Shown: one piece after another, positions 1 through 32,000 of the stretch
Layout of the letters: every line of letters starts with the position of its first letter
Position numbering within the stretch: position 1 is the stretch's first letter
Assembly: GCF_018336915.1 (NCBI RefSeq)
Contig: NZ_CP064923.1
Location: 4,110,001-4,142,000, forward strand
From: Acaryochloris marina S15
Lineage (GTDB): Bacteria > Cyanobacteriota > Cyanobacteriia > Thermosynechococcales > Thermosynechococcaceae
Direction: 5' to 3'
DNA: 32,000 nucleotides
Program-made: the position numbers and the translations under genes
The notes under the pieces: generated by a model
What the model saw: only the letters and a program-made list of their open reading frames with translations
What the model was told of the DNA's origin: nothing
Databases searched by the model: none

Positions 1-1
1 A

Positions 2-145
2 GCCTATGTTGTGCTCATTGAAAAAGTGTTGCAGGTCGCCCAACGTCGCCAACAAAAAGCTGAATCCATGGCCACCAACATTTTTGAGCGCATGGGCCAG
101 GACTGGTATTTAGTTCATCATCATGGCAGCCCCATTGTCAGTTAG
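2..145 (+). CDS. C-terminal fragment of an NTF2-fold (SnoaL-like/DUF4440-type) protein; the 5' end lies outside the window
   Basis: The frame is open from the window edge to TAG at 143-145. It translates to AYVVLIEKVLQVAQRRQQKAESMATNIFERMGQDWYLVHHHGSPIVS. The W-x-LVHHH-x-S C-terminal tail is what I recall from DUF4440/SnoaL-like proteins. It is absent from the ORF track because it is truncated. Confidence 0.4.
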   Translation, partial: AYVVLIEKVLQVAQRRQQKAESMATNIFERMGQDWYLVHHHGSPIVS

Positions 146-208
146 ACCCTGGAGCAATACAGCTAGTAGCTGGCAATGGCGTCTCAAGTCCTCACCATGA
201 GTTGAGAA

Positions 209-820
209 TTAGCGTTTCTTTTTCTTCTTCAGCTTTTTGAGGAATTCAGGATCTTCTCGCATGGTCCGAGAGACCGTACGAAAGGCATTTTCGACTTGGG
301 GTATTGGCAAATACGTATCGGCTTCTAAGGCCAACATCACCTTACTGCCATCACTTAAAGGCACCAGATAAATTTCGACGATGTTGTAGCCCCGATTGGT
401 GCGTTTATACTGCAACTCTCCTGCCAACATTTGTCCCAGGAAGCGACGCTGATGATATTCTCGTGCCGGAGCATTAATCCCTAAATAGGTTGTTTTGAGA
501 TACCCCAGTAACTCTTCATCTTCCATATTCAGCAGTTCTAGCCAGTCGGCAGCTAAGGAGGCCATGCGGATTTTGAGTTTGCGGTTTCCTTTTTGCGCCA
601 CTACACCGACGGTATCGTTGCCTAAGGATTTGACCTCGGAAAAGCCTTTTGGGGTTTCAAAGATCAGGCCATTGGCAAAGTGGGTGAGACGGTTGGGTTG
701 CGATTTAGCCTGGGTATCTGCTGTGGGAGCTTCCTCAGCTAGACTGGCGAGAGGAAGAAAAGTTGGGGTGAGGGCGATCAGACCTGCGATCGCAGTCGGT
801 AACATCCGAAATTGAGTCAT
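209..820 (-). CDS. Hypothetical secreted protein with an N-terminal signal peptide and a C-terminal poly-lysine tail
   Basis: This is the ORF-track frame 209..832. The codon at 832 is TTG, and the first ATG is at 820 (MTQFRMLPTAIAGLIALTPTFLPLASLAEE), which gives a typical signal peptide. It ends FLKKLKKKKKR. I recognise no family. Confidence 0.6.
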   Translation of the reverse strand: MTQFRMLPTAIAGLIALTPTFLPLASLAEEAPTADTQAKSQPNRLTHFANGLIFETPKGFSEVKSLGNDTVGVVAQKGNRKLKIRMASLAADWLELLNMEDEELLGYLKTTYLGINAPAREYHQRRFLGQMLAGELQYKRTNRGYNIVEIYLVPLSDGSKVMLALEADTYLPIPQVENAFRTVSRTMREDPEFLKKLKKKKKR

Positions 821-889
821 AGTATCAGCCAAAAACTAAGGAATCAGGACAGTTCTGAATGTCTAGCAGAAAAAGTAAATAATGTTGTC

Positions 890-2299
890 CTAGGGGTGGG
901 TCATTTGCACAGGTTGCACAGATTGGTCGAACTCTTCGGCAGTCATAAAACCAAGAGCGACGCAAGTTTCTCGTAAGGTTTGGCCCGTTTGATACGCTTG
1001 TTTCGCAACTTGTGCGGCCCGGTCATAACCAATTTGAGGCGTTAGCGCAGTCACTAACATCAGTGACTGATTCAGATAGGTTTCTATTTGCGACAAGTTG
1101 GGTTGAATACCAACGACCAGATAGGTTTTGAACGCACCACAAGCATCCGAAAGAATGCGAATAGAGTGCAAAAGATTGTGAATAATCACTGGCTTGAAGA
1201 CATTCAGCTCTAGGTTACCCTGACTCCCCGCAAAACTAATCGCCGTGTCATTACCAATCACTTGAGCACAGACCATCGTTAACGCTTCGCACTGAGTCGG
1301 GTTGACCTTTCCAGGCATAATGGATGACCCGGGTTCATTAGCCGGCAAGCTTAATTCCCCTAATCCACAGCGAGGTCCAGACGCCATCCAGCGCAGGTCG
1401 TTGGCAATCTTGACTAAGCTACACGCCAAGGTTTTCAACACACCACTAGCCATCACAAAGGCATCATGGGCAGCCAATCCTGCAAATTTATTGGGGGCAG
1501 TGACAAAGGGCAAGCCCGTTAATGCTGCAATTTGGTGGGCCACTCGCTCTGCAAACTCAGGGTGAGTATTCAGCCCAGTCCCCACAGCCGTTCCCCCCAA
1601 AACCAATTCATATAGGTGGGACAATGTATTCTGGAGTCTCTCTAGGTTTTGATCCAGTTGGGCAACATATCCCGAGAACTCTTGTCCTAACGTTAACGGC
1701 ACTGCATCCATCAAATGGGTGCGGCCAATTTTGACAATTCCATCAAATTCCTCAGCCTTGGTCGCGAGAGCATCACGAAGGGCAGTCACTTGGGGAATCA
1801 ATTGATGGACCAGTTGTTCCATAGCTGCAATGTGCATCGCTGTAGGAAACACATCATTCGATGACTGAGATAGGTTGACATGATCATTGGGATGGCAAGG
1901 GTCTTTACTGCCCAACTGGCCACCCGCCAATTCAATTGCACGATTGGCAATCACCTCATTCGCATTCATATTGGATTGAGTGCCACTACCTGTCTGCCAC
2001 ACCCGTAAAGGAAATTGATCGTCCCACCGACCATTGACCACTTCCGTTGCCGCCAAAACAATCCAGTCTGCAACATCTGGCGACAGCCGATCCAACGTTA
2101 AATTCACCATTGCTGCCGCTTTTTTAACAAGGCCTAAAGCACGAATCATTGACCGTGGCATCTTGTCATCACCGATCGCAAAATACTTCAGAGACCGCTG
2201 AGTTTGTGCTCCCCAATAGTGATGACTAGACACTTCCACTGTGCCCATACTATCGGTTTCGATCCGCACGTTATCGTTACGCTGAGAAGGTTGAGACAT
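890..2299 (-). CDS. fumC: Class II fumarate hydratase
   Basis: It carries the fumarate-lyase signature [16 protein letters not shown]. The N-terminus [32 protein letters not shown] is typical of FumC. The ORF-track start at 2353 is a TTG, and the ATG at 2299 ([19 protein letters not shown]) fits FumC length better. Confidence 0.95.
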
Positions 2300-2365
2300 G
2301 CGCAGTTCGGCCTTTTTTCGAGAAATGTCAGCAAATTCTAGAGTATGGTACAACCATACGTTAAC

Positions 2366-2508
2366 GTGGGTATCCTGACTGAGAGGGTGAGTTCAGGCAA
2401 CTTAAGCGTTCCGTTTTTTGCATCATCCTTCATAATCTAATGGTGTTATTAGAACCGTAATGGTTCGGGCCGAAAGATGTTGATTGTGCCCAAAAAAGTG
2501 GGTATCCT
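2366..2508 (+). repeat. Two copies of the 11-mer GTGGGTATCCT (2366-2376 and 2498-2508) in the fumC/pilM divergent intergenic region
   Basis: The two copies are an exact direct repeat read from the sequence, with starts 132 bp apart. Both lie upstream of my preferred pilM start. Confidence 0.5.
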
Positions 2509-2582
2509 CCCAACAGAACCAAGCCTTAAACATTAGGTTTAATTATTTCCATATTGTTATTCAGCCTGTAGCGGACATACCT

Positions 2583-3671
2583 GTGGTGACTTCATTAAAA
2601 AGTCTGTTTTCGAATTCGAATCAGGGGGTAGGCGTAGAGTTAACCCCGGACAGCGTGAATATCGTTCAACTTAAGCAACAAAAGCAGGGGACAAACCTCA
2701 ATACTTTTGCGGCAATTCCTATTCCAGAAGGCGCTTTTCAAGATGGCCGGATTACTGATCCAGACGCCATTGCCGATGCCCTTCGTCAAGGAATTACAGA
2801 ACATAAAATCAAAGCCAAAACTGCTATATGTGCCGTTCCTATTGGTGAAGCTGTCATTCGGTTAATTCGTTTACCTGCCGAACTGGACGAAATGGAACTG
2901 CGGGATATGGTTCTTAATCAAGAAGCAGCCATATATCTGCCCTTCCCTAGAGAAGAAGCAGATGTGGACTTTCAACGATTAGGAACAGACATCGATGAGG
3001 ATGGCATTGAGCGAGTAGAAGTTCTCCTCGTTGCTACGCCAAAGGACATTACTGAAAACTACCTCAATGTTTTCCAACAGGCAGGTCTAGATCTGAAGGT
3101 TCTAGAAGTCAGTAGCTTTTCCTTAATCAGAACCCTGCGAAATCAACTCCTCCAATTTATGGAAGGGGAAGCAGTGGCACTGGTGAATATTGATTTTGAT
3201 GGTACTGAAATTAGTATCGTCATGGATGGTATTCCTCAATTTAATCGGAAGGTACCGATTGGCACTCATCATCTTCAAAATGCTTTGAGTCGGGCGATGA
3301 ATTTGCCTGGAGCAATGGGGGCAGATTTATTGCAAGGGATGACCGTTCCTTTGGACGTCACAGACAACACTGCCAATAACCCCAGCTCTGCTGCCATCCT
3401 GAGAATGTTAAGCGATTTATCAGACGAACTTCGCCGTTCCATCGACTTCTACTTAAACCAGGGTGAAAATTTAGATATTACGCAAGTCTTTGTATCAGGG
3501 CCAGGGGCCAGTTTAGGACAAATTGATGAATTTTTAACCCAGCGTTTAGGACTGACTACGACATTAGTCGATCCAATCAGTACGCTCGGCATTCAAAATT
3601 CAGATAGTATTCCGATGGCTCAACGTCCTGCGTTAAGTGTTGTTATGGGTCTTGGGATGCGGGAGGTATAA
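2583..3671 (+). CDS. pilM: Type IV pilus assembly protein PilM (actin-like ATPase fold)
   Basis: It is the first gene of a pilM-N-O-Q string. The N-terminus (V)VTSLKSLFSNSNQGVGVELTPDSVNIVQLK matches the usual PilM start. The ORF-track start at 2484 is a TTG that adds about 33 atypical residues. GTG at 2583 or 2586 is more plausible, but the exact start is uncertain. Confidence 0.9.
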   Translation: MVTSLKSLFSNSNQGVGVELTPDSVNIVQLKQQKQGTNLNTFAAIPIPEGAFQDGRITDPDAIADALRQGITEHKIKAKTAICAVPIGEAVIRLIRLPAELDEMELRDMVLNQEAAIYLPFPREEADVDFQRLGTDIDEDGIERVEVLLVATPKDITENYLNVFQQAGLDLKVLEVSSFSLIRTLRNQLLQFMEGEAVALVNIDFDGTEISIVMDGIPQFNRKVPIGTHHLQNALSRAMNLPGAMGADLLQGMTVPLDVTDNTANNPSSAAILRMLSDLSDELRRSIDFYLNQGENLDITQVFVSGPGASLGQIDEFLTQRLGLTTTLVDPISTLGIQNSDSIPMAQRPALSVVMGLGMREV

Positions 3672-3675
3672 GTGC

Positions 3676-4422
3676 ATGTATTCAATTGATATCAACCTAT
3701 TAAATGACCGTCCAGAATATGGTCAACAAGTTGTCTCTTCTGCCAACTATGACAGTGATGATAAAACACCACTCTTTATTGGTTTAGGTGTGGGTGCAGC
3801 AGCATTAGGCTTAGTCTTAGTTGGCTTTGGCGTCACGTCATTCTTGAATCAGCAATTAGTAGCTGAAGAAGAGAATTTAGATAGTGAACTCGCTCAGCTA
3901 GCGCCAAAGTTGGCGGAAGTTGATGATCTAAAAGCTCAAGAGCAGCAAGTTAAAGCTGAAACAAAAGCTTTAGCAACGATCTTTAACCAAATCAAGCCTT
4001 GGTCAGCAACCTTGCAAGACATCCGCGATCGTGTTCCACCCACCTTGCAGGTGATAAAAATTCAGCAAAAGGCTGTAACGCCCCCTGCACAGACGGGACA
4101 ACCTAATACAACCCCCGTTGCCGCTTTATCGGCACCGACACAGTTGACGATTACCGGCAACGCCATTTCCTTCAACGATGTCAATGACTTTGTATTGACT
4201 TTGAGAAAGTCACCCTTCCTCACCGTTGCACAGACACAGCTAGAGTCATCCGAGCGCAAAACAAATGATAAGACTAAGGTCTCTTTAGTTCAACATCAAT
4301 TAAAAACCACGATCAATGATGTTCCAGCGTCCGAATTACTACAAATTCTGAACGCAAAAGGTGCATCTGGATTAGCTGCCCGGATTGGGGCACTGAAGCA
4401 AAAAGGAGTAATGAATCCATGA
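3676..4422 (+). CDS. pilN: Type IV pilus assembly protein PilN (single-pass membrane, coiled coil)
   Basis: ATG at 3676 is preceded by GGGAGG at 3661-3666. The product starts MYSIDINLLNDRPEY (PilN/Fimbrial assembly-like), followed by one TM helix (PLFIGLGVGAAALGLVLVGFGV). Its position between pilM and pilO supports the call. Confidence 0.85.
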   Translation: MYSIDINLLNDRPEYGQQVVSSANYDSDDKTPLFIGLGVGAAALGLVLVGFGVTSFLNQQLVAEEENLDSELAQLAPKLAEVDDLKAQEQQVKAETKALATIFNQIKPWSATLQDIRDRVPPTLQVIKIQQKAVTPPAQTGQPNTTPVAALSAPTQLTITGNAISFNDVNDFVLTLRKSPFLTVAQTQLESSERKTNDKTKVSLVQHQLKTTINDVPASELLQILNAKGASGLAARIGALKQKGVMNP

Positions 4423-5135
4423 CGGCCACTGGCGGATTTGCAAGAGAAGATGAACTCTTGGGACCTTCTTATCCCACTTTATTTGGGATCACTTTCACCC
4501 CCACGGTATCAGGAATCTTGGCAGCTGTTGTCGGTGTAGGCCTAGCGGCATATGTCGGAACTCAGCTTGTCTCACCAAAGATTACTGAATACCAAGGGCT
4601 CCAAGAATCTGTTGAGCAGAAAAAAACAGATTTAGAACAAAAAGAAGCAACGACTCAACGAGTAGATGAGATTGTTGCGCGGCTTAATCGCGCAAAGCGA
4701 GAAAATAGCGAGGTTCGCACTCTTTTCTCAGATCAGCAAGCATTGGATACATTGCTCTTAGATTTAAATCGCGTCATTGTTTCTAGTAATGCTGAACTAC
4801 AGACATTTAAGCCTGATTACAGTTCGTCTGGCACTGTGACCGATAGCTCCTTAGGGGCATCCTTAAATAGCAAGATCAAACGGCAAGTAACCGCTGTATC
4901 TTTTCAAGGAACGTTCAACCAGACTTTGCAAATTATGCAAGCCATTGATCGTCTGCAAACTGTTTTGGTAGTCCGTGACTTATCGATGGAGCTACAAAAA
5001 CCAACCGACTTTGGCCCCCGAAATCTGGTGAAGTCTACTTTTAATTTGCATGCTTATGTGCCTTTAAGTGCAGAAGAAGCTGCTGCTGCTCAGGCTGCTG
5101 CCGCAAAAGCTAAACCAGAGGCTACGACAAATTAA
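4419..5135 (+). CDS. pilO: Type IV pilus assembly protein PilO
   Basis: The ATGA start/stop overlap with pilN at 4419-4422 suggests translational coupling. There is an AAAGGAG Shine-Dalgarno upstream. The product has one TM helix followed by a coiled coil, and the gene sits before the secretin gene. Confidence 0.8.
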   Translation: MTATGGFAREDELLGPSYPTLFGITFTPTVSGILAAVVGVGLAAYVGTQLVSPKITEYQGLQESVEQKKTDLEQKEATTQRVDEIVARLNRAKRENSEVRTLFSDQQALDTLLLDLNRVIVSSNAELQTFKPDYSSSGTVTDSSLGASLNSKIKRQVTAVSFQGTFNQTLQIMQAIDRLQTVLVVRDLSMELQKPTDFGPRNLVKSTFNLHAYVPLSAEEAAAAQAAAAKAKPEATTN

Positions 5136-5220
5136 ATTCAATCGCTATTGCCTATGCTGCAACATGCAGCTCAATCTTCAACGAACAATCATCATTAATT
5201 ATTAAATAGAGGAGTGTAGG

Positions 5221-7272
5221 GTGAACTCGTATCAAGGAAAACCCGGAATTATTATTGGCTGCGCTGCGGCCGCATTAGGCGCAATGATTCAGCCAGTATG
5301 GGCTGCTGAAACTGAAGTGACCAATGTTCAACTCAATCCCACTGCAAAGGGATTTGAACTCGTACTTGGAACTCAAGGTGATAACCGCCCCCCCATTTTT
5401 ACAGTCAATCGAGGTAATACTTCCGTTTCCGATGTCAGTAATTCTCTCTTACGACTGCCGGAAGCAGGCTCATTTCAACAGAAAGATCCAGCTCCTGGCA
5501 TTAAATTTGTAGAAGTTCGACAATTAGATCCTGATACAGTCCGGATTACAGTTGAAGGAGTTCATTCTGCTCCCATTGCCGAAACGATTCGCAACGACAA
5601 TCGTGATGGTGTATTGGCCATCAAATTTGATGGTGCTCCCGGTAGTAGTGATCCGGTAGCCACATCTTCTCAACCCTCCAATCTTCGCTCTCGGGCTAGC
5701 GCTGTGCCCTCCTTTAGAAGTCGGGCTAAGGCTCCCCCTGTTGGAGATATGGCCATCGCTCCCTTGAATGTTGAGCCTGACCGTATTGATCTGGGAAGTG
5801 ACCAAATTATCCCTAAGTTGCTACTGCGTGAAGCTCCTGTACGAGAAGTTTTGACACTCTTAGGCCGTGCTGCTAATGTCAACGTTGCATTTGCAGAGCA
5901 AGGTGGTGAAGGTGAAGAAGGATCTTCCGCCTCGTCTACCATCACCCTAGACATCGAGAATGAGTCTGTTGATGATGTCTTTAACTACGTCTTACGCTTG
6001 TCTGGAATGCAGGCCAATCGAGTCGGTCAAACCGTCTTTGTAGGTAAAACTCTACCAGGCGATGCCCAAAACCGGGTTGTGAGAACAATTCGTCTGAATC
6101 AAATCAAAGCAACATCAACGAGTAAGAGATCAAATACACTTTCAAGCAAGGCTGATACGGGAGGGAATATTACTCCTCAATCGGATAGTGGCAGTAGTTC
6201 TAGTACCACTGAAACTGGAATCACTCGTGAAACTTCTCTTACACAAGAGATAGAATCGCAAGGCGCTAAAGAAACTTTAGAGAATTATGGGGCGAATGGC
6301 GGTAGTGAAGAAGGAAGTTCTGCTCTTTTAGAAGGACTAGAAGTTGTCGCTGATGGTCGGACAAACACGATCACCCTCATCGGCACACCTCGCAAAGTAG
6401 AGACAGCAACATCGATCTTGACGAGATTGGATGTTCGACAACGTCAAGTAGCAATTAACGTCAAATTTATAGATGTCAATTTGCTGAAGGGTAAAACCTC
6501 AAATGCTGACTTACAATTTCGTGCCAATGATTCTTTAGGAATCGGCTTTAGACAAGACCCAAATGGTAGTGGCAACAGTGGTCTGTCGACAATTTTTGGA
6601 TCAGGTGCGGTTGATATTGTTGGCAGTGGTCTGTTTACATTGACTGAAACATTTTTGGCTAATTTGTTTGTATCTATACAAAATAATAATGCCAAAATTC
6701 TGACGAATCCTACATTGCTAGTGCAGGAAGGGAGTTCAGCGCAGGTCAACCTGACTCAACAAGTGTTTACAGGCTTTGTACAGAGAACAAATACTGATGC
6801 TACTGATGCTGGAGGCGTCTCTTCTACACAATCTCTAGAACCAAACATTCAGAATGCTGGAGTCATCCTCAATGTCGCAGTAGACCATATTGATGACAAT
6901 GGATTTGTGACCATGAGTATGTCGCCAGAAGTCAGTTCAATTTCAGGAACGTTCACAGATGCTTTATCTGGTGGACAAGCTAATCTGCTGGCACAACGTC
7001 GAATCGAAACAGGCAAGTTACGCCTACGAGATGGTCAGACTCTAGTGCTAACAGGTATTATCCAAGACCAAGATCGTGTAGGAGTTAGCAAAGTTCCGAT
7101 TCTGGGTGATATTCCTCTTTTGGGCCGCCTATTCCGTCGAGAAACTAACTCTCGAGAGAGGACTGAATTAGTAGTCTTGGTAAGACCTGAAATTGTAGAC
7201 GACTCGGATCAATCTACTTTTGGTTACGATTATAAGCCGGGTGAAGAATCGCGAAAGTTATTGAAGCCCTAG
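5221..7272 (+). CDS. pilQ: Type IV pilus secretin PilQ (AMIN-like N-terminus, Ser/Thr-rich linker, C-terminal secretin domain)
   Basis: GTG start at 5221 lies 6 nt after GAGGAG. A signal peptide is present (IIIGCAAAALGAMIQPVWAAE). The C-terminal secretin motifs are LRLRDGQTLVLTGIIQDQD...VSKVPILGDIPLLGRLFRRE...ELVVLVRPEIV. Confidence 0.9.
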   Translation: MNSYQGKPGIIIGCAAAALGAMIQPVWAAETEVTNVQLNPTAKGFELVLGTQGDNRPPIFTVNRGNTSVSDVSNSLLRLPEAGSFQQKDPAPGIKFVEVRQLDPDTVRITVEGVHSAPIAETIRNDNRDGVLAIKFDGAPGSSDPVATSSQPSNLRSRASAVPSFRSRAKAPPVGDMAIAPLNVEPDRIDLGSDQIIPKLLLREAPVREVLTLLGRAANVNVAFAEQGGEGEEGSSASSTITLDIENESVDDVFNYVLRLSGMQANRVGQTVFVGKTLPGDAQNRVVRTIRLNQIKATSTSKRSNTLSSKADTGGNITPQSDSGSSSSTTETGITRETSLTQEIESQGAKETLENYGANGGSEEGSSALLEGLEVVADGRTNTITLIGTPRKVETATSILTRLDVRQRQVAINVKFIDVNLLKGKTSNADLQFRANDSLGIGFRQDPNGSGNSGLSTIFGSGAVDIVGSGLFTLTETFLANLFVSIQNNNAKILTNPTLLVQEGSSAQVNLTQQVFTGFVQRTNTDATDAGGVSSTQSLEPNIQNAGVILNVAVDHIDDNGFVTMSMSPEVSSISGTFTDALSGGQANLLAQRRIETGKLRLRDGQTLVLTGIIQDQDRVGVSKVPILGDIPLLGRLFRRETNSRERTELVVLVRPEIVDDSDQSTFGYDYKPGEESRKLLKP

Positions 7273-7287
7273 ATTCATACTCTATCT

Positions 7288-7359
7288 ACACAAACCTAAT
7301 CTAACAGCGAAGCCCATCATGTTTGTATGATGGGCTTCGCTGTTAGATTAGGTTTGTGT
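7288..7359. terminator. 33-bp perfect inverted repeat with a 6-nt loop between convergent pilQ and rpe; a likely bidirectional terminator or palindromic element
   Basis: The left arm 7288-7320 (acacaaacctaatctaacagcgaagcccatcat) is the exact reverse complement of the right arm 7327-7359. The loop is gtttgt at 7321-7326. It starts 16 nt after the pilQ stop and ends 67 nt before the rpe stop. Confidence 0.6.
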
Positions 7360-7425
7360 GCTTAGCTAAACAGAGGGTTGTACACTGTTGCTCAACCAGA
7401 GATGCGGCCCCGTAGCTGGTTTGAT

Positions 7426-8133
7426 TTATACTGTCACTAATTCTGGTTCAGACCGCTTGCTGTTACGGATAGCTTCGATAGTTGTGGCATAGTCATCAGC
7501 CTTGAACACAGCTGATCCAGCCACAATGGCATTAGCCCCAGCTTCCAAAACTTGCCAAGAATTGTTGGCTTTTAGGCCACCATCGACTTCAATCCAAGGA
7601 TCTAGTCCACGCTCATCACACATTTGACGAAGCTTACGAATCTTGGGTAGCACTCCTGGAATGAAGCTTTGGCCGCCAAATCCAGGGTTAACACTCATGA
7701 TCAAAACCAAATCGCAAAGTTCTAAAACATAATCAATTTGATCTAAAGAAGTGCCAGGATTCAAAACGACTCCCGCCATTTTGCCTAACTCTTTAATTTG
7801 ACCTAAAGCTCGATGGAGATGGGTTGTAGAGCTAGCTTCGGCGTGAACGGAAATGATGTCTGCCCCTGCTTTAGCAAAGTCGGCAACATATCGCTCAGGT
7901 TCCACAATCATCAAGTGAACATCTAAAGGCTTCTCTGTCACTGGGCGAAGAGCATCCACAATTAAAGGGCCAATGGTGATATTTGGGACAAAACGACCAT
8001 CCATAACATCTACATGAATCCAGTCCGCCCCAGCTTTATCGACGGCTCGAACTTCCTCACCTAAACGGCTAAAATCCGCAGACAGAATAGATGGAGAGAT
8101 GACGGTCGATTTGGGTGAAGAAGATAGAGTCAT
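7426..8133 (-). CDS. rpe: Ribulose-phosphate 3-epimerase
   Basis: The product is 235 aa. It has [42 protein letters not shown] and VDGGL motifs characteristic of Rpe. Confidence 0.95.
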
Positions 8134-8169
8134 GGTAAAAGATCCGGTTATGACGACTGCTTAGAGAGG

Positions 8170-8227
8170 CAAAGTTGAAAACTTGAGCACTTTCGCAGTA
8201 ACCAGTTTAACAAAATCTTCAACTTTG
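8170..8227. repeat. 10-bp perfect inverted repeat CAAAGTTGAA (8170-8179) / TTCAACTTTG (8218-8227) between the MscS-CNB gene and rpe
   Basis: The arms are exact reverse complements separated by 38 nt. The repeat lies in the 132-bp gap downstream of the channel gene and upstream of the rpe start. Confidence 0.35.
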
Positions 8228-8265
8228 ACCTAACCCTGATTCTTAATCAACCCCTGATAAATCGG

Positions 8266-9717
8266 TTAAGCGTAGGTTTGTTGGGCCAGTTGAATCGCTT
8301 TGCGACGGGCCTCGATAATTTCATCCATCTCCCGGGCTAGTTGAGGGGTGCGTTCGATCAGCACTTGCATAGCTTCGATTTCTAAAATCATGACATCCAC
8401 ATCGCTCAGGGCAACAACGGAGTTAGAACTAGGTTCCCTTGAGAGCAAAGCTGTGGCCCCAAAAAAATCTCCTTTGGATAACCTCAAGACTTCTTGATCA
8501 TGATTTGTGTGACTCAGGACATTCATCTGAACCTGACCCGCCAACAGAAAGTTCAGCTTTACCTCTTCTTGTCCTTGATAGATAATGCGTTCCCCTTTAC
8601 CAAAGGATTTAAAGTCTGCATTGGCAACCAGTTGCTCTAAGACATCTGAATGGGTCGTGATGAAACAGGGAAGCGATCGCAACTCCGTAATAATCCGATT
8701 GGTACTGCCGTTTAACTCATCCTTGTGAGGGCGTTCATGAATCAAGGTGCGAATGGGAAATGGAATCGTTAGCCCATGACGCTGGGCGGCATACCAAACC
8801 CGAGTCATAAATGCATCACGAATATCGGGAACCCGATCATAATCCCGCAAATACAAACGGACATAGTAATTGATGGATGAATCCCCATAGGCACTCGTTT
8901 GGATGATGGGTTCTGGGTCCGATAAAACTCCTGGTGTTTCCAACGCTGCTTGGCGAATCACCTGCTTAACCTTATTGGGTGGATCATCGTAGGAAAACCC
9001 TAATTCAATCGGTTCACCATGCAAGGGTTGGGGGCGGCGATAGTTGTAAAACACTTCCTTGGCCAACACAGAGTTGGGCACAATCAGCATTTCTTTGTTG
9101 CGAGTGATGAGGTGGACGGCACGCCAGTTAATTTCAATTACTTTACCAACCACGTCCCCAAATTTGAGCCAATCTCCAATCACAAAGGGGCGACCAAACA
9201 GCAGTGCAATCCCTGAAAATAAGTTACCCAGAGTATCTTGGAGGGCAAGACCAATCACAATTGAACTAACCCCTAAGGCGGTCAGCAACCCACCTAAATC
9301 GGTTTTCCAGACCAATGAGAGCACAAATGCCGTCCCAATTAAGATGAGGAAAAACCGGGTTAAATCTCTAAGGAGCTTAGGCACTTGGGCCTGCCAAGTA
9401 TGTCCCCCTGCTTCCACAAACAGCAGCACATTTACATAGGACAACGCCGCATGAATCAAAGACACCCAGAGGGATGTCTGCAGCAAGCGAATGGCCGTTT
9501 GTTCAGTATCTAAACCGATAATTTTGGTGAGGACAATAAACCCAACGAAAATCGGCAAGACCAGATTTCGCAAGATTCTCAGGGTATGGACCAAAGGCTT
9601 CCCATGTTTCTGGGAATAGACAATGGATTCATTTAAGACCAACATCAGGCAGGGAAACCCTACCATCAAGCCGCAGCTCCAGAGAAACCAGGATTGCTGA
9701 AGAAGAGAGGAAGTCAT
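8266..9717 (-). CDS. MscS-family mechanosensitive channel with a C-terminal cyclic-nucleotide-binding (CAP_ED-like) domain (bCNG-type architecture)
   Basis: Several N-terminal TM helices precede the MscS core LGNLFSGIALLFGRPFVIGDWLKFGDVVGKVIEINWRAVHL. The C-terminal beta-roll region is FGKGERIIYQGQE...LSKGDFFGATALLSREPSSNSVVA. The ORF-track start at 9783 is a TTG that overlaps the upstream gene. The ATG at 9717 (MTSSLLQQSWFLW) is preferred. Confidence 0.85.
   Translation of the reverse strand: MTSSLLQQSWFLWSCGLMVGFPCLMLVLNESIVYSQKHGKPLVHTLRILRNLVLPIFVGFIVLTKIIGLDTEQTAIRLLQTSLWVSLIHAALSYVNVLLFVEAGGHTWQAQVPKLLRDLTRFFLILIGTAFVLSLVWKTDLGGLLTALGVSSIVIGLALQDTLGNLFSGIALLFGRPFVIGDWLKFGDVVGKVIEINWRAVHLITRNKEMLIVPNSVLAKEVFYNYRRPQPLHGEPIELGFSYDDPPNKVKQVIRQAALETPGVLSDPEPIIQTSAYGDSSINYYVRLYLRDYDRVPDIRDAFMTRVWYAAQRHGLTIPFPIRTLIHERPHKDELNGSTNRIITELRSLPCFITTHSDVLEQLVANADFKSFGKGERIIYQGQEEVKLNFLLAGQVQMNVLSHTNHDQEVLRLSKGDFFGATALLSREPSSNSVVALSDVDVMILEIEAMQVLIERTPQLAREMDEIIEARRKAIQLAQQTYA
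8299..8661 (-). other. Cyclic-nucleotide-binding-like domain of the MscS protein (approximate bounds)
   Basis: The region FKSFGKGERIIYQGQEEVKLNFLLAGQVQMNV...GDFFGATALLSREPSSNSVVALSDVDVMILE has the CAP-effector-domain pattern. The phosphate-binding cassette lies at 8407-8460 (see findings). Confidence 0.7.
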
Positions 9718-9764
9718 TACTTGCACTGAGAAGACGTCAGAAGAAATGGGGAAAATGAGCGCAG

Positions 9765-11864
9765 CTAAATCTTGAGCAACCAAGCCGGGAGCTTATTATT
9801 ACCACTAATGATGACTTCACGACTATTATCAAACTCATAGATATCGCCCAGCTGGTCATGAACCGATTGGCTGACCTGAACCGTATCGCCTTCGCCGGCT
9901 GTTTGCATACGATGGGCAATATTGACCGTATCTCCCCACAAGTCATAAATAAACTTGCTGCGACCGACAATACCCGCCACCACAGCTCCAGAATTGATGC
10001 CGACTCGGGCTCGCAATGCAGTTTGATGGGTTTGATTGAACCGCTGGACAATACGGGTAATCTCAATACCAAAGTCCATAATCCGTTTGGTATGGTCCAG
10101 TCGGGGAACAGACAGACCACAAACGGCCATATAGCCGCTACCAATCGTTTTAATCTTTTCTACACCGAAGCGTTCAGCAGCTTCGTCAAAGGCGCGGACT
10201 AGCTCATTGAGTAAAGCTACAATTTCACTGGCAGGCAGTATTTCTGCTAAATCAGTGAATCCAATTAAGTCTGCAAATAACACCGTGACATTGGCATAGC
10301 TATCGGCAATTTGCTCCTCACCACTTTTTAAGCGTTGGGCAACCGGTTCAGGCAAAATACAAGAGAGCAATTGCTCATTTTCCTGGCTTTGTAGTTCTAA
10401 CGCTTGGGTTTTATTAGATAAACTTTCCACCATTTGGTTGAAAGAAACCGCCAAATCATGGAACTCATCTTGAGAACTGACAGAGACAGTGACGTCGGTA
10501 TTGCCTTCACTGAGGTGCCGAAAACCCGTAATCAAGGTTTGGATAGGCTTTACAAACAAACGGGATAGAAAAAGCGCCAGAACAGTGATCACCAAGATCA
10601 AAATTGCGGTTGAAATCAGGACTTGCTTCTGAAATTCGGTAATGGGAGCAAAAGCTTCGTCTGCATCCATTTCAGCCAAGATGGCCCAGTCCAGACCTTT
10701 GACTTGGAGGGTACTATAGGAGCTGAGAACAGGAATTCCCCGATAATCATCAATAATATCGATACCCGAATTACCTAGCAGGGCTCGCTGAGCTGCAATT
10801 GTTTTGACTTCTTGCTCCAAAATTGAGTTCTTCTGCCGCCGCATTCGCTCAATTTGTTGAGATTCGAGACCACTTTTGGCCAAGGATTGAAAATAGTTGG
10901 AAGAGTTTTCTAATAAGAAACGAGAATTAGACCGCAACAGAAAATCTGAGCCAACTAAATAAGTTTCCCCACTCGTCCCTAGACCCATTTCTTGCCACCG
11001 TTGACCGTTGGTCATGACTTCGTCAATCTTCTTGATATTGACCTGAAGAGCCATCACGCCAATCAGTTCTCCTCCCTCGAATAAAGGGCTGGCAATAATG
11101 GCAGCGGGACTATTAAGAGAGGGGCGATAGGGTTCAAAATCTGTGAAGGTTACGAACTTAGGCTCTCCTTTACGAACGACCTCCCGGAATGCTTGGGCTA
11201 AGACACTTTGAGAATAGGGACCTGACTCTAAATCAGTACTAAAATCAACCCCTTTATAGGTGCTGTAGACGACTTTGCCAGATTTAGGATCGATCAAAAA
11301 CAGATCTTCATAGGTGAATTCTGAGACTAAAGAGCGGAATGCTGGATGATATCGTCGATGCACTTGGGTATATTTGCTACCATCGCCTGGATCATCAATT
11401 TGGACTTTTTCGTCAAAATCCGGCGTTTTAATGGTGTAGTGATACTGCAAATAGACATCACTATTGCCCAAAGGCAAATAGGTTTGGACCTGGGGTTCCC
11501 CAGCTATATTGGCGTCTAAGGGCTGGATAAATTCTTTTTGGTAATAGGCTTGAATCGCTGGCTGCCACTGGCTTGGAATTTTTTTGGAATTAAGTTCCTG
11601 GTGGGCTTGCTTAAACGCTTTCATGGCCTCTTTGGTGGTGGGATTACCACTGAGAAAGCGCATTTGGCGGTTCAGTTGATCAAAGAATGATCGCACCTCA
11701 TAGCTTTTAGTAGTGCGTAAGCTGGTGAGCTGGTTAAAAATACGGCGGGTTAACGCAGCTTTACCGCTGTTGTAACCAATAAAAGCAATTACTAGGATTG
11801 AGCTTACGCTGACCCCTAGGAACATCAGGGTCAATTTAGATTGAATACTTAACTTCTTCAGCAC
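9765..11864 (-). CDS. Membrane-bound class III adenylate/guanylate cyclase-domain protein: TM, extracytoplasmic Cache-like sensor, TM, HAMP, cyclase homology domain
   Basis: The N-terminal TM is LMFLGVSVSSILVIAFIGY. A roughly 380-aa extracytoplasmic region carries Cache-like strings (PAAIIASPLFEGGELIGVMALQV; DYRGIPVLSSYSTLQVKGLDWAILAEM). The second TM is ISTAILILVITVLALFLSRLF. The HAMP is VKPIQTLITGFRHLSEGN...FHDLAVSFNQMVESL. The cyclase domain is VTVLFADLIGFT...EKIKTIGSGYMAV...YDLWGDTVNIAHRMQ. The ORF-track start at 11894 is TTG. GTG at 11864, 9 nt after AGGAAG, is my preferred start, but it is uncertain. Confidence 0.85.
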   Translation of the reverse strand: MLKKLSIQSKLTLMFLGVSVSSILVIAFIGYNSGKAALTRRIFNQLTSLRTTKSYEVRSFFDQLNRQMRFLSGNPTTKEAMKAFKQAHQELNSKKIPSQWQPAIQAYYQKEFIQPLDANIAGEPQVQTYLPLGNSDVYLQYHYTIKTPDFDEKVQIDDPGDGSKYTQVHRRYHPAFRSLVSEFTYEDLFLIDPKSGKVVYSTYKGVDFSTDLESGPYSQSVLAQAFREVVRKGEPKFVTFTDFEPYRPSLNSPAAIIASPLFEGGELIGVMALQVNIKKIDEVMTNGQRWQEMGLGTSGETYLVGSDFLLRSNSRFLLENSSNYFQSLAKSGLESQQIERMRRQKNSILEQEVKTIAAQRALLGNSGIDIIDDYRGIPVLSSYSTLQVKGLDWAILAEMDADEAFAPITEFQKQVLISTAILILVITVLALFLSRLFVKPIQTLITGFRHLSEGNTDVTVSVSSQDEFHDLAVSFNQMVESLSNKTQALELQSQENEQLLSCILPEPVAQRLKSGEEQIADSYANVTVLFADLIGFTDLAEILPASEIVALLNELVRAFDEAAERFGVEKIKTIGSGYMAVCGLSVPRLDHTKRIMDFGIEITRIVQRFNQTHQTALRARVGINSGAVVAGIVGRSKFIYDLWGDTVNIAHRMQTAGEGDTVQVSQSVHDQLGDIYEFDNSREVIISGNNKLPAWLLKI
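9795..10292 (-). other. Class III cyclase homology domain (approximate bounds)
   Basis: It spans ANVTVLFADLIGFTDLAE through GDTVQVSQSVHDQL. The motifs are listed in the parent CDS. Confidence 0.8.
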
Positions 11865-12379
11865 TCGTGGAGTCTTCCTCAGACAATCGGTCAAGGTCTT
11901 GCACTTGGCTTGTTTTTACCATGCTTCGTACCGTTTATGGCTGAAAAATCTTGTTTTTGCTACGACTGTAGAGATATTGGAGTTAAATTCTGAAAGAAGG
12001 GAATCTTAGAGTTATCGAAATCGACTTTATCGTCAGGCTGATAACATCCGTTTTTCAACATTATGTGCCTATCCTCAAAAAGCTTCATCTCGCCTGATCC
12101 TTATCCAACAATGCATTTCAGCCAAATGTTATCCATATATTTAGCCAGATTCAAGTCTTTAGACTTTATGTATCTTTACTTAACAAGGACTTAATTTGTA
12201 CTTTCTTATACTATATTTAAGTTAAGAAAAGATAACCTTAAGCACTGTTGCCAGACAGTCTGATTTGGTGCGCAAACTTGTGATTTGGGAAGTGCTAACA
12301 ACTTCAAAAGCAACTAAGTTTGCAATGGCTCAAGGGTATTTAGAACGCAGTTTTGGAGTTGTGAGGATAACGCGACGTG

Positions 12380-14092
12380 ATGCAGCAACAACTCATGTCA
12401 TCCCCGCTTGCTAATGGCGCACTGCAGCGATATGACGCCCGTAAGATCGCATCTTACTACCGCTGGCGTCCTTGGCAAGCTCTCTGGCGTTTATTCAACA
12501 TTATTTGGTTATTTGGTGGGTTTGTTTGGGGTCTGCTATGGGACCGATGGACGAACAATAGTGCGGCCCATTCTCTTCAACGGGCCATTCAAATTCGTAA
12601 AATCCTGACACGGTTAGGCCCCACCTTCATTAAAGTGGGGCAGGCTCTATCCACACGCCCTGATCTCATCCCCAAAGAATTCCTGACGGAGCTGATGTTG
12701 CTCCAAGACCAGTTGCCTCCTTTCCCGAATGACAAAGCCTTTGCCTTAATTGAATCTGAACTGCGTCAGCCCATCCGTGAGATTTATCAAGAAATTTCGG
12801 CAAAGCCCGTCGCGGCCGCCAGTTTAGGACAGGTTTATCGAGGTCGATTGTTTACGGGCGAAGAGGTGGCTATTAAGGTCCAACGCCCAAATCTAAGGCC
12901 AAAGCTGACATTGGATCTCTATCTAATGCGGCAGATGGCGGCTTCGTTTGGGCGATTTCTACCCCTCAATTTGGGCCATGACTTAACGCTAATTGTGGAC
13001 GAGTTCGGCACCAAACTGTTTGAAGAGATTGACTATATCAATGAAGGGCAAAATGCCGAGCGGTTTGCGGAAAACTTCAAAGAGTATCCTGCGGTTGAAG
13101 TGCCTGGAATTCACTGGGCTTACAGTAGCAAGAAAGTCCTGACCCTGCAGTGGATAAATGGTTTTAAGCTAACCGATAGTCAATGCGCAGTGGATGCCAA
13201 TATGGACCCGGATCGCCTGGTGCAGATTGGTGTGATTTCTAGTTTGCGTCAACTGCTGGAGTTTGGATTTTTCCATGCCGATCCACATCCTGGCAATCTC
13301 TTTGCCACGTCTCAAGGCAGTATGGCCTATGTAGATTTTGGCATGATGGATCAGCTCGATCAACCTACCAAAAATACGTTGGTAGATGCGGTCGTTCATT
13401 TGGTCAACAAAGACTATGAATTGTTAGCATCTGACTTTGTAAAGCTAGGCTTTCTTACCCCTGAGACCGATATCCGGCCCATTATCCCAGCATTGGAAGA
13501 TGTCTTTGATGACATCATTGGGGCAAAGGTCGGCGATTTCAATTTCAAAACCATTACGGATCGGTTCTCGGAGTTGATGTATGACTATCCTTTCCGAGTT
13601 CCAGCTAAGTTTGCTCTGATCATCCGATCTTTGGTTACCCAAGAAGGGGTCGCCCTGTGCCTTAATCCCGACTTCAAAATTCTGGAAGTCAGCTATCCCT
13701 ATGTAGCTCAACGCTTACTCGCTGGAGAAACGCCTGACTTTCAGCGTCGCTTACTAGAAGTGCTGTTTAAGGACGGGAAGTTCCAATGGCAGCGCTTGGA
13801 GAACCTGATTGCGATCGCACAAACGGATCAGAGTTTCGATCTCATTCCCACCGCCCGCTTAGGCATGCAGTTCTTAATGTCTGATGAGGGAGATTACTTA
13901 CGTCGTCAGGTGGTCTTGGCCTTGATCGAAGATGATCGACTGCATACCGAAGAAGTTGAGCGGCTGTGGAACTTAATTAAGGACGATTTGAAGCCAGAGA
14001 AGTTGTTTAATGTGGCCTTAGGGGCCTTGGCCGAATTCTCTGACTCCAACCTTCCCGAGTGGCTACCTCGTCCCCCCCTACCTATTTCCTAA
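12380..14092 (+). CDS. ABC1/UbiB(AarF)-family atypical protein kinase
   Basis: Motifs present are KVGQALSTRPDLIP, PVAAASLGQVYRGRL, AIKVQRP, FFHADPHPGNL and YVDFGMM. GTG at 12377 is immediately followed by ATG at 12380, and either could be the start. Confidence 0.9.
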   Translation: MQQQLMSSPLANGALQRYDARKIASYYRWRPWQALWRLFNIIWLFGGFVWGLLWDRWTNNSAAHSLQRAIQIRKILTRLGPTFIKVGQALSTRPDLIPKEFLTELMLLQDQLPPFPNDKAFALIESELRQPIREIYQEISAKPVAAASLGQVYRGRLFTGEEVAIKVQRPNLRPKLTLDLYLMRQMAASFGRFLPLNLGHDLTLIVDEFGTKLFEEIDYINEGQNAERFAENFKEYPAVEVPGIHWAYSSKKVLTLQWINGFKLTDSQCAVDANMDPDRLVQIGVISSLRQLLEFGFFHADPHPGNLFATSQGSMAYVDFGMMDQLDQPTKNTLVDAVVHLVNKDYELLASDFVKLGFLTPETDIRPIIPALEDVFDDIIGAKVGDFNFKTITDRFSELMYDYPFRVPAKFALIIRSLVTQEGVALCLNPDFKILEVSYPYVAQRLLAGETPDFQRRLLEVLFKDGKFQWQRLENLIAIAQTDQSFDLIPTARLGMQFLMSDEGDYLRRQVVLALIEDDRLHTEEVERLWNLIKDDLKPEKLFNVALGALAEFSDSNLPEWLPRPPLPIS

Positions 14093-14135
14093 ACCTCCTC
14101 TAAGAAGAACGTCCTAATAGAGAGCAGAAATTGCC

Positions 14136-15629
14136 CTAACCATAGCGCTCAGACAAGGCGGCTTGCGCTTCTTCTCGATCATCAAAATGAACCTTTTCGG
14201 TGCCTAGGATTTGGTAATCTTCATGGCCCTTACCTGCAATCAGGATAGTATCGCCGGGTTTCGCTTGTGCGATCGCAGTCTGAATCGCCACCCGTCGATC
14301 CACCTCTATAATGGGTTTCACCTGAGCTGAGATCCCCCCTAACACGTCTTGCAAAATCTGCTGAGGATCTTCAGTGCGGGGATTATCGGAAGTGACAATG
14401 GCTTGATCCGAGAGACGAGCAGCAATTTCTCCCATCAATGGTCGCTTAGTCCGATCGCGATCGCCGCCACAGCCGAACACACAGGCCATTTGGCCTTTAA
14501 CAAACGGACGGGCCGCCTTCAGCAAATTCTCTAGGCTATCGGGGGTATGGGCATAATCAACAATGACGCTAATATCCTGTTTAGGAGAACAGGTAATTTG
14601 CTGCATTCGACCGGGAACCCCAGGAAATTGAGCTAAAGCAGGGGTGATCTGCTCTAAGGTAAGGTCCAATTCCAGAGCAGCACCCACAGCAGCCAATAGG
14701 TTAGAAACATTAAACTGCCCCACCAAAGGAGAGAAGAACTCAACCGTGCCTTTCGGAGTATGGAGTTGGCCTTTAACACCAGTAGTTTCATAGCACAGAC
14801 CGCTAGTGTACAAATCAGCAGGTCCTTCAATACTGTAGGTCCAGCATTGATTCGTACCTATCTGCTCTACCAATCGTTGACCATAGGCATCATCAATATT
14901 AATGACGGCTCGCCCTTGCAAATAGTCAGGGGAAAACAGTAACGCCTTGGCAGCAAAATAATCTTCCATACCCTGGTGGTAATCCAGGTGATCTTGGGTC
15001 AAATTCGAAAACACAGCCACGGCAAACTGACAGCCCAGCACCCGTTGTTGGACCAGGGCATGGGAGCTAACTTCCATAATTCCAAACTGGCACTTAGCAG
15101 CCACGGCATCAGACAACTGCTGCTGTAGATCCACGGCAAAAGGGGTCGTGTGGGTAGACGTCACTTGGTGCCCAGGCCAACGGGCATACAGAGTGCCAAA
15201 TAAGGCCGTGGGGGATTGGGCCGTTGTCAATAAATACTCAATCAGATGGGTAGTGGTGGTTTTCCCATTCGTACCCGTCATACCCACCAGCTTTAATTTA
15301 TGGCTGGGTTGGTCATAAAATGTGGCTGCCACCTCAGCACAAGCGCGAGGCATATCCTTAAGGGAAATCACGCAGTGGGTGCCCACGTCAGACAGGTCCA
15401 CTTGATCAGAAACCAACGCAGCCGCCGCACCCGCCTCAATCGCACTTTTCCAAAAACTGCCCCCATCCACGCGAGTGCCAGGCATACCGATAAATAAGTA
15501 CCCTGGCTGCACCGCCCAGGAATTAGTGGTTAACCCTGTAATCTCTGTTTCTAGGGCTGGATGGTCAGGGGGAGGTGTCTCCCACTGATTTGTAGAGAGT
15601 TCAGCGAGTAACGTACGTAGTTTGACCAT
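14136..15629 (-). CDS. murE: UDP-N-acetylmuramoyl-L-alanyl-D-glutamate--2,6-diaminopimelate ligase
   Basis: It has the Mur ligase P-loop GMTGTNGKTTTTHL, plus DYAHTPDSLENLL and the meso-DAP-specific DNPRTEDP motif. The ATG at 15629 (MVKLRTLLAEL) is preferred over the upstream ORF-track start at 15695, which would overlap the preceding gene. Confidence 0.95.
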   Translation of the reverse strand: MVKLRTLLAELSTNQWETPPPDHPALETEITGLTTNSWAVQPGYLFIGMPGTRVDGGSFWKSAIEAGAAAALVSDQVDLSDVGTHCVISLKDMPRACAEVAATFYDQPSHKLKLVGMTGTNGKTTTTHLIEYLLTTAQSPTALFGTLYARWPGHQVTSTHTTPFAVDLQQQLSDAVAAKCQFGIMEVSSHALVQQRVLGCQFAVAVFSNLTQDHLDYHQGMEDYFAAKALLFSPDYLQGRAVINIDDAYGQRLVEQIGTNQCWTYSIEGPADLYTSGLCYETTGVKGQLHTPKGTVEFFSPLVGQFNVSNLLAAVGAALELDLTLEQITPALAQFPGVPGRMQQITCSPKQDISVIVDYAHTPDSLENLLKAARPFVKGQMACVFGCGGDRDRTKRPLMGEIAARLSDQAIVTSDNPRTEDPQQILQDVLGGISAQVKPIIEVDRRVAIQTAIAQAKPGDTILIAGKGHEDYQILGTEKVHFDDREEAQAALSERYG

Positions 15630-15657
15630 GCCCAATCCGTTGATGTTGATAAAAACA

Positions 15658-15930
15658 CTAAAGATACTTTTGCAGAAATCGCTGCAATTGCTCAACTGAT
15701 AAGCGAGGAGCCGGACGTGGAAGGGGGGTTTCCATCGCTTGATCCGCAGCCAGGTTTTCTCGCTTAATCAATACGGGGATTTCATATTGATAGGCTTGAA
15801 ACCAATCCTCACGACTCGTAATATCGCGAATTTCGAGTTCCATGGGGGGATCTTGGATTTGCTCTAGTTTTTCTTGTAAACCTTCGCACAGGTGGCATCC
15901 TGGTTTACTGTACAAAATCAAGGTAACCAT
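15658..15930 (-). CDS. Glutaredoxin-like (thioredoxin-fold, DUF836-type) small protein
   Basis: The product is 90 aa. MVTLILYSKPGCHLCEGL contains a CxxC redox motif at the expected position after beta-1, and YEIPVL lies downstream. The gene lies 28 nt upstream of murE on the same strand. Confidence 0.7.
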   Translation of the reverse strand: MVTLILYSKPGCHLCEGLQEKLEQIQDPPMELEIRDITSREDWFQAYQYEIPVLIKRENLAADQAMETPLPRPAPRLSVEQLQRFLQKYL

Positions 15931-15994
15931 GGTTGCAGCACAGATGACACAACGCCGAAAACAAGATCAGCCTCTGGATTTTAGCTTAGATGGT

Positions 15995-18388
15995 CTACAG
16001 GAGGAGGCTATCATCTGATTCGGTCTCATCTTCCCCCGTATCGCTGAGGGCATGGGCCACATCTTGCATAAAGTTAAGGGTTTGTTGATAACGCTGCATT
16101 TCGCGCTGTTCAAGAAAGATTTTCAACCCCGTAGATAAAGCCTGTAAGCTACCCTGACGATCGCCATCTCTAAACAAAGCAACGCCTTGGTCATAATATT
16201 GTTCGGCTTCTTGCAATCGTTGTTTGCGATTACTAGCGACTGGCTTCACCTTATCCCCTGGAGGGGAATCTATCGGTGCTGAGAAGTCGCTGCTATAGCG
16301 AGACAGGGGACTCAGGGATGCACCACAATGGATACAGAATTGATTACCTGGACTATTCCCTTCATGGGTGCAGGACTTCTGTGAAGTTTGCGTAGCCTGA
16401 AGAATTTCATTTTCCTGTTGAAACAGTGACGCCATCGAATCGGTAGCGTCATCCACCCTAGACGGCGAGGGCGATGTTGAGGCTGCAGGAGACGATGGTG
16501 CTAGGGGTTGAGAAAACTCTGTTGGGGAGGCTGGTGAAGTTTTTAATGGTTGCTGGGGAGGCCGAGCGGAACGCTTAGGGGTTTGACGAATAACATGGTT
16601 TAAGTCTGCCTGGGCCGCAGCCTCATCCCCAAGAGCAGACAGGCAGCGGGCTCGTTTAACATAAGATTCTCGGTTATTCGGATCGAGGCGAATCGTACGA
16701 GAATAATCTTCGATTGCACCTTGTAAATCTCCAGCTAACGCTCGACTCTGGCCCCGATTAAAGAACGCATCTGCATCTAAAGGGTTCTGTTCTATCGCAC
16801 GGGTATGTTGGGCAATCGCCCGTTCCAAGGTTGGGGTCGTTGTCTCAGTTGGGGGGGGAGATGACTGATGTTGAGCAGAGGAGCGTTGCAGGTTCGCCGG
16901 AACAGACGGCTCTTCCTTCGTAAGGGTCGATGATTGCTCTGGTTCAGGAGGCTTGGTATCTCTGGCAATATCAGTAGCAGAAGACTCATCTGCCAAGGGT
17001 TGAACCTGTGGTGTAGAAGATGGATTAGAAACTTCAACTGCCTCTAATTCCTCGCTTGTGTCTATTTGATCGGTAGAAACATCGATCAAATCGTCAACAG
17101 AAGGCTGCTCTTGTTCCGGCTGGTCAGGAGCAGCCCCCGGTAAGGGTTGAGTTTTGGCAAAAGGACTCTGATAAGACAGCTCCTTCAGATCCTGCTTCAA
17201 CGTCTCTAGGGTCGTAGACAATTCGCCACTGAAATCACGCATCAGCCCCAAAGAATGCACCCGTGCCCAATGAATCGCCTGATTCAGGTCTTCCATAGCT
17301 GCTTGGGATTCGCCCATGGCCCCTAGGCTCTGTCCCCGCTGATAGTAGGCCTGGCTATTCTCTGGATCATCGTCAATGATCTTGGAGTAATCTGCGATCG
17401 CACCGTCCAAATCGCCTCGTTGGATGCGATTATTCGCTCGATCAAAGAACCCTTCCATCGACGTGGGTTCTAAGGGCACCGTTGCTGGATGGGGCTCTAG
17501 CTCAACGTCAGAGTCTTCAACTGACTCCACTGAAACAGGAACACTTTCTTCCAGCAGAGAAAGGGGGTAATCCGTTGCCGTTGAACTGGGAGAAGAAATA
17601 TCAACAGGCGCCTCTTTTAACATCCCTAATGCATAAGCGCGCGTATAAGCAGCCTGATGATTCGGATCATGTAGCAAGGCTTCACTAAAGTCTTTAGAAG
17701 CTTTCTCAGCCTCTCCCATTTGGGCTAAGCAATAGCCGCGATGAAAGTACGCATCTGCCAATCGAGGGTTATGTTCAATGGCCGATGTAAAGTCTTCAAT
17801 CGCTTTCCCTAACTCACCGCTCTGGCTAAGAAAAATTCCCCGCTGACAATAGGCATTCGCATCTTTGGGTAACCGCAGGATGACTTGACTGTAATCTGTC
17901 AGGGCACCGGGATGATCTCCTAGCTCAGCTCGACTATCAGCCCGTTTATAGTAGGCTTTGATGCAATAGGGGTTGATGCGAATCGCTTGACTATAATCCT
18001 GAACTGCTCGCTGAAATTCACCTTGCTGACGATAACTATTGCCCCGTTGAAAATAGGCTTCATCGTAATCTGGCAGTAGCTCAATCGCCTCGGAAAAATC
18101 ATGAATGGCAGCTTCAAATTTCCCGAGAGAATTGAACAGAAATCCCCGATTAAAATAGGCTGTGGCCTTGGCTGGATTGAGGGCAATTGCTTCATCAAAG
18201 TCTCCCAAAGCCCCATCCAGATCTCCGTTCGTAGCCCGTTTATTAGCTCGATTAATCAGGGCATCAGGATTATGAAGATTCTCACCATATATTTTAGCCA
18301 AAGAACCCCCTTCAACTGCTGGGTTACCGTCAGCAGGTGGTGGGTTGTTGGGCAATATCTTGCGGAGTCTCCTTAAAAAATCAGTCAC
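15995..18388 (-). CDS. Large tetratricopeptide-repeat protein with acidic/Pro-Ser-rich linkers and a degenerate zinc-ribbon
   Basis: It starts with GTG. Repeated TPR strings are present (AIALNPAKATAYFNRGF, AIELLPDYDEAYFQRGN, AIRINPYCIKAYYKRAD, AIEHNPRLADAYFHRGY, IIDDDPENSQAYYQRGQ, AIEQNPLDADAFFNRGQ, TIRLDPNNRESYVKRAR). Low-complexity P/S/E/Q segments also occur. CTHEGNSPGNQFCIHCGASL is encoded at 16313-16372. Confidence 0.85.
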   Translation of the reverse strand: MTDFLRRLRKILPNNPPPADGNPAVEGGSLAKIYGENLHNPDALINRANKRATNGDLDGALGDFDEAIALNPAKATAYFNRGFLFNSLGKFEAAIHDFSEAIELLPDYDEAYFQRGNSYRQQGEFQRAVQDYSQAIRINPYCIKAYYKRADSRAELGDHPGALTDYSQVILRLPKDANAYCQRGIFLSQSGELGKAIEDFTSAIEHNPRLADAYFHRGYCLAQMGEAEKASKDFSEALLHDPNHQAAYTRAYALGMLKEAPVDISSPSSTATDYPLSLLEESVPVSVESVEDSDVELEPHPATVPLEPTSMEGFFDRANNRIQRGDLDGAIADYSKIIDDDPENSQAYYQRGQSLGAMGESQAAMEDLNQAIHWARVHSLGLMRDFSGELSTTLETLKQDLKELSYQSPFAKTQPLPGAAPDQPEQEQPSVDDLIDVSTDQIDTSEELEAVEVSNPSSTPQVQPLADESSATDIARDTKPPEPEQSSTLTKEEPSVPANLQRSSAQHQSSPPPTETTTPTLERAIAQHTRAIEQNPLDADAFFNRGQSRALAGDLQGAIEDYSRTIRLDPNNRESYVKRARCLSALGDEAAAQADLNHVIRQTPKRSARPPQQPLKTSPASPTEFSQPLAPSSPAASTSPSPSRVDDATDSMASLFQQENEILQATQTSQKSCTHEGNSPGNQFCIHCGASLSPLSRYSSDFSAPIDSPPGDKVKPVASNRKQRLQEAEQYYDQGVALFRDGDRQGSLQALSTGLKIFLEQREMQRYQQTLNFMQDVAHALSDTGEDETESDDSLLL

Positions 18389-18625
18389 TGGTGGACCTAG
18401 GTTGCTGTCAAGAAAGATAAGTGAAGAAAAAGAGTTCTCGTATTCAATATCAATATAATTTCAATCTAGGTCAAGGATAACTGGGTGAATATAGTTTTTG
18501 ACTTTAGACCATGAGGTTACCTTAGAATATCGCGAGTCGTTCGGAATCTCTACAGTTTAATTCTACCAAGTGAGAATAATCCCAGGAGGATGAAAGGTGT
18601 CTTACAGGCTACGTTTTCCAACAGC

Positions 18626-18976
18626 TTAGGGAGAAGAGCGATCGTTCTTGAGAAATAGTTCATAAGAAATATAGGCAATCGAGCCGATCATAATGGCCAT
18701 CGCCAGCCACATCGCAATTTTTACCGCCACCACGACTGCCACAACAACAGCAAGGAATTTACCGACATTGACCATTTTGCGGAGGGTACGTTTAAAGGAT
18801 GATTTGGTGGGGGGAACATCCGTCACCACTTCTACTTCACGGGCCGCTGAAGGAGCCCCTTCAGGCTTGCCATAGACTTCTGATTCCAGTTCTCGCAACC
18901 GGACACTCATTTCTCGTTCTTTAAGTTCTTGTTCCCGACGTCGTAAATCTTCTTCTGGATTTTGATTCGAAGTCAT
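18626..18976 (-). CDS. Hypothetical small membrane protein (charged coiled-coil N-terminus, C-terminal TM segments)
   Basis: It has an ATG start and is 116 aa. EEDLRRREQELKEREMSVRLRELESE is followed by FLAVVVAVVVAVKIAMWLAMAIMIGSIAYISY. I recognise no family. Confidence 0.55.
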   Translation of the reverse strand: MTSNQNPEEDLRRREQELKEREMSVRLRELESEVYGKPEGAPSAAREVEVVTDVPPTKSSFKRTLRKMVNVGKFLAVVVAVVVAVKIAMWLAMAIMIGSIAYISYELFLKNDRSSP

Positions 18977-19211
18977 AACAATAGTGAGGATAAGCTAAAA
19001 ATTAATGGGCTTGAACAATGGCTTTGGGGCCAACAATAGCCTTGAGAATGCAATCTACCTGCTTTCCTTAGATTGCCCAAATTCAGCACTTTTGAAAACA
19101 GAAGAATCGAGTCAGAAATACTGAGAGATTGATAACAGCATTGAACATAATCTACAGGAATAAGTATCAATCGCTAGCATAAAGTATGGATATCGAAATC
19201 AAAGGGTTTGC

Positions 19212-20390
19212 ATGTCGACTCGAATCAAACAGCTTGCTGAAACACTCTCTCCTCGACTGATTGAGATTCGGCGTCATCTGCACAGTTACCCAGAGTTAAG
19301 TGGTCAGGAATATCAAACGTCTGCTTATGTCGCCGGCATTCTATCTTCCTATGGGTTGCATGTTCGGGAGGGAGTGGGCAAAACAGGGGTGATCGGTGAA
19401 TTAAAAGGAGAAGGAGACGATTCTCGGCAGCTCGCCATTCGCACGGATATGGATGCCCTGCCCATCCAAGAAATGACTCAGCTAGAGTTTTCCTCTCGCA
19501 AGCCAGGGGTGATGCATGCCTGTGGCCATGATATTCACACCACCATTGGCTTGGGCACCGCCATGGTGTTGTCGGCTATGCAGGATCAGATTCCGGGCAA
19601 GCTCCGCTTTCTGTTCCAACCCGCAGAAGAAATTGCCCAAGGGGCTAGATGGATGGTGGCAGATGGGGCGATGGAAAACGTTGATGCGATTTTGTCAGTG
19701 CATGTATTTCCGAGTGTTCCGGCTGGATCGGTCGCAGTAAGATATGGGGCCCTAACAGCAGCAGCCGATAACTTAGAGATTACGATTATGGGAGAAGCGG
19801 GTCACGGAGCCCGCCCCCATGAAGCAGTGGATGCAATCTGGATTGCGGCCCAGGTGATCACAACCCTACAACAGGCCATTAGCCGCACCCAGAATCCTTT
19901 ACGTCCGGTCGTATTAACCATTGGTCAAATGAAGGGAGGACGGGCTCCAAATGTGATTGCGGATCAGGTCCAAATGCAGGGAACAGTGAGATCCCTGCAT
20001 CCAGAAACCCGAGCACAACTCCCCCAGTGGATTGAAGATATTGTCGCCAGCGTCTGCCGTCCCTACGGTGCCCGCTACCATGTGGATTATCAAGCGGGGG
20101 TGCCGTCAGTGCATAATACGGCTAGCTTGACCCAGTTAATCGAAACGGCCGCCCAAGACGTTTGCGGTAGCCACAATGTACGAGTCCTCACGGAGCCCTC
20201 TCTGGGGGCAGAAGATTTCTCCCTTTATTTGGAGCATGCCCCCGGCGCCATGTTCCGCCTAGGGGTGGGGAAGGCCGACCAGGCCAATCCCCCCCTCCAT
20301 CACCCCCAGTTTGAAGCTCAAGAATCTGCTATTGTCACAGGGGTAATGACGATGGCCAATGCTGCTCTGAACTATTGGCAGCAGGTCTAG
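19212..20390 (+). CDS. M20-family amidohydrolase (N-acyl-L-amino-acid amidohydrolase/hippurate-hydrolase type, M20D)
   Basis: Motifs are LIEIRRHLHSYPELSGQEYQTS, IRTDMDALPI, MHACGHDIHT, FQPAEE and HHPQF. These are typical of the ILR1/AmhX/HipO amidohydrolase group. Confidence 0.9.
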   Translation: MSTRIKQLAETLSPRLIEIRRHLHSYPELSGQEYQTSAYVAGILSSYGLHVREGVGKTGVIGELKGEGDDSRQLAIRTDMDALPIQEMTQLEFSSRKPGVMHACGHDIHTTIGLGTAMVLSAMQDQIPGKLRFLFQPAEEIAQGARWMVADGAMENVDAILSVHVFPSVPAGSVAVRYGALTAAADNLEITIMGEAGHGARPHEAVDAIWIAAQVITTLQQAISRTQNPLRPVVLTIGQMKGGRAPNVIADQVQMQGTVRSLHPETRAQLPQWIEDIVASVCRPYGARYHVDYQAGVPSVHNTASLTQLIETAAQDVCGSHNVRVLTEPSLGAEDFSLYLEHAPGAMFRLGVGKADQANPPLHHPQFEAQESAIVTGVMTMANAALNYWQQV

Positions 20391-21226
20391 GACTGGAGAT
20401 CGAAGTGGAGACAGAAGAACAACTTGCCCCCCAACGGAAGGGTCGCCTGATTTCACAGGTTCTCACCCCAGCGATCAAATTGTGGTTGCGATCGCAACTT
20501 GATCACATCGATGATCTCCAACTTCAAATCGACAGCGGCAATCGTGAACTGCTATCAGGCTCAATCCCGAAAGTATTTCTATCAGCAGCCCAAGCCGTAT
20601 ATCAAGGCATTCACCTCAGCCGCGCCCAAGTCATTGCTGAAAATATCAGTACTAACTTCCGGCAGGTCCTACGAGGCAAAGCGATTCGGCTCTTAGAACC
20701 CCTATCCATTCAACTTGATGCGGCCCTGACCTCTGCAGATCTAGCGGCATCGACCGACTCGGAACTCTTCCAAAAAGCGATGAAGTTGGGGTTGGTGCCT
20801 CTGATTGAACAACAGCTGAGTGGGGTGTCTGACTGGCCCTTCCCTAGCTGGCAGCCTGGGGCTACACCCGAGATTCAATTATCAGCCGTGCGGATGGAAC
20901 TGAGTTGCGATGGCCGAAGGCCGGTTGGAAACCATCGCATCCAGATACAGGCTCAAGTCCAACATCCCATAACCGAAAAACTGCAAGCTATTGTCTTGGA
21001 CACAGGGTTAGTCCTCGTCAACCCCCATGAGTTGCGTCTAGAGCAGCCTCAGGGGTTCTATCCACCCGCCAATCAGCCCATTCCATTGACCCACCTGCAT
21101 GACTTTAGGTTTGATCTAGGGACCGATGTCCAACTCACCATCCTGCAAATTACAGAAGCAGCCATTCTTTGTCAGGGGACAATTAAAATCATGCCTGTCC
21201 AAGCTGAAGAATCAGCCCTAGACTGA
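20375..21226 (+). CDS. Hypothetical protein, possibly DUF2993/LmeA-like
   Basis: The frame is 283 codons. There is no ATG near the 5' end. Candidate starts are TTG at 20375 (a 16-nt overlap with the M20 gene) or GTG at 20405. The string LWLRSQLDHIDDLQLQIDSGNRELLSGSIPKVFLSAAQAVYQGIHLSRAQVIAENISTNFRQVLRGKAIRLLEP resembles cyanobacterial DUF2993 proteins as I remember them. The family call is tentative. Confidence 0.55.
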   Translation: MAAGLGLEIEVETEEQLAPQRKGRLISQVLTPAIKLWLRSQLDHIDDLQLQIDSGNRELLSGSIPKVFLSAAQAVYQGIHLSRAQVIAENISTNFRQVLRGKAIRLLEPLSIQLDAALTSADLAASTDSELFQKAMKLGLVPLIEQQLSGVSDWPFPSWQPGATPEIQLSAVRMELSCDGRRPVGNHRIQIQAQVQHPITEKLQAIVLDTGLVLVNPHELRLEQPQGFYPPANQPIPLTHLHDFRFDLGTDVQLTILQITEAAILCQGTIKIMPVQAEESALD

Positions 21227-21261
21227 AGGCATACTCTTCCTCACATCAAGGCGAGCACCGC

Positions 21262-22047
21262 ATGACCTACTGTTTAGGCGTCATCACCCGCTATGGGCTG
21301 ATTATGGCAGCTGATTCCCGCACCAATGCAGGGGTTGATTATGTTTCGACAGCCCAAAAATTATTTGATCTCTCTCGTCCTGGAGAGCGAGTGATACTCG
21401 TCTGTACTGCGGGAAATTTGTCTATGACCCAAAGTGTACTGACGTTAATTCGGCGCGATCGCAAAGCAGGAGTTCAGGGCAATATTAACGAACTCACCAC
21501 CATGTACGACGTTGCCCATTACTTCGGTGAAAAAACGCGCCAAGTCCTCGATCAACACCAAGATTGGCTGCAAAAAGACAACATTAGTGCCAACTGTAGT
21601 TTTTTAGTGGGGGGCCAGATTAAAGGCGAATTGCCAGAACTCTATATGGTCTACAGCCAAGGCAATTTTCTGCGCGCTACACGCAACTCGCCTTTTTTAC
21701 AAATTGGTGAAATCAAGTATGGGAAACCGATACTCGATCGCATCATTAATTATGACGAGACCTCCCTAGATGCCGCCGCTAAATGCACCCTGCTCTCCCT
21801 AGATTCGACGATGAAGTCCAATATTTCTGTAGGCCCCCCCATCAATATGGCCATGTATGAAGCCGATACCCTGAAAGTCGGATATCGGCTCAAATTGGAA
21901 CGGGGTGACCCCTATTTATTGCGCTTACGGAAATCTTGGGAAACCTCTCTCCGGCAAGCCTTCAAGAAACTGCCAGACCTAGCTTGGCATGACAACGAAG
22001 ACCAAGACCAAGATAATCATCTGGTGATGACGGATATCTTGCCTTAG
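21262..22047 (+). CDS. Anbu-type proteasome-beta-like peptidase (Ntn hydrolase, T1 family)
   Basis: The N-terminus MTYCLGVITRYGLIMAADSRTNAGVDYVSTAQKLF places Thr directly after the initiator Met with no propeptide. Counting Thr as residue 1, Asp is at position 17 and Lys at position 32. This is the pattern of 'ancestral beta subunit' (Anbu) proteins. It neighbours the ATP-grasp/alpha-E/transglutaminase genes that typify Anbu loci. Confidence 0.85.
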   Translation: MTYCLGVITRYGLIMAADSRTNAGVDYVSTAQKLFDLSRPGERVILVCTAGNLSMTQSVLTLIRRDRKAGVQGNINELTTMYDVAHYFGEKTRQVLDQHQDWLQKDNISANCSFLVGGQIKGELPELYMVYSQGNFLRATRNSPFLQIGEIKYGKPILDRIINYDETSLDAAAKCTLLSLDSTMKSNISVGPPINMAMYEADTLKVGYRLKLERGDPYLLRLRKSWETSLRQAFKKLPDLAWHDNEDQDQDNHLVMTDILP

Positions 22048-22066
22048 GATTCCTCTTGATCAAACA

Positions 22067-22624
22067 TTAGGATTTGTCGGTAATTTTAAACGAAGTGAGG
22101 AACTTGGTCGCCTTATCGTCAAATGCCTTGCCGGTATTTTCGCCCATGGCTAGCACTTGATAGAGTCGGTTGCCGGAGAAGCAGAATTTACCAGCCATGG
22201 AGGCATCCTTAGACTTATACTTACCCGTTGCCTGAAAGTCCCGACAAGGAACGCCATTCACCTCTGTTTCTTTCTCATTACTAACCTTGCCATTAATACT
22301 GGATGCAACTGCACCTTTGATGGCAGTAGACATCAATTGCTGGATGGGGATAGGGGGTTTGGCATCGCCGGGAAATTCCATAAAGGCCACCACAAAAGCC
22401 TCTTTCCCTAAATCAAGTTGCGCAATTTCCATATTCAGCTTTTCTCCGCCAGGAGCAGGAATGGCTTTCGTTTCTTCTTTAGGAGTACCTGGCATCGAAA
22501 CCGAATATTTCCCTTGCGTAGAAGAGTAGTCCTTCCAAGCTGCAGAACTGCAAGCGCTAATCGTCAAAGCAGTCATTCCACCCAAGATGGAAAGGGCAGT
22601 AAAGGACGTTCCCTTATTTCTCAT
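22067..22624 (-). CDS. Hypothetical lipoprotein
   Basis: ATG at 22624 gives MRNKGTSFTALSILGGMTALTISAC-SS, which is a signal peptide plus a lipobox Cys. I recognise no family for the mature part. Confidence 0.7.
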   Translation of the reverse strand: MRNKGTSFTALSILGGMTALTISACSSAAWKDYSSTQGKYSVSMPGTPKEETKAIPAPGGEKLNMEIAQLDLGKEAFVVAFMEFPGDAKPPIPIQQLMSTAIKGAVASSINGKVSNEKETEVNGVPCRDFQATGKYKSKDASMAGKFCFSGNRLYQVLAMGENTGKAFDDKATKFLTSFKITDKS

Positions 22625-22768
22625 GTACAAAAATCTCCCAAAGTTTTGAGCACAAGCTCGTCGTTACTCAGTATGACCAGTTTGCCTAGCATCCTGACAG
22701 ATGCCAGTGATGAATACAGATTTCGTGGGTGGAAGAGTTCACGAGGGATCATTCTCTACCAGGGCACT

Positions 22769-23608
22769 TCATTGGCTATGGACAGAGACCCTATAGGTAG
22801 GGATAGGACTACTGTTTCCGCCCCGCAGACTGCCTGAGATGGGTTGAGTTTGCTGGGGCCAAGCACTCACCATCACCGCCACATGGCGATCACAAACGAC
22901 TAAACCCATAGTGGGATCGTAGCCTCGCCAGCCTGCTCCTGGTAAATAGACTTCGGCCCAAGCATGAAGGGTTTGCTCTTGACTTGGCTCCCCCGCCTCA
23001 TAACCACTGACAAAGCGGGTCGCTAACCCCATGCCGCGACAAGCAGCCATAAATAGCCAGACAAAGTCTCGGCACGTTCCCTGTTTTTGCTGCCAAGTCA
23101 GCCAAGGAGGCTGGGGTTGCCCCGTTTCTCGGGTTTGGTATTGGCAAGATTGATTAATTTGTAAATTAAGTTGGGTCAGGAAGTTGATCACATTGCTATC
23201 TACCGCCATTGCAATCTCCTGAGCAAGCTGGGTAGCAACCGCATCTAAATCAGAGTAGAGATAGGGATACAGAATGGCCTTAAGGGAACTGGGATAGTCA
23301 ACGGGAAAGTGCGTTGCCCAGGAGTCCAATAAATAGTTAAAGGGGTTGGTGCAAGTCGTTATCACCTCGGATGTTGCGGTCACTTGCAGCGTGGTCAATG
23401 GGGTTTCTGGCCACCAGCAACGCATCACCGTATTCCCTTCCGCATCTAAAGCCTGGTTTAACCCCATCGGCTCAGGCACAATCTGCAGATCAAAATTGGA
23501 GACCTGCTGCTCCCCCATACTCCGAGGACGAAGCCGCAAAAGATGTGGCCCCAATTCGGCGGCCTGAGGATAGGTATAGGTCGTGGCATGAACAATCGTA
23601 AAATGCAC
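22769..23608 (-). CDS. Transglutaminase-family protein (Bact_transglu_N plus transglutaminase core)
   Basis: It starts with GTG. The N-terminus (V)HFTIVHATTYTYPQAAELGPHLLRLRPRS is typical. The catalytic Cys is in QGTCRDFVWLFMAACRGMGLATRFVSGY, His in HAWAEVYLPGAGW and Asp in GYDPT. It begins 4 nt after the alpha-E stop. Confidence 0.9.
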   Translation of the reverse strand: MHFTIVHATTYTYPQAAELGPHLLRLRPRSMGEQQVSNFDLQIVPEPMGLNQALDAEGNTVMRCWWPETPLTTLQVTATSEVITTCTNPFNYLLDSWATHFPVDYPSSLKAILYPYLYSDLDAVATQLAQEIAMAVDSNVINFLTQLNLQINQSCQYQTRETGQPQPPWLTWQQKQGTCRDFVWLFMAACRGMGLATRFVSGYEAGEPSQEQTLHAWAEVYLPGAGWRGYDPTMGLVVCDRHVAVMVSAWPQQTQPISGSLRGGNSSPIPTYRVSVHSQ

Positions 23609-23612
23609 AAGT

Positions 23613-24596
23613 TTAAGACTGAGATTGAATTTGTAGATGGGTGTGGACAGGACGGCGATCCAAAAAGGTTTTAAAGATTTCCTGATCCACTTGATTCATC
23701 TGCTGTTGCAATCGATCCAAAAATTGATGCATTCCTCCCTCAATAATTTCTTCAACCGTTAGAAACTCTAATTCGGAGCGCAAACGGCCAATGGACCGTT
23801 CCGCAGGGTTGCACCAGGATCCTAAAGGACTGCCGGAGACTAAATGCAAAGACCGTTCGACCTGAACCGCACAAAATCGAATAGAACGGGGAAAATCTGG
23901 ATCAAGGATCAGAAAATCTGCCACCTCTGCGGGGGTAATTAAGTGCCGATTGCTGCGTTTACGATACATTTCATAGGCACTGGTGGATTTTAACAGGGCA
24001 ATCCAGCCTAATTCATCAATCGGAGTTCCCATATGCTGAAGGGACGGCAAGAGCATAAAGTATTTGACATCCAGGATACGGGAAGTTTTATCTGCCCGTT
24101 CTAATAAGCGTCCCATTTGGCCAAAATGCCAGCCCTCATTATGGGAAATGGTCGCGTCCATAATCCCGGCAAAGAGGTGGCTGGCCTGCCTTACTTCTTC
24201 CAAAAATTGGTTCAGATCGGCCAAAGCTAAATCGTCTGCCGTATTGGCCACCAGCAAATAAAAGGCATTAACATGCTGCCACATTTCTGTGGAGATCACT
24301 TCTCGCACCGATCGAGCATTTTCTCTGGCTTTTTGTAAACAAGAGATCAAGGAATTGGGATATTGATGGTCAAAGGTGAGGAACTTAATGACGTTTTCAG
24401 CATTGGCTTCCCCATAGTGCTGCTCAAAGAAATCTTTATCCCCGGTGGTGGCAACTAGGGGCTGCCACTGCTGCTGCACCCGGGTCGGCAGATCCAAAAT
24501 TAAGTTGAGATTGACCTCTAGGAAACGAGCAACATTTTCGGCTCTCTCAATGTAGCGATTGAGCCAAAAGATAGAATCGGCAACACGACTAAGCAT
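23613..24596 (-). CDS. Alpha-E domain protein (DUF403 family)
   Basis: ATG at 24596 gives MLSRVADSIFWLNRYIERAENVARFLEVN, the canonical alpha-E start. It overlaps the ATP-grasp gene by 8 nt (ATGCTTAG). The ORF-track extension to 24638 is unlikely. Confidence 0.9.
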   Translation of the reverse strand: MLSRVADSIFWLNRYIERAENVARFLEVNLNLILDLPTRVQQQWQPLVATTGDKDFFEQHYGEANAENVIKFLTFDHQYPNSLISCLQKARENARSVREVISTEMWQHVNAFYLLVANTADDLALADLNQFLEEVRQASHLFAGIMDATISHNEGWHFGQMGRLLERADKTSRILDVKYFMLLPSLQHMGTPIDELGWIALLKSTSAYEMYRKRSNRHLITPAEVADFLILDPDFPRSIRFCAVQVERSLHLVSGSPLGSWCNPAERSIGRLRSELEFLTVEEIIEGGMHQFLDRLQQQMNQVDQEIFKTFLDRRPVHTHLQIQSQS

Positions 24597-26034
24597 TTTC
24601 CTCCGGGCATAGTACCCATGTATCTTTAGAGCCCCCACCTTGTGACGAATTCACGACGAGTGATCCTTTCTTTAAGGCCACTCTTGTTAATCCTCCTGGA
24701 TGGACATAAATGTCCTGGCCGTAGAGGATATAGGGGCGCAAATCAACATGACATCCAGAAAATTCCTCTCCCAAGATGGTCGGGACTCTGGAAAGACAAA
24801 GGGTTGGTTGCGCAATGTAGTTGCGAGGATTGGCACGAATACGCTGGGCAAACTCCTGGCGTTCTGCCTCGGTGGATTGGGTGCCAATCAGCATGCCATA
24901 TCCCCCAGATTCATTCGCAGCCTTGACCACTAGCTGATCGAGGTTGGCAAGAACATGCTTGAGCTGTTGGTCCTCCCAGCATAAGTAGGTGGGGACATTG
25001 GCCAGAATTGGATCTTCACCTAAATAGTATTTGATCATGTCCGGGACGTAGGCATAGATGACTTTATCATCAGCAATACCGGTTCCAGGGGCATTTGCGA
25101 TCGCAACTCGTCCCGCCCGATACACCTCCATCAATCCCGGTATCCCCAAGTGAGAATCAGGCCGAAAGGCAGTGGGGTCCATAAAATCATCATCCAGGCG
25201 ACGATAAATAACGTCTACCTGCTGTAACCCCTTGGTCGTCTGCATTTGCAGATAGCCATCCACCACAACTAAATCGCGCCCTTCCACCAGCTCAATCCCC
25301 ATCTGCTGAGCAAGATAGGAATGTTCAAAGTAAGCAGAGTTATAAATACCAGGCGTGAGGACGACGACGGTTGGGCTGCTAATGGTGTTCGGTGACAAGT
25401 GGATCAAAGTCGCCAATAAGCGGCTAGGGTACTCATCCACTGGCTGAATTGGAATTTCTTTGAAAATTTGAGGGAAGGTACTTTTCATCACCTGCCGATT
25501 TTCGAGGACATAGGAAATTCCAGATGGGCAGCGCAAGTTATCTTCCAGCACGTACCATTGACCATCATTGTCTCGGACTAAGTCAGTGCCCGTAATATGG
25601 CACCAAACGTCCTTGGCCGGTTTTAGACCGATGCAAGGCGACAAATATCCCTTGGCAGACAGGATCAGCTCCTCAGGAATGACCTTATCCTTCAGAATCT
25701 TCTGGTCGTTGTAAATATCATCAATAAACAAATTGAGAGCATGAATACGCTGCTTTAGGCCCTGCTCTAAGAACGTCCAATCTTGAGCAGAAATGACCCT
25801 CGGAATCACATCAAACGGGAAAATCCGCTCAGTTCCTTCCGTTTCACCATAGACATTGAATGTTGCCCCTAGCTTGAACAACGCCTCCTGAGCAGCCCGT
25901 TGACGTTGTAATAGTTCTCCCTCAGGCAAACCATGAATTTTGTCTACCAGAACTTGTCCTTGGGGACGAGGAGTTTGTCCACTCTGGAAAAGCTCATCAT
26001 AGAAATGCTCAGGGTCATAAGTATCAAATCGCAA
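24589..26034 (-). CDS. Circularly permuted type-2 ATP-grasp protein (DUF404/DUF407 family amidoligase)
   Basis: The product is 481 aa with a TTG start at 26034. Family-typical strings are ERIFPFDVIPRVISAQDWTFLEQGLKQRIHALNLFIDDIY, RCPSGISYVLENR, VVLTPGIYNSAYFEHSYLAQQMGIELVEGRDL and VDVIYRRLDDDFMDP. It is the first gene of a three-gene operon. Confidence 0.9.
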   Translation of the reverse strand: MRFDTYDPEHFYDELFQSGQTPRPQGQVLVDKIHGLPEGELLQRQRAAQEALFKLGATFNVYGETEGTERIFPFDVIPRVISAQDWTFLEQGLKQRIHALNLFIDDIYNDQKILKDKVIPEELILSAKGYLSPCIGLKPAKDVWCHITGTDLVRDNDGQWYVLEDNLRCPSGISYVLENRQVMKSTFPQIFKEIPIQPVDEYPSRLLATLIHLSPNTISSPTVVVLTPGIYNSAYFEHSYLAQQMGIELVEGRDLVVVDGYLQMQTTKGLQQVDVIYRRLDDDFMDPTAFRPDSHLGIPGLMEVYRAGRVAIANAPGTGIADDKVIYAYVPDMIKYYLGEDPILANVPTYLCWEDQQLKHVLANLDQLVVKAANESGGYGMLIGTQSTEAERQEFAQRIRANPRNYIAQPTLCLSRVPTILGEEFSGCHVDLRPYILYGQDIYVHPGGLTRVALKKGSLVVNSSQGGGSKDTWVLCPEENA

Positions 26035-26206
26035 AGAGCTGCCCCATAGACGCTATAAAGCCTGGTGGTATCTTACTGGCAACTTGATATCCCGAAACTG
26101 TATGTTTCGATACCTAGATACTGAAACATCCTAAAATTCTTTTTTTTGCTCTGAGTCACTCCAAATTCAAATCGCGCCCCAGTTTGCACAGAGATAGCCT
26201 CCAGAC

Positions 26207-29029
26207 TTATTTTGTGGGCAGGGGCTGGGGTTTACCCATGGCATACCCTTGTAGATAGTCAACACCGATTTTTTCAAGCGCAACAATTGTGTCTCCATTC
26301 TCTACAAACTCAGCGATAGTCTTGATTTGCATCGCTCGACAAATCTGATTAATGGCTGACACCATCACTTGATGGGTTGTATCTTCCACCATATCTCTCA
26401 CTAAGCTGCCATCAATTTTTAAATAATCAATGGGAAAACGTTTGAGATAGGAAAAGGATGAGAATCCACTACCAAAATCATCCAGCGCAAAGTGACAGCC
26501 AAACTCTTTCATTTTCTCGATAAATTGAATCGCTTGCTTAAAGTTGCTAATTGCTACAGTTTCTGTGATTTCAAAGCAAATCTTGTGGGGTTCAAGCTGA
26601 GTTTTATGCAGTTGCTTTTGGACAAAATCCAGCAAAGCGTCATCGTTGAGAGAGCTACCCGACAGATTGATAGAAATGCGAGTATTCTCCTGGCTCTGAA
26701 AGTAAGCGCCATACTTGACCAAAACATTTTCGATCACCCATTTATCAATCTCTAACATCAACCCATATCGTTCCGCAGCAGGGAGAAAACTGCCTGGCAG
26801 AAGAATTTTGCCGTCTGGATCTTGCAAGCGGAGCAAGATTTCATAACAAACTGGAATCTTAGTCTCTGTATCTAGAGGAACAATGGGCTGATAATAGAGG
26901 CGAAATCGGCTTTCTTCTAAAGCTTTACGAATAGTCGCCACCTGCATCAATTCGCTGTGTTGTTCCGTTACCCCTTGGGCCTGAGCATAGTAAATATGAA
27001 CACGATTACGACCCCGATCTTTAGCTGCGTAGCAAGCAACATCCGCTTTTGCGAATAGCAGGGTTAGATTGTCGGTATCTGCAGTAATCGGCACGATCCC
27101 AATACTGGCACCAATCTTAAAGAGTTGGCCTTCCCAGATAAAGCGAAATTGAGAGAGTTCAGAGATGAGGTTTTCTGTGACAATTCGAGCTTTGTCTAAG
27201 GAGCAGTTCTTCAGCAATAAGCCAAATTCATCTCCCCCCAAACGGCTAAGAATATCGGTCTGACGAATATGAGCCTGCAACAAATCCGCGACCTGCTTTA
27301 AGAGAGTATCCCCTGCCAGGTGGCCCACGGTATCATTGACAATCTTGAACTGATCTAAGTCTAGATAACAAAGCGCATGGTGAATTTGACTAGACTGTTT
27401 CTGCTCGATAATCTGATTGAGCTGATGCTCAAACTCTCGACGATTAACCAGCCCAGTCAGAGAATCATGGGTAGCCTGGTGCGATAACTGTTGTGATAAT
27501 GAATGCGCTTCTGTAATATCCTGACCAATCCCTCGATAACCACAGAAGACACCTTGAGGGCTCAAGACAGGTCTGCCAATCATTCTCAGAATTCGAGCAT
27601 TCCCATTCAGATGCTGACACTCTATTTCAACATCGAAAGGCTCTAATAAATCTAGAGTTTGGTTAAGCTGATCCCAGGCCGTGGGTTGAAACACAGCATA
27701 GAAATCCAAGCAAGATTTCCCGATCCACACTTCGATGGGAGATCCCGTCAAAGAACAATGCTGCTCTGATAAATAGGTAAATCTTAATTCTGCATCCGTT
27801 TCCCAAAACAAGTCTGCTCCAATAGCAGCAAAGTCATGGAACCGCTGTTGGCTTTCACGCAGGGCTTCTTCTGTATCTTTAAGGACGGTGATATCGCGAG
27901 AAGAAATTGCCGCACCAATAATTTGTTCTTGTTGATTGCGAAACGGAACATATTCAATATCGAAATACCGTGTTTCATCAAGAGAGGGAAACCAATGCTG
28001 CCGTCGAACTTTTTCCCCAGCAAAACATCGATCTAGATCTGGCTTAATAATTTCTTGGAAGAAGTGCTGGCCATGAATATCTGCAATGTGCTGGCCAGAT
28101 ATATCCGTTGTCGCCTTATGAAATTTTTCAGTGTACTGGGGGTTCGCGGCCAAGTATGCATAGCAGGTATCGACTAGTGCCATATAACTACCAGCAGAGT
28201 TAAAAATAGTTTCGTATTGGCGGAGCCGTTCCTCAGTTTCTTTTTGTTGGGTAATATCCGTCTGAATTCCGACTAAAAAATGCACCTCACCTTGAGCATT
28301 CGTTAGGGGTTTGATCCGTAATAAATTCCAAAAAGGTTGCCCCGTTTTTCGGTAGTTAAGAATTTCCCCTTCGAAGGTCTGATCATTGTTGAGGGCCTGG
28401 CGAATCCCCTCGACTGTATTGGCATCTGTTTTAGGACCTTGGAGAAAACGACAGCTATTTCCAATCACTTCATCGGGCGTGTATCCGGTGAACTGATAGA
28501 AACTAGGGCTCGCAAAAATCACGGGAAATCCAGGAACAGTGGCGTCTGCAATGACAATGCCATCATTGGCTGTTTCTGCAGCTAAGGCTCTCAGATATAG
28601 TGTTGCCTTTTGCAAGTCCTGGTCAGGATGGATGTATTGGAGCTTAAGACAAAAACTTTTGTCTTCTGGATTGCTGCCATGCACGGACGTTACTGTATAT
28701 AAGCAAGGTAACTTTTGAGCCTTAGCATTTTGATGGGTAGCTTCAAAATGAAAGACTTCCAGATCACCTTGAAGTAACTGCTGTAATTGGGTGCCAAACT
28801 CTGTGAACAGTGCAAGTTGGGAAATATCTTGGTAATGGCTGCCAATCAATTCACAGACAGAAATATTGATAATTTTACAGAAGGTGGCATTGACTTGCTG
28901 AAAATGTCCACTGGCAGAAATGATGGCAATACCTAAATCACTCAATGCAGATTGTGATATGTCTAATTCCAAGGCCTCAGTTCCTGGGGATAAACAAGGT
29001 GAGTGAGTAGCCATGCTGTGGGAATTCAT
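26207..29029 (-). CDS. Multidomain c-di-GMP signalling protein: PAS-like, LOV, PAS, PAS, GGDEF, EAL
   Basis: The product is 940 aa. The LOV core is GNSCRFLQGPKTD...FLVGIQTDIT. The GGDEF domain has LSRLGGDEFGLLL, preceded by HDSLTGLVNRREF. The EAL domain has YYQPIV, CYEILLRL, NLSG, EITE, ALDDFGSGFSSFSYL, KIDGSLV, IAEFVEN and LQGY. Confidence 0.9.
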   Translation of the reverse strand: MNSHSMATHSPCLSPGTEALELDISQSALSDLGIAIISASGHFQQVNATFCKIINISVCELIGSHYQDISQLALFTEFGTQLQQLLQGDLEVFHFEATHQNAKAQKLPCLYTVTSVHGSNPEDKSFCLKLQYIHPDQDLQKATLYLRALAAETANDGIVIADATVPGFPVIFASPSFYQFTGYTPDEVIGNSCRFLQGPKTDANTVEGIRQALNNDQTFEGEILNYRKTGQPFWNLLRIKPLTNAQGEVHFLVGIQTDITQQKETEERLRQYETIFNSAGSYMALVDTCYAYLAANPQYTEKFHKATTDISGQHIADIHGQHFFQEIIKPDLDRCFAGEKVRRQHWFPSLDETRYFDIEYVPFRNQQEQIIGAAISSRDITVLKDTEEALRESQQRFHDFAAIGADLFWETDAELRFTYLSEQHCSLTGSPIEVWIGKSCLDFYAVFQPTAWDQLNQTLDLLEPFDVEIECQHLNGNARILRMIGRPVLSPQGVFCGYRGIGQDITEAHSLSQQLSHQATHDSLTGLVNRREFEHQLNQIIEQKQSSQIHHALCYLDLDQFKIVNDTVGHLAGDTLLKQVADLLQAHIRQTDILSRLGGDEFGLLLKNCSLDKARIVTENLISELSQFRFIWEGQLFKIGASIGIVPITADTDNLTLLFAKADVACYAAKDRGRNRVHIYYAQAQGVTEQHSELMQVATIRKALEESRFRLYYQPIVPLDTETKIPVCYEILLRLQDPDGKILLPGSFLPAAERYGLMLEIDKWVIENVLVKYGAYFQSQENTRISINLSGSSLNDDALLDFVQKQLHKTQLEPHKICFEITETVAISNFKQAIQFIEKMKEFGCHFALDDFGSGFSSFSYLKRFPIDYLKIDGSLVRDMVEDTTHQVMVSAINQICRAMQIKTIAEFVENGDTIVALEKIGVDYLQGYAMGKPQPLPTK
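28244..28597 (-). other. LOV (light-oxygen-voltage, flavin-binding PAS) domain, approximately residues 145-262
   Basis: The domain reads GIVIADATVPGFPVIFASPSFYQFTGYTPDEVIGNSCRFLQGPKTDANTVEGIRQALNNDQTFEGEILNYRKTGQPFWNLLRIKPLTNAQGEVHFLVGIQTDIT. The adduct-forming Cys codon TGT is at 28451-28453 on the minus strand. Confidence 0.8.
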
Positions 29030-29282
29030 TCTTGTCTCAGATGAGAGTTGACGATCTAAAAAAGGGGGCTTTTAGGCCTGAATAGTTATTAATAGGCCGA
29101 GCTTGCAAGGTTAGGAGTATCTACCATTGTCTGTATAAAATTTTCTTCTGCCATGAGGAAATTTACTGAAAATGCATCAATACCGTGTTTTCAGTGAACT
29201 TAAAGTTTTTTTAGGTTGGTCTCAGGCAACTTGAGGTTGAAGAGAGTACCATCAACACAGCGATTCTAGGACCAGAGTTTTT

Positions 29283-31535
29283 GTGGAGCGTCAACAACCC
29301 ATTGAAAAAGAATTAGTGCTGATTGGAGGGGGACATAGTCATGCGATCGCACTCCGCAACTTTGCCATGAATCCCTTGCCCGGAGTCCGCATCACCCTCA
29401 TCAGTGAACAGTCCAATACCCCCTATTCAGGCATGCTGCCAGGCCATGTAGCAGGACATTACACCTACGAAGAGTGCCATATTGACTTACGACAGCTAGC
29501 AACTGCAGCCCAAGCCCAACTTTATGTCGATCAGGCAATCGGTCTCAACTTAGACCAGAATCAAGTGCTCTGTGCAGTGCATCCCCCCGTGCACTTTGAT
29601 ACTTTATCCATTGATATTGGCAGCACACCAGAACTGCCAGATATTCCTGGCCTCCTGGACTACAGCGTACCTGTCAAACCCTGGCGATTTTTCTTACAGC
29701 AATGGCAGCAGGTGATTGAGCGCGTCACCCAACATCCCGATCAGCCGATCAGCATTGGGGTAGTGGGGGGCGGTGCTGGTGGAGTGGAGCTAGTACTGAC
29801 GATCCAGCATCAGCTACAGCAGATTTTGCAAGCAGCAGGACAACCCGTTTCCAATCTGACCATGCATTTGTTCCACCGCGGAGCACGGGTAATGACAGGC
29901 CATAATGCCCGGATTCGCAATCGCTTTCAGCAGATCTTGATTCAGCAAGGCATTAACTTACACCTAAAAAAAACGGTATTACAGGTGCAAAGAGGGAAAG
30001 TTATTTGTGAGTCAGGGTTTCAGGTAGAATGCGACACCATTTTTTGGGTCACCCGGGCTTCTGCACCTATTTGGCCCCGACAATCTGGTATCGCCACCGA
30101 CAATCGAGGGTTTATTCAGGTACGTCCGACCTTACAGTCAGTCTCCCATCCTCACATTTTTGCAGCAGGGGATATTGCAGCCATGGTAGAGTCTCCCCGC
30201 CCCAAGGCTGGCGTGTTTGCCGTCCGTCAGGGTAAGCCGTTAGCCGAAAATCTACGACGGTTACTGCAAGGTGAATCACTACAAATCTACAAGCCCCAAT
30301 CGAAGTTTTTGAGCTTGATTAGTACGGGCGATCGCAAAGCAATTATGTCTTGGGGAGCATTGCCTTTAGGCAATGAATCCGCCTGGCTATGGCGCTGGAA
30401 AGATGCCATCGATCGCAAGTTTATGGACCAATTTCGAGAGCTGCCCATAATGGGAGCCGATTCCTCTTCAGAACCTTTACTCCCAATGCAGTGTGCAGGC
30501 TGTGGATCGAAAGTTGGCAGTTCAGTTCTCGAACAAACCTTATCTCGGTTACGCCAAGACTATCCTCCCTATCGCCAAGACATCTTGGTGGGATTAGCAG
30601 GAGCAGATGATGCTGCTGTGGTCGAAGTGCCTCCTGACCAAGTGATGGTCCATACCCTTGATTATTTTCGCAGCCTTATCAATGACCCGTTTATTTTTGG
30701 TCAGATTGCCGCTCACCATAGTCTCAGCGATCTATTTGCAATGGGGGCAACACCGCAGTCAGCCTTGGCTATGGCAACCCTATCTTATGGTACAGATAAA
30801 GCCCTCACAGAAACCCTCTATCACCTGCTTGCCGGCGCAACAAAAGTTTTGCAACAAGCAGGAGCAGAACTAGTTGGGGGTCACACAACCGAGGGAGCAG
30901 AACTGACGTTTGGTTTGGCATGCAATGGATTCGTACATCGAGATCGCATCCTCTCCAAACAAGGTATTCAGCCTAATCAGGTTCTAATTCTAACCAAACC
31001 GCTAGGCACAGGCTTGATTTTTGCTGCGGCTATGCGCCAGCAAGCCCGTGAAATGTGGATCGATTCAGCTCTGCAATCCATGTTGCAATCCAACCAAGTG
31101 GCTGCCCAGTGCTTCCTGAAACATCAAGCTACCGCCTGCACAGACATCACCGGATTTGGACTGATTGGCCACTTATCCGAAATGCTGCATTCTTCCCCCA
31201 TACAAGTCCAACTAGAACTAGCCTCAATCCCAGCTATGTCAGGGGTAGCCGAAATCATCTCCCAAAATATTCACAGCTCCCTATACCCCCAAAACTTAAC
31301 AGCTGGGAATTGGGTTGCCAATCAATCTCAAGCCCAAACGCACCTCCTATGGCCACTACTATTTGACCCTCAAACCTCAGGAGGTTTGCTAGCTACAGTT
31401 CCCAAAGAACACGCTGATAAATGTCTAGAGGATTTAAATGACATGGGATATACACACAGTTCAATAATTGGAACAACTGTATCTAACCAGCCTCAAACCT
31501 CAAACAGCCTGCAAAAACCCATCCTTATTCACTAG
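29283..31535 (+). CDS. selD: Bifunctional FAD/NAD(P)-dependent pyridine nucleotide-disulfide oxidoreductase-like domain fused to selenide, water dikinase (selenophosphate synthetase)
   Basis: It starts with GVG at 29283 (GTG). The N-terminal Rossmann motifs are LVLIGGGHSH and IGVVGGGAGGVEL, with FAAGDIA. From about residue 400 the SelD signature reads MQCAGCGSKVGSSVLEQTL, which has Cys and Lys in the C-G-x-K arrangement. PurM/AIR-synthase-like strings follow (GADDAAVV, DYFRSLINDPFIFGQIAAHHSLSDLFAMGA, LVGGHT, CTDITGFGLIGHL, DPQTSGGLL). Confidence 0.85.
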   Translation: MERQQPIEKELVLIGGGHSHAIALRNFAMNPLPGVRITLISEQSNTPYSGMLPGHVAGHYTYEECHIDLRQLATAAQAQLYVDQAIGLNLDQNQVLCAVHPPVHFDTLSIDIGSTPELPDIPGLLDYSVPVKPWRFFLQQWQQVIERVTQHPDQPISIGVVGGGAGGVELVLTIQHQLQQILQAAGQPVSNLTMHLFHRGARVMTGHNARIRNRFQQILIQQGINLHLKKTVLQVQRGKVICESGFQVECDTIFWVTRASAPIWPRQSGIATDNRGFIQVRPTLQSVSHPHIFAAGDIAAMVESPRPKAGVFAVRQGKPLAENLRRLLQGESLQIYKPQSKFLSLISTGDRKAIMSWGALPLGNESAWLWRWKDAIDRKFMDQFRELPIMGADSSSEPLLPMQCAGCGSKVGSSVLEQTLSRLRQDYPPYRQDILVGLAGADDAAVVEVPPDQVMVHTLDYFRSLINDPFIFGQIAAHHSLSDLFAMGATPQSALAMATLSYGTDKALTETLYHLLAGATKVLQQAGAELVGGHTTEGAELTFGLACNGFVHRDRILSKQGIQPNQVLILTKPLGTGLIFAAAMRQQAREMWIDSALQSMLQSNQVAAQCFLKHQATACTDITGFGLIGHLSEMLHSSPIQVQLELASIPAMSGVAEIISQNIHSSLYPQNLTAGNWVANQSQAQTHLLWPLLFDPQTSGGLLATVPKEHADKCLEDLNDMGYTHSSIIGTTVSNQPQTSNSLQKPILIH
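30480..31535 (+). other. selD: SelD (selenophosphate synthetase) module of the fusion protein (approximate bounds)
   Basis: See the parent CDS. The Cys codons are TGT at 30492-30494 and 30501-30503, so there is no in-frame TGA at the catalytic position. Confidence 0.8.
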
Positions 31536-31577
31536 AAAAAAGTTATCAGGGAGTAAATGTATAGAACTTGACCTGTT

Positions 31578-31886
31578 TCAAATATTTTTAAGTAATTTTT
31601 CAGCAGAAGAAGCCCTCCTTAGCTTATCTGAGACACTCACAGATTGTAGTCCCGCTTCTTTCTTCGTTTCTTCCAAAGCCAGAAACATCATCACCAATTT
31701 CTCTTGGGTCTTTTGGATATTCGCTAACCATTCCTCTTGCTGAGTGGTCAAAGATGAAATCTTGCTTTTGGCTTCATTCAGAACTTGTCCTTCAGCACGA
31801 TCTGTGAGAATAACGCGTCGCAGTAAAAACAAGATTACAACTATCGCCAAAATTAGAGCTGGGAACAACCAATAATTTGCAGTCAT
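31578..31886 (-). CDS. Hypothetical small membrane-anchored coiled-coil protein
   Basis: It has an ATG start and is 102 aa. The N-terminal TM is YWLFPALILAIVVILFLL, followed by a predicted helical, charged region. I recognise no family. Confidence 0.5.
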   Translation of the reverse strand: MTANYWLFPALILAIVVILFLLRRVILTDRAEGQVLNEAKSKISSLTTQQEEWLANIQKTQEKLVMMFLALEETKKEAGLQSVSVSDKLRRASSAEKLLKNI

Positions 31887-32000
31887 AATACCCTTCCTTT
31901 CTACGGGTAATATTTACGCTTATTACTGGCGTACCACTTTATGAAATCTCTTGTAAAGAGCAATTTGTAGAAAGCTTTTTTAAATATCTGATACGAACTG

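Follow-up and report, generated by a model that had tools for sequence, protein, structure and literature searches.

Two adjacent genes of Acaryochloris marina S15 are best explained as a conserved two-protein receptor-channel module of cyanobacteria. In the reading that we favour, although tentatively, a crippled cyclase domain of the receptor may signal straight to a degenerate nucleotide-binding domain of an MscS-type channel.

The tandem receptor and channel genes

The window, which is the whole 32,000-nucleotide stretch of DNA that was analysed, carries the receptor gene on the minus strand followed downstream by the channel gene, and both gene features are real and well above chance expectation. 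The arrangement agrees in coordinates and Pfam domains with the initial annotation, which had described a sensor cyclase followed on the same strand, after a 47-nt gap, by an MscS channel. The features are as follows, all on the minus strand.

11865..12376, minus strand: upstream intergenic region, divergently shared with an ABC1-kinase gene (ORF map and sequence)
9765..11864, minus strand: receptor gene, 699 aa plus stop, with TM1, periplasmic dCache, TM2, HAMP, transducer helix and class III cyclase-homology domain (CHD) (ORF map, Pfam, orthologues, hydropathy)
11778..11834, minus strand: TM1, residues 11-29 (hydropathy peak 2.48)
10635..11762, minus strand: periplasmic double-Cache sensor domain, residues 35-410, with an extra helical insertion (Pfam dCache_1 42.7 bits, slightly short of the 45-bit cutoff; AF2 model; Foldseek)
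10566..10622, minus strand: TM2, residues 415-433 (hydropathy peak 3.03)
10416..10571, minus strand: HAMP domain, residues 432-483 (Pfam HAMP 55.7 bits)
9768..10415, minus strand: transducer helix (LLSCILPEPVAQRLKSGE) and CHD (Pfam Guanylate_cyc 168.3 bits; alignment to AC9 C1/C2; hexad extraction)
10137..10139, minus strand: Ser576 codon at the second metal-binding Asp position (translation KTIGSGYMA)
9718..9764, minus strand: 47-nt spacer between receptor and channel genes, read from the sequence
8266..9717, minus strand: MscS-family channel gene with C-terminal CNB-fold domain, 483 aa plus stop (ORF map, Pfam, orthologues, PDB alignment)
9208..9717, minus strand: membrane region with five hydrophobic segments (hydropathy; alignment to E. 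coli MscS 2vv5 through TM3)
about 9190-9297, minus strand: MscS TM3-like pore helix (GLLTALGVSSIVIGLALQD...), the last hydrophobic segment (hydropathy, 2vv5 alignment)
8758..9237, minus strand: MscS beta domain and alpha-beta vestibule (Pfam MS_channel_2nd 69.1 bits, MS_channel_3rd 51.7 bits; PDB alignments)
8308..8670, minus strand: CNB-fold (cNMP-binding-like) domain, residues about 350-470 (Pfam cNMP_binding 51.2 bits; PDB matches to PKG, PKA-R and SthK)
8410..8463, minus strand: degenerate phosphate-binding cassette FGATALLSREPSSNSVVA (translation; HMMER alignment to PKG; orthologue table)

The GTG at 11864 gives a receptor whose length and N-terminus agree with its orthologues, most of which possess PF02743. 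An alternative in-frame TTG at 11894 would lengthen the receptor by 10 aa. The Cache-like ectodomain proposed earlier was confirmed as a dCache domain by modelling the periplasmic part with AlphaFold2 (pLDDT 88.6); the best 50 Foldseek matches were almost all dCache ligand-binding or sensor domains, led by those of Mlp24, DctB, PctA and Tlp3 (probability 1.00). The RxW[YF] amino-acid-sensor motif was looked for in this domain and was absent.

For the channel, the ATG at 9717 is better supported than either a 466-aa gene-caller start or the TTG at 9783 that had been suggested, since conservation among orthologues extends to its first 17 residues. The protein matched E. coli MscS structures (E = 4e-22) and is a genuine MscS-type pore ending in a CNB-fold, in keeping with the CAP-effector-like C-terminus of the initial annotation. 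Its membrane region is the most conserved part (median entropy 0.86 bits) and the CNB-fold the least conserved domain (1.91 bits). A scan of the spacer for terminator-like patterns gave no site. The two-gene unit probably has its promoter and 5' leader in the upstream region, where three Acaryochloris genomes hardly differ within two blocks (about 12153-12238 and 11881-11944); an Rfam search of this region returned no match, and a promoter-pattern scan found sites no commoner there than in shuffled sequence.

Conservation of the pairing and loss of key residues

Synteny across cyanobacteria, a test set beforehand, showed that 72 of 80 species-level channel-orthologue loci, from many cyanobacterial lineages, have a cyclase orthologue immediately upstream in the same orientation, the upstream sequence being missing in three of the eight exceptions. 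The distance between the two genes was frequently -4 or -1 nt, the channel's first in-frame ATG overlapping the cyclase stop codon in this way at 16 of the 72 paired loci, and these junctions indicate that the pair is often translationally coupled. The flanking genes are another matter, as rpe, pilQ, pilO and ABC1 kinase neighbours were common only to three or four Acaryochloris-family loci (L001-L004), with a single partial ABC1 match elsewhere (L052) and murE at L001 only. Some loci had Uma2-like or toxin-antitoxin-like genes inserted between cyclase and channel, with the pair still together. In the reverse search, all cyclase homologues with an MscS gene after them, close or distant, formed one clade.

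The window CHD departs from catalytic cyclases at one position in particular. KTIGSGYMA aligned without gaps to 'STLGDCYYC' of AC9 C1, and Ser576 stands where Rv1625c has Asp300 and mammalian C1 has Asp440. With the roles of catalytic residues taken from the Rv1625c structure paper (PMC4174876), the window hexad is D532, K572, S576, D641, N648 and R652 (D-K-S-D-N-R). The full six-residue hexad was found in none of 78 channel-linked cyclase domains and in 54 of 54 unlinked relatives, including channel-less paralogues with the same dCache-HAMP-cyclase architecture, although this correlation is based largely on one clade and its cases are phylogenetically non-independent. One unlinked paralogue of this architecture overlaps a class II cAMP-phosphodiesterase-like gene.

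Among linked domains, the metal-binding and transition-state positions, with entropies of 1.4-3.0 bits, are no less variable than the domain median, the adenine-specifying Lys and Asp(sub) (Lys572 and Asp641 in the window) are nearly invariant, and the whole CHD and transducer helix stay conserved. A neighbour-joining tree placed the linked cyclases in one clade with several distinct defective states, which include the heavily degenerate hexads N-R-S-D-R-G, E-R-A-D-S-R and V-K-S-D-T-E and a D-K-D-D-N-A subclade that keeps both metal-binding Asp residues and is missing the transition-state Arg alone. Cyclases missing just this Arg can keep low activity.

The channel's CNB-fold domain is degenerate as well. 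HMMER aligned the window cassette FGATALLSREPSSNSVVA opposite 'FGERALLYDEPRSATIIA' of PKG, with Ala421 at the canonical Glu position and Ser430 (codon 8428-8430) at that of the phosphate-binding Arg, the phosphate anchor that co-evolves with a β2-β3 Gly (Kannan et al. 2007; PMC2246266). Both Arg and Gly are missing in all channel orthologues, Arg being replaced by Ser (66/80), Thr, Asn or Ala, while 48 of the 80 retain the cassette Glu and all 80 the CNB fold. The cassette positions that hardly vary in canonical MscS-CNB proteins (0-0.3 bits) do vary in the Arg-less class (2-3.6 bits). Arg-less CNB domains give no cyclic-nucleotide response (Ober et al. 2024; PMC10959531).

Because catalytic residues and the CNB Arg and Gly are missing, a conventional second-messenger link is unlikely. 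The initial annotation had proposed a dedicated, self-contained pair running from ligand to cNMP to channel; the dedicated pairing is borne out by conserved adjacency, differing flanks and a single clade, and the proposed route is not supported, given Ser576, the lack of any canonical hexad among linked cyclases and the altered cassette.

Direct contact and its alternatives

In the mechanism that we favour, a small molecule would bind the dCache domain, and the HAMP domain and transducer helix would then shift the conformation of a catalytically dead or crippled CHD dimer, which may still bind an adenine nucleotide given that few positions are as well conserved as Lys572 and Asp641. The CNB-like domains below the channel's cytoplasmic cage would read this conformational change directly, altering the ease with which the MscS pore opens. 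A symmetry mismatch between dimeric receptor and heptameric channel counts against such contact, as do the two metal-binding Asp residues of the D-K-D-D-N-A subclade, the partial retention of the cassette Glu on a universally kept CNB fold, and the fairly conserved Ser at the Arg site, which could be an alternative ligand contact. Some bCNG members have also reportedly shown cAMP-dependent effects (Caldwell and colleagues, in 2010). Canonical MscS-CNB channels of Planctomycetota and Bdellovibrionota are sometimes found near canonical CHASE2 cyclases, so a true cNMP relay of similar design probably exists in other phyla, which weighs on the same side.

Much of this evidence would suit a local relay, in which unorthodox chemistry in the receptor yields small amounts of cAMP or of a different nucleotide product, the CNB domain binds it without Arg, and the signal stays private to the pair. 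Conserved adjacency and coupling, the near-invariant adenine-specifying residues, the first metal-binding Asp, Asn and Arg kept by the window protein, the subclade short of Arg alone, the cassette Glu and Ser, and the cyclase neighbours of CNB-MscS channels in other phyla are all consistent with it. We nevertheless consider it unlikely, though worth keeping in serious view, as not one linked domain is catalytically complete and several are grossly degenerate, the metal-binding and transition-state residues change as freely as those at ordinary positions, and phosphate-binding Arg and partner Gly are gone from every orthologue. Cassette contacts are moreover variable even inside the clade, which argues against one conserved small ligand.

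Co-expression without direct signalling from one protein to the other is rather improbable. Here the CHD would sense nucleotides or mediate dimerisation in the service of another output, the CNB tail would be a structural or autoinhibitory element of an ordinary tension-gated channel, and the genes would be linked only because both act in one stress response. Such a view accords with a normal, well-conserved MscS core and a poorly conserved CNB-like domain, and a 2026 review (PMC13591265) regards the part that cyclic nucleotides play in bCNG gating as unresolved. Co-regulation, however, rarely preserves adjacency, orientation and overlap across lineages while flanks change, and catalytic-residue loss is confined to the channel-linked clade, so that the state of the receptor goes with whether the channel is present.

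It is very doubtful that a second cyclase subunit encoded elsewhere supplies the missing residue and so restores an active site and a real cNMP signal. Mammalian C1/C2 and mixed Rv1625c mutants do complement by heterodimerisation, the window domain is like mammalian C2 at the Lys and Ser positions (IKTIGS.YMA), and the family has two complementary defects, a missing second Asp and a missing Arg. These two defects nevertheless occur in different organisms at the loci examined, a membrane receptor with a HAMP domain should form homodimers, no second cyclase gene lies within the 32-kb window, and the Arg-less CNB domain would be left unrepaired.

A Pycsar-like antiphage system, in which a cyclase and a cNMP-activated membrane effector kill the infected cell, is scarcely credible despite a formally similar layout of a cyclase beside a membrane protein with a CNB domain, since the PADLOC matches (39.8 bits to PycC and about 33 bits to the CNB portion of PycTIR effectors) score much lower than the general Pfam families do (168 and 51 bits) and so reflect shared domains only, and the pair has an extracellular sensor, an MscS pore and degenerate catalytic and binding residues and is inherited vertically amid housekeeping genes across cyanobacteria, outside variable defence islands.

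Relation to known families

The closest known proteins are the bCNG channels, a mainly cyanobacterial family of identical architecture with an MscS-like pore and vestibule and a C-terminal CNB-fold (Caldwell et al. 2010; Malcolm et al. 2012; review PMC13591265). The window clade differs from them in the missing phosphate-binding Arg and β2-β3 Gly, the CNB family on mechanosensitive channels having a canonical cassette GEIALLTGGPRTATVRA (Kannan et al.; PMC2246266), and in an obligate upstream pseudo-cyclase partner, which the accessible bCNG literature does not mention. No description of the cyclase-channel pairing was found in the accessible literature, to which it is new as a variant within the bCNG and class III cyclase families.

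The receptor resembles class IIIa adenylyl cyclases (Rv1625c, Rv3645, mammalian AC C1/C2) in fold, HAMP domain, transducer helix and adenine-specifying Lys and Asp, its cyclase domain matching AC9, AC8, AC5 and mycobacterial Cya/Rv1625c best in the PDB. It differs in having Ser for the second metal-binding Asp, like the catalytically incomplete mammalian C2. MloK1, SthK and the MscS-CNB proteins of Planctomycetota and Bdellovibrionota are likewise channels regulated via a C-terminal CNB domain. Unlike the window clade, the canonical MscS-CNB proteins keep FGEM.LLTGEPR[ST]A and the Gly, and their neighbouring CHASE2 cyclase has the canonical class IIIb hexad D-K-D-T-N-R, although linkage was seen in two of five sampled loci, with other genes (Peptidase_M48) between.

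CNB domains that no longer bind cyclic nucleotides are also known from the kinetoplastid PKA regulatory subunit, KCNH channel CNBHDs, CooA and CprK, which have kept the fold with a polar residue for the cassette Arg and a regulator other than cAMP or cGMP. These domains possess a replacement ligand (nucleoside, haem or intrinsic peptide) with conserved contacts, in contrast to the variable pocket positions of the window clade. Degenerate GGDEF/EAL proteins such as LapD are second-messenger enzymes reused as signalling adaptors, and similarly place a cyclase-type domain without catalytic residues, selected as a conformational module, after a HAMP domain. They belong to another fold and messenger and have kept the ability to bind that messenger when other enzymes produce it; in the present pair, maker and reader are both degenerate.

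If direct signalling between receptor and channel is correct, the cyanobacterial module would descend from, or imitate in hard-wired form, a cyclase-to-cNMP-to-channel relay, and would itself have no need of diffusible cAMP or cGMP.

Architecture and gene starts of the receptor and channel

The two genes of the pair are arranged in tandem as follows.

9765-11864, minus strand: receptor gene, GTG at 11864 to stop at 9765-9767, 699 aa
8266-9717, minus strand: channel gene, ATG at 9717 to stop at 8266-8268, 483 aa

The GTG start of the receptor was chosen because it agrees with 699-aa orthologues and their conserved N-terminus. Pfam analysis of the receptor identified Guanylate_cyc (168.3 bits), HAMP (55.7 bits) and dCache_1 domains, the last at 42.7 bits and therefore slightly short of the Pfam cutoff of 45 bits. 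Hydropathy analysis identified two hydrophobic segments (residues 11-29 and 415-433) enclosing a periplasmic region of approximately 380 aa, and the HAMP domain (residues 432-483 of 699) follows straight after the second. An AlphaFold2 model of the periplasmic region, built from 24 aligned sequences, had a pLDDT of 88.6, and nearly all Foldseek matches of this model in the PDB were dCache ligand-binding or sensor domains, including Mlp24, DctB, PctA, CtaA and Tlp3, with TM-scores to the target of 0.5-0.69 among the top matches. The region has the dCache_1 layout of a double PAS-like fold and a long stalk helix, with a transmembrane segment on either side. The initial annotation had proposed a Cache-like ectodomain, and the Foldseek matches of the model indicate that this domain is real. 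The amino-acid-sensor motif R.W[YF] (RxWY type) was not found in the receptor periplasmic domain.

Pfam analysis of the channel identified MS_channel_1st, 2nd and 3rd (MscS beta and C-terminal domains) and cNMP_binding (51.2 bits; cutoff 27.5 bits), the PDB matches of the latter being the CNB domains of PKG, PKA-R and SthK. Alignment with E. coli MscS spans the pore helix (TM3) and vestibule (E = 4e-22), and the protein is 95% identical to the channel of A. marina MBIC11017, to which the Acaryochloris source of the window is close. The channel lies 47 nt past the cyclase stop on the same strand and ends in a CAP-effector-like tail, as originally described, and both coordinates and domain matches agree on this arrangement. 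The alternative start at TTG 9783 was not retained; because the first 17 residues are conserved among orthologues, ATG 9717 is preferred over both this codon and the shorter gene-caller start. Public gene calls begin the channel at the second ATG (window 9666-9717), giving 466 aa, and this annotated start is probably too short.

The following features of the window surround the pair.

12153-12238 and 11881-11944: two blocks near-invariant among three Acaryochloris genomes, within the 512 nt of AT-rich sequence that precede the receptor gene
2484-7272, plus strand: pilM-pilN-(pilO-like)-pilQ cluster for type IV pilus assembly, two genes away from the channel and beyond rpe
22769-26034, minus strand: transglutaminase-like, Alpha-E domain and circularly permuted ATP-grasp genes, a recurrent bacterial module
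26207-29029: PAS-PAS-GGDEF-EAL protein (940 aa) of c-di-GMP signalling, with no evident link to the pair
29283-31535: single 750-aa ORF with pyridine-nucleotide-disulphide oxidoreductase, AIRS and AIRS_C domains (selenophosphate synthetase kind)

The proteins flanking the two conserved blocks differ by 5-18% among the same genomes, and the blocks may act as a promoter, operator or leader, serving either the pair or the divergently oriented ABC1-kinase gene. An Rfam scan of window 7300-12500, which includes the blocks, gave no match at E <= 0.1, and a promoter and terminator scan found sites no more numerous than in shuffled sequence, so a promoter was not placed from it. The pilO and pilQ genes adjoin the pair in only two or three Acaryochloris loci.

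Conservation of the gene pair among cyanobacteria

An alignment of 20 diverse channel orthologues retrieved 80 loci from one-genome-per-species contigs. All were cyanobacterial in appearance, spanning Acaryochloris, Thermosynechococcaceae, Pleurocapsales, Pseudanabaena, freshwater Synechococcus, Leptolyngbya-like forms, Phormidium and Chamaesiphon. Four records (loci L051, L064, L066 and L072) carry non-cyanobacterial titles (Rhizobium, Bordetella parapertussis or Gammaproteobacteria); they hold a cyanobacterial-type pair with 47-49% identity to the window protein, and these MAGs are probably mislabelled or mis-binned.

In 72 of the 80 loci, a tblastn search using the window cyclase as query placed a cyclase orthologue directly upstream of the channel and in the same orientation, which refutes the possibility that the adjacency is not conserved in relatives. 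Three of the eight exceptions (L009, L052, L058) have no upstream sequence and in another (L032) the contig is fused or truncated, leaving four (L023, L024, L038, L044) that truly lack a cyclase at this position. The upstream position in the Hyella locus L024 is taken by a 178-aa membrane-protein ORF, and the Hyella cyclase orthologue (protein P0151) may share the channel's 71,573-bp contig at a distance of more than 8 kb. L032 is a Xenococcaceae MAG contig in which one reading frame (695-3385) joins the receptor Cache-HAMP region to the channel at approximately residue 65, so that two N-terminal TM segments of the channel and the entire cyclase domain are missing. This fusion was rejected as "Rosetta stone" evidence of direct coupling and taken as a probable deletion or assembly artefact, because it occurs on a single MAG contig and its junction would invert the membrane topology of the channel. 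Fused cyclase domains were also ruled out in two long channel homologues, where the additional region is a second CNB domain (P0244) or a solute-binding domain (P0257).

In 16 loci the distance between the cyclase stop and the first in-frame ATG of the channel is -4 or -1 nt, a layout typical of translational coupling, and the remaining distances are mostly below 150 nt. Four loci have a gap of approximately 800 nt with inserted genes, in which the order and orientation of the pair survive. The inserts are small ORFs (L005:5460-6188, L007:3140-3835, L069:7491-7967 and L035:7246-7967) that, as judged by eye, resemble Uma2-type endonuclease genes, except in L035, where the resemblance is to a VapBC-like toxin-antitoxin pair. 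The wider neighbourhood is far less stable: of the neighbouring window genes compared, rpe, pilQ, pilO and the ABC1 kinase are confined to three or four loci of the Acaryochloris family (L001-L004), with an additional partial ABC1 match in L052, and murE recurs in L001 only. Since the neighbours change while the pair persists, selection acts on the pair itself and not on general synteny. A pattern scan of the 47-nt spacer in the window found no terminator-like site. Judged from sequence, the pair has the characteristics expected of an operon (one strand, a short or overlapping junction, absence of a terminator-like site and conserved order) and is probably co-translated.

Catalytic and nucleotide-binding residues

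The window receptor possesses the cyclase-homology fold, with PDB matches to AC9, AC8, AC5 and mycobacterial Cya/Rv1625c. Class III catalysis is assigned to six residues, the hexad D-K-D-D-N-R, comprising two metal-binding Asp, a substrate-specifying Lys and Asp, and transition-state Asn and Arg, as described for Rv1625c and mammalian C1/C2 domains (PMC4174876). Glu and Cys are the alternative to Lys and Asp at the substrate-specifying positions. The corresponding residues of the window protein are D532-K572-S576-D641-N648-R652, where Ser576 takes the position of the second metal-binding Asp in a gap-free alignment with AC9 C1, so that this receptor has the class III fold but an incomplete catalytic set.

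The full D-K-D-D-N-R set occurred in only 1 of 119 database orthologues. A reverse search, in which metagenome contigs were scanned with the cyclase alignment, returned close orthologues, full-length homologues of 34-48% identity and many cyclases alike only in the catalytic domain. When genome and metagenome loci were combined, the canonical hexad was found in none of 78 cyclase domains linked to a downstream MscS gene versus all 54 unlinked domains, a cyclase being counted as unlinked only if at least 1.2 kb of downstream sequence held no channel; because the linked proteins form one clade, these counts overstate the number of independent events. The canonical unlinked group includes paralogues of the same dCache-HAMP-cyclase architecture, which fall outside the linked clade in a neighbour-joining tree.

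Residues at the six hexad positions in 78 MscS-linked cyclase domains
First metal-binding Asp: D 48, N 14, E 12, K 2, Q 2
Substrate-specifying Lys: K 74, R 4
Second metal-binding Asp: S 41, D 32, G 3, T 1, A 1
Substrate-specifying Asp: D 78
Transition-state Asn: N 51; others V, K, S, T, D, G, A or R
Transition-state Arg: R 20, A 18, G 9, Y 8, H 7, Q 6; others S, E, T, D, N or I

Entropies at the metal-binding and transition-state positions of the linked set equal or exceed the domain median, while both adenine-specifying residues rank among the most conserved positions. The cyclase domain is more conserved overall than the sensor, and the preceding transducer helix is near-invariant. The assorted defective states within the clade indicate a continuing relaxation of constraint. 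This pattern of substitution suggests that the linked cyclase is a pseudoenzyme, in which fold and dimer would be kept while catalysis is freed from constraint, and nucleotide binding is perhaps also retained. In the neighbour-joining tree Asp-less states are basal and an Asp-containing, Arg-less clade is nested. A scenario in which linkage preceded catalytic loss, with independent losses in two subclades, was dropped, as the order of events is undecidable without a robust phylogeny.

One canonical D-K-D-D-N-R paralogue of dCache-HAMP-cyclase architecture (L092:2526-5422) overlaps by 4 nt a neighbouring gene with matches to class II cAMP-phosphodiesterase and metallo-beta-lactamase. By its domain content this pair looks like a genuine maker-plus-breaker cAMP operon, unlike the channel-linked clade.

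The phosphate-binding cassette of the window channel is FGATALLSREPSSNSVVA, which HMMER aligned to FGERALLYDEPRSATIIA in PKG. Ala421 occupies the position of the ribose-contacting Glu and Ser430 that of the phosphate-anchoring Arg (Arg209 of PKA), and the β2-β3 loop (QGQEEV) lacks the Gly of the Gly169 position. The window channel therefore has the architecture of bCNG channels, an MscS pore and vestibule with a CNB domain, but lacks the sequence determinants of cNMP binding (cassette Glu and Arg, and β2-β3 Gly). None of the 80 orthologous loci has Arg at this cassette position, and 66 have Ser. The cassette Arg was previously shown to co-evolve with the β2-β3 Gly, and CNB domains on mechanosensitive channels were catalogued as canonical, GEIALLTGGPRTATVRA (Kannan et al., PMC2246266). 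Substitution of the cassette Arg abolished the cyclic-nucleotide response of kinetoplastid PKA (PMC10959531).

A HMMER search of 1.8 billion representative proteins yielded 136 full-length MscS-CNB representatives, the homologues at E <= 1e-10 numbering more than 19,000. Only 20 of the 136 had a canonical cassette, 17 of these also having the Gly, and the other 116 lacked the Arg and mostly the Gly too. Entropy at cassette positions was 0-0.3 bits in the canonical class versus 2-3.6 bits in the Arg-less class. Within the cyanobacterial clade the CNB-like domain was the least conserved part of the channel (median 1.91 bits versus 0.86 bits in the pore/beta region), with only fold-defining residues fixed, and this variability is evidence against one conserved small ligand.

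Proteins with the canonical cassette came mostly from Planctomycetota, Bdellovibrionota and related groups. A CHASE2-cyclase was found near the canonical MscS-CNB gene in two of five contexts examined, and no cyclase was nearby in the remaining three. In L161 the CHASE2-cyclase is convergent and has the hexad D-K-D-T-N-R, taken to be the class IIIb form, and in L164 it runs in the direction of the channel gene, from which a small ORF and a Peptidase_M48 gene separate it. A true cyclase-to-channel relay may therefore exist elsewhere, in neighbourhoods that look unlike the tight, degenerate cyanobacterial pair. A Peptidase_M48 gene repeatedly adjoins canonical MscS-CNB genes of Planctomycetota and Bdellovibrionota (L161:4001-8679, L162:3109-5509 and L164:488-5518), with a CHASE2-cyclase also nearby in two of these three loci, and this grouping may represent a separate conserved module.

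Signalling within the pair

Taken together, the pair comprises an intact sensor, HAMP domain, transducer and MscS pore, an incomplete catalytic set and a CNB fold without the cNMP anchor. The initial annotation had proposed a dedicated pathway from extracellular ligand to cNMP to channel modulation. The dedicated pair was upheld by its conservation, and it is the cNMP step that the incomplete hexads and the absent cassette Arg speak against. We tentatively favor, at not quite even probability, direct-contact signalling from the degenerate cyclase domain to the CNB-like domain of the channel. Binding of a ligand at the dCache domain would cause a conformational change in the cyclase-domain dimer, which the CNB-like domains would read through contact, and this contact would bias channel gating. 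With a probability only a little lower, the pair may be a "fossilised" relay, in which a cyclase and a cNMP-gated MscS channel private to it became a two-subunit ligand-gated MscS channel with the pseudo-cyclase contacting the pseudo-CNB domain. An extracellular chemical sensed by the Cache domain would then open or bias a mechanosensitive-type pore without a diffusible messenger.

An unorthodox private cNMP relay is considered unlikely on these data; weak activity could persist in a subclade with the hexad D-K-D-D-N-A, and the conserved Ser430 could serve as a ligand contact. The conserved adjacency could alternatively reflect co-expression without direct signalling between receptor and channel, which we regard as quite improbable. 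The local motif IKTIGS.YMA of the window cyclase is that of the mammalian C2 domain, itself catalytically incomplete, and rescue of activity by heterodimerisation with a complementary cyclase is given very little weight. A Pycsar-like defence system, defined by a PycC-type cyclase and a CNB-TM/TIR effector in a variable defence context, was rejected as scarcely credible, as PADLOC matches were weak (39.8 and 33.3 bits) and the pair is vertically distributed, conserved across cyanobacteria and surrounded in the window by housekeeping neighbours.

bCNG channels have been known since 2010. Our literature search found no account of a cyclase beside bCNG/MscS-CNB genes or of their joint degeneracy, an earlier mention in the original bCNG papers (Caldwell 2010) being possible. 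According to a 2026 review, neither the physiological role of bCNG channels nor the part that cyclic nucleotides play in gating them is known, and no structure is available (PMC13591265). Our analysis gives the cyanobacterial members of this orphan channel family a specific conserved partner, and it predicts, against expectation, that the partner is not a working cyclase and the tail not a cNMP receptor, yet that both act together. Direct-contact signalling, if true, would explain why cAMP gating of these channels was hard to establish, would extend the MscS family by a mode of chemical gating and would provide a clean example of a second-messenger pathway collapsing into a direct protein-protein switch. 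A "fossilised" relay would be the first matched pseudo-domain pair in which the maker of a cyclic nucleotide and its reader are both retained, and would provide bCNG channels with a physiological partner. Should the pair instead be a real, unorthodox cNMP relay, the minimal catalytic and binding requirements of two well-studied domain families would be redefined.

Follow-up and report, generated by a model that had tools for sequence, protein, structure and literature searches.

A conserved predicted NtcA box upstream of the ATP-grasp/Alpha-E/transglutaminase cassette of the Anbu gene set in Acaryochloris marina S15

Analysis of a 32-kb window of Acaryochloris marina S15 (the whole stretch of DNA considered here) revealed the Acaryochloris version of the Anbu gene set, which has been described before (Table 1), and the main addition to this known module is a conserved, predicted NtcA box upstream of the three-gene cassette encoding the ATP-grasp, Alpha-E and transglutaminase-like (TGase-like) proteins. 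The four-gene association was described in 2008–2009, cyanobacteria included (Valas & Bourne 2008; Iyer et al. 2009), and a preliminary description of this DNA had correctly attributed it to comparative genomics. The split arrangement, in which the cassette and Anbu converge, is the cyanobacterial norm. Taken together, our preferred reading, to which we assign a probability of about 0.5, is that of a module for ligating and hydrolysing peptides, induced by nitrogen starvation, which is split into two transcription units and has a putative mechanism.

Table 1. Features of the Anbu locus. Coordinates are positions in the 32-kb window; Anbu residues Thr1, Asp17 and Lys32 in the text follow mature numbering.
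Feature	Position	Strand	Basis
M20D-family amidohydrolase/carboxypeptidase gene, 16-nt overlap with LmeA-like gene	19212..20390	+	Pfam, NCBIfam
LmeA-like (DUF2993) gene, 35 nt upstream of Anbu, same strand	20375..21226	+	Pfam LmeA, 91.5 bits
Anbu (Anbu-1 type proteasome-like Ntn hydrolase, 261 aa, starts M-T-Y-C)	21262..22047	+	PDB Anbu matches, invariant catalytic residues
Lipoprotein-like ORF (187 aa, lipobox ISAC)	22067..22630	-	Sequence features only
Transglutaminase-like gene (279 aa, GTG start, Cys-His-Asp triad intact)	22769..23608	-	Pfam, 3ISR alignment
Alpha-E (327 aa, ATG start)	23613..24596	-	Pfam Alpha-E
Circularly permuted ATP-grasp (481 aa, TTG start), predicted ATP-dependent carboxylate-amine ligase	24589..26034	-	Pfam, PDB 3N6X
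-10-like hexamer TAAGAT (TAN3T), 24 nt downstream of NtcA box; promoter function inferred	26070..26075	-	
NtcA-type box GTATCGAAACATAC (perfect GTAN8TAC), 65 nt upstream of ATP-grasp start codon	26100..26113	-	

The four family assignments proposed earlier all hold in a Pfam search, complemented by PDB matches for Anbu; NCBIfam release 20 lacks a functional model for all but one of the module proteins. The ATP-grasp protein matched CP_ATPgrasp_2 and CP_ATPgrasp_1 (569 and 492 bits, respectively), and its residues 12–475 matched PDB 3N6X (E = 7e-164), its only solved structural relative, which was deposited as a putative glutathionylspermidine synthase; identity to diverse metagenome homologues was 63–91%, with 63–69% across very different bacteria. 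The Alpha-E model covered residues 1–312 of its protein (360 bits), in which E17 and R18 of the ER motif NRYIERAEN are invariant among 43 homologues. This protein is 100% identical to its counterpart in Acaryochloris sp. 'Moss Beach', and its AlphaFold model is all-alpha (pLDDT 84.8), with no significant structural neighbour found in the PDB. The TGase-like protein matched Bact_transglu_N (79 bits) and Transglut_core (71 bits), and the Cys (GTCRDF), His (HAWAEV) and Asp (YDPT) previously recognized as an intact set fall on the triad region when aligned to PDB 3ISR. Anbu barely exceeded the cut-off of the Pfam Proteasome model (25 bits); its membership of the Anbu clade follows from full-length matches to solved Anbu structures (5LOY, 5NYW, 5LOX, 5NYJ and 5NYF; E = 8e-74 to 3e-56), the best being 5LOY, an Anbu-1 consensus design. 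Thr1, Asp17 and Lys32 are present, as had been claimed, and are invariant in 19 cyanobacterial homologues, and the protein is 96% identical to that of A. marina MBIC11017. Furthermore, the M20 gene matched Peptidase_M20 and M20_dimer in Pfam, and the amidohydrolase model TIGR01891 of NCBIfam with 424 bits against a cut-off of 154.

All features described previously were found at the coordinates given, and a script confirmed the 8-nt overlap ATGCTTAG (24589–24596) of the ATP-grasp stop with the Alpha-E ATG and the 4-nt gap (ACTT, 23609–23612) between Alpha-E and the TGase gene; the TGase stop lies 138 nt from the lipoprotein start, and the convergent stops of the lipoprotein gene and Anbu are 19 nt apart. 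The ATP-grasp start codon, TTG here, corresponds to GTG in other Acaryochloris and to ATG in Lyngbya. The convergent layout is not peculiar to this locus: it recurs in the Acaryochloris marina clade, A. thomasi, Lyngbya confervoides, Chroococcidiopsis and Trichocoleus; the genes flanking the block all differ among the latter four. Convergent stops are 6–39 nt apart in five lineages (a range covering loci L002, L021, L024 and L025), and at the junction of cassette and Anbu no stable hairpin was found (z = +1.1) and no terminator was predicted. On the Anbu side, the order M20-LmeA-Anbu is kept in five Acaryochloris loci, and the M20 gene is probably the first of a transcription unit ending with Anbu. 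Linkage in the wider sense is uneven: the block is retained in distant cyanobacteria, but Anbu and the cassette are not generally linked in the phylum, where many Anbu genes stand alone. The cassette is far commoner than Anbu and often occurs without it, its Alpha-E and TGase genes are sometimes scattered, and outside the cyanobacteria Anbu points the same way as the cassette and, in other phyla, forms part of the operon.

The ORF between the two halves was called a lipoprotein from a basic N-terminus, a hydrophobic stretch and the lipobox I-S-A-C, and had no family match in Pfam or NCBIfam. It is present in loci L001 and L004 and absent from L002, a close Acaryochloris relative in which TGase and Anbu converge across a 39-nt gap; no counterpart was found in L021, L024 or L025, and in other lineages its site holds a different gene or nothing. 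It is a lineage-specific, variable insertion and probably lies outside the Anbu system.

GTAN8TAC occurs three times in the window, once within the 172-bp promoter region of the ATP-grasp gene. A perfect NtcA box precedes this gene in all ten cyanobacterial genome loci, in nine of them 54–81 nt before the start codon, where a background of 1.1e-4 per bp predicts about 0.01 sites per lineage for a 100-nt band. Its position is the same in L001, L002 and L004, and the sequence further upstream diverges; in the alignment of Acaryochloris promoters (A1), conservation sets in with the box and extends over the -10-like element, kept in 4/4 promoters, as far as the start codon, with a predicted transcription start near 26063. 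Of 15 metagenome loci whose ATP-grasp identity was 69% or higher, 7 carried the box within 250 nt upstream, compared with 1 of about 65 more distant, probably non-cyanobacterial loci that served as a negative control. Neither a conserved nor a canonical NtcA box was found upstream of Anbu. The conserved box points to a role of the cassette in nitrogen starvation, and NtcA would bind at 26100–26113. The earlier suggestion that Anbu expression can be uncoupled from that of the other three genes gains support, because the box precedes the cassette only and Anbu lies behind two genes on the opposite strand. Herrero et al. (2001) reportedly treated the canonical class II promoters that NtcA activates. 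The predicted promoter resembles such class II promoters (glnA, amt1, urt, nir; PMC5714215) in its palindrome followed by a TAN3T-like -10; as judged from sequence, the spacing between the two is 24 nt here and 22–24 nt across lineages, compared with the typical ~22 nt, which counts against our preferred reading.

The putative box precedes a set of genes that other phyla place under nitrogen control. The proteobacterial Anbu operons (for example the P. aeruginosa PA1733 region, Yersinia bercovieri and P. putida; Fuchs et al. 2017; Piasecka et al. 2018) comprise the same four families with the same catalytic residues and an Anbu-1 type sequence, and the cassette genes are tightly coupled in the same order. 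In contrast to these operons, in which Anbu is the last gene, Anbu here is inverted and convergent, lies behind the M20 and LmeA-like genes and is separated from the cassette by the lipoprotein gene; position 30 of its S1 pocket is Ala rather than Phe (PMC5666114). The nitrogen-limitation link is experimental in Proteobacteria, whereas here it is predicted, with NtcA in place of NtrC/sigma-54: the P. putida operon is quoted as most strongly induced under nitrogen limitation (Hervas 2008, in PMC3235984 and PMC5666114), and predicted sigma-54 regulons are enriched in COG3484 (PMC12316311). Stand-alone cassettes share the three genes and their order (B. cenocepacia I35_5080-5083, PMC5491218; Leptolyngbya FACHB-261), and that of Burkholderia is NtrC-dependent, its genes being down 6- to 9.4-fold in an ntrC mutant (PMC5491218). 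Anbu is not found next to these cassettes, which shows that the cassette does not depend on it to function. Rv2411c-Rv2409c of M. tuberculosis is a further stand-alone cassette.

In formal terms, the trio of ligase, amidase-like enzyme and proteasome homologue parallels PafA, Dop and the proteasome, and the mycobacterial Pup-proteasome is linked to nutrient recycling under nitrogen starvation. The preliminary description proposed a pathway of protein or peptide modification and degradation. Read after Iyer et al. 2009 as Pup-like tagging and degradation, it would have ATP-grasp/Alpha-E ligate a tag or build an isopeptide on target proteins, the TGase-like enzyme prepare or remove the tag and Anbu degrade the tagged proteins. 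The joint conservation of an ATP-dependent carboxylate-amine ligase, an amidase-type Cys enzyme and a proteasome-family Thr protease, as in the actinobacterial system (PafA, Dop, Mpa, 20S), favours this proposal, and induction by nitrogen starvation would suit targeted protein turnover (PMC5666114, PMC6376114). The families assigned in it hold, but the tagging itself stays conjectural, and we consider it unlikely: the locus encodes no tag, the block, whose convergent gaps are so short, has no conserved gene for a small one, no AAA+ unfoldase is encoded in the window, and the cassette often occurs without Anbu. Furthermore, the ligase has an ATP-grasp rather than a glutamine-synthetase-like fold, and Anbu forms an open lock-washer dodecamer, as opposed to the closed 20S barrel, with no partner known and with negative pull-downs and co-expression (PMC6376114, PMC5666114).

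The strong ATP-grasp conservation across phyla (63–69%) would be expected of an invariant small-molecule substrate no less than of peptides. The ATP-grasp and TGase-like proteins could then be a synthetase/amidase pair acting on a universal nitrogen-containing metabolite, modelled on glutathionylspermidine synthetase/amidase or gamma-glutamylation pathways, with Anbu a mere neighbour. This would agree with the deposited annotation of 3N6X, with cassettes lacking Anbu or scattered in parts, and with NtcA/NtrC control, which suits scavenging of nitrogen compounds; in marine metagenomes the cassette domains co-vary with urea-metabolism domains (PMC3597751). We nevertheless judge it improbable, because the block lacks any gene for a transporter, an oxidoreductase or another catabolic function, and because Anbu stays next to the cassette in distant cyanobacteria whose flanking genes have been completely replaced, and lies inside the operon in other phyla; Rv2411c made no GABA-trehalose (bioRxiv 10.64898/2026.04.15.718621), which excludes that product alone. 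A regulatory role of the layout itself, with the NtcA-driven cassette reading into Anbu as antisense, or the reverse, to give reciprocal expression, is suggested by the closely spaced stops, the junction without predicted terminator and the one-sided NtcA box, but we hold it to be very unlikely, since this evidence is purely structural, Anbu lies elsewhere in many cyanobacteria and is co-directional in other phyla, and cyanobacterial terminators are often not canonical hairpins.

In the preferred reading of a nitrogen-starvation-induced module, we infer the substrates of all enzymes and the division of labour among them. The first unit would comprise the cassette and then the lipoprotein gene behind the NtcA-activated promoter, and would accordingly be turned on once 2-oxoglutarate reports a lack of nitrogen, NtcA control being the putative cyanobacterial counterpart of NtrC/sigma-54 induction in Pseudomonas and Burkholderia; the second unit, from the M20 gene to Anbu, would converge on it with no intervening terminator hairpin. 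ATP-grasp with Alpha-E would activate a carboxylate by ATP and create an amide bond on a conserved substrate, either a peptide or a compound derived from amino acids, the TGase-like enzyme would hydrolyse or transfer gamma-glutamyl or peptide amide bonds, possibly releasing ammonia, the free N-terminal Thr of Anbu would cut peptides and, in Acaryochloris, the M20 enzyme would break the resulting products down into free amino acids. Among homologues, phosphate release from ATP has been shown for the ATP-grasp protein of Yersinia (PMC6376114), and Thr1 of Pa-Anbu reacts with epoxomicin and MG132 (PMC5666114). Counting against this reading, the M20 link is confined to Acaryochloris, and neither Anbu peptidase activity nor a complex between the operon proteins was detected in vitro (PMC6376114); the 2017 structural papers, with neither peptidase activity nor stable complexes (PMC6376114, PMC5666114), bear out the earlier statement that substrate, tag and phenotype had not been established for Anbu. 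Because the cassette is so much commoner and many cyanobacterial Anbu genes are unlinked to it, the two halves may lack a shared substrate. If the preferred reading is true, the module would allow starving cells to recover nitrogen from proteins or peptides.

Every open reading frame called in the preliminary description was recovered with the same boundaries, and the gene junctions were verified by script; its observation on the locus is confirmed, and its interpretation is partly supported. The three minus-strand genes, hereafter the cassette, encode an ATP-grasp protein, an alpha-E protein and a transglutaminase-like protein (TGase); the first two overlap by 8 nt (ATGCTTAG), and a 4-base spacer (ACTT) separates the alpha-E stop codon from the start codon of the TGase gene. 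Homologues of the ATP-grasp gene have GTG or ATG in place of its TTG, which supports this start. A lipoprotein-like open reading frame begins 138 nt past the TGase gene, and its stop codon lies 19 nt from that of the proteasome-like gene anbu on the plus strand.

Features of the cassette, of anbu and of their surroundings (positions in the window)
Feature	Position	Strand	Remarks
GTAN8TAC site	301-314		inside an ORF
cNMP-binding MscS-type channel and adjoining dCache-HAMP adenylate/guanylate cyclase	8266-11894	-	
Adenylate cyclase gene	9765..11894	-	
GTAN8TAC site	12198-12211		GTACTTTCTTATAC, perfect, intergenic
ABC1-kinase gene	12377..14092	+	
Small ORF	~18620-18977	-	divergent from the M20 gene
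M20D-family and LmeA-like gene pair	19212-21226	+	
Anbu	21262..22047	+	
Acidic tail of Anbu (residues 242-261)	21985-22044		HDNEDQDQDNHLVMTDILP
Lipoprotein-like ORF	22067..22630	-	187 aa, lipoprotein signal, lipobox I-S-A-C
TGase-like	22769..23608	-	GTG start
Alpha-E	23613..24596	-	ATG start
ATP-grasp	24589..26034	-	TTG start
NtcA-type box	26100-26113	-	GTATCGAAACATAC, perfect GTAN8TAC
PAS-GGDEF-EAL gene	26207-29029	-	directly upstream of the ATP-grasp promoter

The Pfam Proteasome model gave just 25 bits for the plus-strand product, but its placement in the Anbu family was borne out by the solved Anbu structures. A phmmer search of the PDB matched all five distinct Anbu sequences full length over residues 2-242 (5LOY, E=8e-74; 5NYW, 1.8e-63; 5LOX, 6.6e-61; 5NYJ, 1e-56; 5NYF, 3e-56), the best being the Anbu-1 consensus design 5LOY. 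The N-terminus, MTYC...AADSR...QK, places the catalytic threonine right after the start methionine without a propeptide, and the proposed Thr1, Asp17 and Lys32 were all found and are invariant in 19 cyanobacterial homologues (T2, D18 and K33 in precursor numbering). The protein is 96% identical to Anbu of A. marina MBIC11017. Compared with the Anbu-1 S1 pocket of Pa-Anbu (T20, F30, T48, L52 and S55; PMC5666114), T20, T48 and L52 are kept, position 30 is Ala and position 55 is Thr; the residue at position 30 differs between cyanobacteria (A, S, V, Y or H), and the predicted pocket clearly differs from the basic one of Anbu-2. Both Pa-Anbu and Yb-Anbu are known to form an open-ring dodecamer and to react with proteasome inhibitors in a Thr1-dependent manner (PMC5666114, PMC6376114). 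Past the core seen in crystal structures the protein carries an acidic C-terminal tail, and acidic tails of variable length are also present on cyanobacterial homologues.

The family assignments of the cassette proteins likewise held. The circularly permuted ATP-grasp protein (PF14403/PF04174, COG2308) scored 569 bits with CP_ATPgrasp_2 (PF14403) and 492 bits with PF04174, against cut-offs of 32 and 23, and matched PDB 3N6X with E=7e-164. Its mycobacterial homologue is presumably Rv2411c. A 2026 preprint included that protein solely as a candidate for the synthesis of GABA-trehalose, with a negative outcome. The alpha-E protein (PF04168, COG2307) scored 360 bits over residues 1-312, is 100% identical to a protein of Acaryochloris sp. 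'Moss Beach' and has an ER motif (E17, R18) that is invariant. Its AlphaFold2 model, built with 43 homologues, is all-helical (pLDDT 84.8, pTM 0.84); a sequence search of the PDB returned no match, and a Foldseek search of the PDB (350,000 chains) found no significant neighbour (best E=0.74, TM at most 0.31), so that the fold gave no functional clue. In the TGase protein (PF08379 and PF01841, COG1305), an N-terminal Bact_transglu_N domain (79 bits) is joined to Transglut_core (71 bits), and its catalytic residues (Cys in GTCRDF, His in HAWAEV, Asp in YDPT) line up with the triad region of PDB 3ISR. No NCBIfam model matched the ATP-grasp, alpha-E, TGase or lipoprotein-like proteins.

All four families adjoin in the window, and the block is kept in A. 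marina MBIC11017 (L001), Bin.148 (L002), an uncultured Acaryochloris (L004), an uncultured L007, A. thomasi (L019), Lyngbya confervoides (L021), Chroococcidiopsis (L024) and Trichocoleus (L025). The split, convergent layout is not special to this locus; it recurs across cyanobacteria, and in the window and all linked cyanobacterial loci anbu lies on the opposite strand and converges on the cassette rather than forming a canonical co-directional operon with it. In L001 and L004 the order is M20, LmeA and anbu, converging on lipoprotein, TGase, alpha-E and ATP-grasp genes, and Bin.148 has the same order from M20 to ATP-grasp without the lipoprotein gene. In five further loci anbu converges on the TGase, alpha-E and ATP-grasp genes: across an unrelated 239-aa gene in A. 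thomasi, across gaps of 26 nt in Lyngbya confervoides, 11 nt in Chroococcidiopsis CCMEE 29 and 6 nt in Trichocoleus desertorum, and in the uncultured L007. The flanks differ in each lineage, indicating that the adjacency of anbu and cassette has been retained through extensive rearrangement.

Even so, anbu need not be linked to the cassette. Ten other cyanobacterial anbu loci had no complete cassette within 10 kb, an alpha-E gene lies ~9 kb from anbu in locus L011, and two complete or large genome records hold anbu alone. Conversely, Leptolyngbya FACHB-261 has a cassette without anbu, and the cassette genes are dispersed in Thermosynechococcus and Ca. Synechococcus calcipolaris. In Acaryochloris sp. 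IP29b_bin.137 (L003) recA (9701-10801, minus strand) instead of the cassette converges on anbu, and a metagenome contig (L028) whose ATP-grasp protein is 91% identical to that of the window carries a cassette that lacks anbu; within the genus, therefore, anbu and cassette have come apart.

Among 80 metagenomic ATP-grasp loci scanned, every anbu-like gene in distant, probably non-cyanobacterial loci was co-directional, by which the inversion looks like a cyanobacterial trait. Three of these distant loci (L057, L063 and L082; ~4000-8100) carry ATP-grasp, alpha-E, anbu-like and TGase genes on one strand, an order that differs from the literature order ATP-grasp/alpha-E/TGase/anbu; their Anbu-like proteins are 27-32% identical to Anbu of the window and possibly belong to Anbu-2. 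Some metagenome contigs (L046, L051, L077 and L083) have two tandem ATP-grasp/alpha-E pairs, and the upstream ATP-grasp copy of L046 is just 39% identical to that of the window, which suggests paralogous cassettes. In Chroococcidiopsis a second TGase-like gene (L024 4403-5248, minus strand; Bact_transglu_N_2 and Transglut_core) is divergent from the cassette; the NtrC-dependent cluster of Burkholderia also has two TGase-domain proteins (PMC5491218).

The 172-bp gap between the PAS-GGDEF-EAL and ATP-grasp genes holds a perfect GTAN8TAC box, the site type of the cyanobacterial nitrogen regulator NtcA, 65 nt ahead of the ATP-grasp start codon. Past the box, at a distance of 24 nt, comes the hexamer TAAGAT, which resembles TAN3T; a -10 element is expected at ~22 nt, and TAT-type or CAAGAT-type hexamers lie 22-24 nt past the box in other lineages. 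In an alignment of four Acaryochloris promoters, the conserved stretch starts at the box, takes in the -10-like element and reaches the start codon; further upstream the sequences diverge. All 10 available cyanobacterial genome loci, which cover at least six independent lineages, have a perfect box ahead of the ATP-grasp gene, at a distance of 54-81 nt in nine and of 145 nt in L007. The site is rare (just three in the 32 kb window, and the ATP-grasp box is the sole one in 11-21 kb in L004, A. thomasi and Lyngbya confervoides); given a background density of 1.1e-4 per bp, one would be expected by chance within a 100-nt band with a probability of ~0.01 per lineage. As a negative control, the 80 metagenome ATP-grasp loci were scanned for a box within 250 nt upstream, revealing one in 7 of 15 loci with ATP-grasp identity to the window of at least 69% and in 1 of ~65 with identity of at most 68%. 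Ahead of anbu, 15 loci were inspected and showed no conserved box. A site with one mismatch (GTATCAATCGCTAG) precedes the M20 start by 34 nt and is conserved among close Acaryochloris, but it was discounted because it breaks the critical AC and the surrounding region is conserved throughout.

In the searchable literature, to which supplementary regulon tables do not belong, no mention was found of a link between NtcA and the anbu or cassette genes. The conserved box is a new observation, and the predicted regulatory half of the mechanism rests on comparative sequence evidence. Of the two other perfect sites in the window, one lies inside an ORF and one between the divergent adenylate-cyclase and ABC1-kinase genes. 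In L024 (3773-4330), L025 (4736-5317) and Leptolyngbya (L027 4665-5216) a gene on the far side of the box region is transcribed away from that for ATP-grasp; its ~185-aa product contains the motif GQQQSQ and repeats rich in Met (MxMGNMEMRMG), and ends in a zinc ribbon. The three proteins are mutually 39-49% identical, no homologue was found in the window, and this Gln-rich neighbour could be a substrate candidate for the TGase-like enzyme.

In the window anbu lies 35 nt behind an LmeA-like (DUF2993) gene on the same strand, which in turn overlaps by 16 nt an M20D-family amidohydrolase/carboxypeptidase gene. This trio was found in five Acaryochloris loci, including L003, where the cassette is elsewhere; the M20/LmeA pair was not seen beside anbu in other cyanobacteria. 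By eye, the product of the small ORF divergent from the M20 gene appears to be charged in its N-terminal half and to continue with a hydrophobic segment. Elsewhere the window holds ordinary chromosomal genes (fumarase, pilMNOQ, rpe, a cNMP-gated MscS channel, adenylate cyclase, ABC1 kinase, Mur ligase, a TPR protein, the PAS-GGDEF-EAL protein and a selenophosphate-synthetase-like fusion), with no mobile elements and with second-messenger genes abundant around the cassette. A defence-system reading was rejected, as no PADLOC model matched the five proteins.

The system itself is already known, and the locus is an ordinary cyanobacterial copy of it. The name Anbu comes from Valas and Bourne (2008; PMC3235984), who located the protein in cyanobacteria as well and noted that it associates with COG2308, COG2307 and COG1305; Iyer et al. 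(2009), as cited in PMC5666114 and PMC6376114, suggested that the genes make up a peptide-synthesis or tagging system. Fuchs et al. (2017) reported an open dodecameric ring with a reactive Thr1 and found no substrate, and Piasecka et al. (2018) observed neither peptidase activity nor stable complexes; apart from this work of 2008-2018 and a survey of proteasome homologues from 2021, literature searches turned up no newly established function. Several reports point to nitrogen: according to PMC3235984 and PMC5666114, which cite Hervas (2008), no gene set responds to nitrogen limitation in P. putida with stronger induction than this operon; an ntrC mutant of B. cenocepacia has the cassette lowered 6 to 9.4-fold (PMC5491218); the predicted sigma-54 regulons of Proteobacteria are enriched in COG3484 (PMC12316311); and in marine metagenomes the domains of the cassette co-vary with those of urea metabolism (PMC3597751). 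When Microcystis is supplied with nitrogen in reduced form, transglutaminase-family genes, which may not be cassette orthologues, drop together with urt, nblA and glnA (PMC13485200).

We propose, with a probability of about one half, that the locus encodes a nitrogen-starvation-induced module for peptide or amide ligation and hydrolysis. NtcA would switch on the ligase pair of ATP-grasp and alpha-E together with a Cys-His-Asp amidase or transamidase, and Anbu, acting as a Thr1 peptidase, would convert peptides to amino acids, in Acaryochloris with the M20 enzyme. We infer the biochemical half of this mechanism from family chemistry and limited in vitro data on homologues. That the ATP-grasp and TGase proteins instead form a small-molecule synthetase/amidase pair is favoured by the extreme conservation of ATP-grasp and by the existence of cassettes without anbu, and we nevertheless judge it unlikely. 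Pup-like tagging also appears improbable, since the block has no conserved extra ORF that could be the tag gene, and, among window ORFs of 120 aa or more, none encodes an AAA+ domain, leaving such a pathway without an unfoldase. Neither a terminator nor a stable hairpin was predicted between the convergent units, so that the 3' ends of the two transcripts may overlap, and antisense coupling through this layout is very unlikely as an explanation of the locus.

The module of nitrogen-starvation-induced ligation and hydrolysis could be extended to an ancient pan-bacterial pathway, in which a cassette directly targeted by NtcA in cyanobacteria and by NtrC in Proteobacteria would act with Anbu, its ligase and amidase covalently marking or processing proteins or peptides, to be degraded by a proteasome ancestor. 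It would form a second, unrecognised nitrogen-recycling route beside NblA/Clp-dependent chlorosis, with the convergent, overlapping 3' ends timing anbu relative to the cassette; we consider this extended scenario quite unlikely.

Work on Anbu and its partners since 2008 has yielded structures but no substrate, activity or phenotype. With the conserved NtcA box, the conserved inversion and the M20 neighbour, this locus contributes modestly and renders the old question of their role more testable, the handle being that the cyanobacterial cassette carries the conserved box whereas anbu does not. If confirmed, this would place the module in the nitrogen-starvation response of two phyla with unrelated regulators and make nitrogen step-down the condition for substrate searches. 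Furthermore, evolution would already have uncoupled the transcription of cassette and anbu, making the two separable for study.
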